Source: Naegleria gruberi (Eukaryota). Taken from it: a stretch of 64,000 nt of DNA. A program made the position numbers and the translations under genes. Positions within the stretch are counted from its first letter, which is position 1. Each line of letters begins with the position of its first letter. Below the pieces are notes generated by a model that was not told the origin of the DNA, ran no database searches, and saw nothing but the letters and a program-made list of their open reading frames with translations. Below, one piece after another: positions 1 through 64,000 of this stretch. The stretch lies in NCBI GenBank assembly GCA_000004985.1, contig GG738868.1; one strand, given 5' to 3'.

Positions 1-409
1 CTAACCCAAACCCAAACCCAAGCCCAAACCCAAACCCAAACCCAAACCCAAACCCAAACCCAAACCCAAACCCAAACCCAAACCCAAACCCAAACCCAAC
101 CCAAACCCAAACCCAAACCCAAACCCAAACCCAAACCCAAACCCAAACCCAAACCCAAACCCAAACCCAAACCCAAACCCAAACCCAAACCCAAACCCAA
201 ACCCAAACCCAAACCCAAACCCAAACCCAAACCCAAACCCAAACCCAAACCCAAACCCAAACCCAAACCCAAACCCAAACCCAAACCCAAACCCAAACCC
301 AAACCCAAACCCAAACCCAAACCCAAACCCAAACCCAAACCCAAACCCAAACCCAAACCCAAACCCAAAACCAAACCCAAACCCAAACCCAAACCCAAAC
401 CCAAACCCA
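1..409. repeat. Telomeric repeat tract, (CCCAAA)n on the + strand (G-strand TTTGGG on the - strand running toward position 1). About 68 units with variants (CCCAAG near 20, a CCCAA pentamer near 95, CCCAAAA near 365). The orientation fits a left chromosome end.
   Basis: Direct reading: perfect hexamer periodicity from position 1 to about 409, followed abruptly by unique AT-rich sequence. Confidence 0.95.
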
Positions 410-1202
410 CGACTAAGGTCAGACCCAACATTTTGACTTTTATTCATCTTAATTAATTATCTCAATAAATACTCATTATAAATCAATATATTATATATCA
501 ATATACTCCAAATTTAATATATAATCATATAATAACATAATATTACATCATTATAATGACTTATATAAGTTAATTTCATATAACAGATTAGACAATTAGA
601 ATATCAATGAAAACATTTCAAATTCAATTCAAATCAATTAATCATCTTATAAGTCATGTTAATAACAATATATATCAATTTCAAATACTTTGGTATCAAT
701 TCAGGACATTTACTATTCAACTTGTCAACTGACCTATACTAACATTGAAGATAGAAATCTATACCACTTCAATTCACTTCTAATACATCTACACATGATA
801 ATTAAATACATTAATATCATTTTGAAATTCATCCATATTATACATGGTACATGGCTGATCCACTTGATACCTACAGGGATGTGACAATGACATGTACTAT
901 ACAGATCATCCTGATATTGATACAGTACCTTACCAATGATGAATTAACACCACAGTATCAGTTTCGTGACAATTTGAAATCATTCAACTAGTCAGGAGTG
1001 TAATCATGAGAATTATGAATGTCAGTATAATGAAATGATATTAATTTTGAAATCTTTCAATTATATCATCATATATAGATCAATTAATCATGGTATATCA
1101 ATAATTGGTATTGAATTTCATATCAATTCATTCAAACCTTAATGACCTATCCTTAGATGACCAAGGCAATTTTAAACTATCATGAATCATATAACTATTG
1201 AT

Positions 1203-1252
1203 NNNNNNNNNNNNNNNNNNNNNNNNNNNNNNNNNNNNNNNNNNNNNNNNNN
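1203..1252. other. Assembly gap (50 N)
   Basis: Run of n characters in the sequence. Confidence 0.99.
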
Positions 1253-1707
1253 GAATTTTTTGCATGGAAGATAATGCGACCGAATATTACCGAATAATTT
1301 TTTATACGGGTTTATTTCGTATATAACATAAAGTTTACAGATTTTATGAAGATTATTATGATATATCACAAGATGAAGACGTTACTATTAAACAAATTGT
1401 AAATCACGAAATGTTATTTGGAGACAATCCTTCAAACAAACGTCTTAATTAGTGTGTGATTAAGAAAAGTAAACAAAGTGATGCAACCGGACTTGTGCTC
1501 ACAAAAGAAACAATGGATGATTACTCTCCTTCATCAGACAGGATGGTTAGATTTAATATTATCGGCTTTGAGATAGCCCACACTGAATTTCATAGCACAA
1601 CATTTGATATTGTATTCGTTAATGGTTGGCATAAACAATATTTTGTTGTTTGTTGAAAGTTTGCTTCCTCAACAACAGAAAGTTACAAGATCAACAAATT
1701 CAACAAT

Positions 1708-2718
1708 TTGAAGGGTATTGGAAAACCAAGTCAACCTAAATATCAGCAATACTCTGAGCATTTCCTTAAATTTAATTACAGCCAATCAGTTAACAAATTT
1801 CATCCATCGTTTGCATTCGTTGATTGTTTAATTGAATCAGTGACCAGTCAATCTACATTTAGATTATCCTTATCACAAATTGAATGTTTATTTACTTTAT
1901 GTCAACAAATCTCATTATTGAAAAAGGAAAATTTGGAAGAAATTGTGTAACAATTAGAGGCATTTTCAACAAAGTATTGTCAATATTCTGATTTGTTTTC
2001 AGAAATTCTAACAGATACATGGAATGATACCTATAATTCTATTCAGGTATTTAAAAGTTGGGCTTTCTTTCCTTTTCAAAAGATTACTCAACCTTTCTTG
2101 TTCGATTCTGAACTTGCTCAGGATTCTCCACATCTTCTCAGATACCTCATTTCATGTAAATATGGTAATTTATTGGCAGGTCAAATCCTTTCTCAAATAT
2201 ATCTGGTAGAAGATGAAGATGGAGATTTATTTAGATTGGCAAAGCAATGTGGTGTCCCAGAGGAGAACTCTCCAAACTCAATTGAGCAATATCCTAATAT
2301 TTTACTGAGAGGAAATAGAAAAGAGTTGAGCAATGTAAATACAGATCCCAGATTGTGGTATTTTCATCCTACAGATAATTGTAATTATTCACTCCTAGAT
2401 TTCCAAAAATACTTATTTGGCTTGGATTGGTATTTACTTTATTTATTTGTTTTAGGATTGAGATTTAAAGAACATGTTGAAAAAGTTAAACCAATTCTCA
2501 AAGAGTATAATATAGGTCTCTATTATCACTTTATTAGACAATTACTTCCTTCAACTTTAGAAAGAATTGAATGTTCCAAAAAAGCAATTGCTAATGGAAT
2601 TCATGAAGATATTCAATTAATTAATACGACAACAGAAGAGCCAGAAATACTGTTGTGGAGAAGTCTTGCTCGTTTATTTGAGGAAGAAAAAACAGAGTAT
2701 GAATCCACTTCCTGCTAG
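1708..2718 (+). pseudogene. Two same-frame subtelomeric ORFs (1708-1950 and 1993-2718, both with non-ATG starts) separated by a stop. No recognisable domain and no intron that restores the frame. Possibly a decayed subtelomeric gene.
   Basis: ORF track plus frame arithmetic. No GT..AG interval of suitable length joins the two ORFs. Confidence 0.15.
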
Positions 2719-3543
2719 CAGGATGAAGTTGTTGAGAAATTACCAAGGATTTCTTCAATTTATATTGTCGTTTTAGTAATAGTGTGCACAAATAAATTCA
2801 TAAATCCATGAATATTCAGGGCCAAATAAGAAAATAATGAAATAATAAAGAAATCGAGTACAGTGAGTTTACAGCGATATTATTTACGGTTCGTAGATGC
2901 CCTTTGTTAAAATTTTTTAAATTTTTCAACAACCTTTTGCAAGCACTTCAAAAATATTTTTATCGCCCTTAATAATTCAAAGAAAATGAGCATTTATTAA
3001 ATCTGAAAAATAGAAAGAACGGAAACAACTTGCATCATTAAATTCAAAATTAATTATTCGTTTGGACATTATTTGGAAAGAGGAAAGAGAATTAGTGACA
3101 GAGCAACACGGAGAAGTGTTCCAGTGATAGTGAACAATTAATATTGAAACCAACACATAGATTTTAAGATATAGTTACTCTCATTTACCAATATTTTGAA
3201 TTAGTGGTGTCACCATCAAATGTCTTATGAATTATTAAGAACAAACGTCCTATTAATTTGTAATAAATATACTATATTTCAATTTTAAATTGTTGACTTT
3301 TGTACTTAATTGACTTGAAGATACTGAGCCATCAATATGAAACTTTCTCGGATTGTTCTCCTCATCAAGGGGAGTGTATTCATATTTGATACTGGTATGA
3401 TATTTTGTAAATTGACTGAGATGGAGTGTAATCTTTTTATTGAAATGTGACATTTTGAAAGATTGTTATTATTATCGTATTGAATTCTATTCTAACAATG
3501 TGAAATTGATACAAGATATATAGTATTGTAATTAAATGTATCT

Positions 3544-3582
3544 GGTAAATTTACATGGTAAATTTACATGGTAAATTTACAT
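3544..3582. repeat. 13-bp tandem repeat (GGTAAATTTACAT) x3 in the subtelomere
   Basis: Three exact head-to-tail copies read directly. Confidence 0.9.
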
Positions 3583-3984
3583 GATGATTGGATGTACTTT
3601 CATTGAGATGGAGTGTTCACTAGGATATAGTGTTGACATTGAACATTCTGATTAATTTTATGAAAGTAGTTTGAAATGTTTCTAAACTATTGTGGATGTA
3701 TTTCATTGATGTATACTCTTTGGAATATCAACTGATTCCCAAGAGAGTGTCAGCTCAAACTGTTTCTTCAATTTTTACGTTTTTTCAAAAATCAGAAGAA
3801 TTAAAAAATTATATAATAGGGGCACTAAAAACACAGTAAAGAGAAGAAAACCTTGTTTTTGAAGGGCATTCACTTTTAACAACTACGATTTTTAAGGGGT
3901 GATTGAAAAAAACCCAGTAATCGCTGTAATCAAATTAAATGTCTTTATTTGTTGAGTAAGGTATAAAAGAAGCACTGAGGAAAT

Positions 3985-4452
3985 TTATTTCATCAATAGA
4001 GTGCACACTATTACTAAAACGACAATACTGAAAAATTCATTGTATAAAAACAGTATTCCTCCAATAATCAAGAAAATCACAATTATATAGGGAAAATAGA
4101 TAACCATCACAATTTCAAGAACCAACAAGATAAGAGTTACCACAGGAGTTAAGCATATTAAGGTGATAAGCAGCCAATTAGGAAGACATGTTTCATTGAC
4201 ATAATCTGCAGTATGAACTCTAACATAGAACAGGAAGAAATGTGCTGGGAATAAGAACATTAGAAACGGAATTCCAAGATAAGTAATCAAACTCAACCAA
4301 GGAAGGTCCATAGTCTTTGCCAACAACTGTTGGAAGGAGTTACTTGTTATTGGGCTACTAGTAGTTGAAGTTTCGTTGGATTCTTCTTCTTCATTGTCAA
4401 GATTTATTGGCATTGGTTCACAAGTTTCCTGCGCTATTGGTGTTTCTGACAT
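3985..4452 (-). CDS. Small hypothetical membrane protein (155 aa, about 4 TM helices, acidic N-terminus)
   Basis: ATG-initiated ORF. Hydrophobic helices FLMFLFPAHFFLFYV, LLITLICLTPVVTLILLVLEIV and IIVIFLIIGGILFLY. No homology recognised. Confidence 0.3.
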   Translation of the reverse strand: MSETPIAQETCEPMPINLDNEEEESNETSTTSSPITSNSFQQLLAKTMDLPWLSLITYLGIPFLMFLFPAHFFLFYVRVHTADYVNETCLPNWLLITLICLTPVVTLILLVLEIVMVIYFPYIIVIFLIIGGILFLYNEFFSIVVLVIVCTLLMK

Positions 4453-4804
4453 TTTTTACTTCAAATAAACTGCAAGTTATTCTAATCTTCTTTTTTATTT
4501 CGTAATTAACGTGAGTATTCTTAAAAATCGAAACGTGATTTGTTGTAATTGAACAGTTTCAGAAGTACTTTGTTAGAAGAGACAATCTATTCATATATGC
4601 AATAACTTAAAATTCATTCTTCTTTTTCAATTTGTCAACCTTAATCTTGTCAATTTTCATTTCACGTTGGAAAGCAAGAGATTGTTTGAATCGATGATGT
4701 GTGTCCATCATGACCAGACATGTTTCCTTTTCTAAAATATTGAACATGGTATCTGGTAGAGTTTCAATTTGCTTATCATTGAACTTGTCAAGATAATCCT
4801 TGTG

Positions 4805-4854
4805 NNNNNNNNNNNNNNNNNNNNNNNNNNNNNNNNNNNNNNNNNNNNNNNNNN
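4805..4854. other. Assembly gap (50 N)
   Basis: Run of n characters in the sequence. Confidence 0.99.
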
Positions 4855-5816
4855 CTGGTCTAAGCGCAAAAGAATACCTAAGAATGTGGCCCTAGAAGTC
4901 TACAAAGCACTAGCTATTTATTTGGAAAATTGCTACAAGAACTCAGTGTGGTACAACCGTCCCAATGCAGGCTTCACTATTAACAGGAAATACCTCTCTG
5001 CCTACCACAGGCAGGCTCAGTCTAACCAACCACTTAGCGTCAACCCATAACACTTAAACGCTGAACCGAAACTTACTGGTTGTAGACCTCGTCTCTCAGG
5101 TCTTTACGATACAAGAGACGTTAATAAAATCACAATTTACTTTTGCAGGTTCTACCACTTCTTGATTACTAGCAAGCTTCAACTCCATTTCACTTAGTCT
5201 TGAAAGAAGTACATCCATGTTCGCAATATTCCTTCTTGATTTGACTCTAGCTGTACCATTATTCCTGCAAGACTCAACATCTTCCGACTCAGATGAAGAA
5301 GGAGAGGATGACGAGGAGTCGGTTCTTCTAGAGTGATTCAGAGGAATACTCTGGCTTGTGCTTCCCGAGTCTGAATGATGATGTCTACCAAATTGTCAAC
5401 TGACCTATCAGAAGGTAGTTGAATGCCCATTGATTCAATGAGTTCCTCTAATTGATCAATAGAGCACTCTGATAATTCATTTCTTGATTTAAAATACATC
5501 TTTCGGAATTAATTTGAGACTTCAAGGTATAAATGGGAAGTAGAATCAACAAGTGTTAAAACCATCTTTTATTACACAAAACAAAAGAAATATCCAATTG
5601 TCACAATTGAACAATACAATAGATTGAAACTTTTCCAAATTACCATTTGAATCGGGAAGTGATGATGATTTTAGTGAACAATATTAAATTTCACTAAAAT
5701 ATTAATATTATCAGATTTCCACAAATATTACTATTATAATGATGATAAATAACAATGATGATGGTTGGTAGTAGTTCCGATGTGATGGAACACGGTAGTA
5801 TCTGGAATTGAAAAAA

Positions 5817-6824
5817 ATGACTCAAGTCTCTAAAGGTTTGTGTAATGATCAAAGTTTGCTAATAATTGTAATAGAAATATTTTCTGATGATGTAATTTAT
5901 GAAATTATTTCCTATTTATGTGATGATTGGAAATTCGTATTATTAAATTGCGTAATGGTAACAAAACAATGGTTGAACGTCATCCGAGATCGATCCGAGC
6001 TTTCAATGATGGCGAATAATCATTTGGTCAATCAAGTAAATAATGAATTTTTGGATTGTTTTGTATCAATAACATTTGCACGCAATATTTTAAATGACAA
6101 TTGGTTTAACATGTTAGGACGTATGACTCAATTGACCACTTTGGAAATTGGAAATAATCTAATTGATGACAATATGGTTAAATTAATTAGTGAAATGAAA
6201 CAGTTGACAGGCCTTGATTTGGAAATCAATCAAATCTTCAATGAAGGAGCCAAATCCATCAGTGAATTAAGAAATTTGACCTACCTTAACATTGGTAATA
6301 ATCCCATCAATGATGAAGGTATAGAATCAATTAGTCAATTAGACAATCTTACTGATCTAACAGTTAGCAGCTTGCGAATTACATCAAAATCTGCAAAATT
6401 TATTTCAAAATTGAATAATTTAACACTCCTAAATATTGCTTACAATAATATTGGAGATGAAGGAGCCAAATTTATAAGTGAAATCAAATCATTGAAAATT
6501 CTGGATATTTCGTTAAATGGAATTAGTCCTATTGGCGCCAAGTCAATTAGTGAATTGGATCAATTGACTGTACTTTACATTAGTCAAAATTTTAGTATTG
6601 GTGATGAAGGAGCAAGGATGATTAGTGAAATGAAACAATTGAATGAACTTTATATCCAAGATTGTTTCATTGGTAATGCTGGTGCCATCTCAATCAGTAG
6701 AATGGATAAATTAACACACCTAGATATTTCAGAAAATGAAATTCAGATTGAAGGGGAGTCAGTCATTCGTGATATGAAACACTTGTCTTATCTTTCAATT
6801 GAAGGTCAATGTTTATATGGTTGA
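5817..6824 (+). CDS. F-box / leucine-rich-repeat protein (F-box-like motif followed by about 10 ribonuclease-inhibitor-type LRRs)
   Basis: First ATG is at 5817; the ORF-track start at 5808 is TTG. F-box-like segment FSDDVIYEIISYLCDDWKFVLLNCVMVTKQWLNVI. Repeated units such as LTxLDIxxNxIGDEGAKxISE typical of RI-like LRRs. Confidence 0.75.
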   Translation: MTQVSKGLCNDQSLLIIVIEIFSDDVIYEIISYLCDDWKFVLLNCVMVTKQWLNVIRDRSELSMMANNHLVNQVNNEFLDCFVSITFARNILNDNWFNMLGRMTQLTTLEIGNNLIDDNMVKLISEMKQLTGLDLEINQIFNEGAKSISELRNLTYLNIGNNPINDEGIESISQLDNLTDLTVSSLRITSKSAKFISKLNNLTLLNIAYNNIGDEGAKFISEIKSLKILDISLNGISPIGAKSISELDQLTVLYISQNFSIGDEGARMISEMKQLNELYIQDCFIGNAGAISISRMDKLTHLDISENEIQIEGESVIRDMKHLSYLSIEGQCLYG

Positions 6825-7460
6825 TTCATCTTGTTGTGTAGAATTGTCACCAATTTCTGTTATATTCAATTTCATTATTAGAGGCGCTATGAGAATAAAT
6901 TTAATTCATTAGGTTTCTCTGAAACACATCACCTTAAATAATAATCCTTCTCTAACCAGTTTCTTCTTACAACAAGCAATACTAATGATATTTAATTCAC
7001 AAATTACTGAAATGGAATTTGTCTAGAGATTAGTGACAAATCGTAGTTAACAAGGCAACAATAAGCTCTGTTCACATTTTTGTAATAATTTATTGAAAAT
7101 AAATGAAAACCTAAAACAACGTTTTACCAAATATATGTGACTTGCGATTGCTGACATTAACCAATCACCTTGAAACATTAATAAATTGTTAACAGTATTA
7201 TTGTTGAAGTACCTTAGCAATTATTTTGTGAAATCTTGAAGATTTTGATATTATCATTTACTAGATTATCTTGAGAATTATCCAGAGAGGTTATTTGTTT
7301 CATGGTATGAGGCATTATTATGAACAGATAAGTCAAGTTTAGGAAAAGGAAACGGAAATTTGTTTTATCATACAATACTAGACATGGCTTTGGTGGTTCA
7401 AATTTGTTTTATTGGTAGGTTTAGATTTTAGTGGGTAAAATAGGAAAGAGTTTGGTAGAA

Positions 7461-10431
7461 TTAAAGAGCTGGAATTTTCCTAGATCTCAACTTTTCAATT
7501 AATGATAATATTGCAGGGAATATTACCAATACGTTAAACAATAAAATACCTTGTCCTAAAATAATAATATCGAAAAAGTACTTTTTCACAATCTTGATAT
7601 CATGAAATGCAAGAGGCAGAATGCTGACCACAGTTGACAAGGAACAAATCAATAAAGGAATAGTCAAGAGTGTATATGCCTTCTTTACACTCTTTGTTAG
7701 AATAAATGCCTTTGTAATCTGGAATAGATATTCTGAAAATAATCCAATTTGAAGTGTGAAATTCATAATTGATAATCCATTAATAGGAATTCTTAATAAT
7801 CTCAATCCAGCAACTAGTTCAATTAAAGTTATCAAAGTTAAAAAACAAGTAATGATGGAGCAAATTAAAATATTAATGAAAAGAGAAAGCTTTCCATTTT
7901 TCAGAATTGGAATCTCAAAAATTGATGTTACAAAAACAGAGACAATGGCAACTGACAGAATGGCAAGTGTACAAATAATACCAACATTGAATGGATCACT
8001 GGCAAATGATTCGAATATTAAATCCATGTCATTCACAATGAATGAGTTCTTGGTTGGTTTCAGTCCTGTCTCTGGATAATCAATGGACAATTTTTTCATA
8101 AATTCCAAATTTTGCTTTTCAATAACAGCTGTCACTTCTGAATTCAAAAAATTCTTATTCGAAAAAACAATTCTGGCAGCTGTCATATTATTCGAAACTT
8201 GCTTTGAAATAACAAAGCTTGCCAAATTACTAAATAATGTGTGATGAGTGAATTCATCCATCCAAGAGTTGAACTTTTGTGGAGGAACCTTAAATCTGTT
8301 AGCTCTAAACTCTTCTGAATGAGAACTCATAAAAAATATCCAAGTTTTAAAGTAAGAAAACCAATTGATTTGAGCTTTCATAAATGTTGGGGGAGATTCA
8401 TAAACGTTTTCCAATAAATTCGCCATAGAGGGTGATGCAAAGTCAATCCTATCATTTGTAGAATTTTCCGTATTGTACATGACAAGATAACCTGGATATT
8501 CCAAATCTCCATAATGTGAATTGTAATGATGTAAGAATGAAGTCAACTGAGATGACTTGGCATATAGATCTGTCATGGTGAATGGTTCCTCTCCTATTGA
8601 GGCAATAATTGTAATTGAGCCAACAATTCCACAAATAGCCAATAAAATCAAGATTACATGAACTATTGGATATTTTGGTTTGTTGAATGCATAATCGAAT
8701 ATTTTGTAAATTATTCTATCGACTCGATATTTAGGGAGGTCATCTTTCTGTGATTCTGGTTGCTGTTCTACATTTTCAGTAACTTGCATTTCATCTAATT
8801 GAGTAAATTGAATTGTTGGTTCCTCTTCTGTTTCTTTTTGAGCTGAGTTCTGGTTAACTGAACTTTCCATTTCTTCTTCATCAATTTCATTACCTTCTTG
8901 AATATTATCTTCTGCATTGTCCAAGTTCATAGAGTCAGTACTTGGAACTGGAACAAATAATTCCTGTCGTTTCGAATTAAACTTGAATTCCAAAACCAGT
9001 AGAGGAGTAATTCCAAAGATTGCTGTAAAGAAGAGGAAAATAACTGAAACCATAGTTTGCCAAGCAACACTAAACAAACATAATGAGAACCTCCATTTCA
9101 CAGAGAAACTTACCTAATTGCCATTATTATTGGATGTTTCATTACTATAACAACGAACATTAAAATACAGCACATCACAATGAGTGTGAAAATTAATGCA
9201 GAGATGACTTCTCTATAGTATCTACCAGAATTTTTAACAAACTTTTCATATAATGTTTCATTCTCACTTTCATTGGTCAACTCTGACAAACCTTCTCTAT
9301 ATCTATTAAAATAGGTCTGTAAAATGAATAAACCATCTGATCCAATACCAACCAGAAATAGTGGTAAAGCCTGTGCACTGAGTGGATTCAAATTATATCC
9401 AAATATTAAATGAACAATTCCAAAAGATGAAAAGATATCCATCACAATCAAAATAATACTCAAAAAACCAATTAATATTCTCAAAATGATCGAATCTTTC
9501 GAATCTCCTCTCATCAGTACAAGTGTAGTCACCACCATAACAAGAGTAATTGAAAAACTAATCAGAAACATTGGACCAACACTCACAAATGTATCTGTAA
9601 TATCTTGTGTTAATGAATATTGAGAATTATAATATAAGGTTACATTTCCTGGAGAAACATATTCCACATTCTCATTCAATTTCTCAAATTTGTTCAATTC
9701 TTTTCTTGTTCTTTCCATTAAATTGGAAAATTCCTTTTCCCAAGCTGTAATTTCATTTTCATGATCTGAAAGTAAAATTGCATAATATTTAAGAGCTTTA
9801 GCCTTTAAAATTGTTGTCTTGATAGGATTCCACTCAACTGATCCTAAAATTGATTCAGACTCCAATAAATCTCCACTTGACAATCGTTTAGGAATGGACA
9901 AGGTTTTGTGGATATTCGAATCTTTCATTAATTTATCCTTATTGAAATCCCAAAATGACATAATATCAAGAGTCATACATCCACTAGAATCCATTCTCAA
10001 GCAAATATCTTCAAAAAACACATTCTTCCCATCAAATGTCGTTGAATTTAATTGATTGACTTGATTAATTATTTGATGAAAATATAAAATTGTATCTTTT
10101 GATATAATATCCATTGTTTGATTATTAACTTCACTCACAGTTAAAATAATGCTCACTGCTCTCATATATATTTAGGAAACAATAAATTCATTTCGTCTCG
10201 TTTCAACTTGGCATTAGAATGTGAATGTGTTAAAAGTTTAAAAGGATCCGAATCAATTTTTAATTTCCAAACACTCAATCCACAACTCGCCAACAAAATC
10301 ACCAAACAAACACAAAAACTAATTATTGGATATTTAGCAGGAAGTGTCAACATCATTTTTTCAGTGTCAACAATCATGTGGAAGGATGAACCTGAATGCT
10401 TCAACAACACACTTGTGTATGCACCTTTCAT
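7461..10431 (-). CDS. Patched / Dispatched-family (RND superfamily, sterol-sensing-domain) 12-TM transporter-like protein, about 990 aa. Exon 2 is 10165-9114, a 44-nt intron (GTAAGT..TTTAG) lies at 9113-9070, and exon 3 is 9069-7461. The N-terminal TM1 segment (10431-about 10166) is in a different frame (see findings).
   Basis: SSD-type helices including the GxxxD-like motif LFLVGIGSDGLFILQTYF. Two TM bundles, each preceded by a large extracellular loop. The ORF-track stop at 9110-9112 is the TAA inside AG|GTAAGT, and splicing gives ...HPIIMAI-S-VAWQTMVSVIF in phase. Confidence 0.75.
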
Positions 10432-10720
10432 TTAAACATAGAGACCAAAATCTCATCCATGCTTTCCACTTTAGTTTAGTTTAGCCGTTGTCGCTTTATT
10501 GTAAACTTTAAAAAGGCAAGTTAAAAACAAGAAGAAACTTAAAAGACCAAAAATGGTTTCCACCATCTTCATGAAAATAGGATACCAACTCAACATGGTT
10601 CTTTCCTGTTATTATACAGTTAAAAATCACCGAAAACCTGGGAGAACCTTTTTAACTGTTGATGCCCTTCACGTTTCTTGTAACCAAGTTGCTGAAGAGT
10701 TTTAAACATTCACAAAAAAA

Positions 10721-13700
10721 ATGAAATTATTACATTGCTTGACATTTGTCATTCTTGTGGTGACATTGGTGTGTTCATCTCACCAACGTGAAATTATTTC
10801 ACTCTCATGTAGGTTTTGGTAGACTTTAATTTTTATTAACATGTCATGTTTAATATTTTTATATATTAATTTGCATCTGTCACTAATCAGGCAATGGTTA
10901 CATGCGTCTTTTGAAAGGATCTCTTCTAGAATCCAACATTAACATTGGTTTGGCCTATTCTGCTACTAATTATGCCATCGAACAAGCAAGATTAAGAGTT
11001 AATCAATGTCGTTGTCCATCAATTACTGAACGAAACTTCCAAAGACAATATGTTCCAGGTGTCGAAGGATTTTTATGGAATTCCATGAAGGGAAGAGCTG
11101 CTCTTGATACTTCATGTCCTGCACAATCTGATGCTCCTAATAACTGGATGCAAATGTCCAATTCTAAATATTTCGCACAAATTTCAAGTTGTAATTTGAA
11201 TGATGTTTCGAATGGTTCTCCATGTTTATTCTCACTTGCTCTTGGAAGTACTCAAATTCAAGTTGCTTTGGCTTCTTGTCCATCTGAAACAAGTGGAAAT
11301 CGTGCAACTTTTTCAATTCCACAACGTTTACCATATATTGCAATTCATTGTAAAGGTGATGATTGTGATAAGATTGGTTATCCTTGTCAACAAGATTCTG
11401 ATTGTGGTGGAAATAGTTTAACTTGTTGGGATGTTCCAAATAATGCTGGATATGGCTCAAATTTCCAATTTGGTTTTGGTTTCTTTTTTGCTGGAATTTA
11501 TAATCAATTCCAAACTTGTAAATCTCCAGAACAATTAATTGATTCATTGATGAAGACAATGTTGGCCAATCATTGGAGTCAAACTTCAACAAAGACCTAT
11601 ACTTCAATCAAGATGTGTGGTCCAAAGTTGGCACCAATTTTGAGTCCTGGAGCTAATGTACAAGCTACTTGTACTGCAAAGGTAGTTTCCAGAACTTTAT
11701 CCGAATCTCAAGAGACTCAACAAACTGCTGTAGTTCCAATGAGTGCTGATGTTGCTGCTCCTACTTCTGTTGTTACTGAAATTGCCATTCCACAAGCAAA
11801 GAGAACTGTTTCATCAGTCCAAGATTCTGTTTATTATTGTGGTGGTGTTGATTCCACATCTGCCTCTGTTTGTAGTGGAAATGGTTATTGTTCCCTCGTT
11901 GCTGGTAACATTGGTGTCTGTAAATGTAATTATGGTTATGCTGGTTCTTTGTGTTCTCAAGCAATTATGTGTGGTTCTTACAATTCTACTAATCCATCAG
12001 TTTGTAATGGACGTGGTTCTTGTCACACTATTGCTTATAATCCATTGAGTTATTGTTCATGTACTAAAGGATATACTGGAGCTCAATGTGAATATTCAGT
12101 CAGTTGTCCTAGTTGTCAAAATGGTGGTGTATGTGTCGCATCCTCAGGTGTTGTTGGTAAATGTCAATGTACTGGAACCAAATTTACTGGTGAGCTCTGT
12201 GAAAAACCTGTCACTTGTAATGGTATTGCTGCTACTAGCCCAGATGTCTGTTCTGGACATGGTTCTTGTGTTTTTGCCACTCCAAACTTTGAAGATGCTG
12301 CTACCACCTCCACTGAAGGTGTCTGTGTGTGTTATTATGATTATATTGGTCCAAGTTGTAATACCACAACATATAATCGTACATGTACCATTTCCTTGTC
12401 AAGTGTCTCTTCATGGGATGGTATTTTAGCTGATGGTTCAAATATTGTTGCTTCTGAAAAGAGAACTGCCTCAATCTCAGTTCCTGTTGATCCATTGTTC
12501 CCATCTTATGATACAAACAAGTATACTCTCATGTTGAAATATGATTGTAATGGAGTTTTGCAATTTGGTCCAAATTTGATGACAATTTACTCACCAAATA
12601 TTAATTACGGATCTACCACAATCGAAACTGTTGTTAATTCCATCTTTTCATGCAATAATGGATGGACAAGTGAATTGAGAAGAGTTTTGGTTCAACCTTA
12701 CAATGCTAAAGCTTGGTTGGCTTTACTTTCTTCCAATTCTAATACTTTCTCTGCTGGTTCTTGGACTATTTCACCAATGCAAAGAATTATTTCACTCCTT
12801 TCATTGAGTACTTTGAACGTTCAAATGCCATCCACTTGTACCTATTCAGATTATGAAACCAAAGGTTGTAGATTCACCTATACTAATCTCTTCTCATTAT
12901 TGGACAGTCAAATTAAAATCCACGTCCACACCTCTCGTTGTACAAACAATCCAGAAGGCATTCCAAACTTCTACCTCTTCTGTGAAGGTAATCTCTGTAA
13001 GCAATTATTGAATGCTCAAACATGTTCATCAGATGCTGATTGTGGAGATAACATTAAGTGTACTAATCCATTGAGTGATAATAATCTCAACGCCAACTTG
13101 TTGGATATTCTCTTCTTGGGTAATAGTAATGCTGGATGTGTCAATAATAATAATGAAACATTCTATAGACAAATTGGAGATGCTATGGATTATTCTATGG
13201 GAAGAACCAAAAAGTCCACAAATGATTTCAAGATTTGTTTCCCAAATGTCAATACAGTTTCTAATACTGCCAAGAATTGGGCTGATGCTTCTTATTCCAT
13301 TTCTGCTGGAACTATTACCTTGAAGGGATTGTTTGCATATGATGGTCCTTCACCAAGTTCTGTTGCTCCACCAACTGCCTTGAAGGTTTCAGATGTCACT
13401 GCTGCAGGTGCCACTTTCTCATGGACTGCTTCAGTAACTGCCGCAAGCTCAATAACTTATTCTTTGGTAATTAGAGATGCTGTTGGAACTCAAGTTGCTT
13501 CAGTTTCATCTATTTCTGGTACTAGCTATGTTCTTTCATCTGGTCTCTCACCAGTGACAACTTATACCGCCTATTTGACTGCTGTCATTCCAGCTAGTGG
13601 CTCAACTGCTGCTCAAGAATCTTCTGCTGTCTCTATTGAAGTTTCTACTACTGCTGGTTCATCAGGTGGTTCTAATAGAGTTCCAGGAGGTGTTGGTTCA

Positions 13701-14138
13701 ATTACAATTGTTGTCAAGATTGCTAGTCCAATTCCAAAGGGTGGCTCAATTACCCTCAGTTTACCAAATGGATATGTTGTCTCAATTGTTCAAAAGAGAG
13801 CAATTATGGCTTCAACAATTACTGTTACAGATGCTAGTGGAAGTGAAATTACTATTAGTAATGTTAATGTCAATGGCAACACCATCTCAGGAGCTGTGAG
13901 CTCTCAAGTTTCTGTTGGAAAGGTTTCTATTGCTTTAGGTTCTGTTAAAAATCCAGATACTGCCTCCACTTCAGCTTCATTTGGAAGTATTTCAACTGCA
14001 GATGCTTCAGGAAATGTGATTGAAAAGGTTACCATTTCATTACCACCAGTCAATTTTGCCACTGTTTCAGGATCTTTCATGATTAATTGTTCCTTGTTGA
14101 TTATTTCAATTTTGGCTGCATTCTTAATGATGCTTTAA
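10721..14138 (+). CDS. Secreted or GPI-anchored surface protein with multiple EGF-like Cys repeats and FN3-like modules, about 1100 aa. Exon 1 (10721-10787) encodes signal peptide MKLLHCLTFVILVVTLVCSSHQ. A 103-nt intron lies at 10788-10890 (GTGAAA..AATCAG, phase 1). Exon 2 is 10891-14138.
   Basis: EGF-like spacing (CSGNGYCS..CKCNYGYAGSLC, CNGRGSCH..CSCTKGYTGAQC, CQNGGVC..CQCTGTKFTGELC). FN3-like segment SDVTAAGATFSWTAS..YTAYLTAV. Hydrophobic C-terminus LLIISILAAFLMML. Exon 1 and exon 2 phases match (C + GC gives Arg). Confidence 0.65.
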
Positions 14139-14161
14139 TCAAATGAAAATAAATCATAAAT

Positions 14162-15100
14162 TTATTCGTCATCTTCCTCTTCACTCACATCATCAACTAA
14201 ACCCTCCAATTCACTCTCTGCATCGAAATCATCTGGTAAAAAACCAAAATTTGATAACCATTTAGTAAACCATCTAACACCATTATTGGATTCTCCAACA
14301 TATTCAGCTAGTGTTGATAAATTAGTCCTATTCACAACACTGTCAGAAATTATTTCCAACATGTTCTGCTGCTCATCATTTGAGGATATTAGAGATGGAA
14401 TTAGTACAGAAAGAGTGAGATCAAAATCATACGTTGTTGGATCATCAGTTGAATATTCAGTCCAACGAGAATTGCCACTTGCTGAAATTTCAAATTTAAA
14501 GAATTTGGGTTTCTTTGGAACAAAGTATAATCCCTCAATCAACTCAGTATCCAAATAGTAATGCGAAATATATTCCCTAATATTGTGGTAAGTTTTGTTA
14601 TTTGAAGTTTCTATACGTGGGTTTTTGGTAATGATATTGAAATCTTTTGAATGGTGAACGAGATCTTTTTTCGAAAAGTTGTAAGATTCATCATCAGAAC
14701 AATAATCAAACTGTACTGCTTTTGGTTGTCTATTTAGGGATCTAATCTTTAAAAATTCAATATCATCCTCATCCAATTCATCATTTTCAATTTTTAAATG
14801 TTCCAATGCAAGTTTCCACAAAACAGTTAAATTGTGAATACTCCCATTCCAAGTTTTACAACAATTTCGTGGTCCTTGTGCAATTCTTTCCAATGGATCC
14901 AAATACATTAAAATATGAAGAATAATTTCGTCCGGAATATTCGATAATAAATCAAGAATTATTCTTCCGCGAACCTTGTGGCAATGTTTAATCAGAGTTG
15001 CAATTTCTAAACAGGATAAACTTTCCACTTGTTCACAAAATTTAGTTATTTTGTTTGGAGGTGAAGAATCTTCATCATTAGAAGAATTTACTCGTTTCAT
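14162..15100 (-). CDS. F-box domain protein (312 aa) with an acidic C-terminus
   Basis: ATG start. F-box consensus LLSNIPDEIILHILMYLDPLERIAQGPRNCCKTWNG. Confidence 0.55.
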   Translation of the reverse strand: MKRVNSSNDEDSSPPNKITKFCEQVESLSCLEIATLIKHCHKVRGRIILDLLSNIPDEIILHILMYLDPLERIAQGPRNCCKTWNGSIHNLTVLWKLALEHLKIENDELDEDDIEFLKIRSLNRQPKAVQFDYCSDDESYNFSKKDLVHHSKDFNIITKNPRIETSNNKTYHNIREYISHYYLDTELIEGLYFVPKKPKFFKFEISASGNSRWTEYSTDDPTTYDFDLTLSVLIPSLISSNDEQQNMLEIISDSVVNRTNLSTLAEYVGESNNGVRWFTKWLSNFGFLPDDFDAESELEGLVDDVSEEEDDE

Positions 15101-15183
15101 TTTTTTTCTATTAGATTTTTCACATATCTACTACATAATCTCAATTCTCTAAATCAATGAATCGAATATTATTAGTTATTTCT

Positions 15184-18100
15184 TCATTCACCTGTATGCC
15201 TGACCAATCCATCACCAACCAATGATGTACCTTCAGTGATTTCATTCATTTCCTCATCAAACTTTGTTGCTTCAATAACTTCAGTATCAATTGGATTGAC
15301 ATGATACTTATCCTTCAAAAGATATGTTTTACATAGTCCTTTTCCTTTCACTTCCACCATTCTTTCTTCAAATTCCATACCTAAATCATAAACTCTTTCA
15401 TAGGTAGATCTGGAAATATGAATTCTTCCAGGTAATGAAGTTGATTCCATTCTTGAGGCAAAATTAATAGTATCTCCCCATAAATCCTGTTTGTTGAAAT
15501 CAATAATATTGAAAGGAAGTTCAACTTACGTAAGCAAACTTTTTCTTACCCAAAACTCCAGCAATAACACTTCCAGTATTTAAACCAATTCTAATATTGA
15601 CCTTCTTATTGTTTTCTTCGTTATATTTGTGAATTACAGAGAGAGTATCAATGGAGAAACGAAGAGAACGTTCTGGGTGATCTGATTGAGGATAATTATG
15701 AAGACCTCCCACACAAAAATATCTTTGTATGGCAATTGCAGTTAGTGAACTCAATTTTGATAAAAGACAACTTACGCATCCCCAATTGTTTTAATCTTTT
15801 CCAAATGATAAATCTCTGTCAAATCATCAAATGCATTCACAATAGCTCCTAGCATTTTGATGAGCTCACTTGGGTTCATTCCACTACTCAATTGAGTGAA
15901 ACCAACCCTTTAACATTTGTTATTAAAAAGAAATTCAACTACAAACTTACATATCCGAAAAGAAACAAGTAATATCTTGGAATTTTTCTGCAATTTCAGT
16001 TTCGCCTGATTTCAATTTGATGGCAACTGCTTCTGGAAGGATATTCCTAAGTAATATATCTGAATTCTTCTTTTCTTCATTGAGAAGATTATTCTGTTTC
16101 TTCTCCATAGTTATATCTTTGAAAAATCCAACAATAATTGTCTTTTTATCCTCATTCCTGGTAACAAACAGATTGAGGGAAGCTGGGAATCTTGTTTGAT
16201 TTTTTCTTACACAATCTACTTCATATAGCTCACCTCCTTGTGATTCCAAATACTTGTTTCTGTTATCTATGAATTGTTTCAACGCAGTTTCATGAGATGA
16301 GTCAAACAAATGTTGCATAGGTAATCCCATAACTTCAGACGGGTTCTTGGAGAACATCTTTTGAGCTGCATTGTTGAATAATAGGATTTCTGATTTTTCA
16401 TTTGCTATGAAAGCTCCATCAATCATTGATTGTAGAATATTACTAACTGCATCTGAACCTTTAACTGCAGAATTTGATTTCTTGAAATTCCACATGGGAA
16501 TAGTTTTGTAAAATACAAAGTTTTTAAACTCTTCATTAGATTCTATCCACTCTGATGGGACATATGCAAGGAAGGATCTAAGGATAGTCATCTCATTGTC
16601 AAACTCTGTTATGCATCTATAGAAGTACCATCCCAGTACTAGCATAGAAATTATAGTTATGCATAATACAATTATTGAGAGAGTTCTATTTGGGCTTTCA
16701 GTATATTTTACTATCAAATCTAAAAAGTGATTGATTCTAGTTGTAACAAAGTCATTCAAGTTGTAAAGATACAAAACATCATAAAATCTTTCAATGGTTT
16801 TCTTAGCATTTAGAGGATTGAATAAGTTCTCTGTGGCTTCTGCAGCTTTAACACAGAAAAACGTGATTAAATCAATGAGGCTTGTACAATTATTCATGTG
16901 CTCAGTAGTATTACAATTTGAACCAATTAACATTTCATCTATTTCATCAAAAATTCCTATTAGCTTGTCAGTATTATTTGATCCATATACTATTTGATTG
17001 TAACTTGAATGTAATATTTGCACGTGATCTCTATTTTCTAATCTGTATTGATCAGCAAGTGCACTAGTGACAACAGCTGGATGATTAACAGCTTTTCCAA
17101 GAGGTAGTACCTTATATGAAAATATTTCATTCAATCTTTGAGTCATTCTATTAGAAACTCTCACCATGTAACTGGCTAAATCAATGTTGAACATTGCTTG
17201 CTCTGCTTTGTCAGTATTATCTGAAAATTCATAATAAAACAAAACGATGGAAACTATTATCAAGACGCATATGATTAATCCAACAATTAAGGTCTTATTC
17301 TTTTCATTAGGCATTAACTGTTTGTCAAATTTTTTCATCTCATCATGTTTGGATTGCTTTTCCAAATCCTGATAAATGAAACCAGGAATGTCTTTTGGCA
17401 ATTTTTTGAACATGGAGAGTACAATAGAAAATATCTCCATTTCAATTCTTGATATTATTAAGAATGTCAAAAAAATTCCCAGTACAGAAATACCAATGCC
17501 AATAACAATATTGAGTAAGAGATTTCTAGTTTCATCGATAAAGGTCTTTTGGCTAACTTGCATCGATTTACAAAATGCTAAGAAAGCATCAGCACCTGTT
17601 CTTCTATTTTGATAAATATACATAAACTCATAACTACAATATTAATATTATAAATTTGAATTCTTCTTACCTCGTTACAACTTCATAAAATTTCATCTTT
17701 CCATTCATAACTGAATTTTCAATGTGTTCCAAAATGACGGAGTTTACTTCTCTTGTAGAAGCATATCTTTTAAAAATGTTAGTAAACTCTTTCCTTATTC
17801 CTGTATCGTTAGGGAGTGGAATATTGATAAGCTTATCTTCTATTGTAAAATCAGTAAACATTCCAGGTGTAAATACGCCTGAATTGGAGTTCTCCTCCAA
17901 CTTTCTTAACGCTTCTCTCTTTAGTTCAATCTTTTCCATAAAGGTGCTGTTGAACAATTGTATATTATCGTATTCTGTTGTATTAACCAATGGAAATGGA
18001 CTTTTTAAATCATCATAAAACTCCCAAACTATCTGAGCCATTCTCAAATTTCTAAATAAACCACCATAAGTACTCTGGATATAACATGAATCCTTAATAA

Positions 18101-20324
18101 GAGGAGATTTTGACAATAATGTTTGATAATAATTAGTTAATGCAAAACAAACAACCACCGTAGCAATACATAAGGAGAACATGAAAGCATAAGCAATTGT
18201 TCTTATTTTGGATTGGTAAGGAGAGCTGAGAGCATTTCGCAAAGCTTCTTCCTTTTTGTTCTCTGAGAGATTTTCTATTCCTTCAAAATCTTGTTTGCTT
18301 GTGAGAATTTCATCATCATCTTCTCTGAAGGCCTTTCTATCAACAGGGTAGATTCTCAAACTTGACCTTAAATTTCGTTTCAAGTTAGGTTGTTTGTAAT
18401 GCTTTGATTCCTCTTCTTCTAGAACTGTCGCTTCTTCAAACAGTTGACTTGATAAGTTCTTGTCCAACTTGATGGATTCCACATATTTAGCATAGTGCCG
18501 TATAACAGTTTTATCATGTGGGAAATTCTTCATCAAGATTCCGAAATTTTCATCACAATACCTAGTTAATTTTGCTGAAAGAGAGTTTAAATTGGCTAGC
18601 TTTGATGTATTTGGCCTTTCAATAGTAAGCTCTTTCCAGAATGCTTTATGAGCAATTTTGAGCTCCTCTTGTTTCTTTTCAAGAATAGAAATTGCATTCT
18701 TAATCTCTAATGTGTACCGACCTTGACATGACAAATTACTTTGATCTCTTTCAAATTGTTTCACTCTATAATGCATATTGAGAGTTTCCCAATAATTTCC
18801 TCCTAAACGAGATGCTTTCTTTAATAGATAAAGTGAAAAATTATACCTATTTGTATCATTCCATCTGTGTCCGATCATTATGGCTGAAGTTGTTATCAAC
18901 TTGGGATCATTAAACTGTTTCTTTGTGGAAATTCCCTTAATAAATGAAACCACCAATTCAATATCTTGTGCGGAAGAGCAAAATCTCAAAAACAATTTCA
19001 GTTGTCTTAGAGAATTTTCTAATGAAAGATAGATTTCGGCCGATTCTTTCTCTGTAGAATAAGAATCTTGTCGAGAATAGGAATTCCTACTAGCCATATG
19101 GCCAACAACAGCAGATGGAGATTTCATTATTGACCGTATTCTTCTCATGATTGATCTAGTGTAAATTTCTCCAATCAATACACCAATAATGGAGAAGATA
19201 AGTGACAATCCAAGAACTATTCCGAAAAACATTGCAATTCCCATCATGTCTTCCATTTTAGAATTCACCAATGATGATACCAACACTCCAATGCTAGCAC
19301 CAACTGAGCAAAGTGTACTTGCAAAATGGATAGTATTCTCAAATCTTCTGAAATAGGATAATGTATAAATTTGCACAACAGCCACAACCAATGAGAGAAT
19401 CATGTGTACTATTGATCTGATGTATAAGTATTGTGGTGGTATTACAAACATGAATAGAATTCTGAATAAAGTAACAGAGAATGTCACCATCGTAGAGAGT
19501 GAATCTTCACATTGAAATGGAAGAGAGGTTTTGAGATCATTGATTGGCAAGATGAATGTATAAATTGCTGAAAAGCAACACAGCACAATCATGCCAACCA
19601 GACTAATTACTATCAGGACAATATTATTCGCTCCATAACACGTCTTGGAAGGAAATCTCATCAAGGTATAATCATTCAAATTACAATCAATAAAACTAGA
19701 CATTACAAACATCATGAAAGGAGCCATCAATAACATTACAAATGAATAAATAATCATGTAAAAATCAAGCTTTTCCTTCTTCTCGGCAAAGAATGATCGG
19801 GTCTTGAGTACCATTAGGAAGGGCAATACCATCATCAAGACAATAAATAGAGCTATTAAGGCAATAAATAATTCATAGGGAGATCCTAGAGCATCAATAG
19901 ACAATGTGAGCGGGAAATTTAAAACCCTAGCAACCCAACCTCCATAGAACCCAAATGGTGCTACAATCCGTGATGATAAGGTAGAAGCTGTATAATCATT
20001 AGAGTAGTAGGTTGATGAAAAATTAATAATCCATCCAATGAACATGTAATGTAAATGTAACCAACCAAACAAGACATAATAGCTCCAACCCTTCATATGT
20101 GTATCCGATACCTTTAAATTCACTAAATATTGCATCAAACTAGCATTGAAAATTCTCCTCAAATTAGATATCAATCCAGATTGTGAATCACTTGATGATA
20201 AGGAAGATGTGGATGAGCTAAATGATAACTGAGAGGCTGTATTTGAATCCAAGTTATTGTAGTTATTCAGGGTACCACCTATTGTTGTGGAACCATCATG
20301 CGTAACAGAGAACGACTCGTTCAT
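15184..20324 (-). CDS. Large membrane-anchored PAS-domain class III nucleotidyl (adenylyl/guanylyl) cyclase, about 1654 aa. Exons: 20324-17671, 17633-15951, 15907-15776, 15722-15530, 15486-15184. Introns: 37, 43, 53 and 43 nt.
   Basis: Splicing reconstructs the cyclase catalytic core FSDM|VGFTQLSS..IKTIGDA|YFCVGGL..RIGLNTGSVIAGVLGKKKFAY|DLWGDTINFASRMESTSLPGRIHIS. All donors are AG|GTAAGT, AG|GTAAGA, GC|GTAAGT or AC|GTAAGT with AG acceptors, and all phases are consistent. PAS-like segment LLFNNAAQKMFSKNPSEVMGLPMQHLF. More than 10 predicted TM helices in the N-terminal 900 aa. Confidence 0.85.
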
Positions 20325-21254
20325 TTTCTACGTTTTTTTTAAGCTCCTCCAATTTAATAAGGCTGGTGGTTCGTGTTTGGTGGTGAGAATCTATGATGCA
20401 CTGTTTTTGGTTGTACAACATGACCGTATTGCCAAGAGCGAAAAGGCCTTTTAAAGATTGCTTTTGTATCACACTGGTGGTAATAATATTCATTTGCAAC
20501 AATGTAAATGTGAATAATTTACCAAGAAATTGTTTTCAAGAGAACACGTTCCGAAGAATAGGATTAATATTCATGATGCTTGTTTAATTAATTTTTTGAT
20601 AATAATTTATTATTACTTTACTATTTAATTACTTGACGAGTTTGAAAGGTGAGAACAATAAAAAATATTTTCAAACTCTTCATCAAAATCGTCTTCTTGT
20701 CAGTTGTGATTCACAGCAATACTTTATAGTTTTGAAAAACATTGAATACACAGCTTTCATATGGAAGCATCATGGTTGGATTTTAGAAGATTTTATCACC
20801 AATTACGGATTTTGGAAAGCAATTATTATATTTATAAAAACTTTTTGTGGATTCATGGCGTGAAACCTTCATTGAAAAGAGTAAACATCAAGAATACAAC
20901 AATGAAGTGGGTATGTTCATGTTAATTCAAGAGGATGTTCAGCAATAGTTATTAATTTTATTTTCATTGTAATCAACAGCATGTAGAACAAAAACAACAT
21001 CAATTCCTTGTTCTACACCATCAATTACATCACCCCAGAAAGTTCCAAAACTTTCCTTCAAGCAATAGTGAAGAGAGGGAGAAGATGAAAGTAAAATTAA
21101 TAAACATCATATATTTGGTTTATTTTCGTCATATTATCCAAATTCTTTAAAAAATATTTAAACTTTATCACAAATACTATCATCATTCAATATGATTAAT
21201 AAAACATATAATGGAATAACAACAACATGACCATTAAAACAGTATTAATAATTA

Positions 21255-22100
21255 TTATAATTTATACTTCCACACCATATTGATGGAACTGTGAGGCTTT
21301 GGAATTTTACCAGCGAACGGCCTAATAACTTGTCCATTCTCATCCTTCATCTCAAATTCATCATAGATAATTTTACTCTTGGTTGCAAATCCCAACTTGT
21401 AAAAGACTCTCCTCGAATATTCACCCGAACACTCAACAAAGGCTTGCTCATAGCCTTGTGATTTACATTGCTCGAGATGGGCTTCTGCCAAGTGGACCAT
21501 CAATCCCTTGGATGCATAGAAACCATAGGTTCCTGCAATACAGACATGAGCAATCTTTCCTACGTGTTCTGGTGTGATGAGTGTTTGAAGGTTGTGGGAT
21601 AGAGAACCAGTTTCTTGTGGAGGATTGGAAAAGTACTTGTCTAGTAATTGTCCAAGTAATGCATCAATTACTCTATACTTGTTAACATCATAATTTGGAC
21701 CGCTTAGCATACCCTTCACGAAATCTTCACTGTATACTGTGGCTACTACCATACCACTGTCTCTGTCTACAGCCACTGTTCCCAATCCTTGTTCACATGC
21801 AGTGCTTACCAAACTCTTTGCAAATGGATAGAAATCCATTGGTGAATAACCGAGAGCATTATTGACTGGTTCGCTCTGTGAGAAGGTTAAACTTGTGAGA
21901 ATGGTTGCTTGTTCTGCATAGTCTGGAGTTAATGGCTTGATAACACATCGACTAATATTTGCCTTTTGGAATGAAGCATTGAGGGATAATGAACATTTAG
22001 AGAAGACTCCCTTGTATGAGGTTTTATGCAAGAATCTATTTGACACAAGAAGGTGTTTGAACATTTTTCTTGGGATTGAATTCATTCTCTCTGCCCTCAT
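21255..22100 (-). CDS. GNAT-fold N-acetyltransferase-like protein (281 aa) with a basic N-terminal extension (possible organellar targeting)
   Basis: ATG start. C-terminal GNAT-like core HVCIAGTYGFYASKGLMVHLAEAHLEQCKSQGYEQAFVECSGEYSRRVFYKLGF. Confidence 0.45.
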   Translation of the reverse strand: MRAERMNSIPRKMFKHLLVSNRFLHKTSYKGVFSKCSLSLNASFQKANISRCVIKPLTPDYAEQATILTSLTFSQSEPVNNALGYSPMDFYPFAKSLVSTACEQGLGTVAVDRDSGMVVATVYSEDFVKGMLSGPNYDVNKYRVIDALLGQLLDKYFSNPPQETGSLSHNLQTLITPEHVGKIAHVCIAGTYGFYASKGLMVHLAEAHLEQCKSQGYEQAFVECSGEYSRRVFYKLGFATKSKIIYDEFEMKDENGQVIRPFAGKIPKPHSSINMVWKYKL

Positions 22101-22538
22101 GTAAAATTATCAAATAGATGTTATTATTATGGTGACGGAGTCTATAGATTTTTTAAGGATAAGACAAAAGAATGGAAATTTTCTCACCTGAATTCATTTG
22201 AAATTGTCCATGACCTTATTTACAATACCGAAAAGCGAGAAACATGCGCGGGAATCGGGGAAAGGACTCCTATTGAGAAATATGAGTGCAACGTTAATAG
22301 ACTATGAATCCCTGCATTTTCTTACCCCATTGGGGTAGTGTTAATTTCAAGGATTGGCGATAGTCACTTGTCAGTGAAGGGATGATGGTACTCAGAGAAT
22401 AAGGAAATTCCTTAAGGGGAGCATCTTAGAACCTACTGTACTGCAATTTGATTTTGTGTCCAGCCAATGGTCATTCCTCTCCAATACGGTAGCCCAATTT
22501 CAACAATATGTACCATGTTTGGGATATTTATTTGGTAA

Positions 22539-24545
22539 TTATTGAATCTCCTTATTTACCATGTTTTGTATCAAGGAAATTAATCTGTTAACATGTTCAT
22601 ATCCAGCAGCAGGCGTGTTTGTGAATGGATTCATAAAGACCATACGCAACACTTTCAAACAATTTCCTTCTGGATGAGAGTCACCCTCAAATTCACCATT
22701 CCACATTTTCACAGCTTGTTCAACCATTGAAGAGCTTTTGAATGAAGTCGTGGAGGCATAATATTCAGCATCAAAGTTTTCTGGAGAAAAGTATTGGAAC
22801 AATTTGGTAATTCTCATGTTGGTTTGTGAGAGCAGTTCACCCTTCTTGGCAATTACAAAGCATACAATGTTGCAGTCACCATTTAAAATGTAAATGTGTG
22901 GAATCTTTAAGAGCTTTTCTACAAAATATTGCTTGGTCTTGATGGAATGCAGGATGATTGAACCAAGCCCCTTGAAATTGAAACCAATAACTTTTGAGGA
23001 TAACCAAGTACCTAATACTCCTCCTACAGCTCTTGATCCCTCAAGAGAGACAGTTCCTCTCTCCCTACCTTGGAATGAAATGTATGGAGCATCACATTTT
23101 CTATAGAAATATTCTCGTTCTTCTCTTTGGATGTAAGCACCACATGCGTATGGGGCATAACCGAGTTTATGTGGATCAATAGTAATACTGTTTGCATGTC
23201 TCACAGCCAAAAGCCTCTTGATTAAATCTCTACCTAGAATGCACTCTGCATAATTCATGTAGGATTCAAAATCTAATGCGGCTTCATCATCTTGACATGC
23301 TCTCAGAGTTGACAACATAAATCCACCATAAGCTCCATCACAATGCAAGTACAAATCAATAGCTTCCTTTCTCCTCAATTCTTGGATCAGGTCGGTAATT
23401 TCATCCAATTTATCAAAATTACCACATTCTGTAGATCCAAATACTGAAACAATCATAAAGATTGGTCGGTCAACTTGTCTTGCCTTGTATACTAATTCTT
23501 TCAAATGTTCTGTTTTCATTCTTCCATCCTCATCAATATCCACATACCAAAATTGATTGAAATCAACTCCAAAGACATGAGACTTTGGCCACGAGTAGTG
23601 CTTATTATTTGGAACGATCATTATTGGAGATTGGAAGAATTCCTTCTTTTCAAATAGTTGTGTAATGTTAAAAGCTGCTTGAATCAAATCAAATTCCAAC
23701 ATGTATGGCTGTAATAATTCATATTTGGAATGGCCATTCTCTGAAACGAATTCATCAAACAATTCACTAATCTTATCATGGAGCTCCCATCCCATATGGC
23801 CAATATTGAATAGAGTGGAGCAGAATTTCTTCTCCTTTTCCGAGAGTGGAAGATTGTACTTTTTAGCCATGCATCCCATTGCAATCCAATCATAACATCT
23901 GGCTCTAGCTCTAACTACTGATTCAAAATTGGCCAAAGTTCCATCAGCTGTAAAGTGTCCATAGGAAGAACCTTTTCTGAAACCCAACATTTCAGAAATA
24001 TCCATAATACCTTCCTCCTCAAAATGTTTAGCAACACGTGAGAGTTGATGAGTACAAACATTAGGATTCTGCATTAATGAAATTATATTTCCATAAATTG
24101 AAGGCAAGGTATTATCATTCAACATGTGGGAGAGGAAATTAGTGGAGAAGGAAGGAATTTCATCCTTCATCTTTTCAATCACAAATCTAACCTTACTCTC
24201 CATCTTGTTATTCAATTCATCAATCTCCCTCTGCACTTGTTTACTCACTGAGGAAGGTTGACTCGTTTTTTCACATGGTTTATCAAACTTTCTAGCTTGT
24301 TGTCTTCTCCACTGAAAGCTCTCCTGTACAATCTCCTTAATCATTTCCATTGCCTTATCACAATGTTGTGCCTGTGGTCCAATAAACACTTGTTGGAGTA
24401 TTTGAATTTGCTTATCCGAGTCCCAACACTTGACATCACTCTCATCATTCTCAGCATCGGCAAAACCAAATGTCTTGGATGTATATCTTTCCTCAGCACT
24501 TGATGAACTTAGCGGTGAATGTTTACATAAGGCAGAGACTATCAT
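22539..24545 (-). CDS. Group II pyridoxal-phosphate-dependent amino-acid decarboxylase (aromatic-L-amino-acid / tyrosine / glutamate decarboxylase family), 668 aa, with an N-terminal extension of about 190 aa
   Basis: First ATG at 24545; the ORF-track start is TTG. Motifs TADGTLANFESV, HCDGAYGGF and the PLP-lysine motif SITIDPHKLGYAPYACGA. Confidence 0.8.
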   Translation of the reverse strand: MIVSALCKHSPLSSSSAEERYTSKTFGFADAENDESDVKCWDSDKQIQILQQVFIGPQAQHCDKAMEMIKEIVQESFQWRRQQARKFDKPCEKTSQPSSVSKQVQREIDELNNKMESKVRFVIEKMKDEIPSFSTNFLSHMLNDNTLPSIYGNIISLMQNPNVCTHQLSRVAKHFEEEGIMDISEMLGFRKGSSYGHFTADGTLANFESVVRARARCYDWIAMGCMAKKYNLPLSEKEKKFCSTLFNIGHMGWELHDKISELFDEFVSENGHSKYELLQPYMLEFDLIQAAFNITQLFEKKEFFQSPIMIVPNNKHYSWPKSHVFGVDFNQFWYVDIDEDGRMKTEHLKELVYKARQVDRPIFMIVSVFGSTECGNFDKLDEITDLIQELRRKEAIDLYLHCDGAYGGFMLSTLRACQDDEAALDFESYMNYAECILGRDLIKRLLAVRHANSITIDPHKLGYAPYACGAYIQREEREYFYRKCDAPYISFQGRERGTVSLEGSRAVGGVLGTWLSSKVIGFNFKGLGSIILHSIKTKQYFVEKLLKIPHIYILNGDCNIVCFVIAKKGELLSQTNMRITKLFQYFSPENFDAEYYASTTSFKSSSMVEQAVKMWNGEFEGDSHPEGNCLKVLRMVFMNPFTNTPAAGYEHVNRLISLIQNMVNKEIQ

Positions 24546-26091
24546 GACAGTTATTGGTGTTATTGTATTTGTTTTCAAATTATCTCAACTCACGATTCAA
24601 CAGCATGTTGATTCTCAAGTTATTGTTGTTGTTGTTGTGGATGTGCCTCTTTGGTATCAAGTCGCGTTGTGTTTGAGGTGACCACATCAAAGAAATCTGC
24701 AGAATTTTTTGGTACAATTAAGGTGATTATAAATAAATAAGGTCAATGACAACGTTGGGTTTTAAAACAAAATGGAATAGTCAATTTGGTAATATTAAGA
24801 AAATCCAAAAGAGGATGCCATGATGGTAGACGTTGAACTACCTTAATATACGGTAGGTGGACATTGAACGGAGAATGTAAACTTTAAAATTGTTTTAATA
24901 TTCAACCAATTCCAATCTCGTATCACAAAAAACATGTGTATCAATTAGAGCGTCGATTCGCTTATTGAAATTTCTAGATGATTAAGGAAAATATGGAAGA
25001 AGATATGGCGAATTAACTTCATTACTAAATTAGTAACAATTAATATTAATTTAATATGAAATCAATGAGAAGGAGTATTGATTCACATTGTTCTTTCTCC
25101 TCTCCTTATCACCTAATTGTTCACAATAATGTATAGTCAATCAAACAATTAAAGATGTTACATGGAATACCTCACATCTGAACAACCTCTATTCATTAAG
25201 TTTATTTTTGTACAGAGTGATGCAAGAGTAGGTACATCTAATTATTGAAAAATATTTATTTTATTTTATTTTTTAACATTAATTTTTTTAATAAATTATT
25301 TAATTTCCAAAATAGGACAAACAATGGCTTAACAATTCGAAAATAACTCAATTTACAGTATTACACACTGAACACCCTGGCTCAACCCTTTCCAATAAAA
25401 AAATCATCAATTGTAATCCAATCTTTCGAATCATTTCTAATACTCAAAATCTTTCGGCAATTCGAAACAACACAAGAATCGATATAATTTCCATAATTAA
25501 ATACTTTTTCCAGCACGTTTACAATTATATTTAAAGTGTTGACTTTCACTTTCGAGACTAAACTTTCCCAACAAGGTTTTGATAGGAAACTCTTCAACAC
25601 ATGAAGAAAGCTTGCGACTCGTAAGGCAGGACGAAACTGGTTTTGGTTGTGGAAAGCAGACGAAATTCATGGAATAATAGTCAATATTTCGTGCACCATT
25701 TTACAATCATTATTTAAATATCCAATAGAAATTGAGAAAAACTGTAGACTAAAGGTTTCGTACAATAAAACAAAAATTGTATTCATCTATACCAGTCTTT
25801 ACCTTGCCAAATGAAATCATTAATTACGCAAATGGTAATAGACACTAATTGACATGGTGATATTAGGAAAGTCTTGACACTAATTGGACGTAACTGTTCG
25901 AAAGTAGTTTATCCTAAACTCGCCTCATTCGAACAGGTATGGTGTTAGGTAGACACATTAGTATAGAGTAAATACATTTCAACAAACGGGTTCCATACAA
26001 TTCGTTGAAACTACTTGATCTTCATTCATCTTCCGGAAGCATCTTTGAAAAAAAATACAACAAACGAAACAAAACTAAACAAAACTAAACA

Positions 26092-27627
26092 ATGAATATC
26101 GAGCTCAATGACACATCTCCTGCAACAGTCGACAAGACAAACTCTTCCAACAACTTTCTAGATGCACACAATGATGTACTCTCTGGAAGTTCTCTCGATA
26201 TCCACCACCATCCAAATTCTCCAACTTTTGCTGACCACCAACCAACTTCTCCTTCCTCACCTCCATCTGGCGTTAAATACAGAGAAGATTTCACCATCGA
26301 TATAGAAGCTGCCAAGCAATCTGCCTCCAAGTCTACAACCTCCAGATCAAAGACAGTTTCGTCTTTGAAGAGTAGGGATTCAGATATAATTTTTACTATT
26401 CATACATGTGTGGGAAAGATTCAATTATCCAAATTGAGATTATTTAGTTTGGTTTCCTTGTTCATTAACTTGGCTTCCTTTGTCATATTAGCTGGTCTTA
26501 TCATTGCTGCTTTCGTCCTGCAAGATCAATATAACAATTTTTGGGAAGGTTTGGACACAGACACAACCTATTATAGACAACGAATGATTTCTGCTTCGAG
26601 AATGTCAGTTTTTTCAAATGGTGATAAGGCAACCACAAAGCTATACTATGATGAGTATGTGGTCTACATGTGGAAGTTTAGTAATAACACTGGGTTGTTC
26701 AAGACAGTTGTTCCTGAATCTGTTAGAAATGCTGCCTTAAAAGGAAAGACTAATCCTGAATTGGATACAACCAAAGCTGTTTATCAAGAACAAGGAGCCA
26801 TGTTTTTGGCTATGGCTGGTAATTATACTACGGCCATGTATTTGTTAAATTCTGCAACTTACAAGACTTATTTAGCTGGTTATGATTCAGAGTTTCAAAT
26901 TATGGTTGACTATGTTCAATCTGCAAAGAAACAAGCTCAGAATGTTTCTGTGGTCATGGTTACAGTTTCGTTGGCTGTTATTTTATTCTCTCTCGTATTG
27001 GTAGTTCCTGTCATTATTTCTTCATTTGTAGTTTCGATTAAGAAGGACGAATCTGTTAATAGAAAACTAAACCAAGCTAGAACCTTCTTATTGATTGATA
27101 CCATGCAACATGCCAAGATGAGACAATTATTTAGAAAGCATTGTGAAACAGAGTTGAGTTTGGAAAATTTCCAACTTTTAGAAAAGATTACCGATTACAA
27201 AATGTATTGTGAAAGAAGTTTCGAAATTCAAGAATATTTATACGAAAGCAGTGAAAGAAGTGATACCATTTCAGATATTTCTGCTGAAAATAAGAAGAAG
27301 GGTTATGCCAAGAAGAAGTTCAATGAAAAGGATTTGCTCGAATGTGAAAAGAAGAAATACGAAATTGCATTCGAAATTTACTCTGAATTCTTGGATGTCA
27401 GAGGTGAGAAATCTGTCAATTTAAACAAGCAGATTACTGAAAAGGTCAAGCAACACTTGGATTTATTCGCCACTGGTCAGAATGAACATTTAATCGATTC
27501 ACTTTTCGAACAAGTCGAAGCCGAAACTTGCATTGTCATGTTGGATTCTCATCACAGATTCAAGCAAACCATCGAATTCCAAAAACAAGCCAAGAAGGAT
27601 ATTATTACCTCAAAGAAGAAACATTAA
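26092..27627 (+). CDS. Two-TM membrane protein with an extracytoplasmic loop domain of about 140 aa and a C-terminal RGS (regulator of G-protein signalling) domain, 511 aa
   Basis: ATG start. TM1 LFSLVSLFINLASFVILAGLIIAAFVL and TM2 VSVVMVTVSLAVILFSLVLVVPVIISSFVV. RGS-like C-terminus LSLENFQLLEKITDYK..YEIAFEIYSEFLD..VNLN..CIVMLDSHHRFKQT. Confidence 0.7.
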   Translation: MNIELNDTSPATVDKTNSSNNFLDAHNDVLSGSSLDIHHHPNSPTFADHQPTSPSSPPSGVKYREDFTIDIEAAKQSASKSTTSRSKTVSSLKSRDSDIIFTIHTCVGKIQLSKLRLFSLVSLFINLASFVILAGLIIAAFVLQDQYNNFWEGLDTDTTYYRQRMISASRMSVFSNGDKATTKLYYDEYVVYMWKFSNNTGLFKTVVPESVRNAALKGKTNPELDTTKAVYQEQGAMFLAMAGNYTTAMYLLNSATYKTYLAGYDSEFQIMVDYVQSAKKQAQNVSVVMVTVSLAVILFSLVLVVPVIISSFVVSIKKDESVNRKLNQARTFLLIDTMQHAKMRQLFRKHCETELSLENFQLLEKITDYKMYCERSFEIQEYLYESSERSDTISDISAENKKKGYAKKKFNEKDLLECEKKKYEIAFEIYSEFLDVRGEKSVNLNKQITEKVKQHLDLFATGQNEHLIDSLFEQVEAETCIVMLDSHHRFKQTIEFQKQAKKDIITSKKKH

Positions 27628-27669
27628 AATTTTGTACCTATTGTATTTTTAGTAGAATTTTGAAATCTT

Positions 27670-28581
27670 TTAAATGTTAAATTCTAATACTGATTTGACT
27701 CCAAAATGATCAGAAAGTGGAATAATTGAATTATTAATTCTACAAGTCCAATTTTCCAATTTGAATTTAACAGAGGAGGACAACCTTTGCTTGGTTGACT
27801 GTGAAACCAAGATGTGATCCAAACATTGAGAGCCATCACAGAAAGTTGCTGGAAAATTTGAAGGATTTGAACCAAAAACATCTTGAAATTCGAATTGATC
27901 TGAGATTCCATTCAATTTTTCCATTAAATAAGAATATGAATCAGGTTCAGAGAAGGAATCAATGTTGAAATCTCCACAAATGATAATTAGTTCAGTTTCG
28001 TCTTTAGTGTTTTGTTCGCATCTTCTTGAGCTTTGAGAATTTACCATTTTAGAAACCAAAGAGGTCAATTCGTCCACTTGCAACTTTCTCTTCTCACTAT
28101 CAAATGCCTCCATGTGTAATGTAAATAAATGAAGAGGAATTGAGCTTTCTTCAATTGGAATCCTAATCTTACTATACAAAACTCCCTTTGCAGTCATATA
28201 TGATCTCCATGTTGAATTCTTAAAAACATAATTGACTGTTTTTTCCACTTTAAATCGACTCACAATAGCCAATCCAGAATCCAAACATCCAGAATATGGC
28301 GTATCCGATTCAATCATGTTATATTTGTGTGGATTTATAATTTCCTTCAATCCATCCACAAGAGTTTCATAGGCAGAATTATCAAATAATGTGATGGGCC
28401 AAATATTTCCAAATCGGTGCAATTCCTGAAGACAAATTAAATCCAATTCAGGGATATTATCTTTAAATTTTGTTAAAAATCCTTTGGCTCGTTCGAGTTT
28501 ATAGGGTGGATCGGAATTTTTAGCAAGAGAATGAATGAGCCATGTATTGTATGTCAATAAGGAGAGTTTGATTGTTGGCAT
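27670..28581 (-). CDS. Endonuclease/exonuclease/phosphatase (EEP) superfamily protein, neutral-sphingomyelinase-like phosphodiesterase, 303 aa
   Basis: ATG start. Motifs LTYNTW, LICLQE, GLAIVSRF, ICGDFN and the C-terminal catalytic LSDHFGV. Confidence 0.7.
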   Translation of the reverse strand: MPTIKLSLLTYNTWLIHSLAKNSDPPYKLERAKGFLTKFKDNIPELDLICLQELHRFGNIWPITLFDNSAYETLVDGLKEIINPHKYNMIESDTPYSGCLDSGLAIVSRFKVEKTVNYVFKNSTWRSYMTAKGVLYSKIRIPIEESSIPLHLFTLHMEAFDSEKRKLQVDELTSLVSKMVNSQSSRRCEQNTKDETELIIICGDFNIDSFSEPDSYSYLMEKLNGISDQFEFQDVFGSNPSNFPATFCDGSQCLDHILVSQSTKQRLSSSVKFKLENWTCRINNSIIPLSDHFGVKSVLEFNI

Positions 28582-28698
28582 TTTTTTTGTTTTGAGATAG
28601 GTGTGAACATACTGACAGAGATATCAATAGGTCACAGTCATGACGTCATTTTCATCTTTACAAAACCATTCAGTATTCAAAAGTGATTGAGTTATTCT

Positions 28699-29793
28699 TT
28701 AATTATTAGAATATGCAGAGGTCAATACCTTGAAAGCAGGTTTCATAAGTGGAGTAAAGAAACATGAATAGAGTGGACCACCTTCATGATAATCAGGTGT
28801 AGATGGATTGTCCCATGAGAATAGATATAGTCCATCAAGGATATCAGAAAATGAGGGAAGAACAGAAAAGATGGTTTCATAGGCAGCTTGTTGACATGTA
28901 ACATTTGGAGAGAAGATTGGTCCAATGCAACCTTGAGATCTTGTTGGAAAGACTGTTGGTTGAGTTGCACATGCCTGAGTGGAGGGATACCCTATTTCTG
29001 TAAATATGATTGGTTTCTGAATGGTCTTTACCCAATTTCTCAAATAATTCATTTGTGAAATGTAGATTCGTTTCATTTCTTCCAAAGGTGGATGAGGATT
29101 ATCAGTGGTAGCCATGGAATAATATGCCTCAATTCCAATAAAATCCAACAAGTTCCAAAACGGCACCTTTTCAAATTCATGATAATAAATTGAAGCATAG
29201 GTCAATTTTCCAGATGGATAAACCTTTCTGACACTTGCTATTAAATTATTCCACAATGGCAAGTTTTGAATTGGAACTGCAACATATGGTATTTCCAAAG
29301 CAACAGACAATGATTCCACTCTATTTCTTTCACACAACATGGCCAATGGAACAATCAATTTCGAATAGCTTTCAAACCAAAGTGTAGCATTACTTGGTCG
29401 AATATACATTGAAACATTCCCAGGCACTTCAATAATTGGCTTGATCAACAAGTTCATATTAAACAATTTGGTTTGTCTAATAAACATCTCTAACCATTCA
29501 TCACTCGGACTCTCATAATTCCTTCTCACTTCATTCGATTGAAAATCATCTTGTTCCCACAACACCTCGAGAGAAATGGCATTCACTCCCACACTAGCCA
29601 TCTGTGCCAAATTCTCTTGAACCACTTGTAAGGGAACACGTGAAGGATCATAGACTGGAAAATTAACTCCCTTCACTTTTAATTTTATCCGATCATCAAT
29701 GGATTTAGCCTTTATCATGGATAGATTAATCATCATAAGCATCAGCACCATGGCTACGAGAAGAGGGAAGTCACTGGATTGAAATTGCGCCAT
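28699..29793 (-). CDS. Secreted TIM-barrel glycoside hydrolase (clan GH-A-like), 364 aa, signal peptide MAQFQSSDFPLLVAMVLMLMMINLSMIKA
   Basis: ATG start. Hydrophobic N-terminus. Catalytic-nucleophile-like motif IIFTEIGYPS. Family assignment is tentative. Confidence 0.5.
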   Translation of the reverse strand: MAQFQSSDFPLLVAMVLMLMMINLSMIKAKSIDDRIKLKVKGVNFPVYDPSRVPLQVVQENLAQMASVGVNAISLEVLWEQDDFQSNEVRRNYESPSDEWLEMFIRQTKLFNMNLLIKPIIEVPGNVSMYIRPSNATLWFESYSKLIVPLAMLCERNRVESLSVALEIPYVAVPIQNLPLWNNLIASVRKVYPSGKLTYASIYYHEFEKVPFWNLLDFIGIEAYYSMATTDNPHPPLEEMKRIYISQMNYLRNWVKTIQKPIIFTEIGYPSTQACATQPTVFPTRSQGCIGPIFSPNVTCQQAAYETIFSVLPSFSDILDGLYLFSWDNPSTPDYHEGGPLYSCFFTPLMKPAFKVLTSAYSNN

Positions 29794-30182
29794 TTTTTTT
29801 ATTGATTTGTTTACTAATGAAATGGTGCCAAGTTTGTTTTGGAATGTTAATGGAAGGAGATCACAGTAGAATAGTTGAAAGAGTGAATAATCATGAGAAA
29901 CTCAGTTGCCTTGGAGGAATGTATTTGAATTTATTTATAAATATTCGAAACGATGAATTTTCCAAATGTCCATTTACAATTGTTTAGAGTTGAATGAATT
30001 ACAGTTAATATGATGAAAATGGGTTAATTTGTAATTGTTCCATAATTTGATGACCAATGGGAAATTAATAAATCGTATCGTTCAATGAAAGCACCTCAAC
30101 ATCTTAAAGATGAATAAAGACAATTTCTAAAAATGGAAAATTGATATTCAAAATTAATTTTCCAATTAATAATGCAACAGCA

Positions 30183-30743
30183 ATGCACAACAAAAGAAAA
30201 AAGCATAAACACTCGCCAATTTTCTTAAATAAAAAATCCATACAACACTCCACAATGAATTTGATCAAAGCATTCCAACCCACAAGCAATAGAAACTCAT
30301 TCTTGAGTTTGTTGTTCGTTCAAAGTAGAACTTACTCAACCACACACCACAAACATCCAACAGGTCACCATCACAGTCACATTCATACTGAGAGTAGCAC
30401 AAAGAAGGAGCAATCAAGTAAACCAACTGCCTCCTCTAAGAAAGCTGGTACTAATATAACTGATACTCCTGTGAGTATTTTCGAGCAACCAGAAGTTGAT
30501 ATCAATGAGAGAAGTACTGAACCTCTTCCATGGGACAGAGAAAGAGAAGGTAAAATACTCGAGAAGAAACTCTCTGATATTGATGAAATCAAATGGAGAG
30601 AAGCAGAGGATAGACAAATTGGATCCATTATCTATAGAAGAGCAGAGGAGGTCTGTATTGAAAATCATGATCATGCTCTGCCACAACCACCAGTTGATGT
30701 TTCTCAACAATATGTCAATGACGATAAGCCACTTGATAAGTAA
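30183..30743 (+). CDS. Hypothetical His/Ser/Lys-rich protein (about 186 aa); start codon uncertain (ATG at 30183 or 30255)
   Basis: ORF only. Low-complexity N-terminus. No homology recognised. Confidence 0.3.
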   Translation: MHNKRKKHKHSPIFLNKKSIQHSTMNLIKAFQPTSNRNSFLSLLFVQSRTYSTTHHKHPTGHHHSHIHTESSTKKEQSSKPTASSKKAGTNITDTPVSIFEQPEVDINERSTEPLPWDREREGKILEKKLSDIDEIKWREAEDRQIGSIIYRRAEEVCIENHDHALPQPPVDVSQQYVNDDKPLDK

Positions 30744-30962
30744 ATTTTCCAATCATTGAATCAACCACTAAAAATTGATTCATGCATTGTGAGAGTTTCA
30801 ACCTGTATATTACTGTAGATAAATAATTGTAAATAAAATCACTTCACAAATATAGATTCATTATTGTTATATACATGCTCTCCATATGTGGAGGAGAATT
30901 GAATCACCTTCCAAATTGTCGTCGCTACAATATTCGAAACAGAAAAAATTATGGAAACATTA

Positions 30963-32792
30963 CTACCTTCTCTTTTCAGAGTCTCTTCCAATATAATACC
31001 TCGGAGGAGAATAGTCCTCCAAATCCATATTAATATTATTTACCAATGTTTGATTAATAATGTCCTGTTCTGTTACAATTTGGTCACCATCAACAAATGA
31101 TTTGGTTGCACTACTGCCAAACACTCTGTGTAAATTTCTCTTAGATGATGAATGTATCAATTGCTTCTTATTGGTTGGTGAGGGAGTTGGTGATAAACCA
31201 AAGAATTTCTTATCAGTAATCATTTGAGAGGAAGTTGTTGAATCTATTGATGATGTTTGAAGTGAATCTGAATTGAAAGAAGGAGGTATATAATTACCAA
31301 TTTCAATATTTAGGTTAGATGAATCATTAATAAATGGATTCTCTGCAAAGTTTGCCAAGTCGTCATCTCTTTCCAATAATTGTTGGTGATTTAAAGCTTT
31401 GGTTTCCAAATTCATTACTCTCCTAATTTGTTCATTCGTAAAAATAGTATTATTAGAATCTACAAAAAATCTCATGTCCCAATCCTCAAAGAAGCTTAAA
31501 TCCCTTCTCCATCGATTACAACCCATCCAACTACGGATTGTGTACCAGACAACTCTGTGCATGACTGCATAGAAATAGGTTGTTGAGAGAAAGAGTGGAA
31601 CATAGGAAATGATAATTCTTATTGGAATGAGTAAATTCAAACGAACAGAGAAGCAAATGGCAATGAATAAAGTTGTGAAAATGATCAACACCAGCATGAT
31701 GACTTCAATTTTTGATTCCTTGTATGCTTTTCTTACATTGTGAGTGAGAATTGACATGATTAACATGGCTGCCACATAGACAACCACCAGAGTCACAAAT
31801 ATGATAAATCCTCCAACTTCATATTGACAAGATTCGTGACTATTATCCTCAATCTTGTAATTGTTAAAATCCAAAGCTGTTGCAATGATACATGCTATTA
31901 GGCAGGGTATCAAACATAACAGAAACCAAACCATAGTTGGTATTTTCCTCTTGATGTTGAATTTTACCTGTACATGTGTAAAAATTTAAATTAAATAATA
32001 TATTTAAAATGTAAAAATATAAATTAAATAATATTTAAAATTCAAATATAATTTTAAATTCAAATATAATCAAAATTTAAAATAACAAATTAAATCAAAA
32101 CATACCATTACATTAAATAATATAAATACAGTTATTAATCTGACAATTACACATGACATCCATCCCAGTAATGAAAATAATACAATCCAAATATTGATCA
32201 GTGCACATAAATCAGGATGATTAGTAATCATATTATTGGTATAGGCATAGGACACGAATGAAATCGATCCAAGAATGACACTGACAGTCATCAGTTTAGG
32301 CTGTTTAGTTTTAACCACTCTAAACCTCTGATTTAGTAATACAGCAAATCCAAAGAATATATTTACAATACAAATTACAAGTCCAATCGAAAAGAAGGTA
32401 ATATCACCAACTGACATGGGCATGGTTGTTAAATTAAATACATTTACAGGAAATCCTATTGATGAAGAATCATTCCCTTCCCGATACGAATAATTTACAT
32501 CATAAATTCCTCCTATATTATTATTATTATTATTATTAAATTCCCAATAATAATTATTATGATGATGATGATTAATTGATGATGGCAATAAGGATGATGA
32601 AATCAAACTCTTCATCCACGACCCAAAAATCATGGAAAATATATTACTAAAATTCATAGAATGATCCATCGAATAATATTCTTGTTGTTGCTGTTGTTGT
32701 TGGTGGTGATCAATAATTGAGAATAACACTCCCTGCTGCTGATCATCCCGATCATTGAGATGATGAAAATTAAAATCGTCGTCCTCAAGCAT
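30963..32792 (-). CDS. Seven-transmembrane receptor-like protein (about 563 aa) with a poly-Q/N/H N-terminus. Exon 1 (32792-32106) encodes TM1-3, a 138-nt AT-rich intron lies at 32105-31968 (GTATGT..TACAG, phase 0), and exon 2 (31967-30963) encodes TM4-7 plus a C-tail.
   Basis: The two adjacent minus-strand ORFs carry 3 and 4 helices respectively. Joining them gives ..ILFNVM|VKFNIKRKIPTMVWFLL.. in frame. The ORF-1 TGA stop falls inside the proposed intron. Confidence 0.5.
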
Positions 32793-34284
32793 TTTTAAAT
32801 TTTGCTTTTTCCGGTTAATTAGAAGGAAATGAGAAAGATCTTAAGTGGTCGTGACCTCTCTCATCAATTTATATTGAGTAATTTGAATAATTGGCTGGGA
32901 ATTGGCTGATGAAAAATTGTTTTACTTTCAGTATGAAGAAGACAAGAGTGGAGAGATTGTGAAGGTTTGTAATCAATATCAAGAAGAAGGAATTGTGGAA
33001 GAAAGGATATCAGAATAGTCGTTGATGGGTAACTGAAATCAGTGTAAAGCGTTCATTCTTAAATTTCACTTTTAGCCTAGTGCGTTTTTCATGATGTTGA
33101 AAGTGAAAAACTAACAACAATTAAAGACTTTTGACTTTTGAATAGTTTACAAGAGGTCAATTACTGATCTACTGTAAATTGTTATACAAAATCAATCTAC
33201 AGTAACAACAATCTCTCTTAGTTGAGCCTCCACACAAAACATAAATCTATAAATGAATATGATGCAAGAATACATCAACAAACATCATCCTTTTACAGAA
33301 GTATACAAATGGAAGTTAATATTAAGGGTGCGAAACATGAACTTTTAGAATCGTATTGGAGGTATGCAATGTAGTGCATTGAGACATGAAAATATAAATG
33401 GAAATTTTCTTCGTGCATGATTTTTGGGTAATAACTACTTTCCTTAAAGATTAGCGACAAGCTACTAATACGAAACCAAATATTCGAACAGCTAAAATTG
33501 TAATATGTACAAAAGGTGGAGATGTATCATGCAAGTTTAAATACTTAATATCCAAAAGAATTGAAAGTTGTTCACTTCCTCAAATTGTAAACCACCTAAC
33601 CCTTCTGGTATTCATCTATTCGAAAGCAGACTAAACTGTATTTCAAAATTAAAGTGAAACACATTGAGAACCTTAGTTGAAAGGAGATACAATGACTCAA
33701 TGAACATTATAAAATAATCAAACGAATTCATTTCCTTTCCAATAAAAATACCAATTTGTCCAATTTTAATATCCTTAAAAAAATCTCTTAAATGTTTTAA
33801 AAAACCAATCCAGACAAGTAGTTTTCTCTTTGGGCCACGTCTCTCCTGAATCAGATACCACTTCCATTTCTAGTAATCATCTCTATTTTTAACATTTCCT
33901 TAACCATCTGATGCAGTAAACCTCCTTCGAAATACCAATCACTCACCATCAACAAACAGACAACGAGAAAAACAACCGCCATTTTCGCACGTTGGTCACC
34001 ACCTCTATGGTATTTCACTACTGCTGTAAAACACTGAAGACGCTGCATCCATTCTCCTTGAGGTACAATACGAAATTTTTCATGCTTGCGTTCTTTTTGC
34101 AAAGCAAGTGCGAAGCAATACACAAGACAGCAAACAACAAAATTGACTTTCCGTGTTTGATGTTGCCGAAGTGACTTCGCACACGAATCAAGGAAACACA
34201 ATAAATAGTTCCACGAAGCCTTTTCATCATAATAACCCAAAAAAAAACATAAAAATCTCAAACTCTTCAACTAGCACTAGTAAA

Positions 34285-34614
34285 ATGCTCATGAATTCAA
34301 TTGTTCTCAATAATAACATGATGATGATGAGAATGAATACTCAATCGAATCAGGTTTATCAATTTCCTTCTCATTTTCAACAACAGGAAATGGAGCAGTC
34401 GAACAATTACTTTACCAGTTTGCTCTTATCAAATGAAAGCAAAACAAGCCTTGATGAAGTTCAAATCAATTCACCTCTTTTCTTAAAGTTGGATATTGAT
34501 GACTTGTTGCTCACCTTGCAAGAAATGAATCTTGTCAACAACCATACTCAACAAGAGGAACAACATTTGCCAACAACTCCTTCTTCAAATCTTAACACTT
34601 CCACTGATATGTAA
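34285..34614 (+). CDS. Hypothetical N/Q/S-rich low-complexity protein (about 109 aa)
   Basis: ORF only. May be non-coding. Confidence 0.2.
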   Translation: MLMNSIVLNNNMMMMRMNTQSNQVYQFPSHFQQQEMEQSNNYFTSLLLSNESKTSLDEVQINSPLFLKLDIDDLLLTLQEMNLVNNHTQQEEQHLPTTPSSNLNTSTDM

Positions 34615-35190
34615 TTTTACTCTCAAACTCCTTGATAACAATCCAAACAATTCATCATCAACAACCAATAGATTACATTAACAAGATCGTGATATCAAAG
34701 AAAAACCAAACTAACTGTTTGTCAATTAATTGATTCACACAACTGCTTTGATTGACAAACACACAACAAACAGGCAAAAACACTCTGGGTATTATGCTGT
34801 ATGAACTCTTTAAAATATTTGAGGTGACTAGAACCATTCTAAAATATCTCAAAATCATGGTCCTTTTAAGTTAGTTTCCGTTTGTGAACATTAAATAATA
34901 AAAATGTAATAAAAAAGATCTAGTTGACTCTTATCAGATTATAATCCACAACACATGAAAATAATCTTAACGTCTGGGATTAAAGAAACCAATTTGTAAA
35001 TCTACAGTTATCGGCTTGTTGATTTAAGGCCATTTCCAAAGTCAACTCAGTTCCTTCAGTGTGTGGCTGAGTAATATTCGAAACAAAACACTAATTTATT
35101 TCACAATGAAAAAACATCTTTTCATACAAAATTCTAATCAACACAAAACTGTCAAAAACAACTCACAAAATTTCACTTCCAATTTCAAAT

Positions 35191-36609
35191 CTAAGCCCTC
35201 TGAACGTCCAAATTCTTCTTCTTATTCTGCTGTTGCTGCTGTTGTTGATCTCTAAAACATGGACACAATCTCCTCTTTCCATACATATCATTCTGACATC
35301 TGAAACGACTCTGTCTAGATCCTAGGATACAGTACTCACCATCCAATAATGGAGAACTGGAATCTAATACTGGATTTCTCTCATAGGTACAAACACAATT
35401 AGGTGCATATCGTTTCAATTCATCACATCGATTGATATACGAAAAGAATCTTGCATCACAAACTGAATCAAATCTTTCACAACAATTGGAACAACTTTCG
35501 CCTGCATCACATGGAACACTTCTCACTTTTTTCAATTCACTGAGTGGAATTGGATTTGAGGAAGGAAATGATGGTAATCTCAATGTATCATGATTAAATT
35601 CATATTCCTCATCATCTATATATGGAAGCATGAATGCTAAACTAGATTTTGGAATTCTCTTAGTGACAGTATTAGGACCCACGAGAGTATCATTACATGG
35701 GAAAAAGTAGGAATTTGGACAACCCTCCACTTGAAAGAGAACCAATAATTGAGATTGTGTTTGAGGTTCCATACAATTAGGGAAATCCAAATTATTTCTC
35801 TCAATATTTCTTTCATTTCCAACAGATGAAGTCACTCCAATATGTTTCATTAATTGATATCTATAAATATAGAATAATCTCTCTTTAAATCTCATTTTTC
35901 CATAATGATTCAATTGATGCCAATACTGTTCCAATAACCAATCAATTGGAGTATCAGTTTCTGCTTCTCTTTCTAAAAATCTCAATAAAAATCCCAAATC
36001 CTTTCTCTGAATTAAAACACCATTTAAACCGAATGAAAATCTGAATCCAACCCAATCCTTTCCATTCGATTCCAATTCATGAATCTTTTCAAATATTCTT
36101 CCAAAATGATAATGAGCTCCTTCACACATTATAAAATCATCTTCCATAATTGCAATTGGAGTATTATCCTTAATTCTCAATTGTTCATTGACAATTTTAA
36201 TCATATCATAAAAATCATTCGATTGATGCTTCTTTTTCGGTGATAATTGTGAATTATCAAAGTTATAACTTTCCCATTCCTTCTTTTTATGATAAATTGT
36301 CACATGTGCATCAAGTGCCGAGCTCTGAACCATAAATTCAACTTCTTCTTTAAAAGCTTCTCCTTTACTATTGAAAATTATAATACAAGGATTGAATAAT
36401 CGTTGTTTTAATTTTGCAATACTATTAATTGTTTGTCCTAAATAATGAAAACTATTTCCTTCCATTTGACGAGGAGCTGTCAGAATTAAAAAAGACATGG
36501 AACATTTGACATTATTTTTGGAGGATAGATAGAGTCTGAAGGTGAGTGCGGATAGGAAGAGAAAGAGTGCCTGCGAAAAGAAGAATATTAAAATTGTGGA
36601 TGATTTCAT
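35191..36609 (-). CDS. Signal-anchored or secreted protein (472 aa) with an EDD-motif region (IAIMEDDFIMCEGAHYHF) resembling GT13/GnT-I-type glycosyltransferases and a Cys-rich C-terminal domain
   Basis: ATG start. N-terminal hydrophobic segment ILIFFFSQALFLFLSALTF. Resemblance to GT13 is weak and judged by eye only. Confidence 0.4.
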   Translation of the reverse strand: MKSSTILIFFFSQALFLFLSALTFRLYLSSKNNVKCSMSFLILTAPRQMEGNSFHYLGQTINSIAKLKQRLFNPCIIIFNSKGEAFKEEVEFMVQSSALDAHVTIYHKKKEWESYNFDNSQLSPKKKHQSNDFYDMIKIVNEQLRIKDNTPIAIMEDDFIMCEGAHYHFGRIFEKIHELESNGKDWVGFRFSFGLNGVLIQRKDLGFLLRFLEREAETDTPIDWLLEQYWHQLNHYGKMRFKERLFYIYRYQLMKHIGVTSSVGNERNIERNNLDFPNCMEPQTQSQLLVLFQVEGCPNSYFFPCNDTLVGPNTVTKRIPKSSLAFMLPYIDDEEYEFNHDTLRLPSFPSSNPIPLSELKKVRSVPCDAGESCSNCCERFDSVCDARFFSYINRCDELKRYAPNCVCTYERNPVLDSSSPLLDGEYCILGSRQSRFRCQNDMYGKRRLCPCFRDQQQQQQQNKKKNLDVQRA

Positions 36610-37353
36610 CTGATGACAATTTTTTTTTGATTTTTTGAAAGGTGGCAGCTACAATTTCTGAAGAACATGATGAGACTTGAAAGGAAGATTTCATTGAATT
36701 TCGATTGATTGGAAGGCAAGAATGGTGCGGAATTGTTGAATGGATAATTCGGTTAGTTTAGTTTTGATTACTTTGCATCTTTAAACGATTAACTTTGTAT
36801 TGAAAGGAAAGTATTCATAATAAAAAGAAGGAAGGTAATCTTTGATGATGGCAAATAAGAATGTTACATCCTTCCATATCCAATAAAAACAAGAACATGT
36901 CATCCAACATTGACTTTTTCACACTACAAGAAACTCTTCAATTTCTGAATGTTTTTCTTTACAACCAAACTACGGTTGTATCACCAACATGACAGTTGGC
37001 ATCTCTTCTCCATTACAACCCATTGTGGAATATTCTCCTTTTTCAACTCGATTGCAAATCACAAAAAGTCGTTTGATGTGAAATTTATTTTTAAATCAAA
37101 AAAAATAACAAAAATCAACAAACTAAAAAAATTTGACGATTTTTTTCATCATCATTAATTTTTGTTAATCTTGAAGGAATTAAAAAATCAACAACCTTGA
37201 ATTCAGAAAATAATAATATCGGAATACAAAGATTACATTCTATACAAGAAGAAGAATATCATCATCATCACGATCTAAATTATCAAATTAATATTTTAAA
37301 TATTAAATACAATTAAATATCATCATAATAATATTTATACAAATAATAGAAAA

Positions 37354-38106
37354 ATGGGGAGATTGGTAACACCAAAGAGAAAAATAGCAGCTACAGGAGT
37401 TCTATTCATCATTTCTATAATCGTTTCAATTGTTTGTTTGGGAGTTGGAGCATATTTTGCCAAATCATATTGGGATTTCATTCATGATGCTTTTCATAGT
37501 ACAGAAAAACCACTCCTTACCGAATCTACACAATGTACTGTATTGAATGATAAGGAAAATTGTCGAATTGAAGAAGGAAAGACAGTTGATGGTGTTAAAA
37601 TGGATGTTAAATATTGTCATCTTGCAGTTTCTTATTCATATAATGGTCAAGTGCATCATAATACTACTTTGGATGATTTTGCTAAATACTATAGAATTTC
37701 TAATCAATCTTCAGATTGGATTGAATTGAAAGCTGACCAATATGGATTTACTGTTTATTCCACTAATAGTACAGTTGCTTGTTATGCTAGTAAGGAATAT
37801 CCTGATTGGTTTGTTGGAATTGCTGAGAGAACACTCTTTTATTATTACACTAATATTCAATCCTTCTTGACTTCTAGTTCAATAATTGCAGTTGTTACAT
37901 TAATTCCTGCAGCTTTATGTATTATTTTTGTAATGATTCCAGCTTTTATTTGCTTGATTTATCAATGTAGAAGAATTAGGAAATTATTACCTGAAAACTT
38001 GGTTGGTGAACAACACTTTAAACATCAAGCAATGGGTGGTCATGAGGATGAAATCAGTGATGAAGAAGATGATCATCACACTAAGAGAAATAAGAATTAC
38101 TTTTAA
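37354..38106 (+). CDS. Hypothetical two-TM membrane protein (250 aa) with a Cys-containing extracellular domain and an acidic C-tail
   Basis: ATG start. TM segments VLFIISIIVSIVCLGVGAYF and IIAVVTLIPAALCIIFVMIPAFICLIY. Confidence 0.45.
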   Translation: MGRLVTPKRKIAATGVLFIISIIVSIVCLGVGAYFAKSYWDFIHDAFHSTEKPLLTESTQCTVLNDKENCRIEEGKTVDGVKMDVKYCHLAVSYSYNGQVHHNTTLDDFAKYYRISNQSSDWIELKADQYGFTVYSTNSTVACYASKEYPDWFVGIAERTLFYYYTNIQSFLTSSSIIAVVTLIPAALCIIFVMIPAFICLIYQCRRIRKLLPENLVGEQHFKHQAMGGHEDEISDEEDDHHTKRNKNYF

Positions 38107-38282
38107 TCTAAATGTGAAGGGAAATTCAAAAATAAAAATTAATTTATTAAAATTGTAAAAATTTTGATTTTATTTGGAAATTTTGATTTTCAAAATAATA
38201 AAACTTAAATAAATAATTGGGTTTTGTTGTGGGATGTGTTGTTGTTATTAATTAATTTGTGAAGGCGGTCGTATAGCAGAAT

Positions 38283-39185
38283 TTAAATCCAAGAACGACG
38301 ATTATTGTTATTGTTGGCACTATCTTCAAAGTAAAGGAAGTCAATCAAGAACAAAGCTCCCAAAAGAACAGCCTTTTGTTGAGGTGTAGCAGTAGCTGGA
38401 AGTTCAATACCAAAGTTGTCAGCATCTGTGAAAGCTTCCTTGAGGAAACCACTCCACTTTTTACGAATTTCACCAACTCTTTGACCATCCTTTTCAATGT
38501 GGAAAGTCCAACATTCACAACATGGTGAAATAATGTCAAACATTTTAACTCCTGAAGCATCAAAAACATTCATTTCTCTAGAGAATAAACTACATCTCAA
38601 TTCAATCTTACCCAACAAGGTGTTTGTTGCAGTTTCAAAAACATTAACTTCATGGAAGAAGAAACAATATGGTCTATCCAATGTGATGAATTCTTGACCA
38701 TTTTGTTTCAAAGCAATGTGCATCTTGAATGGTCTTCTTGGACCACAATATTGTCTAGCACAACAATCAGATTCTTCCAAAGCAACAGCTTGATATCCAT
38801 TTTCAAAATGGACATCATATCTATTCTCAGTTTCAAATCCAGTCAATAATTCAAAAGCTTCAATTCTTTGCTTGACCTGAATCTTTCTATTAGGAGCAAA
38901 GATTTGTTCAATCAATGATCCAGTAGTAGTAGTGGTTGTTGTAACTTGTTGTTGCATAATTTGTGGTTGTTGTGGTGGCATATAGACTCCTTGTTGTGCT
39001 TGTGGTGGCATATATCCTTGTTGTGGTTGTTGTGGAGGAATGTAGCCTTGTTGTGGTTGTTGTTGAACATATCCTTGTTGAGGAGGATAACCTTGTTGTT
39101 GTGCATAACCTTCCTGTGTTGTTGGTGGTACATAGACTCCCTGTTGTTGAGGTGGATAGCCTTGCTGTTGTTGTTGAGGAGGCAC
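38283..39185 (-). CDS. Phospholipid scramblase family protein with a Pro/Gln-rich N-terminus. The 5' end is unresolved: the ORF begins at GTG 39185 and no in-frame ATG lies upstream before a stop. A polypyrimidine tract plus AG just upstream (39186-39220) suggests a missing 5' exon.
   Basis: Scramblase core motifs DCCARQYCGPRRPF and ISPCCECWTF, a C-terminal helix, and N-terminal PQQQGY repeats. Confidence 0.75.
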   Translation of the reverse strand: MPPQQQQQGYPPQQQGVYVPPTTQEGYAQQQGYPPQQGYVQQQPQQGYIPPQQPQQGYMPPQAQQGVYMPPQQPQIMQQQVTTTTTTTGSLIEQIFAPNRKIQVKQRIEAFELLTGFETENRYDVHFENGYQAVALEESDCCARQYCGPRRPFKMHIALKQNGQEFITLDRPYCFFFHEVNVFETATNTLLGKIELRCSLFSREMNVFDASGVKMFDIISPCCECWTFHIEKDGQRVGEIRKKWSGFLKEAFTDADNFGIELPATATPQQKAVLLGALFLIDFLYFEDSANNNNNRRSWI

Positions 39186-39687
39186 GTAGGCTTCGTTATT
39201 TGGTGGTGGTTGGGCAGATGAGGTTTGATTTATGGATAGCGAACAATATCATGTTTTATTGGTTGTTCTTGTTCTTGTTGTGAATATTATCTTCTTCATC
39301 AAATATATTGTCATATTATATATAGGTCTCATAATATAAGCACAATGAATTCATCCAATATAAAATATCGGATATGATGTAACATTGCATCACAGTTAGA
39401 AAAAAAACCATCATGCCCATTATAATAATTCTGCATTTCACCTCGGCTTTGAGACAGCCCTTTGAATTTTTCGTCTCCAAGTTGATTCTAATTAGAAGGA
39501 GGAAATGTTGATTCGATTGGGCGATGAATGTTTTTCAAATAGAAGATTTTTAAACTGTAAAGTTCAGAGTTAATGGGAATGTGAGGTTCATTACAACATG
39601 CAAATTGTCTTTCCTTATTAAAAATTGTACAATGCAGGTGATCTATATTGTAAAGGTATTGTAACATGTGAAAAAATGAAACTCTTT

Positions 39688-40716
39688 TTATTTCAACAAT
39701 TTAACAAGATAATAATTGGCTTCCTCATTTCCTCCTCTAGCCGATTTTCTAAACCACTTAATAGCTTCCTCATTATCCTTCTCCACTCCATCTCCATTCA
39801 AATACATGACTCCCAAATTAAGCTGAGCATCAGAATGTCCTTGATTGGCTGACATTTCAAAATACTCACGTGCCTTCTCAAATGATTGAGGAATTCCTTC
39901 ACCACCACTTGCATAAATACATCCCAAATCACATTGAGCTCCAGAATTTCCTTTTTTGGCTGCTTTTGTGTAATATTTAACGGCCAGTTGGAATTCTCCA
40001 AATACTTGTTCGTAGAGAATTGCTAAATTGTATTGAGAGGCATTGTATCCTTGTTCAGCTGATAATTTGAACCATTTGAGAGCTTTCGAATATGATTGTG
40101 AAATGTCTCCCTCGCCATTCTTATAGAGTAATCCTAAATTATATTGAGCCATGGCAAATCCTTGCTTGGCAGCCTGTTTAAACCAACGCTTAGAATCCTG
40201 ATATGATTGTTTCACACCATATTCACCTTCCAGACAAATATTTCCCAAAGTATTTTGAGCTAGGAAGTTTCCATTCTCTGCTGATTTCTTGATCCATTCA
40301 ATTGCTAATTCGTCAGATTGTTCGACTTCTTCTCCATCCATAAATAATCGTCCAAGTTTGTATTGGGCAATGGCAAGATTGTGATTGGCAGCTTTTTCAT
40401 ACCATTCGAAAGCTTTCGTATTTGATTGTTCGATACCTTCTCCCTTTTCATACAGTACACCTACATTAAATTGTGCTTCTGGATAATCTTGATGAGCAGC
40501 TTTTTCCGTCCATTCGAATGCTTTCGAATAATTACCCTTGTCATGATAAAGATTCGCCAATTTAAATTGATATTCAGCATTTCCTTCAACTGCCAATTTT
40601 TCACATAATTCTTCTTCTTCCCTCTGTTTCTCCAATCGTTCTTCAACAATTTCTAACCAATTATTAAAAGCTTCAATTTCTTCACGTGTCGTTGACCAAT
40701 GGATTTTATCTTGCAT
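39688..40716 (-). CDS. Sel1-like repeat (SLR/TPR-like) protein, about 342 aa, with at least 7 Sel1 repeats
   Basis: First ATG at 40716. Repeats of the form AQxNLGxLYxxGxGVxQSxxKAxEWYxKAA. Confidence 0.8.
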   Translation of the reverse strand: MQDKIHWSTTREEIEAFNNWLEIVEERLEKQREEEELCEKLAVEGNAEYQFKLANLYHDKGNYSKAFEWTEKAAHQDYPEAQFNVGVLYEKGEGIEQSNTKAFEWYEKAANHNLAIAQYKLGRLFMDGEEVEQSDELAIEWIKKSAENGNFLAQNTLGNICLEGEYGVKQSYQDSKRWFKQAAKQGFAMAQYNLGLLYKNGEGDISQSYSKALKWFKLSAEQGYNASQYNLAILYEQVFGEFQLAVKYYTKAAKKGNSGAQCDLGCIYASGGEGIPQSFEKAREYFEMSANQGHSDAQLNLGVMYLNGDGVEKDNEEAIKWFRKSARGGNEEANYYLVKLLK

Positions 40717-40889
40717 TTTTTTTGTGTGCAATTTTAGAGCGACACAACATGTCACAATTTAAATATCAAAAATAGAACGCAATTCAAATTGCTACTTCTA
40801 CTTTACAATAATTATTGAGATTCGAATAGTTTATATTAACTTTATACAAAGGAGGAGTTGGCGAAAATGAGTCAAACTAATCCAGATAA

Positions 40890-42387
40890 TTATTCCCGAT
40901 GTTGTTGAGTCATGATAAATTGTTTAACTTCCTCAAAAACTTGTTTCGAATTATCATGATCAATTGCTGATAAAGTTTTCACAGAAACTGTATCAAGTGG
41001 ATGTTCAGTAATCTCATTCAGGAATAGTTTAGTCATATATTCGATACATGCCACTGGATTCTTCTCCTCTGCTTCATTAAATCCTGAAAAGTATTTTGAA
41101 AAACTCTTAGTGGCAATCTTCTTTTCGAATAAATCTCTCTTATTGAATAATAATACGAAAGGTACCTTGTAGAAGAGTGCATTATTTACAACTTCATTGA
41201 AAACTCGTAAACTTTCCTTCACTCTCCAATAGCCATTATCTTCGTAGAGATTTAAATCAAATTCTGAGAGACTTGTTAAAAAGACAACAGCATCTACTGT
41301 ATTGAAAAAGTGAATCCTGTATATTTCATTATTAATATAAATTCAATATATTTAAATAGTTGATTACAATATTTTAAATATTTTAAATATTGTTAAATTA
41401 CAATAAATTTAAATGATTCAAAGAATGAGTGCAACATACCATTTACGACGTTCATTTCTCTGACCTCCAACATCAACTAAACGTAACTGTTTTCCATCAC
41501 CAACGTCAAATTTCATATCTGTTATTCCAATGGTCTTGGTACGAGTTCTGATCACATCCACAACTGTTGGAACATATTTATCGGAACAAATTCTATCTAA
41601 ATTCTCAAAGAGACTGTCATTTTCCAATGGAAATATTGTAGAAAAAGGTTGAGAAGATGTTAAACAATTCGTCGAATATTTCCAAATTTGATTAGATTTG
41701 AAATTATTTGCATCAATTCGAATCATTAATTGTCATCATGATTATTATCAATTTTTTCAAAGTGAATACACAATAAACTGGTCAATTAATCAAGAAACGT
41801 TCAAACTTACTATTCAGTTGAATCATATAATTGAAATTTCTCTCTATTTTCATATGCTTTTTGAATTCCTGCATCTTTCCACAGAGAATACAATCGTTTA
41901 GACCAAGAAGGATCTTCCAAATCATTTGTATTCAATGAATTTATAATTAATTTTGCAGTTTCTCTATTTTCTGGTTGTTCAATTGGAATATTCAAGTGTT
42001 GTGTTGCTGCCACAAGATTTTTAGCATTTTCCAACACGTTTAATCGGACAATTTCTATTAATTCAATTCTCTCCTGATCGTGCGTTATTCCTACACCATG
42101 AAAGAATTGTACTTGTTTGAAAAGTGTTGATTTTCCTATTGGAATTGGGTTGAATTTTTGAATAGAATTGATTATTTGCAATTTTATATAAAGAATTTGA
42201 TTAATATTAGTCATGATTCGAATAAAAAGAACTTACCTGATTCACCAGCTCCCAGAAGAAGAACTGTAATCTCTGATTTGTTTTTTGCTGTGGCTGCTGA
42301 TCCTCCATTAGGATTGTTGGAAGTTGGAGTAGCCATCATATGATGTTGGCCTTCCTTATCATGAGGCGAAACTACAATATTACCCAT
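40890..42387 (-). CDS. Heterotrimeric G-protein alpha subunit, 358 aa, 4 exons: 42387-42237, 42135-41811, 41613-41440, 41316-40890. Introns are 101, 197 and 123 nt.
   Basis: Splicing reconstructs MGN..LLLGAGESG|KSTLFKQ (P-loop), ..QLYDSTEY|LFENLDRICSDKYVPTVVDVIRTRTKTIGI..LVDVGGQRNERRKW|IHFFNTVDAVVFLTSLSEFD..VLLFNKRDLFEEKI..LSAIDHDN. Donors are AG|GTAAGT, TA|GTAAGT and TG|GTATGT. All phases are consistent. The 358-aa length is typical for Galpha. Confidence 0.9.
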
Positions 42388-43521
42388 TATTATTAAGAAA
42401 ATAGACGAATGATGATTCTATTCGAAAGAGAGGTTTTTTTGATGTATTGAAAAATTGTATTAATAATAATACTTTGATGTAATGTTGTTGTGATGCTACT
42501 TCAGAGAGATGCTCAGTCGCTATCCAATTCTAAACAATTAATACCAATAAAGAACACAATTAGAAATTATTCGAAACGATGTGTTGTGATGGCAGTCCAA
42601 AGAAAAAGATACCAATTTTCCAAACAAGCACCTATATTAACTGACTAGCAACAGAAGAGTACTCTGTGATATTTTAATTTTTTTACACTTGTCAAGTGAC
42701 AAACAACCATCACCGTGATAGTGCACAACACCAACGAACAGCTTATTGATAACAGCTATTTTCTCACAACTAGCATTTGTGGTCACATACTGCCATTTAA
42801 ATGGAGAGATGAAAAATTTCAGTTTGTGAGCGTACAATTAGGTGAATTGCAAAGCTAGTTGAAACTTACAATATGACCACTCATATAACTTTGCTCATTG
42901 GAAGAAGAAGAGATTGAAGATTCAATGAGTATAGGACACAGTTGATGGGGAGGACAAAATATCTAAAAAATGTTAAAATGTTCATTACATTGTCATCATT
43001 TGGTTGAAAAATTGTTAAATAATTTGAAGATCATATTCGGAATGGCTTAGCAAAAAACTATCTCTCACCTGTGTTACATTTCAAGAACTTATCATTCCAA
43101 CAACAACTTCAAATCACATTTTTTATAGATGCATTTCCAGCCTTATTATTAATAATTCAAATACACACCATCACCTTCCCGATACATCAAAAAACCCATT
43201 CATACAAAACAAGCCTTTAAAAATTGTGCGGGAGATGACGAACAAAATGATGATGATTTGATGTGTTTGATATTTTGCCGGGGTGATGATGATTTAAGGA
43301 AACCCTCAACAATACAAAAGGGCAACAAGTTGGGATGAAACAATGTGTGGAAAGGCGAAAGTCTCATCTGAGAATTTTGTGTTGCCTTTGCTGCAACCGA
43401 ATCTGAATAATGCTGCAGGCAACAGTTAAAAAACAAATTCATTCCAAGGCTTGAATTGTCAGCATCTTTGCAGTCAATATTTCCAATAGAAAGGCTTGGT
43501 ACAATTATCATCACAAGAGGA

Positions 43522-45561
43522 ATGAATTTTAATTGGCGCCAATTATTTGGTTTATTAATTGCACTTGTTTCAGTAATAATATTATTGGAAAGTAATCGTG
43601 ATGGTTTAGTATTGAGTGTTGGTGCTGTTGGTGTTGTGAATATTACAATTCCTTCTTCAGGTCCTAAATTTCCCAAGTACGAATGTATGACACAAACACC
43701 AGTCAATCAAAAGTATTATCCAACCATGTACACTATCGATACTGATTATTATGAATTTTGTCAGATTGATGACAGTGCAAAGGTGCCGAAAATTGTGAGA
43801 GAATTGAATAGATTGGATACTTGTGCAGAGTTTTTCTGTCGATCGGATAAGGTTTGGGATTTTAGAAATAGTACACAGCTGTCATTGTTTGGATTCATGT
43901 TAAATCATTGTTTGTATTGTGAGAGTAATGAGTCAATGGCTAAGGAATTTAGAAATCAAGTGAGAAATGGCTCTTGTCCTGCAATGGTACTGCCAAAAGG
44001 GTTAAATTTTGTGGATGCTTTTTATGGAGTTGCTTCAGTTCATTGCAATTTGAATGATTTGAATTCGAATGGATTTGTGAACTTTCCACTTGTGGATTAC
44101 AACTTGTTCCTCTCTGAATACTTTATGAACGATTTTGCCAAGTATAGGAGGCAAGTCTTGTTGGAGAAAATTCCAGACAGCTACAAGGATGCCCTCAGTA
44201 ATGTCACTCTCAATTCCCTCGTAAGATATTATTTCAGAGATTATTCCGATTATTCATATGCCAATCTCACTCAAACAATCAAGTCACCAACTGACCTACC
44301 ACTCCTGTGCTGGTGCAGATATCAAGAACCATCAGTACAATCGTTCGGATATCAATGCAATGAATTCTATCAAAATGGCTATCTTTCCTTCATTTATCAT
44401 TACAGTGCCATCTTCTTTTCAATCATTTTCAGCTTTTACTGCTATGGAATTGTAATATTCATCATTATTCCAAGAGTTTATGAACGATTCTCCTCATTCA
44501 AACAAAGAACAGACATCAAAATGACATCATCCATTCCAAAAAAGATTTTAATGACATTGAGACACTTTATGGATATTGTCACTCATCCTCCTGTATTTTT
44601 TGCATTGGGATCTTTATGTGGATTTTTAGAAAATTTTGCAAGAAACATTTTCAACTTCAAGTCCACAAATCCATTCTATCAAGTTTACTTTTTCGGAATT
44701 TTCAGAGCACTCAGTTGTGCCTTACTATTGTGTGGCTATTCTTCATTAGTTATTTCATGGGCTCATGTTATTGATCTATCAAAGAGAAAGGCTGTTGTGG
44801 AGGAGGGAAAGACAGAAAAGAAAATCAAACTCAGAAAGGGATTGTCTGTCTTTAATCTTTCAGTTTTAATCATTTTCTATGTGGCTGTAATTGTTGTGAT
44901 TATTATTTCCCTGGGAATGTTTGTAATCTTCCAGAACGACACTACAGCTTGGATTTTGATGGCTGCTGCCATCTTGTTCTACTTATTGACCTTTGTTGCT
45001 GGGTTTTCATTCTATGGTATCAAAATTCTAGTAACTTTGAGAAAGACAAGCAACTTTGGAAGTTTAATAGAGTACAGATTCACAAAATTCATCATGGCTG
45101 AAACTTTTCTCTTCTTTATTGTGTGGGCTATTTGTTTCCTCATGTTGTTGACGTACATGTTTGGATTTGACTTTTTGTCACTCTTCTATGGATTGAGTAG
45201 AGTATTAGTTGGAGATGCTTCCCTTGTTGCCATGTTGGTGCTCTCCTCATACATTACATTCAATGAACCAGTGTTTGCAAGTTTGTACGGATGGAGAGCA
45301 TTGAATGTTTGGAAAATTGTAACATCATGTGGATATGAAATCTACAGAAAGAAGAAGGAAGCAAATGAACAATTAACAGTGAAGGAAATAGATTTGAAAC
45401 AAACCAAGGTCGTTGAAGACAAAAACGACAATTTACCAAACGACACAAACCTCAATTCGCCAGAAAATTCAAAATCAGAGAGTGTACCCAATCAAGTTGT
45501 GGATAGTAATCCCGAGGATTCTCAACAAGCCAATCAACACGAGCAAGTATCAAGTATATAA
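43522..45561 (+). CDS. Seven-transmembrane receptor-like protein (about 680 aa) with a Cys-containing, N-glycosylated ectodomain of about 300 aa and a Ser/Asn/Glu-rich C-tail
   Basis: ATG at 43522 followed by hydrophobic signal LFGLLIALVSVIILL. Seven predicted helices between about 44370 and 45260. No confident family assignment. Confidence 0.55.
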   Translation: MNFNWRQLFGLLIALVSVIILLESNRDGLVLSVGAVGVVNITIPSSGPKFPKYECMTQTPVNQKYYPTMYTIDTDYYEFCQIDDSAKVPKIVRELNRLDTCAEFFCRSDKVWDFRNSTQLSLFGFMLNHCLYCESNESMAKEFRNQVRNGSCPAMVLPKGLNFVDAFYGVASVHCNLNDLNSNGFVNFPLVDYNLFLSEYFMNDFAKYRRQVLLEKIPDSYKDALSNVTLNSLVRYYFRDYSDYSYANLTQTIKSPTDLPLLCWCRYQEPSVQSFGYQCNEFYQNGYLSFIYHYSAIFFSIIFSFYCYGIVIFIIIPRVYERFSSFKQRTDIKMTSSIPKKILMTLRHFMDIVTHPPVFFALGSLCGFLENFARNIFNFKSTNPFYQVYFFGIFRALSCALLLCGYSSLVISWAHVIDLSKRKAVVEEGKTEKKIKLRKGLSVFNLSVLIIFYVAVIVVIIISLGMFVIFQNDTTAWILMAAAILFYLLTFVAGFSFYGIKILVTLRKTSNFGSLIEYRFTKFIMAETFLFFIVWAICFLMLLTYMFGFDFLSLFYGLSRVLVGDASLVAMLVLSSYITFNEPVFASLYGWRALNVWKIVTSCGYEIYRKKKEANEQLTVKEIDLKQTKVVEDKNDNLPNDTNLNSPENSKSESVPNQVVDSNPEDSQQANQHEQVSSI

Positions 45562-45702
45562 CTTTTTATTGCATCCAACAATGTCAAATGTATTTAATTG
45601 TGAAAAATCCAAAGACAGCAAATTCCTTAACATGACAATCTTCATTATTGCTTTAAACCAACATGAAATTTCATTCAATTAGACTCAAACAATCAAAACA
45701 AA

Positions 45703-46272
45703 ATGGACGGAATTAATTTACTCGAAACTGATCATACCAAGCTTCGTGACAAGATTTCACAATTCAGAAATAATGATAACTGGACAAGTCGTCAACTGTT
45801 GATCAAGGAAATTATTTCAAATGTGTGCCAACACACTTCTGCTGAGGAAAGATATCTCTACGATTTGATTACCCAAAAATTCGACAATGGAAAATTCCTC
45901 TACGATAAGCAATTGATCGACAATCAAGTCCACAAGGAAATGATGCAATTCTTACTCGACAAGATTGATATTCTCTCAGTTGGAAATATGTCATTCCGTG
46001 ATTCCTATCAACAAGAATGTGAAAAACTCTTCTCAGTTCTCGAAGATCACATGAAGGAAGAAGAACAATTAGTTTTCCCTAAACTTCGTGAAACTCTCAA
46101 CACTACTGAATTGAGTGATTTGTACAAGAATTTGGAATGGGCAAAACAAAATGCTCCAACCAGACCACATCCATCAACTCCAGTTGTTGGATCAAAGATT
46201 TTACATCCAGTTGCTGGACTTGTTGATTCACTTACTGAAAGTTTGACTGGAACTACTAATGTTAACAAGTAA
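45703..46272 (+). CDS. Hemerythrin-like (HHE cation-binding) domain protein, 189 aa
   Basis: Spaced His/Glu pattern H..EERYLYDLI .. HKEMMQFL .. LEDHMKEEEQLVFPKL characteristic of hemerythrin-like domains, judged by eye. Confidence 0.5.
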   Translation: MDGINLLETDHTKLRDKISQFRNNDNWTSRQLLIKEIISNVCQHTSAEERYLYDLITQKFDNGKFLYDKQLIDNQVHKEMMQFLLDKIDILSVGNMSFRDSYQQECEKLFSVLEDHMKEEEQLVFPKLRETLNTTELSDLYKNLEWAKQNAPTRPHPSTPVVGSKILHPVAGLVDSLTESLTGTTNVNK

Positions 46273-46631
46273 TTCAATTGAATCAACACAGTTGTGAACT
46301 AGAATAGATTGATTTAAATTGTATTGATAATATTAATAAAGTAAAGGTGTGTCAAGTGTTGTTTACAATAAGAATGTTATTGGAAAGGGCAAGAGAATTA
46401 AATGTCAATCAGTTGTTTAACCTTCCATGAATGTCTTTACAAACGAAGGAGCGTTCCTTTTCATCTAATGCCCTTCTAATTACTCTGTGTTTCGCTCACT
46501 TCAGCAGAACAATTATGAAGTATCGGATTTTGAAAACTAAACTTAAAAAAAAAATACGCAAACATCTTCTGCTGCTGCTATTAGAATTTAAACAAATAAT
46601 TAACGGTTAATCCTTCATCACTCACAACACA

Positions 46632-48120
46632 ATGAATCCCGTAGATCCGAATTGGATTGAAACTCAACATCGTTCCTTTTTAAATTGGACGAATAGTCAA
46701 CTACGAAACAAACATGTTCAATTGACTAATTTAACAGAAGATTTAAAGAGTGGAGTCCATTTACTTGAATTACTCTCCGAATTACTTCATACTCCAATAC
46801 ACATTCCAATTACAAATCCACAGTTTAGAATACAAATGATGAATAACTTGACAGAAGCTTTGGAAATTATTCGAAAGGATTGTGACATTTCCTTGATAAA
46901 TATTGATTCGAATGATATAGTAGATGGAAATACCAAGTTAGTTTTAGCATTAATTCACTCATTGATGTATAAATATCAAGTATGTAAAGCAATGAGTGAT
47001 GACAGAAATGTCATTGACAAGAATACGCCAATGACAGTTGTTGAAAAGCAATTAATTGATTGGTTGAATTCAATTTTATATAATTCTCAACCTGTAATTA
47101 CAAATATTACAAATGATTGGACAAATGGTGAACATTTGAAAAATCTAGTTCATTATTTTCTTCCACATAATTTCGAACAAGTATTCGAAAGTTTGAATTC
47201 AATGAATCCGACTGAGAAAATTGCAGAATGTATTAAATTAGCTGATCAAGAATTGAAAATTCCAAAGATTTTAGAAGCTCAAGATATTTCCAATGGTCCA
47301 GATCAATTTTCCATGTTGGCTTATTTATCCTATTATAGAATGGCAATTAAGAAACAATTAGATCAGAAACCACCATTGGTAGAAACTGTTTCTAATACTC
47401 CTCCTCTTCCTCAACCAACAACCAATAGAAGTGGTACAAGTTCCTCCTCCTCCTCAACAACAACCATCATTGGTAGCTCAACAAGTTCCTCCTCCACCAA
47501 TTCAAGTCGAAACTAAACCAATTTCACAGCCAACAGTTTCTTCTATGAATTTTGATGATATTTCAAGTGCTCCACCATTGTCTCCTCCTTCCATTGATGA
47601 GCAAAAATTTAATTATCAACAACAACCTCCAGTCCAGAATTGGAATTTACAACCAAGTCAACCAGTCCAACCAGTTCAATATTATCCACAATCTCATCAA
47701 CAATCATTGACCAAATCAACCTATCTTCCAGATCAATCCAATCAAGCAAATTCTCACATTTCTTCATTATATTCACCTGGAAATTCAAATTCTGTTCAAC
47801 TCATTCCACAAATTCCTTCTCCAAATCAACAAGTGTACGGACAAGAAAACAATCATCAATCATTGATGGTTCCACCACCTCTAATGCCAACACAATCATT
47901 GCAACCATACATGGATCCATATCAACAGTTTAATGGAATACCAACTCAACACATGATGATGATGAATCAATATTCTCCTCAAATGCAACCTCCTCCACAA
48001 ATGCCTCCACAACAGCAACGACAACCAATGATTATCACCACAACTACTACTACAAATAATCATCAAGTATTCACATCGGATAATATGCAATATGGATATT
48101 ATCAACAACAATTTTATTGA
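46632..48120 (+). CDS. Actin-binding-type tandem calponin-homology (CH) domain protein with a long Pro/Gln-rich C-terminal low-complexity tail. The reading frame changes near 47430 (see findings).
   Basis: CH1 QHRSFLNWTNSQLRNKHVQLTNLTEDLKSGVHLLELLSELL and CH2 KQLIDWLNSIL..DWTNGEHLKNLVHYFLP. The downstream +1 frame stays open for 229 aa of PQ-rich sequence up to the stop at 48118-48120. Confidence 0.65.
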
Positions 48121-48467
48121 GTAAATTGAAAATTTGAAATTCAATAAATTTTTATTGTAAACTTTCAAGTATTGGGAAATTTCCACTTTTTTGATATGTT
48201 TGTGGTATTGATAGATACGAATCTGAATATGAATCTCTGAGAATTCGAATATTTTTCTTGTAATTTCCATTTTTGAATTCTTTTCAAACCTCATTTAGAT
48301 CTAATACAACATTTCACATTCTTTCATTGTATTCGATAGTAGTACAATCCTATTCTAGCTGATTAGTATTGATTTTGGCGCGTTGTAGTTTTATATTCTC
48401 TGACACAAAATTCCTTAAATACTGAACTTTCGGCAGATTTCTTCCAGAACAGTTCCAAAAAAAACAA

Positions 48468-50339
48468 ATGACCCCATTCAAGAATCTAGTGCTTGCACTA
48501 TTGGGTCTTGTCTGCTTGACACTTATTACAAACTCTGTACAAAGTTCAAGCATGCCATCCATCATTAGAAGACAATTGACATATAAGAAATGTGAATCCA
48601 TTGGTGATCCACATTATCTTTCATTCACTGGTCAACGTTTCGATCACATGGGTTTAGGAGATTACGTTCTTGCTCAATCATCTGATAATCAATTCACTGT
48701 TCATGTCAGAACTAGTAAGTGGGGAGGTGCTGCAGCTGTCAATTCCAATGTTGCTGTCAGATTAGGTAAAGGAGAAGATGATACTTTCGAATATGATGTC
48801 GAACAAGATGTTTTTTACATTTCTGGTGTAAAGGCAAGTGTAGCTGTCAATCAAAAAGTTTCACTTGGAACAGGTGACATTCACAGATTGAATTCTAACA
48901 CTGCTGTCATTTCTGCATCCAATGGAGTCAAGATGACAATGTCTTGGTATCGTCATGCTGCTTGGAAACAACAATTAGGTTCGGTTGGCTACATTTCAGC
49001 TGTCATTGATGCTCCAAGTGATGTCAATTTCAGTAAGGGAATGTGTCTTGGCATTAATCAAGCATCTCAACAAGCAATTGACATTTTGCACAATCACGTT
49101 CAGAGAAGAATTGCTAGAAAGGCAGAACTCTTGAAGGAAACTCCAAAGAGAAAGAGAACTGCACGAAAGGTCTGTAAGAAAGCTGGTTTAAAGAAGAAAC
49201 AAAATCCATTCGCTTGGAAGTCATGTGTCAAGGATGCCATTCAATCAGGTGCCAAGATTGGTTTGGCAATTGGTAAAACCATTAAGAAGGTTAAAGTTGC
49301 TGAAAAGAAAGTTCTGAAAAAGGCAATGAAGAAGAGAGGCAAGAAAATTGTTCGAAAGGTAAAGAAGGGAATTAAAAAGGCAGAGAAACAAGTTGACTTG
49401 TTGAAGAAGAAGGCTGATCAAGCTCAAAAGAAGGCAACTGCAAAGAAAAACAAGTGTGCTAAGCGTGCTTCCAGAAAGGCCAGACGTGCTGCTAGAAGAG
49501 CCAGACGTGCCCAAAAGAAACTTGCAAAGAAACAACAAATTCTTGAAAAGGTCAAGAAAACTGTCAAGAAAACTATCAAGAAAGTTGGTCGTCGTGTGAG
49601 AAAGGTCAGAATTGTCAAGAATTGGAACAAGCTCATCAAGAAGGTCAGAAGGGACAGAAAGAGAGCCATGAAAGCTGCTAAGAAAGCTAAGAAAGCTGCT
49701 AAAAGAGCCATCAAGGAAGCAACCAGAAAGGCAAGACAACTGGCAGAAGAAAAGAAGAAACAAGCTGAAGAATTAGCTAAAAAGCTCCAAAGAGATGCTG
49801 AAGCAGCTGCCAAGAAATTGAGAGATGCTGTCGAAGCTGCTGCAAGAAAGGCAAGAGAGGCTGCCGAAAGAGCCAGACAACAAGCTGAAAATGCCAGATT
49901 GAAAGCTACTCGTCGTGCTAGAAAACAAGCTGAAAGATTGGCCAAGTTGGCCAGAGAAGCTGCTGAAAGAGCTGCCAAGCAACAAAGAGCCATTCTTGAA
50001 CAAATTCAAAAGCTTGCCAAATTGGCTGCCATCAAGAAAGCTCAACAACAAGCTGAAGCAAAGAAGAGAGCTGCCAAAGCTTTGAGAAAGGTTGAACAAG
50101 CCAAGAGAAAGGCAGCTGAAGCTCTTGAACGTGCCAAAGCGGAAGCAACCAGAAGATCTATTGAATTGGCTGATAAATTGAGAAAAGCTGCTGAAAGAGC
50201 TGCTAAAGAAGCAGTTGAAAGAGTCAAAAAAGTTGAGGAATTGAAGAAGAAGGCCATTAAGGAAGTTGAAGAAAGGGCCAGAAAACTTCTTACTGGAGGT
50301 GTTTCAAAGGGAAAGACTGTTTGTTTAAGACTTCCATAA
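48468..50339 (+). CDS. Secreted protein with signal peptide, N-terminal von Willebrand factor type D (VWD) domain and a C-terminal highly basic K/A/R/E-rich predicted single-alpha-helix / coiled-coil region of about 400 aa (623 aa total)
   Basis: Signal MTPFKNLVLALLGLVCLTLITNSVQS. VWD signature CESIGDPHYLSFTGQRFDHMGLGDYVLAQ. Residues about 230-620 are almost entirely K, A, R, E and Q. Confidence 0.6.
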   Translation: MTPFKNLVLALLGLVCLTLITNSVQSSSMPSIIRRQLTYKKCESIGDPHYLSFTGQRFDHMGLGDYVLAQSSDNQFTVHVRTSKWGGAAAVNSNVAVRLGKGEDDTFEYDVEQDVFYISGVKASVAVNQKVSLGTGDIHRLNSNTAVISASNGVKMTMSWYRHAAWKQQLGSVGYISAVIDAPSDVNFSKGMCLGINQASQQAIDILHNHVQRRIARKAELLKETPKRKRTARKVCKKAGLKKKQNPFAWKSCVKDAIQSGAKIGLAIGKTIKKVKVAEKKVLKKAMKKRGKKIVRKVKKGIKKAEKQVDLLKKKADQAQKKATAKKNKCAKRASRKARRAARRARRAQKKLAKKQQILEKVKKTVKKTIKKVGRRVRKVRIVKNWNKLIKKVRRDRKRAMKAAKKAKKAAKRAIKEATRKARQLAEEKKKQAEELAKKLQRDAEAAAKKLRDAVEAAARKAREAAERARQQAENARLKATRRARKQAERLAKLAREAAERAAKQQRAILEQIQKLAKLAAIKKAQQQAEAKKRAAKALRKVEQAKRKAAEALERAKAEATRRSIELADKLRKAAERAAKEAVERVKKVEELKKKAIKEVEERARKLLTGGVSKGKTVCLRLP

Positions 50340-50480
50340 ATCTAATTCACCTAAGTATCAATTTGTAAATAAAACACGTTAAGATTTGTTTGTTGTAAAC
50401 TAGACACAAAAAAATTTGTGTCAAGCCAAAACCAATAAATACGTTGTTTCATCAACACGATCAAAAATTTTCAAAAAAAA

Positions 50481-51053
50481 ATGGCTAAAGCAACAAGAGG
50501 ACCTCGCATTCATCTACCAACTGATTACAAACACAAAAAAATTGACACTTTTTGTAGAAATCTGGCTTCGCAATCCAATACTACTCAAGCTTCCTCCCCA
50601 ACAAGAGATTTAGATGATTGTCAACCATTGGCAGATGACATTCCACTGGAAGAATGCGAGCATGATAATCAAGTAACAATGGCTGAGCAACAACTCATCG
50701 ACAGTACCAAATTATCACCGTGGCTAAAAGCAGCTGTTGAGAAATTGTGGAAGTTATCAATCAGAAACATCTATTTGAAACAGCTCTATAGAGAATACAA
50801 GCTAGGAAGATTGTTCTTTGAGCTAAAGAAGCAATGGGTATTCAATTTAGATATAGAATCGGTTGATCCTGTTGTGGAGAGTTGTAAGTTGTGTGGCCAC
50901 AAACATGTCAGCAAACATTTCCACATTCAACACAAGAAAAATGGAACAATCATCAAAGCAGGCTCAGAATGTGTAAAGAAGTTTAGAGTTGATGACTTGT
51001 CAAAGGAAGATTCCTTAATGGTTATCAAGCACTTGATTGGTTCCTTGCCATAA
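50481..51053 (+). CDS. Hypothetical protein (190 aa) with a C-terminal Cys/His cluster (CKLCGHKH..HFHIQH..SEC)
   Basis: ATG-initiated ORF. No homology recognised. Confidence 0.35.
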   Translation: MAKATRGPRIHLPTDYKHKKIDTFCRNLASQSNTTQASSPTRDLDDCQPLADDIPLEECEHDNQVTMAEQQLIDSTKLSPWLKAAVEKLWKLSIRNIYLKQLYREYKLGRLFFELKKQWVFNLDIESVDPVVESCKLCGHKHVSKHFHIQHKKNGTIIKAGSECVKKFRVDDLSKEDSLMVIKHLIGSLP

Positions 51054-51109
51054 CGAAAGAAAGAAAGGACTCTTATAATTATATGAAAATTAACCTTGTG
51101 TTCAATAAT

Positions 51110-51874
51110 TTATTGTTCTGCTTCTAACTTGTTTTCTTCCTTTGCTTTATGTCTTTTCAATTCTTCTTTGATATAATCATTATAAATAGCCTCTGTCTCA
51201 ATGAATACCTTATTATATAATGTAAAGTTATCTTTGTTATCTTTGATATCCTTCTCAGCAATCATATACTTGGCTTGCAAAATTTCAACAGTTTGTCTTC
51301 TGACACTTTCCAAACTAGTTCTCATCATGGCATTAATCAAACCAATTCTGAACATGGATTGTGGAACAACCTTAATAATGGTACCAGTACACAGGACACC
51401 TGTTTTGAAGATTGTAGCATCAAGTTTACTTTCGTAAACAGTGGAGGCAACACACATGATCATTCCATTATTGAGATCTGTCATCATGCATGTGTTATTT
51501 TCACCTGTGGAAATACTCATCTTGAGATTCTTGGCAACTGTTCTCAAAGCAGAAATGGCAAGAGCTTGATAACTCTTACTGTTGAATAATTCTAACAAAT
51601 CTACCAAGAGATCTGTCAAATTGACATCAATTGACTTGGTGAAAACGACAGCTTTCTTATAAATGATAGCACCACTTGCATCAGTTGGCATTGCAAAAGA
51701 ATCGTGGAATAGCTTGCAGGTTTTTTCATCACAATCTTTAATCCACTTTTTCACAGAATTGTACGTAGTTTCGTCTGTAGTACTTGGGTGAGTACCTGTT
51801 GTAATAGCATTGATGGCTCCAGTAACTCCTGACTGAATGTCTTCAATAGGAATCTTATCAAAAACGTTTCCCAT
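51110..51874 (-). CDS. Hypothetical soluble protein (254 aa) with N-terminus MGNVFDK (Gly2)
   Basis: ATG-initiated ORF. No homology recognised. Confidence 0.4.
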   Translation of the reverse strand: MGNVFDKIPIEDIQSGVTGAINAITTGTHPSTTDETTYNSVKKWIKDCDEKTCKLFHDSFAMPTDASGAIIYKKAVVFTKSIDVNLTDLLVDLLELFNSKSYQALAISALRTVAKNLKMSISTGENNTCMMTDLNNGMIMCVASTVYESKLDATIFKTGVLCTGTIIKVVPQSMFRIGLINAMMRTSLESVRRQTVEILQAKYMIAEKDIKDNKDNFTLYNKVFIETEAIYNDYIKEELKRHKAKEENKLEAEQ

Positions 51875-52206
51875 TGTTTCTAATTGTTTGTTCTTGTGTG
51901 ATTTTTTTTGTTTTGTTTGGTGAAGTTATTAGTATTACGTGAGATGAAACATTCCAATACATGTGATTTTTCGAACAGTTTGGGAAATGGTTTACAATAT
52001 CGTGTGAACTGTTAAGAGGAGTTTTCATCATTTTTGAATTAATAATCAGGCATGGAGCTGAATTTTGATCAATGATATCCTAATACACGGAGAGGTCCTC
52101 ATTTGTTTTGGATTACTGTTCTGTTTAAATCAAAGTACTTTACAATGAAGCATTTACAGTTTATTTACTGTAAAGCGTCCTAGATCAAAAGATAACCCAT
52201 AAAAAA

Positions 52207-54463
52207 TTAATGTAATTGACCATCTTGTGTATCCAAATCAATATTGGATGATATTTCAGATCTAGTATCACCAAAATCAGAGTATGAACTATATAAAGGT
52301 TGTTTCAAACTGGATGAATCAAGTGAATTGGCAAATTCTTTAACTTCATCTCCTCCAACTTCGTCCCTCTCCCTAACAGAAGGCCAAACTCCAAATATTA
52401 CAAATACAAATAAACATGAGATGACCAACATCCACCCCAAAACAAGTGACAAAATGTCATATTCATAAACAATCTTTCCATCAGGTGATTGATTTCTATG
52501 ATTGGTAGAAAATGGTTGAATGCACTCAGTTACAATATTCCAAACAACGAGTATGAATAATAGAACAGGTCCAATGTACTTGATGGAAATGCTCCACAAA
52601 ATGTAAGGTCCAAATGAAGTTTCCTTGGAGAATCGTTCCCTTACATGTTCAATAGAAAAGAAGGAAACCTGTTTGAAATTATTCCAATTCTTTTCCAAAC
52701 GGAATTGATTCCAACGTTTTGAAAAGTATTGGCAAATAGAAATCCAATAGGTTATTGATTTGGTTCTTCTGAGTGCCTTTTTCTTTTTTCTATTGACTCC
52801 TCCATCTTGGTTGGAAGAGAACCATCCAATCATGACACATTCCATCATGGCAATCATTCCCATTCCATAATTTCCAACATAGTGATCTACAATTTCCAAA
52901 ATATAATACCCATTGGAGAGTGTGAATGGCACTGCAATCACACAAATGAGACAAACCACAATAATTGAAACAACTAATCGTCTGGTATTTCTACGAGGTA
53001 TTTGATTCTTGACAATATCAATCATGGACTCTACAAAACACATTATACTGTTAAATCCAACAAAGACTAGAGAAAGCAAGAGAATGAACACAAAAATTTG
53101 TGGTGTTGGGAATAATCTAGAAACTACTTCAATCATGACGAATAGAGGACTCGCAATCGCAGGAGTAAAGAGTGAATTGATTTCATAAGGACTGGTCCTA
53201 GTAGTCGAAAGATAACCTAAACTAGCATAATAGGTCAATCCACTAATTAAGGAAAATAACAATCCAAAGAAAATGATAGTCCACGAAGTGAAAATAGTAT
53301 CCTTCTTCGTCTTGTACTGTGAAGCATGAATAGCAAGAGCACCATTGGCAATACCATATGTGAAACATAATTGTCCAAAAGCTCCCAACCATAAATCTCC
53401 CTTTGCTAATAAGCTCCAATTTGGTCTGAGGAATTGCAACATTCCTGAACTAGCTCCAATTTCCAATGACACTCTAACCAATACAACAATCATAACCACC
53501 AGATACGACAAGCTCAATAATGAAATGATGACTCGAGAAAATCTATTGATGTACTGGGCAAAAACGAGCCAATAGGTAAGAAACCAGAAACAAACTAGAG
53601 AAACCAGTATTGGCCATGAAAGGAATCCTGAAAGATCAAATGAGTGATCTGAGAGATGCAATATTTCATCGTGAAAGAAGGTTTCTGGTTTATCAGACCA
53701 TGGAAATCTATATTTTCATCCAAAATATTGAAAAACAATGTTTCCAATTCAAATTAAATTGAAATACGTACTGTTCCATAAAAACATATCCAAAATAAGT
53801 TGCAATCCAACAAGTAATCACAGAATAATAAGAAGCAATAATCAAACTTCCAAAAACAATTGCTGCCATTCCAATTCCACTAGCTCTCCTATTCCACCTT
53901 CCCAATGCAAAGACAATCGATTGCTTGGCAATAGAACCCAATGTGAAATCCAAAATAATCAAAGGAGCTCCAATGATCACTAATAATACAATATATGGTA
54001 TAAAGAATGCACCTCCCTCGAATTGGTGCACTAAATAAGGGAATCTAATAACACTTCCAAACGTCATTGAGAATCCCACTGTTAAAATCAATGATTCCAA
54101 CATTCTTGCAATGACAAGGCTCTTCTTTTCATGTACAACAGAATTGCCTTGATCATTAGCAGCAGATGAGTAATAGTACAATGATGTCTGGTTATTTCCT
54201 CCGATTCCATGTTTGACAAACTTGTCATCAGCACCATGAGCACCACCACCATCATTAATACTCATCATTGAAGGAGAAGAATTTACAAAATGATTAGATG
54301 ATGAAATTCTGTGATTTGTTGATGGCTTATCTTCATGACTATCAATGGAACCATAATGAGTGGTGGGAATGTAATTGTGTTGTGAGGATTGCGAAAGGGC
54401 CCTTCCTCTCTGCTTATCATAATATTCATCATCATCATAATACAATTGATTATTATTCATCAT
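52207..54463 (-). CDS. SLC6-family (Na+-coupled neurotransmitter / amino-acid transporter, NSS) membrane transporter, about 730 aa. Exon 1 is 54463-53772, a 64-nt intron lies at 53771-53708 (CA|GTACGT..ATATAG, phase 2), and exon 2 is 53707-52207.
   Basis: NSS TM1-TM2 signature GSVIRFPYLVHQFEGGAFFIPYIVLLVIIGAPLIILDFTLGSIAKQ. Splicing gives ..YFGYVFMEQ|FPWSDKPETFFHD.., which parallels the conserved LPW motif of extracellular loop 2. Downstream helices match the NSS fold. The combined length is divisible by 3. Confidence 0.8.
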
Positions 54464-55119
54464 CTTGTGTTATTATGTACAATTATGTGTTCCGGTGATG
54501 AATTTGTTATTAAATTAAAATTATAAATATATTCTCTCAATAGAAGTATAAAATCCTTCTATGAATTATTATTGTGTAATAACAAGAAGTTTCCCTGATT
54601 GAAACTCTAATGAGAATCTTGACAAAAAAACTTTGAAAAAAAGGCGCCAAAGTGGAGATGTTTTTTTAGCTTTGGAAAGAAGAGAGAAAATCTTGGAAGA
54701 AAATCTTGCAAAGTTCCAAAAAACTGTAGTTGGTTTGAAATTCTCTGCTAAATGAAAGGTTCCTTATTACAACTTGAAATGCTGCTGAGAATATAATGGA
54801 AACAAGATGGACACTTTACAATGCTTTACAAAATTCAACGATTATCTTTTCATTTCACAAATTTTCCTTAATGATCAATATGAATTCAACAGCTCTTAGT
54901 TTTTCCTAATCAGTTCAATTCCACGCCATAGCACAACGACTAGCATTGATCCGTTACCACACAACAATCTGCATGCACTAAATTTCCCGCCAAAATAAAA
55001 ACCAATAATCAAAGCCTTGCTCAATCCAAAGCAATAGCAAAAAAAAATGAGCGCCAACAATACTAAACAACTTTGCTGTTCAACTCTTCGAGATTGCTCA
55101 CTTGAAAAGTGCTGGGGAG

Positions 55120-55716
55120 ATGAGTGCTCGGGCCTTTGAGGAAGATCCAGGCTGTTCATACATGTTTGTTGATTTTGAAGGAAAGGCCAAGTTGGATATT
55201 TTAGCTTGGTTCTGGGAAAGATATTTGTGGTTGAGTGTTGCTTTTAATCCTGAGAATTATGTAATTATGAATGGAGAGGATGTGATTGCCGAGACATGTA
55301 TTTTGTTTCATGATGGACATGTGGTCACATTTTGGGATAAGATGAGAGCTGGAATTTTGAAGATGCCATTCGTGGCTGGCATGAACGCTGTCAATAGAAT
55401 GTTGAAGAATGGAAATTTATCATTGGAAGATGATATATTGTGGGGGAAACTTGGATTGGACAAGACTAAATTCTCAAAAATTGAACATGTTGCTGTGGAT
55501 CCTAAATTTCAAGGAAGAGGACTTGGAAGAAAGATTGTCGAACATAGTATTGAGAGAATTAGACAGAAGGGATATTCTGGATGTTTTTTGGGAACTCAGA
55601 AAAAGGCAAATGTTGATTTTTACACCAAATTAGGATTTGAAAAGGTTGGAGAACAATTAGTTGATGAAACTGCTGAAGATTCTCCTTATAAGTATCTCAT
55701 GTTGATGAAATTTTAA
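55120..55716 (+). CDS. GNAT-family N-acetyltransferase (about 198 aa)
   Basis: Motif A IEHVAVDPKFQGRGLGRKIVEHSIERIRQKGYSGCFLGT followed by VDFYTKLGFE. First ATG at 55120. Confidence 0.7.
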   Translation: MSARAFEEDPGCSYMFVDFEGKAKLDILAWFWERYLWLSVAFNPENYVIMNGEDVIAETCILFHDGHVVTFWDKMRAGILKMPFVAGMNAVNRMLKNGNLSLEDDILWGKLGLDKTKFSKIEHVAVDPKFQGRGLGRKIVEHSIERIRQKGYSGCFLGTQKKANVDFYTKLGFEKVGEQLVDETAEDSPYKYLMLMKF

Positions 55717-55812
55717 AATCACCTCCATTCCTTAATATTAATTATTTAATTATTTATAGAATTAATTATTTAATAATTGTAAATTATCCACAAAATTAAT
55801 TTATTAAAAAAA

Positions 55813-57597
55813 ATGCTCAACAATAATCAGGCAATTACTACGAATACAAATCCACGAGTACTTTGCACATGTTTGTATCGTGCTCTGTGTGGAATGAATT
55901 CATCAACAAGACTCAAATTAAATAATGAACAAGATCCGAAGGCTTTTCTCAGATCAAGTTGTTTATTTACATTCATAGGAAGATCGGATGGAACAATTTC
56001 TATTTGGATTAATGATAGAGAGGAGTTTGTTTTGGATTTGATGAAAGAATTTTCTAAAGGCTCGATAAAGAAGAATTTAATGCCGAATGAAATTTTGATT
56101 TTGGAAAATGTTTCCATGAAGAATAATAACAAATCTAATTTGATAGTTCATTCTTTTACTATGATTGTGAATAGTAGATACTCGGAAGGTGGAGGAAGTG
56201 TTCATATATTTCAAATTGATATTTTGAAAGGAGAAGGTGATAAAAGATTTAATTTAACAATTTCCAAGTGGAATAAGTTATGCAATGGAAAGAATCTTAT
56301 TGGATTGAAAGTATTAAATTGGAGTAAAATGGTTGGAAAGAAGAAGGTTATTGATAGATATTTGGTGGGAATAACTCTGAGTGGAGAAATGATGATTTGG
56401 GAGGAGAAGAATTTAGAAAAGCCACTTGAAATAGTGCCATTAGATTTGGAGTCAATTGTTGTTGATTTTGGTTTGTGTGATAATGCAGAACTAGGAGAAA
56501 ATGAAAGGAGAGGAGCTGTAATGGTGGTTTTAGATTCACAACAAAATTTAAAGTGTATCAGTCTTGATATTTGTGCAAAGAATGCAATAACTATTAATGA
56601 TAATTGCAATATTTCGTTGAATATCAAATCAGTAATTACAAAGATAACATCTTTAAACAGTTCTGTATTTATTTATGAAAAATCCAATCAGACACACATA
56701 ATATCCAATCAACAAGAACAACAAATTAATATTTCATCAATGGAAGGAACTTTATTGAGAGAAATGAATGAAACACCACTCAATTTGGATACTATTTTGA
56801 AAATTATTGAACATGATGAAAATTCAATTCTAAAATTTAATATTACTAGAGATGGAATGTACATTCATCTTATTAACAAATCAAATCAATTATTAATTCT
56901 TGAAAGAGACGATTCAGCATATGCCCCTCTTTTCAAACTTGATTTAAGTGATTCCAAGTCAGCAAGTGCAATTTCATTCACAAGACAATCAGAATTCATA
57001 CAAATCATTCCAGCTAACTTACTTTCCAGATTCCTCTACACAAATCCAGTTTGCATTCTCTCGAGTAATCATGAAAACAAGAGAAATCTCATGACCATTA
57101 CTTGGCTCACACCTACCGACAATTCTGCTCATTTCATTTGCAGTATGAACAAGTCCAGACACTCGGCTTCACTCGTTCGAAGGAGTAAACAATTCACCCT
57201 CAATATTCCAACTCTTCCATTGGCAGATTATGTTTTGAAAATTGGAGGATGTTCAGGATCTGAAATAGACAAGTTTGCAACCTTTGTGAATAGTGACCAT
57301 TCAACACCTAACAACATGAAACCACTCACCTTAATAGAAAGAAGAAATTCTAATGGCCTCTTCCATTGCTTTGAGGAATGTTGTGCACACTTGTGTTGCG
57401 TTATTGAGAAGGAAATGGAAGAAACATGTCCAGGTCATCATTTATTTTATTGCAGAATTGTTGAAGGTTATGTGAAGGAAGGATATTGGAAAGATGGAAA
57501 ACAATTCATTCACATCAATGATTCTTATCCTCCATATCTTTCCTTTTTAGGATCTCAAGAATTTGCCCTAACAAGTTTGAATTCTTCAATTAAATAA
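55813..57597 (+). CDS. 594-aa protein: N-terminal region of about 400 aa of unknown function fused to a C-terminal flavin-reductase-like (FMN-binding split-barrel) domain
   Basis: C-terminal segment PVCILSSNHENKRNLMTITWLTPTDNSAHFICSMNKSRHSASLVRRSKQFTLNIP..HLFYCRIVEGYV resembles HpaC/NADH:flavin reductase domains by eye. Confidence 0.45.
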   Translation: MLNNNQAITTNTNPRVLCTCLYRALCGMNSSTRLKLNNEQDPKAFLRSSCLFTFIGRSDGTISIWINDREEFVLDLMKEFSKGSIKKNLMPNEILILENVSMKNNNKSNLIVHSFTMIVNSRYSEGGGSVHIFQIDILKGEGDKRFNLTISKWNKLCNGKNLIGLKVLNWSKMVGKKKVIDRYLVGITLSGEMMIWEEKNLEKPLEIVPLDLESIVVDFGLCDNAELGENERRGAVMVVLDSQQNLKCISLDICAKNAITINDNCNISLNIKSVITKITSLNSSVFIYEKSNQTHIISNQQEQQINISSMEGTLLREMNETPLNLDTILKIIEHDENSILKFNITRDGMYIHLINKSNQLLILERDDSAYAPLFKLDLSDSKSASAISFTRQSEFIQIIPANLLSRFLYTNPVCILSSNHENKRNLMTITWLTPTDNSAHFICSMNKSRHSASLVRRSKQFTLNIPTLPLADYVLKIGGCSGSEIDKFATFVNSDHSTPNNMKPLTLIERRNSNGLFHCFEECCAHLCCVIEKEMEETCPGHHLFYCRIVEGYVKEGYWKDGKQFIHINDSYPPYLSFLGSQEFALTSLNSSIK

Positions 57598-57629
57598 TTT
57601 ATCTAATATTTACAATAATTTACAAAATA

Positions 57630-58451
57630 TTATTGTTGTGGAAACCAAGGAATAAAGCTCGAAGTCTTTCGAATATATTCAACATATTCAGGTCTCTTTT
57701 CCTTCAAGTGTTTTTCTAAGAGTGGTCTTCCAGTAACATTCATTAACAAGTAAACCATGGCAATTGGACCCAAGAATAAGTGATACCACGAGACTGCAAA
57801 ATTAATTCCCAAACTCATCACTCCAAATCCAATCCAAACCATAGAATCTCCAAAATAATTTGGATGTCTTGTATATCTCCATAATCCAGTATTTAAAACC
57901 TTTCCCTTATTTTCAGGTTTAGATTTGAATGATTCCAATTGTAAATCTCCAAAAGTTTCAAATAAAACTCCAATCAACCAACAAATAGCATCAATCCAAA
58001 ACACTGCGGAACTAGTCAACTCACTTCTCAATGTTTGACACAACACACTTTGTACAACCTGTGAAAATATCCAAATCAACAATCCCTGCAACCAAAACAC
58101 CTTCATCAAACTCTTCCACCAATAACTCTCTGGATCATTCTTTCTGAAATTGGCATATCTATAATCCTCATGCTCAACCCCCTCTCTCACAAATCTCCTC
58201 CCCAAATACAAACTCAATCTCAACCCCCAAGCCATCATCATCCCGATCAACATCCACTGATGAACATTCCACGAATAATCATTCACCATCAAATGCACCA
58301 ACCCAACAAGAACAAATCCAAACCCCCAGAACGGATCAATTATTGCTGTATTCTTCAATCGCACTGAAAGAAGCCACAACAGTGAAACAGCCAACACGAC
58401 AACGATCAAGGCTAAAAGACGCGGCGAAGAGGAACTTTCAAATTCTTGCAT
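57630..58451 (-). CDS. DUF1295 / steroid 5-alpha-reductase / ICMT-like polytopic membrane protein (about 273 aa)
   Basis: First ATG at 58451. Motif GLWRYTRHPNYFGDSMVWIGFGVMS and C-terminal EKHLKEKRPEYVEYIRKTSSFIPWFP. Confidence 0.6.
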   Translation of the reverse strand: MQEFESSSSPRLLALIVVVLAVSLLWLLSVRLKNTAIIDPFWGFGFVLVGLVHLMVNDYSWNVHQWMLIGMMMAWGLRLSLYLGRRFVREGVEHEDYRYANFRKNDPESYWWKSLMKVFWLQGLLIWIFSQVVQSVLCQTLRSELTSSAVFWIDAICWLIGVLFETFGDLQLESFKSKPENKGKVLNTGLWRYTRHPNYFGDSMVWIGFGVMSLGINFAVSWYHLFLGPIAMVYLLMNVTGRPLLEKHLKEKRPEYVEYIRKTSSFIPWFPQQ

Positions 58452-58733
58452 TTTTTTAAGATTGTTTTTTTGAGATTGATTCTTTTTGGCGCGCTTTTTA
58501 AATTGTTTCTCAAGTTCAAGTTTAAATATTTTTGACTTATTCAATTGTAATACTTGAAGATGTTAAATGGTATTTTTTAAATAGAGTATATTACAATGTT
58601 TTTACAGTAAATATTTTGTAAAGTATTTAATGAAGAAGTTTCTTTTCTGAACTGTAGTTAATGAGGAAGATTTTTGAGTGCAATCTTACGCAGCCGTTAT
58701 TTCCATAAAAGTTTCGTCCAATGAGATGAAAAA

Positions 58734-58797
58734 AAATTTCTGCGTCTTACTGGATACACACAATCGAATTTCTGCGTCTTACTGGATACACAGTCGC
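58734..58797. repeat. Tandem direct repeat (2 copies, period 32 bp) of AATTTCTGCGTCTTACTGGATACACA with 6-nt spacers, immediately upstream of the 7TM-RGS gene start
   Basis: Copies at 58734-58759 and 58766-58791 are identical over 26 nt. Relatively GC-rich for an intergenic region. Confidence 0.9.
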
Positions 58798-58829
58798 TTT
58801 GTGTTAAAAATTGTCAAGAAATTAAAAAA

Positions 58830-60948
58830 ATGGCCTCTCCAACAGTTCTTTTATCAACAACAAGGGCACTTTTGTTTCTTTCATTTCTTTTTGGTATCCA
58901 CCACTTTCGAATACATAAATGCCACCAATCAAGATCCATTCTTCTTATTTCTCGATAGTAACTTGTATACGGGACATGCATGGTCTGGATTACATGCTTT
59001 TTATTGGAAAGACTCTTTCAATTTTACGGATTCGGCAAGTTTCGTAAAGTATATGCAACAAGAACAAAATATCAAGGTTGCATTCATGGGAGATGATGAT
59101 TACAGAAATTATCTTCAAAAAATGTGGAGCGACTATTCGAAACTATATCAATTAGAAAATCTGCAATTTACCTATCTTCCAACAAGTGTTGGAACTTGCT
59201 TGACATATCATCCATTCGATGATTTTGATATTCTTATTTCATTGGATAGTTCTTTCTATGTTTCTATTCGAAAGTTCAATACTGGAAGAAGGAAACCTGA
59301 TGGTCAACTCTATAATTTTACCGATTTTTCATCAGTTTATTTGGATGCACCATTTGCCTTATATCAATACGATTCGGATAACAGTACAGGGTATCAATAC
59401 TATTCGAAACCTAATTGTACGAATGTCCAATTAGTTGCTGCCTATGAATCAGAAGTGCATATGAGTTATCTCTATTTGAAAAGAAATAATTCACTTTTAT
59501 CAGAAAGAGAAATTGAGTTTCTAAAATTTGCAAATTCCTTGACGAATCTCAAAACAATTTCTTCTACAATGCAAGAAAGAGCAAATATGGAGAAGGCATA
59601 TGGATTTGGAAATAATTCCTCTTTAGAATATTATCATTCATTATTCATGCCAGATTGTCAATGTGCGAATTCTGCATGTGCTTCAATTTCTTTTCAAGAA
59701 TCAGATTATTGGATTATACCAGCTGTAGCTTTGATAGTGGTGCATTATTTGGTATTATTCATTTCGAAATCTTTCTTGACACCTTCCTTAAAAAGTAGAC
59801 TTTTAATTCCATATTTGCCATTTATAGTAATATTTTTTGAAGCTAATAATTTTGGATTAATTTATAACTTGTGTTTTTATCCAAGAATGTTAATTTTTTC
59901 ATTTGTTATTACTTGGTACATTATGATCTATTCCTTGACAATTATAAGAATTTACTATTTAAGAAATTTATATCATTTACTTTCCAAAAATAGAAAGAAT
60001 ATTGAAAAGAAACTTAGGTTTCAGAAAACAATTTCAGGTCCTCTCATAGGTCTACTATTCACTTTTGTGGGCGGATTTGCTCTATGTGCCTTCCTTTCCC
60101 TTCCATTTTACTTTGTCTTTATGTACATCCCAATTGGAAACGCAATTTACGTGAATATAATTATTGGAATTTATGTTGCAGTTGCATGTTTGGTGGGTTT
60201 ATTGGCAATTGGCGCCGATTTGATATTTAATAGGAAGAAGATTAAGGAGAAGGGATTGAGATACTTGTTCTTCTTTGATGATCCTTATATGATTCGTATA
60301 GAGTTGATTCTAATTTCCATGATTATTGTTTCGATTATTATTGTATCGACGATACCTAATTCACATGGAGCCAGATTCGTTTCTTTTGTGATTTATGTTT
60401 GCATTGTGTTGATATCAGGAGGAATGGCCACACTCAAGAATATCTTCAACAAGATTCTGATAACTATTCGAAAGAATAAGGCAAATCACCACACAAAAGA
60501 TGAAATTGAAATCATGTTACAAAACTCTGATTTTAGAAATATTTTAAGAGAATACTGCACCAAAGAAATGTCTTTGGAAAATTTCAACATTTTCACACAA
60601 TTATTAGAAATGAAGGAAAAGAAAATTAATCTAACTTTTGAAATATTGAAAAATATTGAGGAACAATACATGGCACTGAATTCCTTATTCGAATTGAATG
60701 TTCCTTCTCATGTAAGAAGGGAATTTTATGTATTTTTGAAAGAAATGGAAAGTGGAAATAATTCGAAAGAAAACGAATTGAAGGAAAGTAAGGAAGAATC
60801 AAATTCCAATTTGGATAGATTAAATCTCATTCTGAAAGATTCAATTTTGCAAAATCTTGGAGATACACTCTCAAGATTAGAAACAACAAAGGAATATGAA
60901 ATATGGAATGAAATTTATTCGATTCAATCCAAAACCTTACAACAATAA
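58830..60948 (+). CDS. 7TM-RGS protein: N-glycosylated ectodomain of about 330 aa, seven TM helices, and a C-terminal RGS domain (about 690 aa). The proposed 5' structure is exon 1 at 58830-58893 encoding signal peptide MASPTVLLSTTRALLFLSFLF, a 40-nt intron at 58894-58933 (G|GTATCC..TCAAG), and exon 2 at 58934-60948.
   Basis: Seven hydrophobic helices between about 59700 and 60440. RGS-like C-terminus MSLENFNIFTQLLEMKEK..LNVPSHVRREFYVFLKE. Several NxS/T sites in the N-terminal domain. The signal-peptide exon and intron are inferred from phase matching (G + AT gives Asp). The donor is non-consensus, so the 5' end is tentative. Confidence 0.65.
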
Positions 60949-61089
60949 AGTCAAAAGATTATCAAGAACAATTATTACAACAATAAACTTCTTTTTTCAA
61001 AGTGTGATTCTTGAAAAATGGAAATATTTCTGATATTTTAATTTTAAATGAAATTTAACATTTCTATTTTAGTAAATTCGAATATTTGA

Positions 61090-61974
61090 TCAAAGTTTGA
61101 AATTGAGAAATAAATTAGTTTGGTTTGTTTCATTTTGTGAAAATCCATTAGAAAGAAGATTAGTTTCTTTATGTAAAAATTCAGCGAACGTATCAAACCA
61201 AGAATATGTAAGAAACCCCAAATCCTCTTCTCTAGTGCAAAAATCCAATGAATTGTCAGTAAATGAAACTCTGCTGTTTCCAGAATATTCCTCATTTTGC
61301 ATGAAAGCTTGATTCGAATAAGAATGTTCATTCGAATAGATTTGTTCGGTAGATGGAACATGTTCACCAATGTTAGAACATGTAGTATTGTTTTGAATGG
61401 AGGCGTGTTGTTGGTCAAAATCAGAAACGCTTTCGAATGAATTGTTGTTGGAACATGTAAGTGAGATGTTATTCGAAATATTTACATGTTGCTCACTCAA
61501 CTGTTGGCATGGGTTACTTAGTAGCATGTTTGCTTTGATTGGTACTTTGGAGGTTACCACTCGATTAGTTTCTTCCATGTTTCCATTCGAAACTTCTTGT
61601 TGTTCAAGTCTTTGTGTGTCGACCATCTTGTACACAGTTAGGTCATTGTTATGTTTGTTATTGGAAACAGCAAACTCAAAGTAATTATTCAACAGCTTAT
61701 CGTTTTGTAATGTCTTTCTTAATCTTGTGTTTCGAATATTTAATTGACGATTCCTCTTCATGACTTTTGCCTTCTCTTTGACATGGGTAGTTTCGTCCAC
61801 GAAGGACATGCTGCAGCTCTGATTACTGCTAGCTGAAGATTCTTTCCAACAACCATTCACCATTAGGATAAAAAGAGATTCGAAAGTGTTTATATTTTCT
61901 TTTTTTTGAGAGAATATTCTTTCAAATATTCTATTCACTCCAAAAGCCTCAACAATTGGCATCTGCTTACGCAT
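61090..61974 (-). CDS. Hypothetical Asn/Ser/Gln-rich protein (about 294 aa) with a short basic KR-rich segment (KEKAKVMKRNRQLNIRNTRLRK), a possible nucleic-acid-binding region
   Basis: ORF only. First ATG at 61974. The resemblance of the basic segment to a bZIP basic region is weak. Confidence 0.3.
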   Translation of the reverse strand: MRKQMPIVEAFGVNRIFERIFSQKKENINTFESLFILMVNGCWKESSASSNQSCSMSFVDETTHVKEKAKVMKRNRQLNIRNTRLRKTLQNDKLLNNYFEFAVSNNKHNNDLTVYKMVDTQRLEQQEVSNGNMEETNRVVTSKVPIKANMLLSNPCQQLSEQHVNISNNISLTCSNNNSFESVSDFDQQHASIQNNTTCSNIGEHVPSTEQIYSNEHSYSNQAFMQNEEYSGNSRVSFTDNSLDFCTREEDLGFLTYSWFDTFAEFLHKETNLLSNGFSQNETNQTNLFLNFKL

Positions 61975-62447
61975 TAATAACACATGAAATTAAACTAATC
62001 ATTATTTCTATTCGAAAAAGGCTCTACCTACCCTAAGAATGCAGCTCAAAATTTCAAATCTTACATCACCTCTAGAATTGTTCAAAGCGATGCCATTACA
62101 ATAAAATTTACAAAAAATGAACTAACTTGTAAATTTGCCGGTTGTGTTTTGGATTTATCATTGTTAGAGGCAAATTAAGCTTCTTCCTCTCACCTAATGA
62201 AGGTGAAGAAGATGAACCTTTGAGATTAATTCTGAAAAAAATTGAAATTAAAAGATGATATGTACCACAGTAGCTTTGATTGCTCACACAAAACAATATT
62301 ATTAAGGAATTCTTTTTCATTCTTTTTTAATTTGCAAATATCTCCCTCATGAACCCAATTACCAATACTACTACTTCTCCTTCTATGATACATTGATAAT
62401 ACTTTATTATTCAATCAATTTCCCAACTCGCTTCTATTATCAAAAAA

Positions 62448-63128
62448 ATGTTCAAGTCTTCCAATCTCAAACTCTTCAAAAATTCTTCTTCCATTCTCCG
62501 TTCCTCATCATCGTCATCACCAATTATTAATAATAATAATATTAATAATTTTAAAAAATATTCAACAACAGCAACAACAATGGAATGGATTCCAGTTTCT
62601 AAGGACGGTCAAGTCAAGAAGAGAATTATTACTCAAGGTTCAGGTGCTGAACTCCCACCACACGGATCAAAGGTCTCTGTTCACTACACTGGTACTTTGA
62701 CTAATGGAAAGAAGTTTGATTCTTCTGTTGATAGAGGCACTCCATTCTCCTTCAACTTGGGTCTCGGACGTATGTAGTATTTATTATTGTGTTGTTTAAC
62801 AGGCTAACTGTGTTTGAATTTGTATTATGATATTATACAAATATTATTATGATATTGGATTTTGTTGATTTATTATTGAATTCAATAATAACGTCGTTTG
62901 ATTATAATATTATTATTGAATAACATCGTTTAATTATAATATATTACTGGCTTAACAACAATAGAGGTTATTAGAGGTTGGGATTTGGGCGTCAAGACCA
63001 TGAAGAAGGGTGAAAAGGCTATTCTTGAAATTCCATCAGAGTACGCATATGGCTCTCAAGAAATTCCAAAGTTAATCCCTGCCAATTCTACTTTGATCTT
63101 TGAAGTTGAATTGTTGTCATGGAAGTAA
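62448..63128 (+). CDS. FKBP-type peptidyl-prolyl cis-trans isomerase (FKBP12-like core) with a Ser-rich N-terminal presequence. Exon 1 is 62448-62769, a 195-nt intron lies at 62770-62964 (C|GTATGT..CAATAG, phase 1), and exon 2 is 62965-63128.
   Basis: Splicing gives ..[33 protein letters not shown]|[54 protein letters not shown], which is collinear with the FKBP12 fold motifs. Confidence 0.9.
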
Positions 63129-63369
63129 ATAATTGGAAAATGATAATAATTAAATATTTAATAAATATTTAAAAATATTTATTTAAAATAATTCAAAAAT
63201 CTGTGGATGGGATTATTCAACATTTGTATCAATGTCGAGGCAAGAGAAGAAGAGGATCAATGGTCAAACAACAACCAATACGCCGATTATTAATCAATAA
63301 TAATATAAATGAACATATTGAACGGATTCATATCAAGAAGGCTGCCGACAAGAATATAGAAACAAAAAA

Positions 63370-63837
63370 ATGTTCAATAAACTTGGAAGCCTTGTCCCAA
63401 GAGGCAACAAAATTCTCTCATCAACGCTATCATCATCAAGAACAAGCATTAAATTAAATAGTATCGGATGTAATAACTTTTCATATTCCTTGACTAGATT
63501 TGATAAAACAAGTGCGGAAACAAAACAAGCACCAACAACAGAGGAAAATACTGTTGCTACCACAACAATAAGTGAAAATACAGAATCAGCAGTTGCTGCT
63601 GCTCCATCGGAAGATAAATCAACACTCACATCAGGAAAATCATATAATGGAATTCCTCTTCATAAACCTCCTCAACACATTAAGAAATTGAGTTTCGTGG
63701 GTGCTTTGGCTAGATATACCTTCTACTTTGTCTTCTTTATTTGGATTTTCAGTGGTTATCCAATTTATACTGCTTGTCAATTCATTTATAGATTAATTCA
63801 TGGAGAACCAGAGCCAGAACCAGTTGATGAAGAATAA
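63370..63837 (+). CDS. Hypothetical small protein (155 aa) with a presequence-like N-terminus, a C-terminal TM helix and an acidic tail
   Basis: ATG start. TM YTFYFVFFIWIFSGYPIYTA. No homology recognised. Confidence 0.3.
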   Translation: MFNKLGSLVPRGNKILSSTLSSSRTSIKLNSIGCNNFSYSLTRFDKTSAETKQAPTTEENTVATTTISENTESAVAAAPSEDKSTLTSGKSYNGIPLHKPPQHIKKLSFVGALARYTFYFVFFIWIFSGYPIYTACQFIYRLIHGEPEPEPVDEE

Positions 63838-64000
63838 ATTCAATCCTTCATTACTGGAATGAAACCTAACAACACAAAATACGAAAACACTTAGTAGAGG
63901 ATTAAGCAATTTGTACAAACTCGCATATTTTAATTTAAGGAATATTTCACATAAACACACAATAAAAGAACACAACTTTCTCAAATGAACCATTCCATGT

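What the first reader, a model, noticed from the sequence alone, without database searches (positions are those of the whole stretch)
1..409. Chromosome-end telomere built from a CCCAAA/TTTGGG hexamer
The window opens with about 68 tandem CCCAAA units, with the C-rich strand 5' to 3' on the + strand. This is the expected polarity for a left chromosome end. The unit (G-strand TTTGGG) is not the widespread TTAGGG or TTTAGGG type. Variant units (CCCAAG, CCCAA, CCCAAAA) are interspersed, and the tract ends sharply at about 409. The unit could help place the organism. The long standard-code ORFs argue against a ciliate with a reassigned code, even though TTTGGG/TTGGGG units are best known from ciliates.
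Basis: seen in the sequence. Interest (0 to 1): 0.5.

Follow-up and report, generated by a model that had tools for sequence, protein, structure and literature searches.

The report
Naegleria gruberi TTTGGG chromosome-end telomere
The window opens with a genuine 400-base telomere repeat (TTTGGG on the G-strand) at the end of a Naegleria gruberi scaffold; a 2013 survey already reported this motif as that amoeba's candidate telomere, so it is real but ordinary.

Summary
Window 5-409 holds 63 perfect CCCAAA units, four one-base variants and a final CCCA. The C-rich strand is on the + strand. The repeat occurs nowhere else in the 64 kb.

Three proteins encoded in the window are identical to Naegleria gruberi RefSeq proteins, which sit on a 427,589-bp scaffold. 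So the organism is a heterolobosean amoeba that uses the standard genetic code, not a ciliate.

Fulneckova et al. 2013 (PMC3622300) already listed TTTGGG as the in-silico candidate telomere repeat of N. gruberi. I found no experimental confirmation in the searchable literature.

The array is uniform, with no CCCCAA units. This differs from Paramecium, whose telomeres mix TTGGGG and TTTGGG.

The motif alone does not identify a telomere. (CCCAAA)7 or longer is common inside prokaryotic genes. Position and polarity are what matter. In one metagenome assembly (JAESGV01), all 16 contigs with the repeat carry it at a contig end in telomere polarity. The four of those contigs checked for gene content carry eukaryotic genes.

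Caveats:
- A 50-N scaffold gap lies only 793 bp inside the array.
- I could not examine other N. gruberi scaffold ends, TERT or the telomerase RNA.

Verdict: a real telomere array, already known as a candidate, of low interest.

The parts
1..4 (+). CTAA: four non-repeat bases distal to the array. They could be a read-end or trimming remnant, or part of a variant unit.
   Evidence: Read directly from the sequence. Their origin cannot be resolved here.
5..409 (+). Telomere array, with the C-strand (CCCAAA)n on the + strand and the G-strand TTTGGG running 5'->3' towards the end. It has 63 perfect units, 4 variants and a terminal CCCA.
   Evidence: TRF reports 68.0 copies at 98% match. No copy occurs elsewhere in the window.
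17..22 (+). Variant unit CCCAAG.
95..99 (+). Variant unit CCCAA, with one A missing. It shifts the register by 1.
364..375 (+). Variant pair CCCAAAA plus CCAAA, equivalent to one C-to-A substitution, near the proximal end of the array.
410..1202 (.). Telomere-adjacent unique sequence. It is AT-rich (25% GC) and has no ORF of 70 aa or more apart from the one made by the repeat itself.
   Evidence: blastn found no hit to the rest of the window or to any fetched locus. The junction 36-mer is absent from metagenome contigs.
1203..1252 (.). Scaffold gap of 50 N, which joins the telomere-bearing contig to the rest of the scaffold. A second gap lies at 4805-4854.

Best explanation
This is the telomere repeat array at one end of a Naegleria gruberi nuclear chromosome, as captured at the end of a 427,589-bp assembly scaffold. 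The G-rich strand (TTTGGG)n runs 5'->3' towards the terminus.

By inference from how such arrays work in other eukaryotes:
- Telomerase adds the repeats, copying a short CCCAAA-permuted template in its RNA subunit.
- The array ends in a single-stranded G-rich 3' overhang.
- Sequence-specific end-binding proteins bind it, cap the end and offset replicative loss.

The 407 bp seen is a lower bound set by read length and assembly, not the true telomere length.

Shown here: the array, its position, its polarity, its uniformity and the organism. Inferred: physical terminality, synthesis by telomerase, the overhang and capping.
For: (1) The array is period 6, 68 copies and 98% identical, and starts 4 nt from the window start.

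(2) The polarity is that of a left chromosome end.

(3) No second copy, not even of 1.5 units, occurs in the other 63.6 kb.

(4) The array is not coding. The only frame open across it ends 38 nt beyond it. This contrasts with prokaryotic genomes, where 79 of 98 internal tracts sit in frames that extend at least 100 aa beyond the tract.

(5) The organism is N. gruberi, by exact protein identity. An independent survey of 143 genome assemblies named TTTGGG as this species' candidate telomere on grounds of terminal position and orientation (PMC3622300).

(6) The first 5.8 kb are AT-rich and gene-poor, the one ORF searched there has no homologues, and the region holds two assembly gaps. This is usual for subtelomeres.

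(7) The same repeat behaves as a telomere elsewhere. In metagenome assembly JAESGV01, 16 of 16 contigs with (CCCAAA)7 or longer have it at a contig end in telomere polarity. The four of these contigs I checked encode eukaryotic or eukaryote-type proteins: SETD1, AFG1, PPR-DYW and a gypsy-type polyprotein. Among all contigs below 43% GC, the end polarity is 29 correct to 4 wrong (binomial p = 1e-5). Among high-GC contigs it is 18 to 14.
Against: No experiment, and none found in the searchable literature, shows that TTTGGG is at the physical ends of N. gruberi chromosomes or that telomerase makes it.

Only one end is visible here. I could not inspect other N. gruberi scaffold ends.

A 50-N gap at 1203-1252 means the 1.2-kb telomere contig is attached to this arm only by scaffolding.

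I could not verify that window position 1 is scaffold position 1.

The motif itself is not diagnostic, since it is common inside prokaryotic genes. A few of the low-GC contigs with correct polarity are prokaryotic, to judge from reading their ORF translations, for example L042 and L083.

Two of the four variant units lie in the distal part of the array. Telomerase turnover normally keeps distal repeats uniform, so these may be sequencing errors.
Confidence: 0.88

Rival explanations
1. The array is a long internal microsatellite at which the Sanger assembly broke, so it only appears terminal.
For: Assemblers do break at such repeats. Among high-GC prokaryote-like contigs, the same repeat sits at contig ends in either orientation, 18 to 14. 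I could not see beyond window position 1.
Against: Its orientation is the telomeric one. It is 407 bp at 98% purity, and no related tract occurs anywhere else in 64 kb. The published survey judged the N. gruberi pattern convincingly terminal. Eukaryotic metagenome contigs show the same motif only at ends, 16 of 16 in telomere polarity.
Confidence: 0.05
2. The telomere is real, but the scaffold join is wrong. The 1.2-kb telomere contig would then belong to a different N. gruberi chromosome end and was attached to this arm by an erroneous mate-pair link.
For: A 50-N gap lies at 1203-1252, with a second at 4805-4854. The 793-bp telomere-adjacent sequence has no similarity to anything else available, so the join cannot be checked independently.
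Against: Nothing specific argues against the join. Mate-pair scaffolding of a short subtelomeric contig is routine, and the region just inside the gap is AT-rich and gene-poor, like a subtelomere. This rival changes only which end carries the telomere, not what the array is.
Confidence: 0.06
3. The array is a contaminant or chimeric read from a ciliate of the Paramecium type (TTGGGG/TTTGGG), or a coding dipeptide-repeat microsatellite.
For: TTTGGG units occur in Paramecium telomeres. (CCCAAA)n encodes PK, PN or QT linkers in many bacterial genes.
Against: None of the 67 units is CCCCAA, whereas Paramecium arrays are a mix. The flanking genes are N. gruberi genes with standard-code ORFs. No open frame extends more than 38 nt beyond the array.
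Confidence: 0.01

Closest known systems
Candidate telomere repeat TTTGGG of Naegleria gruberi (Fulneckova et al. 2013, Genome Biol Evol 5:468; PMC3622300)
   Same: Same organism, same motif, and the same kind of evidence: terminal position and orientation in the public assembly. This window is most likely one of the scaffold ends on which that call was based.
   Different: Nothing substantive. Here the array is dissected unit by unit, the scaffold-gap caveat is noted, and environmental contigs are added as independent support.
Paramecium macronuclear and micronuclear telomeres (mixed TTGGGG/TTTGGG)
   Same: They contain the same TTTGGG hexamer with the G-strand towards the end (PMC13085455, PMC5855555).
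   Different: In Paramecium, TTTGGG is a by-product of an error-prone or stuttering telomerase that copies a TTGGGG-type template, and it is interspersed with TTGGGG. Here 63 of 67 units are TTTGGG and none is TTGGGG. That implies a template encoding TTTGGG itself. The organism is an unrelated standard-code amoeboflagellate.
Canonical TnAmGo telomerase repeats (TTAGGG human type, TTTAGGG Arabidopsis type, TTGGGG Tetrahymena type)
   Same: A short G/T-rich hexamer or heptamer with a run of three G, tandem and polar at chromosome ends. The presumed mechanism, telomerase plus end-binding proteins, is the same.
   Different: The unit lacks the A of TTAGGG and TTTAGGG, and has one fewer G and one more T than TTGGGG. 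Fulneckova et al. treat it as a secondary replacement of an ancestral TTAGGG within Excavata.
Coding (CCCAAA)n microsatellites in prokaryotic genes (Pro-Lys, Pro-Asn and Gln-Thr linkers)
   Same: Identical DNA repeat, up to 552 nt long (L181).
   Different: They are internal to chromosomes, occur in either orientation, and lie in long open reading frames (79 of 98). The window's array is terminal, polar and non-coding.

Membership tests
Telomerase-type chromosome-end telomere | Tandem array of a short G/T-rich unit | tested here: met
   68 copies of a 6-nt unit at 98% identity.
Telomerase-type chromosome-end telomere | G-rich strand runs 5'->3' towards the end | tested here: met
   The C-strand is on the + strand at the left edge of the window.
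Telomerase-type chromosome-end telomere | Located at the end of the assembled sequence, with nothing distal | tested here: inconclusive
   The array starts 4 nt from the window start. Scaffold coordinates could not be retrieved. The physical end needs long reads or BAL31.
Telomerase-type chromosome-end telomere | Same repeat at the other chromosome ends of the same genome | not testable with these tools
   No N. gruberi genome collection is searchable here. The literature reports a convincing terminal pattern for this assembly (PMC3622300).
Telomerase-type chromosome-end telomere | No comparable interstitial blocks | tested here: met
   No further match of 1.5 or 2 units occurs in the remaining 63.6 kb. 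This covers the window only.
Telomerase-type chromosome-end telomere | TERT present, and a telomerase RNA with a template complementary to the repeat | not tested
   The window has no Rfam RNA family at gathering score and no CCCAAACCC outside the array. N. gruberi TERT and TER could not be queried, and literature searches were uninformative.
Paramecium-type variable telomere (TTGGGG/TTTGGG mix) | Interspersed TTGGGG and TTTGGG units | tested here: not met
   0 CCCCAA units among 67. The definition comes from PMC13085455 and PMC5855555.
Interstitial telomere-like satellite | Flanked on both sides by unique sequence | tested here: not met
   Only 4 nt (CTAA) precede the array.
Coding dipeptide-repeat microsatellite | Array embedded in a long open reading frame | tested here: not met
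   The only open frame (1-447, minus strand) extends 38 nt past the array. Compare 79 of 98 prokaryotic tracts in long frames.

The most novel reading that the evidence does not exclude
TTTGGG may not be a peculiarity of N. gruberi. It may be the telomere motif of a wider, largely uncultured group of AT-rich standard-code eukaryotes, possibly heteroloboseans.

Sixteen contig ends of metagenome assembly JAESGV01 carry it in telomere polarity. One of those contigs (L055) has DYW-type PPR genes, as far as I recall a heterolobosean hallmark outside plants. Another (L118) has an AFG1 whose highest identity among the top-scoring named hits is to Acrasis kona. On L055 a gypsy-type retroelement also abuts the array.

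If so, the motif could serve as a marker for recovering chromosome ends of such protists from metagenomes. It would also predict a telomerase RNA with a true TTTGGG template, unlike the misincorporation mechanism of Paramecium.
Probability: 0.3. Interest if true: 0.3.

Novelty: already known. Interest (0 to 1): 0.15.

Why it matters
The telomere motif is a small but useful piece of genome biology for a model amoeboflagellate that is related to the pathogen N. fowleri. It marks complete chromosome ends in assemblies. It also sets the template sequence to look for when searching for the still undescribed Naegleria telomerase RNA, and it adds a data point on how telomere repeats change across eukaryotes. 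This particular observation adds nothing that the 2013 survey did not already state. Its value is as a correct annotation of this scaffold end.

Tried and rejected
- **Ciliate origin.** Rejected. Standard-code ORFs cover 93% of the window, and there are exact N. gruberi protein matches.
- **Other RNA genes or a telomerase RNA in the window.** No Rfam hit at gathering score. One tRNA-Leu only. No template-like CCCAAACCC outside the array.
- **Subtelomeric gene family as a route to other chromosome ends.** ORF 1993-2718 has no detectable homologue. The junction 36-mer is absent from metagenome contigs. blastn of 410-5800 against the rest of the window and all fetched loci found nothing.
- **Retrieving the N. 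gruberi scaffold or independent assemblies by exact protein look-up.** Failed for four proteins. I therefore could not check scaffold coordinates, bridge the N gap or see other ends.
- **Literature on Naegleria telomeres, TERT or TER beyond the 2013 survey.** Nothing relevant. The N. gruberi genome paper is not held, and the survey's supplementary table S5 is not held.
- **Naming the organism behind the JAESGV01 contigs.** The accession is not in any paper. The PPR-DYW protein gives only distant plant hits. AFG1 gives weak, mixed affinities, with the highest identity among the top-scoring named hits being 43% to Acrasis kona.
- **The motif alone as proof of a telomere.** Rejected. It is common inside prokaryotic genes.

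Full report
**Observation**

The window begins CTAA, followed from base 5 by a tandem array of CCCAAA that runs to base 409. Tandem Repeats Finder reports one array at 3-409: period 6, 68.0 copies, 98% matches, no indels, score 793. Unit-by-unit parsing gives 63 perfect CCCAAA units and four variants. These are CCCAAG at 17, CCCAA at 95, and CCCAAAA plus CCAAA at 364-375 (together one C-to-A change). A final CCCA follows, and then the sequence switches abruptly to unique DNA.

The 12-mer CCCAAACCCAAA, with one mismatch or fewer, occurs 65 times, all inside the array, against 0.43 expected. The 9-mer CCCAAACCC occurs 63 times, all inside the array, against 0.25 expected. The repeat does not recur anywhere in the other 63.6 kb.

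**What genome this is**

- The window is 33% GC.
- It is densely packed with long ORFs in the standard code. Stop-free segments of 100 aa or more sum to 93% of the window length.
- It carries an intron-containing tRNA-Leu.
- Pfam finds LRR_6-type leucine-rich repeats, a PAS domain, TmcB-type TPR, RGS, GH113 and EGF/fn3 surface-protein domains.
- Three ORFs are exact matches to Naegleria gruberi proteins XP_002677068.1 (NAEGRDRAFT_58017), XP_002677162.1 (NAEGRDRAFT_79719) and XP_002677161.1 (NAEGRDRAFT_79717), all on a contig of 427,589 bp.

The organism is therefore the heterolobosean amoeboflagellate N. gruberi.

**Is it a telomere?**

- The array is at the very edge of the window, with only four bases distal to it.
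- The C-rich strand is on the + strand, so the G-rich strand runs 5'->3' towards the end. This is the universal telomere polarity.
- It is not coding. The only frame open through it (ORF 1-447, minus strand, reading GFGF.../LGLG...) ends 38 nt past the array.
- The adjoining 793 bp are 25% GC and have no further ORF of 70 aa or more.
- The next 4.5 kb hold only a few ORFs. The one I searched (1993-2718) has no detectable homologue. The region also holds a second assembly gap. This is a typical subtelomeric picture.
- Fulneckova et al. 2013 searched 143 genome assemblies for TnAmGo-type minisatellites and judged them by position and orientation. [quoted passage not shown]

I found no later paper in the searchable library that deals with Naegleria telomeres, TERT or telomerase RNA.

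**Is the motif diagnostic on its own?**

No. In the prokaryotic genomes, 98 tracts are internal. Of these, 79 lie in open frames that extend at least 100 aa beyond the tract. The repeat there reads as Pro-Lys, Pro-Asn, Gln-Thr or similar dipeptides, so these are probably coding linkers.

Among contigs of 43% GC or more that end in the repeat, orientation is random: 18 in telomere polarity and 14 opposite. That is what assembly breaks at a microsatellite would give. Low-GC contigs behave differently, at 29 to 4 (binomial p = 1e-5). Some of these are prokaryotic, to judge from reading their ORF translations, for example L042 and L083.

The cleanest subset is one metagenome assembly, JAESGV01. 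All 16 of its contigs with the repeat carry it at a contig end in telomere polarity. The four contigs I checked for gene content carry eukaryotic or eukaryote-type genes:

- SETD1 (L085)
- AFG1 (L118)
- a Ser/Thr kinase (L055)
- two DYW-type PPR proteins (L055)
- a gypsy-type RT/RNase H/integrase polyprotein that starts about 90 nt from the array on L055

So TTTGGG arrays do act as chromosome ends in other uncultured eukaryotes. Their identity is open. From my own knowledge, DYW-type PPR proteins outside plants are a known heterolobosean feature. The AFG1 shows its highest identity among the top-scoring named hits to Acrasis kona, at 43%. The PPR protein finds only distant plant relatives, and the assembly accession appears in no paper.

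**Comparison with known systems**

The only well-studied telomeres that contain TTTGGG are those of Paramecium. There it is interspersed with TTGGGG as a result of misincorporation or stuttering on a TTGGGG-type template (PMC13085455, PMC5855555). The N. gruberi array has no CCCCAA unit among 67. It therefore fails that family's defining feature and points to a template that encodes TTTGGG itself. Otherwise it is an ordinary member of the TnAmGo class of telomerase repeats. Fulneckova et al. read it as a secondary replacement of an ancestral TTAGGG within Excavata.

**Mechanism**

Shown here:
- a polar, uniform, non-coding hexamer array at the end of an N. gruberi scaffold.

Inferred from general telomere biology, not tested here:
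- synthesis by telomerase on an RNA template carrying a permutation of CCCAAA;
- a G-rich 3' overhang;
- capping by sequence-specific proteins;
- a true length greater than the 407 bp that the assembly retained.

**Caveats**

1. A 50-N scaffold gap at 1203-1252 means the telomere-bearing contig is only 1.2 kb long and is tied to this arm by scaffolding alone.
2. I could not retrieve the scaffold through the exact-protein index. So I could not confirm that window base 1 is scaffold base 1, bridge the gap, or look at any other N. gruberi end.
3. Two variant units lie in the distal part of the array. They may be read errors rather than true variants.
4. TERT and the telomerase RNA were not examined. 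The window has no Rfam family match.

**Verdict**

The feature is a real telomere array of Naegleria gruberi, with about 0.88 confidence. The remainder is split between an assembly-break microsatellite, a mis-scaffolded but genuine telomere, and contamination.

It is already known as an in-silico candidate from 2013, so novelty is nil and interest is low (0.15). The modest extras from this work:
- the unit-level anatomy;
- the contrast with Paramecium;
- the demonstration that position and polarity, not the motif, carry the evidence;
- a set of environmental eukaryotic contigs that end in the same repeat.

Noticed in passing
window 2763-2789 and 4001-4027: A perfect 27-nt inverted repeat (TATTGTCGTTTTAGTAATAGTGTGCAC), with arms 1211 nt apart and no extension beyond 27 nt. 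It lies in the gene-poor subtelomeric region, and the right arm falls inside the 3' end of ORF 3985-4452(-). It may be the terminal inverted repeats of a small DNA element.
   Followed up: partly
window 1203-1252 and 4805-4854: Two 50-N scaffold gaps lie within the first 5 kb, so the subtelomere is assembled from short contigs.
   Followed up: yes
L003, L017, L018, L027, L035, L051, L052, L054, L055, L066, L076, L079, L085, L095, L113, L118 (metagenome assembly JAESGV01): All 16 contigs end in (CCCAAA)n/(TTTGGG)n in telomere polarity. Non-repeat GC ranges from 0.21 to 0.39, so more than one organism may be involved. Genes found on L055, L085 and L118 are eukaryotic (SETD1, AFG1, PPR-DYW). A heterolobosean affinity is only hinted at: AFG1 is 43% identical to that of Acrasis kona.
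   Followed up: partly
L055 1-3765: A gypsy-type retroelement polyprotein (RVT_1, RNase H, integrase; 1178 aa) starts about 90 nt inside the telomere array. The proximal part of that array is degenerate (CCCAACCCACCACACC...). This looks like a telomere-adjacent retrotransposon insertion.
   Followed up: no
L035 and L113 (right ends): Two very AT-rich contigs share a telomere-adjacent repeat containing GGCCAGATGTCTCT..., directly next to the TTTGGG array. This may be a conserved subtelomeric element in an unidentified organism.
   Followed up: no
L121-L240 (prokaryotic genomes), e.g. L181 1375-1926, L161 7035-7316: (CCCAAA)n tracts of 42-552 nt are frequent inside bacterial and archaeal chromosomes, notably in Paenibacillus. 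79 of 98 lie in long open frames as PK, PN, QT, LG or FG dipeptide repeats. Telomere-motif scans of metagenomes need a check on position and polarity.
   Followed up: partly
L114 (right end, read from the contig end inward): A 67% GC metagenome contig has about 11 CCCAAA units embedded in CCCTAA-type (TTAGGG) repeats. This is a block of the variant unit inside a human-type telomere array.
   Followed up: no
window 26092-27627 (P0001) versus P0002: The N. gruberi RGS-domain protein shares a 90%-identity cluster with a 510-aa protein from a 2.5-kb ENA metagenome-assembly contig, so a close Naegleria relative is present in an environmental data set.
   Followed up: no

Follow-up and report, generated by a model that had tools for sequence, protein, structure and literature searches.

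In mammalian adenylyl cyclases (AC) 5, 8 and 9, six plus six transmembrane (TM) helices accompany two catalytic domains, C1 and C2. Two specificity positions separate the class III enzymes by substrate, with Lys and Asp in adenylyl cyclases and Glu and Cys or Ser in guanylyl cyclases. Fusions of a cyclase with a transporter or a channel are also known, for example the K+-channel adenylyl cyclase of Paramecium and the P4-ATPase guanylyl cyclases of apicomplexans. In Naegleria, at least 81 cyclases have been described (PMC9928731), and the 80 cyclases of N. fowleri display varied topologies and PAS domains (PMC9283941). In the window analysed here (a stretch of 64,000 nt from contig GG738868.1 of the Naegleria gruberi assembly GCA_000004985.1), we consider it highly likely that one gene encodes a 1654-aa membrane-bound adenylyl cyclase, probably with 12 TM helices, of a TmcB-like/PAS/class III family massively expanded in Naegleria. 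The locus is an ordinary member of this very large protist cyclase family, which is already catalogued and functionally unstudied. With ∼80-100 copies per Naegleria genome, that of the pathogen N. fowleri included, the family would constitute an untouched class of cAMP-signalling membrane sensors.

The locus contains four minus-strand ORFs (17667-20324, 885 aa; 15947-17623, 558 aa; 15521-15754, 77 aa; 15184-15450, 88 aa), which the original prediction had joined into a single 1654-aa gene of five exons. This structure was confirmed: minus-strand reading and splicing reproduced the predicted intron sizes, and removal of the introns in a script gave a 4965-nt CDS, i.e. 1654 aa plus the stop codon. 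The elements of the gene are the following:

15184..20324, minus strand: whole coding region, five exons, from the ATG at 20324 to the TGA at 15186-15184 (ORF list and in-script splicing)
17671..20324, minus strand: exon 1, 2654 nt, aa 1-884 plus 2 nt (family HMM positions 19-868)
17634..17670, minus strand: intron 1, 37 nt, phase 2, AG/GTAAGA...TTGTAG (minus-strand reading and splicing)
15951..17633, minus strand: exon 2, 1683 nt, aa 885-1445 plus 2 nt of codon 1446 (family HMM positions 873-1417)
15908..15950, minus strand: intron 2, 43 nt, GTAAGT...TTAAAG (no gap here against the paralog P0010)
15776..15907, minus strand: exon 3, 132 nt, MVGFTQLSS...EKIKTIGDA, including Lys1485 and Asp1489 (splicing, residue table)
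15723..15775, minus strand: intron 3, 53 nt, GTAAGT...CACTAAC...ACAAAG (splicing; no gap against P0010)
15530..15722, minus strand: exon 4, 193 nt (family HMM positions 1461-1524)
15487..15529, minus strand: intron 4, 43 nt, phase 0, GTAAGT...AAACAG, between FAY and DLWGD (splicing; no gap against P0010)
15184..15486, minus strand: exon 5, 303 nt including the stop, encoding DLWGDTINFASRMES and the C-terminal tail (family HMM positions 1525-1591)

All four introns have the form GTAAG…AG, each of their sequences was found once and none of their lengths is a multiple of three; splicing is predicted to join the exons in frame, and the splice result is far beyond chance. Run on the ORF pieces, the family HMM matched the consecutive, abutting positions given above. 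The Guanylate_cyc profile covers positions 3-182 of its 183 (E 8e-53) only once introns 2-4 are removed, and intron 2 interrupts the region of the metal-binding motif (FSD/MVGF). A TAG stop codon occurs in frame 6 nt before the ATG at 20324, and the MNESFSV start is common to this protein and the public N. gruberi fragment P0009. The 44 codons of exon 3 are too few for a crude intron scan with 50-codon flanks, which accordingly missed introns 2 and 3. Rfam and tandem-repeat scans of positions 14000-22000 found nothing.

The closest paralog, P0010 (1736 aa), is encoded by a single uninterrupted ORF (L001 754-5964) that carries TPR_TmcB, PAS and Guanylate_cyc, whereas the locus studied here has four short introns. 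One BLASTP segment aligns aa 77-1622 of our protein with aa 109-1672 of P0010 (39.8% identity over 1602 columns, 1089 bits), gap-free at all four junctions. Among cluster representatives, which were searched with exon 1 alone as query, ∼30 full-length proteins of 1400-1800 aa have the same domain order; where the source was traced, it was N. gruberi, N. fowleri, N. lovaniensis or Willaertia. The paralogs N. gruberi XP_002672713 (NAEGRDRAFT_72081, 1736 aa), N. fowleri FDP41_001627 and N. lovaniensis C9374_007051 are collinear with our protein over the whole stretch between the first TM helix and the cyclase C-terminal boundary. In public databases, the paralogs go by the name of 'predicted protein' or of 'Adenylate and Guanylate cyclase catalytic domain containing protein'.

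The protein consists of an 8-helix bundle, TPR_TmcB repeats, two TM-loop-TM units, a PAS domain, a coiled-coil linker and one cyclase domain, in this order:

19146..20087, minus strand: N-terminal membrane bundle, aa 80-393 (hydropathy; AlphaFold2 model, pLDDT 84.7)
18390..19070, minus strand: helical repeat region, aa 419-645, probably cytosolic (TPR_TmcB match; model helices)
17453..18209, minus strand: TM9 (706-738), loop 1 (739-926) and TM10 (927-945) (hydropathy, model, paralog alignment)
16628..17293, minus strand: TM11 (999-1017), loop 2 (1018-1201) and TM12 (1202-1220)
16109..16444, minus strand: PAS domain, aa 1282-1393 (Pfam PAS_9 and PAS)
15992..16108, minus strand: coiled-coil linker, aa 1394-1432, containing LLRNILPEAVAIKLK (AC8/AC9 alignments)
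15313..15991, minus strand: class III cyclase catalytic domain, aa 1433-1612, broken by introns 2-4 (Pfam, PDB alignments, residue table)

A polytopic N-terminus with a large soluble insert had been proposed for this protein, and both hydropathy and the AlphaFold2 model, which covers aa 56-884, agree with it. The model places eight long helices in a bundle (aa 80-102, 150-176, 180-209, 232-258, 275-294, 297-321, 327-353 and 359-393), followed by the repeat region with its TPR_TmcB match (PF25474; aa 540-641, 18402-18707; 50.3 bits, cut-off 27). The three further TM helices, the PAS domain and the complete cyclase domain split by three introns are likewise found where they had been expected. 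Loop 1, composed of helices and a beta hairpin, and the helical loop 2, with Cys1125, 1134 and 1145, are probably extracellular. The TM3-TM4 loop contains a conserved Cys pair (C214 and C229; family consensus F-x-D-C...L-x-R-F-P-x-x-x-C). From this pair and the cyclase, which must be cytosolic, we infer that the N-terminus and the TPR region are cytosolic and that the two loops of ∼185 aa lie outside. Sequon counts did not tell inside from outside in this AT-rich genome.

This membrane part is unrelated to that of the class IIIa enzymes and, unlike in these, a PAS domain stands between it and the cyclase. Instead of the 6TM-C1-6TM-C2 arrangement of mammalian transmembrane adenylyl cyclases, with their C1/C2 pseudo-heterodimer, there is a single Guanylate_cyc stretch and ∼12 TM helices; this number of helices and the absence of a kinase-homology domain also distinguish the protein from metazoan receptor guanylyl cyclases. 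The original prediction was right that the arrangement is not a metazoan one, but it is standard in a large protist family and not peculiar to this locus. A Foldseek search against the PDB gave nothing significant, and solved structures include no relative of the N-terminal part (membrane bundle plus repeat region). In the model of the paralog (pLDDT 88.4), though not seen on this protein itself, the added loop-containing part appears to resemble bacterial periplasmic helical-bundle sensors, such as the NasR NIT domain (4akk), the TorS sensor (3i9w) and 4HB/PilJ-type chemoreceptor domains (6s18, 8bsa, 8wdf, 6gcv); the likeness comes with 4-11% sequence identity and no Pfam match, and designed proteins match this simple fold equally well.

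As judged from profile matches, the N-terminal module belongs to the TmcB family, and so does the corresponding large portion of many Naegleria cyclases. An HMM built from Heterolobosea only matched Synchytrium P0106 over positions 128-975 (E 2e-34) and Geranomyces P0088 in three pieces over positions 52-1241. In these chytrid 'TmcB/TmcC TPR repeats domain-containing' proteins, the matches span the membrane bundle, the TPR region and the loop units, but PAS and cyclase domains are absent, unlike in our protein. Trinity transcripts of Cavostelium and Phalansterium combine TPR_TmcB, PAS and cyclase within one ORF, and the full architecture is common to several distant eukaryotic lineages. A word-indexed search for homologs did poorly, with 8, 2 and 3 matches for this hydrophobic protein of low complexity, and a search with an alignment as query added only the Synchytrium protein.

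The N-terminal module had also been proposed to be transporter- or channel-like. An independent transporter or channel joined to a cyclase would suit the eight to twelve TM helices and the strongly conserved intramembrane or loop motifs P-F-x-R-R-x-E-N-S and G-x-S-I-G-x-L-I-S-x-x-V-N, and such fusions do exist, since P0004, retrieved in the first search, is a cyclase of another kind with P-type ATPase domains. However, no channel or ATPase domain was recognised in the membrane part, nor such a fold by comparison with the PDB, and the module is placed in the TmcB family; we regard the proposal as unlikely. A broader reading of the TmcB assignment, which we advance tentatively and hold to be possible but doubtful, is that the module is an ancient eukaryotic receptor platform for cAMP synthesis, fused to the cyclase in some lineages and free-standing, acting in trans, in Dictyostelium and chytrids. 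The lineages with the fusion would be Heterolobosea, Parabasalia, Jakobida and some Amoebozoa. In PMC12750705, Muramoto et al. (2005, Mech Dev 122:733) are cited for a regulatory role of Dictyostelium tmcB in the cAMP pathway during sexual development; no papers linking TmcB to cyclases were found in the literature searched. If the platform reading were true, the fusion would be a 'Rosetta stone' for the disturbed cAMP signalling of the Dictyostelium tmcB mutants, and the extracellular part would be the eukaryotic counterpart of the bacterial periplasmic 4HB/NIT sensors.

Both profiles expected downstream of the membrane part were matched above cut-off. The PAS domain scores 60 bits with PAS_9 (cut-off 27) and 42.2 bits with PAS (cut-off 22.6), and its sole sequence match in the PDB is a weak one, to the first half only of the heme-PAS of Escherichia coli DosP (E 0.004). 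A His near the DosP-aligned heme position is not conserved in P0010, and the DosP heme-ligand His, at the position we take it to occupy, presumably has no match in this protein. The LOV-type motif NCRFL is absent from the 1654-aa sequence. Relative to its paralogs, the protein diverges in its loops and its PAS domain, and the sensed signals therefore presumably differ.

The cyclase domain matches Guanylate_cyc (PF00211) with 179.2 bits (cut-off 21.9). For this domain and the preceding linker, the best matches are class IIIa membrane adenylyl cyclases (E 1e-63 to 1e-40), a set comprising mammalian AC5, AC8 and AC9 and the mycobacterial 6-TM homodimeric cyclase (PDB 7yz9/7yzi, 5o5k, 4p2f, 1yk9). 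The linker segment LLRNILPEAVAIKLK aligns with the segment just ahead of the C2 domain in mammalian AC8 and AC9. All key residues are present (D1445, K1485, D1489, R1534, D1555, N1562 and R1566); they are shared with the Naegleria and Willaertia paralogs, and the metal, specificity and transition-state residues are those of the class IIIa enzymes. D1445, D1489, N1562 and R1566 align with their counterparts in C1 and C2 of AC8 and AC9, while K1485 in EKIKTIGD and D1555 in YDLWGD align with EKIKTIG and YDIWG of C2. The resulting pattern, DKDRDNR, recurs in 22 of 30 other aligned cyclase domains.

The catalytic residues had been singled out as the way to decide between ATP and GTP, and Lys1485 together with Asp1555 predicts ATP as substrate and cAMP rather than cGMP as product. 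One could suspect that the enzyme is a guanylyl cyclase, or else a pseudo-cyclase without catalytic activity that serves only as a regulatory module, because the Pfam family takes in both adenylyl and guanylyl cyclases, relatives are publicly named 'Guanylate cyclase domain-containing protein', and the public model of this locus, P0001, has Glu and Thr at two catalytic positions. We find this very unlikely: the Glu and Thr of P0001 stem from a mis-modelled exon 3, Lys1485 and Asp1555 match the C2 domain of the mammalian enzymes and not the Glu/Cys of guanylyl cyclases, and both metal-binding Asp residues are present with the Asn and the Arg.

As in the mycobacterial 6-TM cyclase, each chain of the adenylyl cyclase proposed here has one catalytic domain, and a homodimer with two symmetric active sites would therefore be expected. 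Enzyme activity, substrate, dimerisation and topology being predictions, the enzyme might work as follows. The two Asp residues of one chain would bind the metals, and Lys1485, Asp1555, Asn1562 and Arg1566 of the partner chain would bind ATP and stabilise the transition state. The signal may enter through the outer helical loops, the membrane bundle, the cytosolic PAS domain or several of these, and would pass from TM12 through the PAS domain and the coiled-coil linker to alter the geometry of the catalytic dimer. The same transmission logic is understood for bacterial sensors of the chemoreceptor and histidine-kinase type and for class IIIa cyclases.

The original prediction had argued for one gene from a gap of 43 nt between the first two ORFs. 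These 43 nt separate the ORF 1 stop codon from the first ATG in ORF 2, and the intron measures 37 nt; the single gene stands, but the short gap is a weak argument here because the next same-strand gene follows only 83 nt after the stop, and the real proof comes from the intronless paralog and the collinear family. Two adjoining genes, a TmcB-like membrane protein ending at 17667 and a 3-TM PAS-cyclase starting from the ATG at 17623, are extremely improbable even though ORF 2 opens with an ATG, cyclase-free TmcB-like proteins are known in chytrids (P0088, P0106) and spacers in this genome can be as tiny as those 83 nt, for the junction VVT/SYEFMYIYQNRR aligns gap-free with paralogs inside one ORF or gene model, the intronless paralog holds the entire architecture in one ORF, the ORF 1 stop is the TAA within the GTAAGA donor, the family HMM continues over the junction (868/873), a split would cut the TM9-loop 1-TM10 unit, which spans intron 1, in the middle of loop 1, and the chytrid proteins themselves reach far past the junction, to HMM positions 975 (P0106) and 1241 (P0088).

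For the single gene, the AAATAG at 17604, 30 nt farther downstream and in frame, is an alternative acceptor of intron 1, and it is the one at which the public model splices. We prefer the 37-nt intron to this 67-nt version because the retained SYEFMYIYQN is conserved in paralogs (S-Y-x-F-M-Y...N-R). The public model P0001 (1225 aa, NCBI/UniRef) is 97% identical to our protein over aa 308-931 and 92% over aa 1026-1654, mis-modelled exon 3 included, and lacks aa 1-307, SYEFMYIYQN and aa 932-1037 (TM10 and TM11). Its exon 3 is an unrelated sequence in which Lys1485 and Asp1489 are lost; of this odd segment of 38 aa, one part reads through into the beginning of intron 2 and another, short part matches sequence immediately before exon 4, while the remainder is encoded nowhere in the window. 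P0001 is thus wrong for this locus and is corrected by the five-exon model. Since P0001 is cut short and lacks two TM helices and two catalytic residues, neither a census of 'active' Naegleria cyclases nor an expression construct that relied on it would be correct. P0009 (526 aa), like P0001 a public 'predicted protein' and located on a 10-kb contig, is 98.7% identical over aa 1-525 and represents only the N-terminal third. The same-strand neighbour of the cyclase gene, 83 nt past its stop, is an F-box gene with its ATG at 15100.

The window is AT-rich (G+C ∼32%) and eukaryotic, and its minus strand contains four ORFs of 885, 558, 77 and 88 codons within 15184-20324. The original prediction had joined these ORFs through four short introns into one five-exon gene coding for a 1654-aa protein, a predicted multi-TM, PAS-containing class III cyclase. 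Scripted splicing of the minus-strand read gave an identical result:

20324-17671, minus strand, exon 1
17670-17634, minus strand, intron 1 (37 nt, GTAAG start, AG end)
17633-15951, minus strand, exon 2
15950-15908, minus strand, intron 2 (43 nt, GTAAG start, AG end)
15907-15776, minus strand, exon 3
15775-15723, minus strand, intron 3 (53 nt, GTAAG start, AG end, CACTAAC branch-point-like motif)
15722-15530, minus strand, exon 4
15529-15487, minus strand, intron 4 (43 nt, GTAAG start, AG end)
15486-15184, minus strand, exon 5

None of the four intron lengths is divisible by three, and their removal left a CDS of 4965 nt (1654 codons plus stop). A TAG is present in frame 6 nt 5' of the cyclase ATG.

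Introns 2-4 can be taken as proven by the continuity of the predicted catalytic domain: on the spliced protein, Pfam Guanylate_cyc matched aa 1433-1612 over model positions 3-182/183 (E 8e-53). The claim of one gene also held, but not through the short gap between ORFs on which it had been argued. This gap is not decisive in the N. gruberi genome, because the following gene, likewise on the minus strand, begins 83 nt past the cyclase stop. The support comes instead from a collinear family and from the closest paralog, P0010 (1736 aa). Exon 1 (aa 56-884) was used as query in an exhaustive HMMER search, which retrieved 90 cluster representatives (36 with E<1e-30). Six segments of the cyclase protein were mapped onto these matches. 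The order N-terminal TM bundle, TPR region, loop 1, loop 2, PAS, cyclase was common to ∼30 representatives of 1400-1800 aa, which belonged, where looked up, to N. gruberi, N. fowleri, N. lovaniensis and Willaertia magna. P0010, which clusters with N. gruberi XP_002672713, is encoded by one uninterrupted 1736-codon ORF (754-5964 of the ENA contig L001) containing TPR_TmcB, PAS and Guanylate_cyc. BLASTP aligned the spliced protein with it in one segment (aa 77-1622 versus 109-1672, 39.8% identity, 1089 bits), and none of the four junctions showed a gap. Moreover, on a family HMM made without the downstream exons of the gene under study, the ORF pieces of the window abut (positions 19-868, 873-1417, 1461-1524 and 1525-1591). 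TPR_TmcB, PAS and cyclase also share a single ORF in the transcriptome-assembled sequences of the amoebozoans Cavostelium and Phalansterium. Taken together, these comparisons make it very unlikely that 15184-20324 would hold separate genes.

The top database matches to the spliced protein were two N. gruberi 'predicted proteins', P0001 (1225 aa) and P0009 (526 aa). P0001 is 97% identical over aa 308-931 and 92% identical over aa 1026-1654, the latter including a mis-modelled exon 3. Judging from sequence comparison, the P0001 model appears to be wrong and the five-exon model right. P0001 begins only at aa 308, and its intron 1 acceptor lies 30 nt too far downstream, so that SYEFMYIYQN, kept in paralogs as S-Y-x-F-M-Y…N-R, is dropped. 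In addition, aa 932-1037 (106 codons, with TM10 and TM11) are spliced out although they form an open frame matching the family profile, and exon 3 is swapped for sequence absent from the window, which changes the catalytic Lys1485 and Asp1489 to Glu and Thr. P0001 carries a 38-aa segment (IFVCSGTQYSPMG...) that has no coding source in the window, except for read-through into the first part of intron 2 and a short matching stretch directly upstream of exon 4. The acceptor chosen by the public model, AAATAG, is a second in-frame acceptor of intron 1 located 30 nt downstream of TTGTAG (17604-17670, minus strand); its use deletes ten residues that are conserved, and it may serve as a minor site of alternative splicing. 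P0009 is 98.7% identical over aa 1-525 and starts with MNESFSV, as does the spliced protein. Going by these two matches, the window belongs to N. gruberi or to a very close strain or allele. P0009 covers the N-terminal third of the cyclase gene and lies on a small separate contig (10,292 bp), suggesting that the reference assembly includes an allelic or duplicated scaffold.

Hydropathy, together with an AlphaFold2 model that covers aa 56-884 with good confidence (pLDDT 84.7, pTM 0.68), agreed with the layout first proposed, a multi-TM N-terminus with a soluble part followed by more TM helices, PAS and cyclase:

aa 80-393, eight long helices (hydropathy, AlphaFold2 model)
aa 419-645, helical repeat region, including the Pfam TPR_TmcB match (aa 540-641, 50.3 bits versus a cut-off of 27)
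between the repeat region and TM9, disordered acidic linker
aa 706-738, TM9
aa 739-926, loop 1 (helices and a beta hairpin)
aa 927-945, TM10
aa 999-1017, TM11
aa 1018-1201, loop 2, between TM11 and TM12
aa 1202-1220, TM12
aa 1282-1393, PAS, followed by a coiled-coil linker
aa 1433-1612, cyclase domain, after the coiled-coil linker

Since the cyclase must be cytosolic, and given a Cys pair in the TM3-TM4 loop that is conserved across the family, we infer a cytosolic N-terminus and TPR region, with the two long loops facing the extracellular side. The profiles of TM9-loop1-TM10 and TM11-loop2-TM12 showed weak similarity (hhalign probability 66%, E 6e-5, 151 columns), and this likeness could reflect an ancient internal duplication.

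The N-terminal module had been considered possibly transporter- or channel-like. Relatives outside Heterolobosea were aligned with a Heterolobosea-only HMM, which matched a Tritrichomonas foetus cyclase (P0005) end to end (model positions 221-1580), two ENA proteins (P0002, P0006), a Cavostelium protein (P0083) and, in pieces, an Andalucia godoyi protein (P0003). It also aligned with the chytrid proteins P0106 from Synchytrium (positions 128-975) and P0088 from Geranomyces (52-1241, in three pieces); both are named 'TmcB/TmcC TPR repeats domain-containing protein' and differ from the cyclase in having neither PAS nor cyclase domain. This chytrid alignment assigns the predicted membrane module to the TmcB family, and its fusion to PAS-cyclase occurs in several distant eukaryotic lineages. 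In Dictyostelium, tmcB is cited as a cAMP pathway regulator acting while macrocysts form (PMC12750705, citing Muramoto et al. 2005). Our literature search found no paper connecting TmcB with cyclases.

In fold comparison, bacterial periplasmic helical-bundle sensors (NIT of NasR 4akk, TorS 3i9w, 4HB/PilJ-type) matched the paralog model but were missing from the first query; by subtraction, these matches were assigned to the complete loop 1 plus loop 2 region. They point to a putative extracellular helical-bundle sensor, although sequence identity is no higher than 4-11%, designed proteins match this simple fold equally well, and the model is that of the paralog rather than of the studied protein.

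The best matches of the PAS-cyclase part were mammalian AC9/AC8/AC5 (C1 and C2) and mycobacterial homodimeric cyclases (E 1e-63 to 1e-40). Alignments and a family table placed the catalytic residues at D1445, K1485, D1489, R1534, D1555, N1562 and R1566, a pattern shared by 22 of 30 other aligned cyclase domains. In class III cyclases, Lys and Asp at the specificity positions indicate ATP. Inspection of these positions, proposed earlier to decide between ATP and GTP, found this pair and indicates ATP as the predicted substrate. As a single catalytic domain holds all residues in one chain, the enzyme would act as a homodimer in which two active sites form. In AC8 and AC9, the segment before C2 aligns with the linker motif LLRNILPEAVAIKLK, which corresponds to what is called the 'cyclase transducer element' in class IIIa/b enzymes. 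The sole PAS sequence match, a weak one, was the heme-PAS of E. coli DosP (E 0.004); the heme-ligating His of DosP presumably has no counterpart in the alignment, and a nearby PAS His of the studied protein is absent in P0010.

Naegleria is known to have ∼80-100 cyclases of varied topologies, with PAS domains (PMC9283941; PMC9928731, citing Fritz-Laylin et al. 2010). The studied gene is one of these known cyclases, with public entries that exist but are defective, and Pfam already covers the domains of the family; hence the finding amounts to a correct reading of a gene whose kind is already catalogued. What it adds is a corrected gene model, the recognition of the N-terminal module as TmcB-family and phylogenetically widespread, and a membrane bundle plus repeat region without a solved structural relative.

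Across 14000-22000, both strands, there were no Rfam families, no tandem repeats and nothing else of note, the plus strand having short ORFs only; the 64-kb window contains no further cyclase paralogs. Upstream of the cyclase ATG, 930 nt (20325-21254) lack an ORF >76 codons, unusually long compared with the 83-nt downstream spacer, and presumably comprise the promoter and 5' UTR. On the other side, an F-box protein gene (14162-15100, minus strand) has its ATG at 15100, 83 nt beyond the cyclase stop, leaving very little space (15100-15184) for a 3' UTR and a promoter. Other short introns of the GTAAG…AG type are present in the window; one of 44 nt (GTAAGT...TTTAG, 9113-9070, minus strand) appears to link a 351-aa ORF with a Pfam sterol-sensing domain (E 2.5e-6) to a downstream 546-aa ORF. 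The region 7461-10165 (minus strand) would then be another gene with a short intron, probably coding for a Patched/NPC1-like membrane protein. The window also encodes a pyridoxal-dependent decarboxylase (679 aa, 22539-24578, minus strand) and an RGS-domain protein (511 aa, 26092-27627, plus strand). Finally, an intronless 1078-aa ORF (10902-14138, plus strand) combines EGF-like repeats with a single fibronectin type III domain and a tail that is hydrophobic at the C-terminus; in an amoeboflagellate, this is a set of extracellular domains resembling that of animals.

Follow-up and report, generated by a model that had tools for sequence, protein, structure and literature searches.

An annotated four-exon Gα gene of Naegleria gruberi with a conserved GTPase core and a non-canonical N-terminus, G5 box and C-terminus

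G-protein α subunits (Gα) have undergone lineage-specific diversification in Naegleria gruberi (PMC3971589), and the genome of its congener Naegleria fowleri codes for 13 Gα proteins together with 28 7TM-RGS proteins and few GPCR candidates (PMC9283941). Two of the N. fowleri proteins, Gα5 and Gα7, are self-activating, Gα7 by experiment (PMC9283941); this property has been linked neither to a sequence signature nor to a self-activating subfamily (PMC3971589, PMC9283941). Gα7 (PDB 6ne6; Bosch, Jeck and Siderovski 2022, PMC9283941) is the top solved relative of the N. gruberi protein considered here, UniProt D2VF92 (E = 1e-60, 209 bits), with which it shares the genus, the domain organisation and the catalytic residues. 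It is a paralogue rather than an orthologue of D2VF92, because the best N. fowleri database matches (P0032 and P0071) are only 38–39% identical to the latter. The animal Gα-i/q/s/12 proteins have the same fold, and D2VF92 possesses all of their G-box motifs, the Arg finger and the catalytic Gln; however, it apparently lacks their αN helix, has neither an N-terminal palmitoylation Cys nor the Cys at position −4, ends in a tail that is 4 residues shorter, and reads SAID rather than CATD in the G5 box. The animal chains score alike against it (Gq 198, Gt/i about 190, Gs 177 and G13 175 bits), so that D2VF92 is not assignable to any animal class.

The gene lies on the minus strand of a 64,000-nt stretch of N. 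gruberi DNA (hereinafter the window). By exact-sequence look-up, its 358-aa product is identical at 358/358 residues to XP_002677164.1 (EFC44420.1, D2VF92_NAEGR), which is titled 'G protein, alpha subunit family [Naegleria gruberi strain NEG-M]' and is placed on a 427,589-bp scaffold that also bears the neighboring genes of the window; the same look-up matched three further ORFs of the window exactly to N. gruberi proteins, and the product of the neighboring CH-domain ORF agrees at 100% identity with one from N. gruberi. We therefore read the locus, with a probability of about 95%, as the already annotated NEG-M gene for a 358-aa heterotrimeric-G-protein-type α subunit with four exons. Neither the gene nor its precise exon structure is new, both having stood in the public annotation since the genome was deposited. 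Homology searching was misleading on this point until the exact look-up was made, no high-identity match being returned: the closest relatives in the first search were Willaertia proteins with 46–48% and Naegleria proteins with 43–44% identity, and the lack of an N. gruberi match above 50% at first suggested an unannotated or missed gene, or an unsampled organism, which the exact look-up refuted. D2VF92 had stayed unseen because the sequence that stands for its 90% cluster is a prokaryote-style 134-aa ENA ORF fragment (P0123), the sole 100% match in a search with exons 1–3. In a gene-position index, exact look-ups for neighboring ORFs and for protein P0122 had returned no entry. A literature search for papers on the accessions of D2VF92 found none. 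With the annotation public and the Naegleria Gα expansions documented (PMC3971589, PMC9283941), the locus carries little weight as a discovery.

A sequence-only reading of this DNA, made without database searches, had reconstructed here what it called a canonical Gα and had proposed a search with the G-alpha HMM. That search returned the Pfam G-alpha family (PF00503) over profile positions 16–333 of 333 with a score of 336.2 bits (cut-off 48.8) and E = 2.8e-100, a value that excludes chance. The motifs it had listed, namely GAGESGKST, DVGGQRNERRKW, NKRD and SAID, are all present and in register, as are the switch regions. The G1 P-loop, G46-A-G-E-S-G-K-S-T54, spans the exon 1/2 junction, and its residues G46, G48, G51, K52 and T54 are invariant in 121 sequences. 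Switch I contains the invariant R183 and the nearly invariant T186 within DVIRTRTKTIGI, the residue following T186 being Ile in D2VF92 and Thr in Gα-i1. Switch II, with D206-V-G-G-Q210, R211, E213, R214, K216 and W217, falls entirely in invariant or nearly invariant columns; the G4 motif NKRD (275–278) is invariant, and the G5 box reads L-S-A-I-D (332–336) with a conserved A334. The 120 homologues have 25 invariant columns, including those of P-loop residues, R183, D206–Q210 (DVGGQ), W217, N275, K276 and D278, and D2VF92 carries the same residue in each of them. As judged from these alignments, it keeps all the residues needed for guanine-nucleotide binding and hydrolysis (GAGESGKST, Arg183, Thr186, Gln210, NKRD and Ala334).

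A helical domain placed between G1 and switch I sets Gα apart from the small GTPases. In an AlphaFold2 (AF2) model built on the 120-homologue alignment (mean pLDDT 89.2, pTM 0.85), both the Ras-like and the helical domain are present, the inserted all-helical domain being formed by helices at 70–181 with pLDDT above 90. Foldseek comparisons with Gα-q, -i and -13 structures gave target-normalised TM scores of 0.92–0.94 and an rmsd of 1.8–2.0 Å, the span aligned to full Gα structures covering about 320 columns. D2VF92 thus has a complete Ras-like GTPase domain with the inserted helical domain.

The description as canonical stands for this GTPase core, the helical domain and the catalytic residues; it fails for the N-terminus, the G5 box and the C-terminal tail. 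In classical Gα subunits the αN helix is amphipathic and highly charged, and contacts both Gβ and the membrane. The 28 residues that precede β1 in D2VF92 include 4 charged and 5 Pro or Gly residues, where the medians for 98 homologues stand at 13 and 1; a more extreme composition in this segment is seen in just one of these 98, the Willaertia protein P0001. The AF2 models show no helix, and pLDDT values below 50, for residues 1–35 of D2VF92 and likewise for residues 1–50 of P0001. On composition and low AF2 confidence, read without a control prediction for a classical Gα, the αN helix seems to be missing in D2VF92, and in both complete members of its clade, N. gruberi D2VF92 and Willaertia P0001, a disordered Ser/Thr/Asn/Pro/Gly-rich segment is predicted to replace the charged helix. 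As for lipid modification, the first 165 residues are devoid of Cys; Gly2, for which possible myristoylation had been proposed, is present, and residue 6 is Val. The simple N-myristoyltransferase (NMT) pattern (PROSITE PS00008) is G-{EDRKHPFYW}-x(2)-[STAGCN], in which position 6 is a small or hydroxyl residue. Myristoylation at Gly2 is possible, yet it is not predicted by this pattern, which Val6 does not fit; the proposal was a fair but weak one.

At the other end of the protein, the LSAID form of the G5 box, with Cys-to-Ser and Thr-to-Ile replacements, recurs in just one of the 120 homologues (again Willaertia P0001), TCATD being the form in 84 of the 120. From the G5 box to the C-terminus there are 27 residues, against 31 in most homologues, which leaves D2VF92 4 residues short; several other protist Gα proteins have an equally short or shorter tail. 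The α5 helix is modelled at 337–357. In classical Gα subunits the C-terminal tail of α5 inserts into the activated GPCR, and a Cys at position −4 is the pertussis-toxin ADP-ribosylation site of Gi/o. D2VF92 ends in ...QQHRE and is, as had been pointed out from the sequence, without a Cys at −4; with similar scores across the classes and a grouping with heterolobosean sequences, it does not classify as Gi/o.

The closest homologues are encoded by two Willaertia magna genes, ABK040_008126 (P0001) and ABK040_004337 (P0002), with 44–50% identity. In a neighbor-joining (NJ) tree these and D2VF92 form a clade in 97 of 100 bootstraps, the next branch being a partial N. gruberi paralogue; on this tree D2VF92 belongs to a small heterolobosean clade of one N. 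gruberi and two W. magna genes. The three proteins have in common a Cys-free low-complexity N-terminus and KT[IL]G in switch I, and D2VF92 shares its LSAID box with P0001, the complete Willaertia protein. P0001 differs from D2VF92 in an N-terminus that is 17 residues longer and in a long C-terminal helical extension. Unlike the D2VF92 gene, the Willaertia genes have no P-loop intron, and the P0002 gene has an intron near, though not at, the position of intron 3; no synteny of the window with the Willaertia loci was found. As an aside on the Willaertia annotation, the last annotated 'intron' of the P0002 gene (9062–9110 of locus L002, JBEGDK010000026.1) reads in frame as VREVIEYLKKYYLQSV, which aligns with the Gα region preceding G5, and the deposited 317-aa model of ABK040_004337 seems to be truncated by this spurious last intron.

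The best-surviving alternative concerns how the protein signals: D2VF92 might have the Gα fold and nonetheless work outside the classical receptor/Gβγ heterotrimer, as a switch that activates itself or otherwise needs no GPCR and that is governed chiefly by RGS-domain (GAP) receptors, which has been shown for some Gα proteins of N. fowleri, plants and Trichomonas. This reading draws support from the lack of a predicted αN helix in both complete clade members, the few charged residues ahead of β1, the C-terminus that falls short of the canonical tail and the Ile in place of Thr after Thr186 in switch I; it also has precedents in N. fowleri Gα5 and Gα7 and in the many 7TM-RGS proteins and few GPCR candidates of that genome (PMC9283941), and, 13 kb away in the window, there is a gene for a 2-TM protein that carries an RGS domain at its C-terminal end. 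Nevertheless, self-activation is not readable from sequence, the literature describing no self-activating subfamily (PMC3971589, PMC9283941); switch II, the other Gβ contact, is fully conserved; short or divergent tails occur in many protist Gα proteins; and the RGS neighbor may be a coincidence in an RGS-rich genome. We regard this reading as unlikely. Its more specific form, in which the D2VF92/Willaertia clade would be a distinct heterolobosean Gα subtype that has lost the αN helix and the canonical receptor-binding tail and signals without being coupled to Gβγ or a GPCR, for instance as a switch that activates itself and that membrane RGS proteins reset, appears to us improbable.

Returning to D2VF92 as an annotated Gα gene, the remaining alternatives bear on its exon structure (Table 1).

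Table 1. The D2VF92 gene in positions of the window: exons, introns and the entries of the ORF list that overlap it
Feature	Position	Strand	Length	Details
Exon 1	42237..42387	−	151 nt	M1–S50 and first base of the G51 codon
Intron 1	42136..42236	−	101 nt	phase 1; gtaagt...aatag
Exon 2	41811..42135	−	325 nt	G51–E158 and two bases of the Y159 codon
Intron 2	41614..41810	−	197 nt	phase 2; gtaagt...gacag
Exon 3	41440..41613	−	174 nt	Y159–W217
Intron 3	41317..41439	−	123 nt	phase 0; gtatgt...atacag
Exon 4	40890..41316	−	427 nt	including TAA stop 40892–40890; I218–E358
ORF	40890–41222	−	110 aa	ORF list
ORF	41418–41726	−	102 aa	ORF list
ORF	41810–42214	−	134 aa	ORF list
ORF	42211–42387	−	58 aa	ORF list; starts MGNIVVS, ends just past GAGESGK

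Spliced together, the exons give 151 + 325 + 174 + 427 = 1077 nt, that is, 358 aa with zero internal stops. The sequence-only reading had started from the three ORFs of 110, 102 and 134 aa, which are indeed in the ORF list and occupy three frames of the minus strand, and by adding a 151-nt first exon and three introns it arrived at a 358-aa Gα whose coordinates agree to the base with ours and whose four-exon model is that of the reference protein. A correct eukaryotic gene model was here recovered base for base from a prokaryote-style ORF track by a reader without tools; the gene that this reading described as hidden is indeed fragmented in such a track, but it is not hidden biologically and was already annotated. 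The 58-aa ORF of the first exon lies below a 60-aa cut-off and would therefore be missed by it. Exon 1, whose ATG is at 42387–42385, codes for MGNIVVS...LLLGAGES, and so contains the low-complexity N-terminus as well as the initial half of the P-loop, which intron 1 interrupts as GAGES/GKST. Exon 2 codes for the rest of the P-loop, α1 and most of the helical domain; intron 2 sits within the Tyr codon of YDSTE-Y-LFENL. Switch I (with the arginine finger R183 and T186) and switch II/G3 (DVGGQ210RNERRKW217) are encoded by exon 3, and switch III, G4 (NKRD 275–278), G5 (SAID 333–336) and the α5 helix by exon 4. Intron 3 is a multiple of three in length but holds an in-frame stop, so its retention would truncate the protein; the 102-aa ORF runs into it, ending in ...KWYVALIL*. 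The donors are gtaagt, gtaagt and gtatgt and the acceptors tag, cag and cag, every intron having GT..AG ends. The donor motif GGTAAGT is by itself uninformative, with 3 occurrences in the window where chance would give 3.67. Searching the whole 64,000-nt window with tblastn revealed no second Gα copy, and an Rfam scan of the window no Rfam family.

Four independent tests support the junctions of this four-exon, three-intron minus-strand gene for a 358-aa protein, and they agree with the reference model. When aligned to ten homologues, including Gα-i1, the protein shows zero gaps at GAGES|GKST, DSTE|YLF and RRKW|IHF. With an HMM of the 120 homologues we scored all frame-preserving, stop-free GT..AG alternatives lying up to ±45 nt from each junction: the junctions of the sequence-only reading scored 392.1 bits and beat all 14 others, which were 18–80 bits worse, and the intron 1 pair was likewise the top-scoring one (392.1 against at most 373.6 bits, the next best score). 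Both closest W. magna homologues (L001 and L002) have an intron at the position and in the phase of intron 2, a phase-2 intron within the Tyr codon of DS[AT]E-Y-LF being common to D2VF92, P0001 and P0002. Lastly, we compared the gene with L003, a 1,422-nt metagenome contig (ENA ERZ929261) that is 94.4% identical to window positions 42812–41364 and comes from a related Naegleria strain. Exons 1–3 differ from L003 by 4 substitutions in 650 nt, with 0 indels and a single amino-acid change (N25S): 3 substitutions and no indel fall in the 151 nt of exon 1, one substitution and no indel in exon 2, and exon 3 has zero differences. Intron 2, in contrast, differs at a rate of 19.8 per 100 nt, with 34 indel columns counted in, and intron 3 at 21 per 100 nt over the 76 nt covered, which makes about 20 per 100 nt and 45 indel columns for the two together; the 5′ flank has 6.6 per 100 nt. 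All five of the five covered splice sites, both of intron 1 among them, are retained in L003. Few changes in exons and many in introns point to coding exons under purifying selection and argue against a pseudogene.

That the gene is real and its true transcript uses another first exon or other splice sites, giving a different N-terminus, finds some encouragement in the atypical low-complexity N-terminus encoded by exon 1. Against this, the P-loop half LLLGAGES is found only in the exon-1 ORF, onto which the N-termini and P-loops of homologues align in tblastn; the Met-Gly start fits the family, M1 being invariant and G2 nearly so in an 11-sequence alignment; an in-frame TAG at 42420–42418, 11 codons before the ATG and with no further start in between, closes the frame upstream; N-termini of this kind also occur in the Willaertia clade-mates; in L003, exon 1 has diverged less than the 5′ flank; the alternative junctions score lower throughout; and the reference annotation has the same model. 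We hold a different first exon or splicing pattern to be very improbable. The weakest alternative, a decaying Gα pseudogene in which the three ORFs are fragments and the 'introns' disruptions, might be suggested by a plain ORF track of three unrelated-looking ORFs with stop-containing gaps between them, and by the plausible redundancy among the many N. gruberi Gα paralogues of a lineage-specific expansion (PMC3971589), but it is effectively refuted by the consensus GT..AG ends and exactly restored frame of the three gaps, the match at every column invariant among the 120 homologues, the contrast between exons with 0 indels and 1 non-synonymous change and introns 2 and 3 with 45 indel columns in L003, and the sharing of intron 2 with the Willaertia homologues.

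Several observations concern other parts of the window. A 511-aa ORF at 26092–27627 (plus strand) has a C-terminal Pfam RGS domain (residues 337–497) and two strong hydrophobic segments, at 125–143 and 287–305, around a loop of ~140 residues with NxT/S sites; this layout resembles that of a receptor-like RGS protein with 2 TM segments, and some 13 kb separate the ORF from the Gα gene. The metagenome assembly that contains L003 (run ERR1078381, project PRJEB11402) also holds L004, 98.1% identical to window positions 45347–48133; the divergence of both lies mostly in introns and intergenic DNA, and together the two contigs indicate a Naegleria gruberi-like strain in the sample. ARAGORN predicted a 99-nt tRNA-Leu with anticodon TAG at 30379–30477 (minus strand), within a 200-aa ORF (30141–30743); it presumably contains an intron, and the Rfam scan at gathering thresholds reported no tRNA at this place. 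At 9108–9114 (minus strand) a GGTAAGT donor lies exactly at the end of a 351-aa ORF with a sterol-sensing-domain match (9110–10165), which suggests splicing to the downstream 546-aa ORF (7461–9101), so that the two would make up one NPC1/Patched-like gene. Two ORFs at 38283–40755 (minus strand), for a scramblase (38283–39185) and a six-repeat Sel1 protein (39688–40755), fall between EFC44418 and EFC44420, where one accession number is left for the two, and the 342 aa that the Sel1 ORF encodes from its first ATG have no exact match in the protein collection; one of the two ORFs may therefore have a different model in the reference annotation or be absent from it. The adjoining signalling-type ORFs at 15947–20324 (minus strand) code for a PAS-domain protein of 558 aa and for a protein of 885 aa that has TPR repeats of the TmcB type; the exact product of neither is in the protein collection, so their reference models probably have introns or other starts.

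For D2VF92 itself, read as the annotated Gα, the most likely role would be that of a molecular switch between GTP and GDP states within the G-protein signalling of Naegleria, a large and lineage-specific system, and RGS-domain proteins would most likely switch D2VF92 off. With a disordered segment predicted in place of the αN helix, its attachment to the membrane, to Gβγ and to receptors may differ from that of animal Gα proteins. The apparent loss of this helix in an N. gruberi paralogue and its Willaertia relatives is of mild interest, in that it would bear on the coupling and regulation of Naegleria Gα subunits.

Follow-up and report, generated by a model that had tools for sequence, protein, structure and literature searches.

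Does the open reading frame at 48468..50339 on the plus strand of a 64-kb stretch of Naegleria gruberi DNA (64,000 nucleotides of contig GG738868.1, assembly GCA_000004985.1, referred to as the window) encode a single secreted protein in which a VWD domain is joined to a very long basic tail, and what could such a protein do? An earlier note, made from the letters of the sequence, had proposed that the signal peptide, the VWD domain and the basic helical tail belong to one gene. In the ORF listing, the frame appeared as a complete intronless CDS of 623 codons plus stop, beginning at the first ATG downstream of a stop and preceded by the A-rich context AAAAAAACAAATG. At 33.5% GC, 623 stop-free codons would occur by chance with P ~2e-21. 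An AATAAA hexamer, a candidate polyadenylation signal, was located by script pattern match at 50368..50373 (+), 29 nt past the stop codon, and this hexamer was found only downstream of the final stop. The encoded protein (pI 10.9) comprises, in order, a signal-like N-terminus, a VWD domain with a GDPH motif, a helical subdomain with two cysteines, and a tail whose net charge is +114. It was concluded that 48468..50339 is a real, intronless gene encoding a secreted VWD protein with a polycationic helical tail.

Collinear single-ORF homologues, running from the initial Met to the C-terminal Cys motif, were obtained from N. fowleri (P0005), N. lovaniensis (P0006) and a metagenomic ENA sequence (P0004), and the N. 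fowleri orthologue-type gene likewise consists of a single exon. Six cysteines are conserved in the alignment with these homologues, and the tail aligned with the homologue tails at z = 7–15 (SD) above composition-matched shuffles. Because the homologues are collinear single ORFs, the tails align so far above the shuffles, and C330 and C619 are conserved, the tail is translated as part of one protein and is not a separate gene or an untranslated repeat. The one-gene proposal was thus borne out by the 623-aa ORF and its collinear homologues. The architecture is conserved in Naegleria, judging from these alignments. The genes around the N. fowleri gene (locus L001) and around the ENA gene (L002) have no counterpart in the window, so orthology is supported by sequence and not by synteny. 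No second copy of the VWD head or of the tail was found within the 64-kb window. A flavin-reductase gene flanks the locus, and its best named match, from N. fowleri, shows only 36% identity.

The DNA of the tail had been described as a degenerate AAG/GCT/AGA repeat. These three are indeed the top codons (the commonest being AAG, GCT, AGA, AAA, and GAA), but Tandem Repeats Finder returned just short degenerate arrays with a period of 9–30 and 2–3.6 copies, and a tandem array was rejected. The repetitiveness of the tail DNA is therefore codon bias arising from amino-acid composition. Four overlapping ORFs of 71–189 aa lie on the opposite strand within 49245..50257 (−), at 49245-49763, 49424-49993, 49773-50099, and 50042-50257. 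Their translations are L/S/F/A-rich and of low complexity, mirroring the sense tail, as expected from reverse-complemented K/A/R/E codons. Since the sense frame alone carries a conserved homologous protein, the antisense ORFs, which the earlier note had called spurious, are not genes but side effects of K/A/R/E codon bias.

At the N-terminus, residues 1-26 (48468..48545, +) form a putative signal peptide with predicted cleavage after VQS. The N-terminal sequence MTPFKNLVLALLGLVCLTLITNSVQS contains the hydrophobic core LALLGLVCLTLI, with a Kyte-Doolittle value of 2.89, and V24 and S26 place small residues at −3/−1, which is compatible with a signal peptide. A signal-like hydrophobic N-terminus was common to every full-length family member examined. 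Residues 27-47 (48546..48608, +) comprise a short basic linker and beta-strand 1, as placed by the AF2 module model, and end at Gly46-Asp47. The GDPH motif, G46-D47-P48-H49 (48603..48614, +), was read from the sequence and aligns to the GDPH motifs of FCGBP. In the AF2 module model, strand 1 occupies model residues 12-18 and the motif lies between it and strand 2 (22-24), a geometry that matches FCGBP (PMC10880436). In FCGBP D10, both the Asp and the His of the motif are needed for cleavage (PMC10880436). The motif is intact in all Naegleria and Willaertia modules, the present one included, and the protein thus carries the signature of the GDPH-autocleaving VWD subclass, with G-D-P-H between strands 1 and 2 and both Asp and His present. 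By homology, D47|P48 is the predicted autocatalytic scissile bond, falling between nucleotides 48608 and 48609, and residues 27-47 (approximately 21 aa) would be the peptide freed by this cleavage and still tethered via C42.

The VWD beta-sandwich spans residues 42-193 (48591..49046, +) and is bounded by C42 and C193, according to Pfam, AF2 and Foldseek together. Pfam VWD (PF00094) matched residues 42-165 at E=2.8e-8 with 34.7 bits against a cut-off of 22.9, confirming the domain named in the earlier note. The best phmmer sequence match was FCGBP (E=2e-25). AF2 modelled the VWD-plus-helical module with a pLDDT of 93.5 and a pTM of 0.80, and the beta-sandwich fold was seen both in this model and in the Foldseek search of the PDB, where the D assemblies of MUC5AC, MUC2, and VWF were best at E=3e-10 and RGMB followed at 3e-6. 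Among the best 50 of 51 matches at E≤0.001, all were VWD-containing chains of the mucin, VWF, FCGBP, or RGMB type, except one Cypridina luciferase. By analogy with FCGBP, in which the C472-C611 interfragment disulfide was mapped experimentally and C472 precedes D477 (PMC8267560), C42-C193 is predicted to be an interfragment disulfide. C42 stands at D−5, the same spacing as FCGBP C472...D477, and in the relatives P0032, P0034, and P0045 the equivalents of C42 and C193 were lost together. In FCGBP, the Asp anhydride is buried and simply hydrolysed without forming a cross-link (PMC8267560), so GDPH cleavage here may serve only fold stabilisation.

Behind the sandwich lies a helical subdomain at residues 196-260 (49053..49247, +), defined by alignment and AF2, with an ILHNH motif and an invariant C236/C253 pair in the context CxKAGL...NP...C[VI]xD. 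In the module alignment, C209 and C226 are invariant across 32 sequences, and AF2 places helices at 199-211, 220-233, and 235-242 (module numbering) with pLDDT 82–96. Matches to RGM_C in relatives cover this post-VWD part below threshold. The family profile aligned with RGMB at E=0.0036, spanning RGMB chain 110-335, and was collinear with it over the whole module. No Pfam C8 or TIL match was obtained in the 48468..50339 protein at E≤1, and no C8 match in ten relatives; the single TIL match among those ten, in P0141, was non-significant (12.7 bits, cut-off 24.5, E=0.15) and fell in the tail, not behind the VWD domain. A C8 identity of the post-VWD helices is without Pfam support, and the Foldseek TM-score of 0.62 is about that expected of the VWD part alone. 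The head and tail of the earlier description were correct, but the GDPH motif, the predicted tethering disulfide, the two-cysteine subdomain, and the tail cysteines had been overlooked.

The tail itself, a polycationic amphipathic alpha-helix at residues 261-609 (49248..50294, +), was delimited from composition, AF2, periodicity, and the homologue alignment. It had been said to consist almost entirely of K, A, R, E, and Q; these make up approximately 71% of residues 211-623 (K 24%, A 20%, R 13%, E 8%, and Q 6%), and the remaining 29% or so is L/V/I/T and others. The same residues hold 154 K+R against 40 D+E, giving the net charge of +114. The proximal half of the tail is K-rich (K+R 41–49%, D+E 2–6%) and the distal half is A/K/R/E-rich. 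V/I/L/M/F/W account for only 12–23% of tail residues, the apolar face being mostly Ala, and no Pro occurs between residues 248 and 622. Full-length AF2 gave helices at 247-325, 329-415, 422-559, and 562-609 with moderate confidence, within a model of low overall confidence (pLDDT 63.5, pTM 0.32) built on a four-sequence alignment.

Apolar and K/R residues both peaked at a period of 3.60–3.65, with a power of 1.0–1.7 against a shuffle maximum of 0.40±0.05, and this periodicity stood above every shuffle in six of seven tails, namely, the present one and five of six homologue tails. Autocorrelation was found at lags 11, 22, and 33. Power at 3.5 reached approximately 60–70% of the 3.60–3.65 peak in local windows and was near zero for 422-609 taken as a whole segment. 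The trait conserved in the tail is thus an uninterrupted amphipathic helix of polycationic character whose apolar stripe is rich in Ala, and this helix may pack as a hendecad or an Ala-coil. The suggested likeness to SAH domains or trichohyalin stood for the distal third, where the density of i to i+4 ion pairs was 0.18–0.33 (residues 422-609; SAH reference 0.30), but not for residues 261-415, where it was 0.03–0.04. With its acidic-poor proximal part and apolar periodicity, the tail is not an ER/K SAH, and only 422-609 approaches SAH values. Homologue tails contain 1–12% D+E, those of Naegleria 1–7%.

Two tail cysteines are conserved. Cys330 (codon 49455..49457, +, in KNKCAKR) forms an invariant column in alignment A1, is conserved in the single-VWD subfamily, and sits at the break (326-328 in AF2) between tail helices 1 and 2. 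The non-helical C-terminal end, residues 610-623 (50295..50336, +), contains Cys619 (TGT, 50322-50324) within the motif C-[LI]-R-[LI]-[AP]; C619 and R621 are invariant in alignment A1, and all four proteins end in CLRLP, CIRIA, or CLRIA. CaaX prenylation was considered and rejected, since Cys619 stands at −5 in a luminal protein. The chain ends in ...GKTVCLRLP, with no GPI-type hydrophobic C-terminus.

The combination had been called unusual, and the wider search showed it to be a family trait in Heterolobosea and metagenomic protists. A word-index search with the full-length query returned six hits and with the N-terminal 243 aa alone returned none, and an exhaustive profile search was used instead. 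The family module covers 237 positions (VWD plus the two-Cys helical part), with the 48468..50339 protein as query and first row of alignments A2 and A3. A basic VWD module was defined in this analysis as the full module within a sequence of more than approximately 20% K+R, and the present protein falls within this definition. In 34 full-module proteins, the flanks had a median K+R of 29% (range 11–47%) and 6% D+E, compared with 7% K+R and 11% D+E around 115 partial, animal-type VWD matches. A wider protist family therefore carries the full VWD-plus-helical module, collinear with RGM_C, in very basic sequence. All named members are heteroloboseans and the others are metagenomic protists; in place of the K/R/A helix, relatives have His-, Pro/Arg-, Cys/Lys-, or Ser/Thr/Lys-rich tracts. 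Of two metagenome locus scans, the first returned none and the second 16 distant VWD loci, with a basic flank in one of seven examined (L003). In the literature, VWD domains in Naegleria receive no more than a passing mention (PMC4948705). Locus-tag and accession searches yielded nothing on this family besides one secretome paper (PMC11964265), and searches on the Naegleria cyst wall and encystment yielded nothing on it.

That paper bears directly on secretion. The N. fowleri paralogue A0A6A5BKG2 (P0001) has two VWD domains and a polybasic tail, and thus shares the domain pair whose occurrence in paralogs the earlier note had proposed to check. It was detected by mass spectrometry with 10 unique peptides in all four axenic secretome replicates (PMC11964265, S5 Table); the count refers to the protein as a whole. 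SignalP 6.0 called it SP, and TargetP and DeepLoc called it secretory (PMC11964265, S5 Table). The S2 Table of PMC11964265 additionally has it among the proteins up-regulated in mouse-brain amoebae. In the searched part of the supplementary tables of that paper, A0A6A5C1R4, the direct orthologue-type relative, was absent. Another N. fowleri protein was annotated as RGMB-like by HHpred (PMC11964265). The secretome proteomics that had been suggested as a check thus exists for a paralogue of the same architecture.

What the protein does can be proposed with graded confidence. The reading we favour, held at slightly under an even chance, is that of a secreted, self-processing VWD protein whose job is to stick to negatively charged surfaces such as membranes and polyanions. 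It starts from the observed gene, domains, family conservation, helical amphipathic periodicity, and paralogue secretion. The signal peptide would bring the chain into the ER, where the VWD beta-sandwich would fold and C42 would bond C193. The GD|PH bond at D47|P48 would then self-cleave as in FCGBP, MUC2, and RGM, leaving the 21-residue N-terminal strand attached through the disulfide and the sheet, and the C236-C253 two-cysteine helical subdomain would cap the head. The tail, approximately 350 residues with a charge above +100, would run as a single amphipathic helix without a break, its apolar stripe rich in Ala and its remainder rich in K/R. Once secreted, it could lie on or condense with polyanions, such as bacterial or host membranes, acidic polysaccharides, and extracellular DNA, and the unpaired-looking tail cysteines C330 and C619 might give disulfide-linked oligomers. 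In this way prey or host cells would be agglutinated or adhered to, and their membranes possibly perturbed; alternatively, extracellular matrix would gel electrostatically. Of the roles listed in the earlier note, polyanion binder, adhesive, and antimicrobial-like factor are all plausible candidates. Homology is what predicts cleavage, disulfide pairing, and oligomerisation, the ligand and the biological role are proposed, and it is the charge of the tail that suggests polyanion binding.

A different account, which we consider unlikely, treats the molecule as a pro-protein: the VWD head would serve for carriage or sorting, while dibasic sites of the tail would be cut, in granules or food vacuoles, to give short cationic antimicrobial or cytolytic helices that kill ingested bacteria or damage host cells. 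Naegleria pore-forming peptides come from multi-peptide precursors, and the strongly cationic, amphipathic tail, in which 52 dibasic positions were counted with overlaps (13 being [KR]R), would suit such a role, as would the listing of A0A6A5BKG2 as up-regulated in brain-derived amoebae. However, the positional homology of the tail across species, with its two conserved cysteines and C-terminal motif, fits an intact unit better, no regular spacer or cleavage-site repeats were found in it, and its mostly Ala apolar face is weakly hydrophobic for membrane lysis.

Somewhat less probable still is a matrix or cyst-wall component anchored via an Asp47 anhydride, as in the ITIH ester to chondroitin sulfate, with the basic tail binding or neutralising acidic polysaccharides. 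In ITIH, ester or amide cross-links can arise from GDPH chemistry (PMC8267560), which could attach a protein to a polysaccharide, the tail is suited to acidic polymers, and the conserved free cysteines could cross-link a wall. Here, however, the cleaved Asp47 would sit on a 21-residue peptide tied to the body by a disulfide only, and the FCGBP anhydride is hydrolysed within the fold; the paralogue was soluble in axenic trophozoite medium, not only in cysts, and the literature search gave no encystment expression data. An intracellular nucleic-acid binder of the histone H1-like or nucleolar kind, for which the hydrophobic N-terminus would not be a functional signal peptide, is very improbable: in composition and pI the protein is reminiscent of H1 tails and of basic ribosomal or nucleolar proteins, but VWD domains are disulfide-bonded and occur outside the cell or in the lumen, the six cysteines and the hydrophobic N-termini are conserved, the paralogue is in the secretome with secretory predictions, and the Pro-free tail lacks the proline-rich H1-type pattern. 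An annotation artefact, in which a short VWD gene was fused by chance to a second gene or to a low-complexity repeat that is not translated, is scarcely credible, as the codon-biased DNA with frames open on both strands is outweighed by the stop-free frame, the collinear head-to-tail ORF in four species with conserved tail cysteines and C-terminal motif, the tail alignment scores, and the position of AATAAA.

It is chiefly from animal proteins of mucus, clotting, and guidance that VWD domains are known, and in heteroloboseans a self-cleaving VWD head is systematically paired with extreme polycations and not with anionic glycosylated mucin domains. N. fowleri secretes at least one basic VWD protein, which also stands in the list of those up-regulated in cells from brain (PMC11964265). 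Should the tail bind or disturb anionic membranes or matrices, the family would represent a protist adhesive or antimicrobial material of a new type, a candidate factor in Naegleria feeding and pathogenesis, and an outgroup for the evolution of the GDPH/VWD/RGM module before animals; if the tail is a generic basic spacer, it would be one more lineage-specific domain combination. A bolder and rather doubtful extension sees a cationic mucin analogue, that is, an ancient heterolobosean and metagenomic-protist family of secreted, GDPH-autoprocessing, VWD/RGM_C-like heads joined to polycationic polymers, which would cover the anionic surfaces of prey or host with electrostatic gels or coats held together by disulfides. 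Were this true, it would be an unrecognised extracellular adhesive or antimicrobial class and a candidate contact or virulence factor of N. fowleri.

Compared with known systems, the head is closest to the D assemblies of FCGBP, gel-forming mucins, and VWF. It shares with them the VWD beta-sandwich with GDPH between strands 1 and 2 and, with FCGBP, a Cys five residues before the scissile Asp whose partner follows the domain (C472-C611); these proteins are likewise secreted, and free cysteines could permit polymerisation. Unlike the VWD-C8-TIL-E assembly of mucins and FCGBP, C8 and TIL are absent here by Pfam, an E module is not evident (E having no Pfam model), and two cysteines follow the VWD domain in place of eight or more. 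There is a single VWD domain against 3–13, and no Pro/Thr/Ser-rich, O-glycosylated anionic domain as in mucins; the cysteine-poor, non-glycosylatable polycationic helix follows the opposite charge logic.

RGMA, RGMB, and hemojuvelin resemble the protein in that just one VWD-type domain of the GDPH-autocleaving class precedes a short region with two cysteines. However, RGM_C scores of the relatives were 12–23 bits, all under the Pfam cut-off of 27, and the 48468..50339 protein gave no RGM_C match at E≤1. RGM_N and a GPI signal are absent, with only 15 residues between the signal peptide and the VWD domain, and RGMs are metazoan signalling co-receptors without a basic tail. ITIH heavy chains share Asp-Pro self-cleavage of the GDPH/DPHF type in a VWD-like sandwich (PMC10880436). 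In ITIH, cleavage occurs near the C-terminus and a large N-terminal part is esterified, whereas here the bond lies 21 residues from the mature N-terminus, and the VIT and VWA domains are absent.

For the tail, ER/K SAH domains and histone H1 tails are similarly highly charged, helix-prone, and of low complexity. It differs from the former in its apolar stripe and in the near absence of acidic residues from the proximal 155 residues and from Naegleria homologue tails, and from the latter in having neither proline nor a winged-helix globular domain. Exchangeable apolipoproteins, alpha-synuclein, and group-3 LEA proteins form surface-binding amphipathic helices with a periodicity of approximately 11/3. 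The tail has no sequence homology to them, its K+R content of 30–49% is far higher, it has fewer bulky apolar residues, and the PDB match of the protein to apolipophorin-III was weak and non-significant (E=0.61). What it shares with them is a long unbroken helix in which apolar and charged residues alternate with a period of approximately 3.6–3.67.

The window protein is encoded by one uninterrupted frame of 623 codons (48468..50339, + strand), as the earlier note had read it. The frame opens with the first ATG downstream of a stop, its start codon lies in an A-rich context, and AATAAA occurs 29 nt 3' of its stop codon. The chance of an equally long stop-free run is ~2e-21 at the local base composition (~33.5% GC). 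The first 26 residues show the classical features of a signal-like N-terminus (K5, LALLGLVCLTLI as hydrophobic core, V/S at -3/-1), in agreement with the signal peptide proposed previously. The VWD domain assigned by eye was significant in Pfam (residues 42-165; 34.7 bits vs a cut-off of 22.9), and FCGBP was the top sequence match among solved structures (E=2e-25). The tail had been described as rich in K, A, R, E and Q, and residues 211-623 indeed contained 24% K, 20% A, 13% R, 8% E and 6% Q; basic residues numbered 154 and acidic residues 40. The computed mass and pI were 67 kDa and 10.9 for the mature protein and 41 kDa and 11.4 for the tail by itself. Of the degenerate AAG/GCT/AGA codon repeat suggested for the tail DNA, the codon bias was retained (AAG, GCT, AGA, AAA and GAA), but a tandem array was ruled out because the repeats were short and degenerate, with 2-3.6 copies and nothing longer. 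The four antisense ORFs opposite the tail were L/S/F/A-rich mirror images of the sense frame, and were thus spurious, as supposed. No paralogue was found within the 64-kb window.

The full-length query retrieved six proteins from N. fowleri, N. lovaniensis, N. gruberi and one ENA metagenome contig, annotated as 'hypothetical' or 'VWFD domain-containing' and nothing more. A word-index search with the 243-residue head alone returned 0 matches against 6 for the full-length query, and negatives from this search are therefore not proof of absence. The homologues split into two subfamilies and were 41-53% identical to the window protein in the head region. The single-VWD proteins (P0004, P0005 and P0006; 533-603 aa) ran collinear with the window protein along the whole chain, signal peptide and C-terminal end included, and the N. 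fowleri gene (P0005) is likewise a single exon. In the tandem-VWD proteins (P0001, P0002 and P0003; 926-1082 aa), the head module of ~235 residues is duplicated ahead of a tail of ~380-450 residues with 47-49% K+R. In a four-protein alignment, C42, C193, C236, C253, C330 and C619 were the invariant cysteines of the mature chain, and all four proteins ended in C-[LI]-R-[LI]-[AP]. Moreover, tail-to-tail alignments scored 7-15 standard deviations above composition-matched shuffles, in the proximal and distal halves alike. Accordingly, it is very unlikely that the tail is a separate gene or an untranslated repeat, the outcome that the earlier note had named as refuting the fusion.

The tail had also been likened to single-alpha-helix (SAH) domains. 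The full-length AlphaFold2 model was of low overall confidence (pLDDT 63.5, pTM 0.32) and placed long helices at residues 247-325, 329-415, 422-559 and 562-609. The density of i to i+4 acid-base pairs was 0.18-0.33 in residues 422-609, near the ~0.30 of a myosin-type SAH sequence, but only 0.03-0.04 in residues 261-415. Since acidic residues also make up only 1-7% of Naegleria tails, salt-bridge stabilisation cannot be their conserved principle, and the SAH likeness holds for the distal part only. The conserved property is periodicity. In the tails of the window protein, P0004, P0005, P0006, P0001 and P0003, apolar residues (Ala and hydrophobic) and K/R alike recurred most strongly every 3.60-3.65 residues. 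Local periodicity power was 1.0-1.9 vs a shuffle maximum of 0.35-0.45 ± 0.05, the observed value was reached by 0 of 100 shuffles, and tail autocorrelation peaked at lags of 4, 7, 11, 18, 22 and 33. No comparable periodicity was seen in the VWD region. The short tail of the Willaertia relative P0012 was an exception, with a peak at 3.50-3.55 and a non-significant apolar signal (reached by 6% of shuffles). Thus, the tail is one or a few long amphipathic alpha-helices that are polycationic apart from an Ala-rich stripe. Its period fits a straight or 11/3 helix better than a 3.5 heptad, and such geometry is typical of helices lying on surfaces or pairing along small-residue seams. Apolipoprotein, synuclein and LEA-type helices are similar, a resemblance that may serve as a lead.

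The head module, used as the profile in an exhaustive search, gave 3012 matches. Among the matches listed, at least 34 proteins covered the full 237-position module, while animal mucin/FCGBP-like giants matched only its first 60-100 positions. The AlphaFold2 model built from 32 full-module sequences was confident (pLDDT 93.5, pTM 0.80). In it, GDPH lies between the first two strands of a beta-sandwich, and the three helices that come next bear C236 and C253. In Foldseek, it grouped with the D assemblies of MUC5AC, MUC2 and VWF (E=3e-10) and with RGMB (E=3e-6). As no C8 or TIL domain was detectable by Pfam in the window protein or the examined relatives, a mucin D assembly was rejected. RGM_C matches to the post-VWD part of relatives were all sub-threshold, and the family profile aligned with RGMB over residues 110-335 with weak significance (E=0.0036). 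The most fitting description of the head is one GDPH-type VWD extended by an RGM_C-like part with two cysteines.

G46-D47-P48-H49 is intact in the window protein, and every Naegleria, Willaertia and window module carries GDPH unchanged. In FCGBP, spontaneous Asp-Pro cleavage needs the Asp and the His (PMC10880436); it occurs in the ER, and the fragments are joined by the C472-C611 disulfide, which links a Cys five residues before the Asp to one located beyond the domain (PMC8267560). The window protein has the identical Cys-Asp spacing (C42...D47) and a candidate partner, C193, and three relatives without the upstream Cys had lost the downstream one as well. We therefore predict cleavage at D47|P48, with the N-terminal strand of 21 residues remaining tethered. 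In some distant family members, GNPH, LDPH or GEPH takes the place of GDPH, and these are probably not cleaved. The modules of the three relatives without the cysteine pair (P0032, P0034 and P0045) start with 'GRGRGDPHY' or 'ARGDPHY', gaining an RGD tripeptide that overlaps GDPH, with Pro/Arg-rich repeats ahead of the module.

The secretome proteomics proposed earlier was available for a paralogue. The tandem-VWD N. fowleri protein P0001 is UniProt A0A6A5BKG2 (FDP41_006112, g6112.t1), listed in Tables S2, S5 and S6 of a 2025 PLoS Pathogens study (PMC11964265). It was detected in 4/4 replicates of the sheet 'Secretome NF-axenic' (S5 Table; 10 unique peptides, 18% coverage), was predicted as SP by SignalP 6 and TargetP and as extracellular by DeepLoc, and was annotated 'Mucin 2/Unknown' (PMC11964265). 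S2 Table lists it as up-regulated in amoebae recovered from mouse brain and gives an HHpred match to 7KWO VWF (5.2e-46) and function 'Unknown' (PMC11964265). This shows that a protein encoded with the VWD and polybasic tail architecture is made, and that at least part of its chain is exported. The supplementary tables searched contained no entry for A0A6A5C1R4, the single-VWD relative in N. fowleri. Another N. fowleri protein, A0A6A5BHD4 (g7238/g8064, ~89 kDa), was RGMB-like by HHpred (2.6e-24) and up-regulated in brain-derived amoebae, and appeared in the secretome data without satisfying the authors' secretion-prediction criteria (score '-') (PMC11964265 S2, S5). It may be a further member of the VWD/RGM_C-like module family.

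All named family members were from Naegleria or Willaertia, the remainder being from metagenomes or transcriptomes, and a hydrophobic signal-like segment opened every full-length member examined. Among the matches listed, the flanks of the full-module proteins had a median of 29% K+R and 6% D+E, vs 7% K+R, 11% D+E and 5.4% Cys for 115 partial animal-type matches. The basic partner differs, being a K/R/A helix, a His-, Pro/Arg-, Cys/Lys- or Arg/His/Cys-rich tract, or a long Ser/Thr/Lys-rich region. Very long regions of the last type (S+T 23-30%, K+R 20-27%) are fused to the head module in P0008 (N. fowleri, 921 aa), P0009 (N. lovaniensis, 1658 aa) and P0136 (N. gruberi, 1256 aa); with mucin-like S/T content and a net basic charge, these may be true 'basic mucins' of Naegleria. 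P0071 (1520 aa) and P0090 (1572 aa), from Logan assemblies, combine one or two full VWD modules with an apparently undescribed Cys/Lys-rich repeat of ~40 aa ('C.W.......R.CC.....C.G..C') in ~20 tandem copies. A second small conserved two-cysteine module, roughly 'L(K/R)xKWNP(R/N)K(H/Y)L...(K/R)C...(V/I)...L(A/V)(K/R)C', was absent from the window protein. It is C-terminal in tandem-VWD proteins (P0001, residues ~990-1055) and the Willaertia protein (P0012, ~400-455), and directly follows the signal peptide in N. fowleri P0034 (~20-75) and metagenomic P0045 (~30-95), thus looking like a mobile mini-domain.

The genes next to the VWD gene are of ordinary eukaryotic type and encode a CH-domain protein, a hemerythrin, an SNF transporter split by an intron, and a flavin reductase. 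No functional link to the VWD gene was found among these neighbours, and no synteny with Naegleria loci in the neighbouring genes compared; the flanking flavin reductase was 36% identical to that of N. fowleri. At 46632-48120 (+), a calponin-homology ORF (CH x2, end 47516) is overlapped in another frame by a Pro/Gln-rich ORF (47431-48120), which suggests that a short intron or frameshift joins the CH-domain head to the P/Q-rich tail. The sodium:neurotransmitter symporter (SNF) gene at 52207-54463 (-) is divided between the ORFs 53708-54463 and 52207-53661, whose matches to the Pfam profile follow on from each other. This indicates an intron of ~45 nt and is evidence for eukaryotic DNA with sparse short introns in the window. 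A further extracellular protein of 'animal-like' type in the Naegleria genome is encoded at 10902-14138 (+), where a 1078-aa ORF combines EGF/teneurin-like EGF repeats with a fibronectin type III domain.

From composition, we infer a function that is tentatively favored here: a secreted, GDPH-autoprocessed head would carry the polycationic amphipathic helical tail, which would bind anionic surfaces (bacterial/host membranes, acidic polysaccharides or DNA), and disulfide linkage through C330 and C619 would yield oligomers; adhesion, agglutination or electrostatic gelation would result. A precursor of cationic antimicrobial or lytic peptides would suit the amphipathic tail and its numerous dibasic sites, but is unlikely given that the tail is conserved by position, its cysteines are conserved and its apolar face is dominated by Ala. 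Covalent anchoring in a wall or matrix via the Asp anhydride is a poorer candidate, as the reactive Asp is located on the small tethered peptide and the anhydride in FCGBP is merely hydrolysed. An intracellular nucleic-acid binder is highly improbable, and the chance that the VWD-tail fusion is an artefact is negligible.

The association of VWD and tail is a solid finding, conserved and linked to N. fowleri secretion. Polycationic amphipathic helices in heterolobosean proteins span 260-450 residues. What is already known is the presence of homologues in databases as hypothetical proteins, and Lang et al. 2016 stated that VWD occurs in 'Naegleria and Ectocarpus', with no more said (PMC4948705). 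In the literature searched, no paper was found on the polycationic tail or the VWD-tail family, nor any description of polycationic amphipathic helices, or other polycationic tracts, joined to a self-cleaving VWD/RGM_C-like head. Compared with SAH domains, the window protein fails the defining features. Unlike mucin/FCGBP D assemblies, it has neither C8/TIL nor a PTS domain, and unlike RGMs, it has neither RGM_N nor a GPI signal, with RGM_C sub-threshold. Every test run placed it in the VWD domain family, and its motif places it in the GDPH-bearing subclass.
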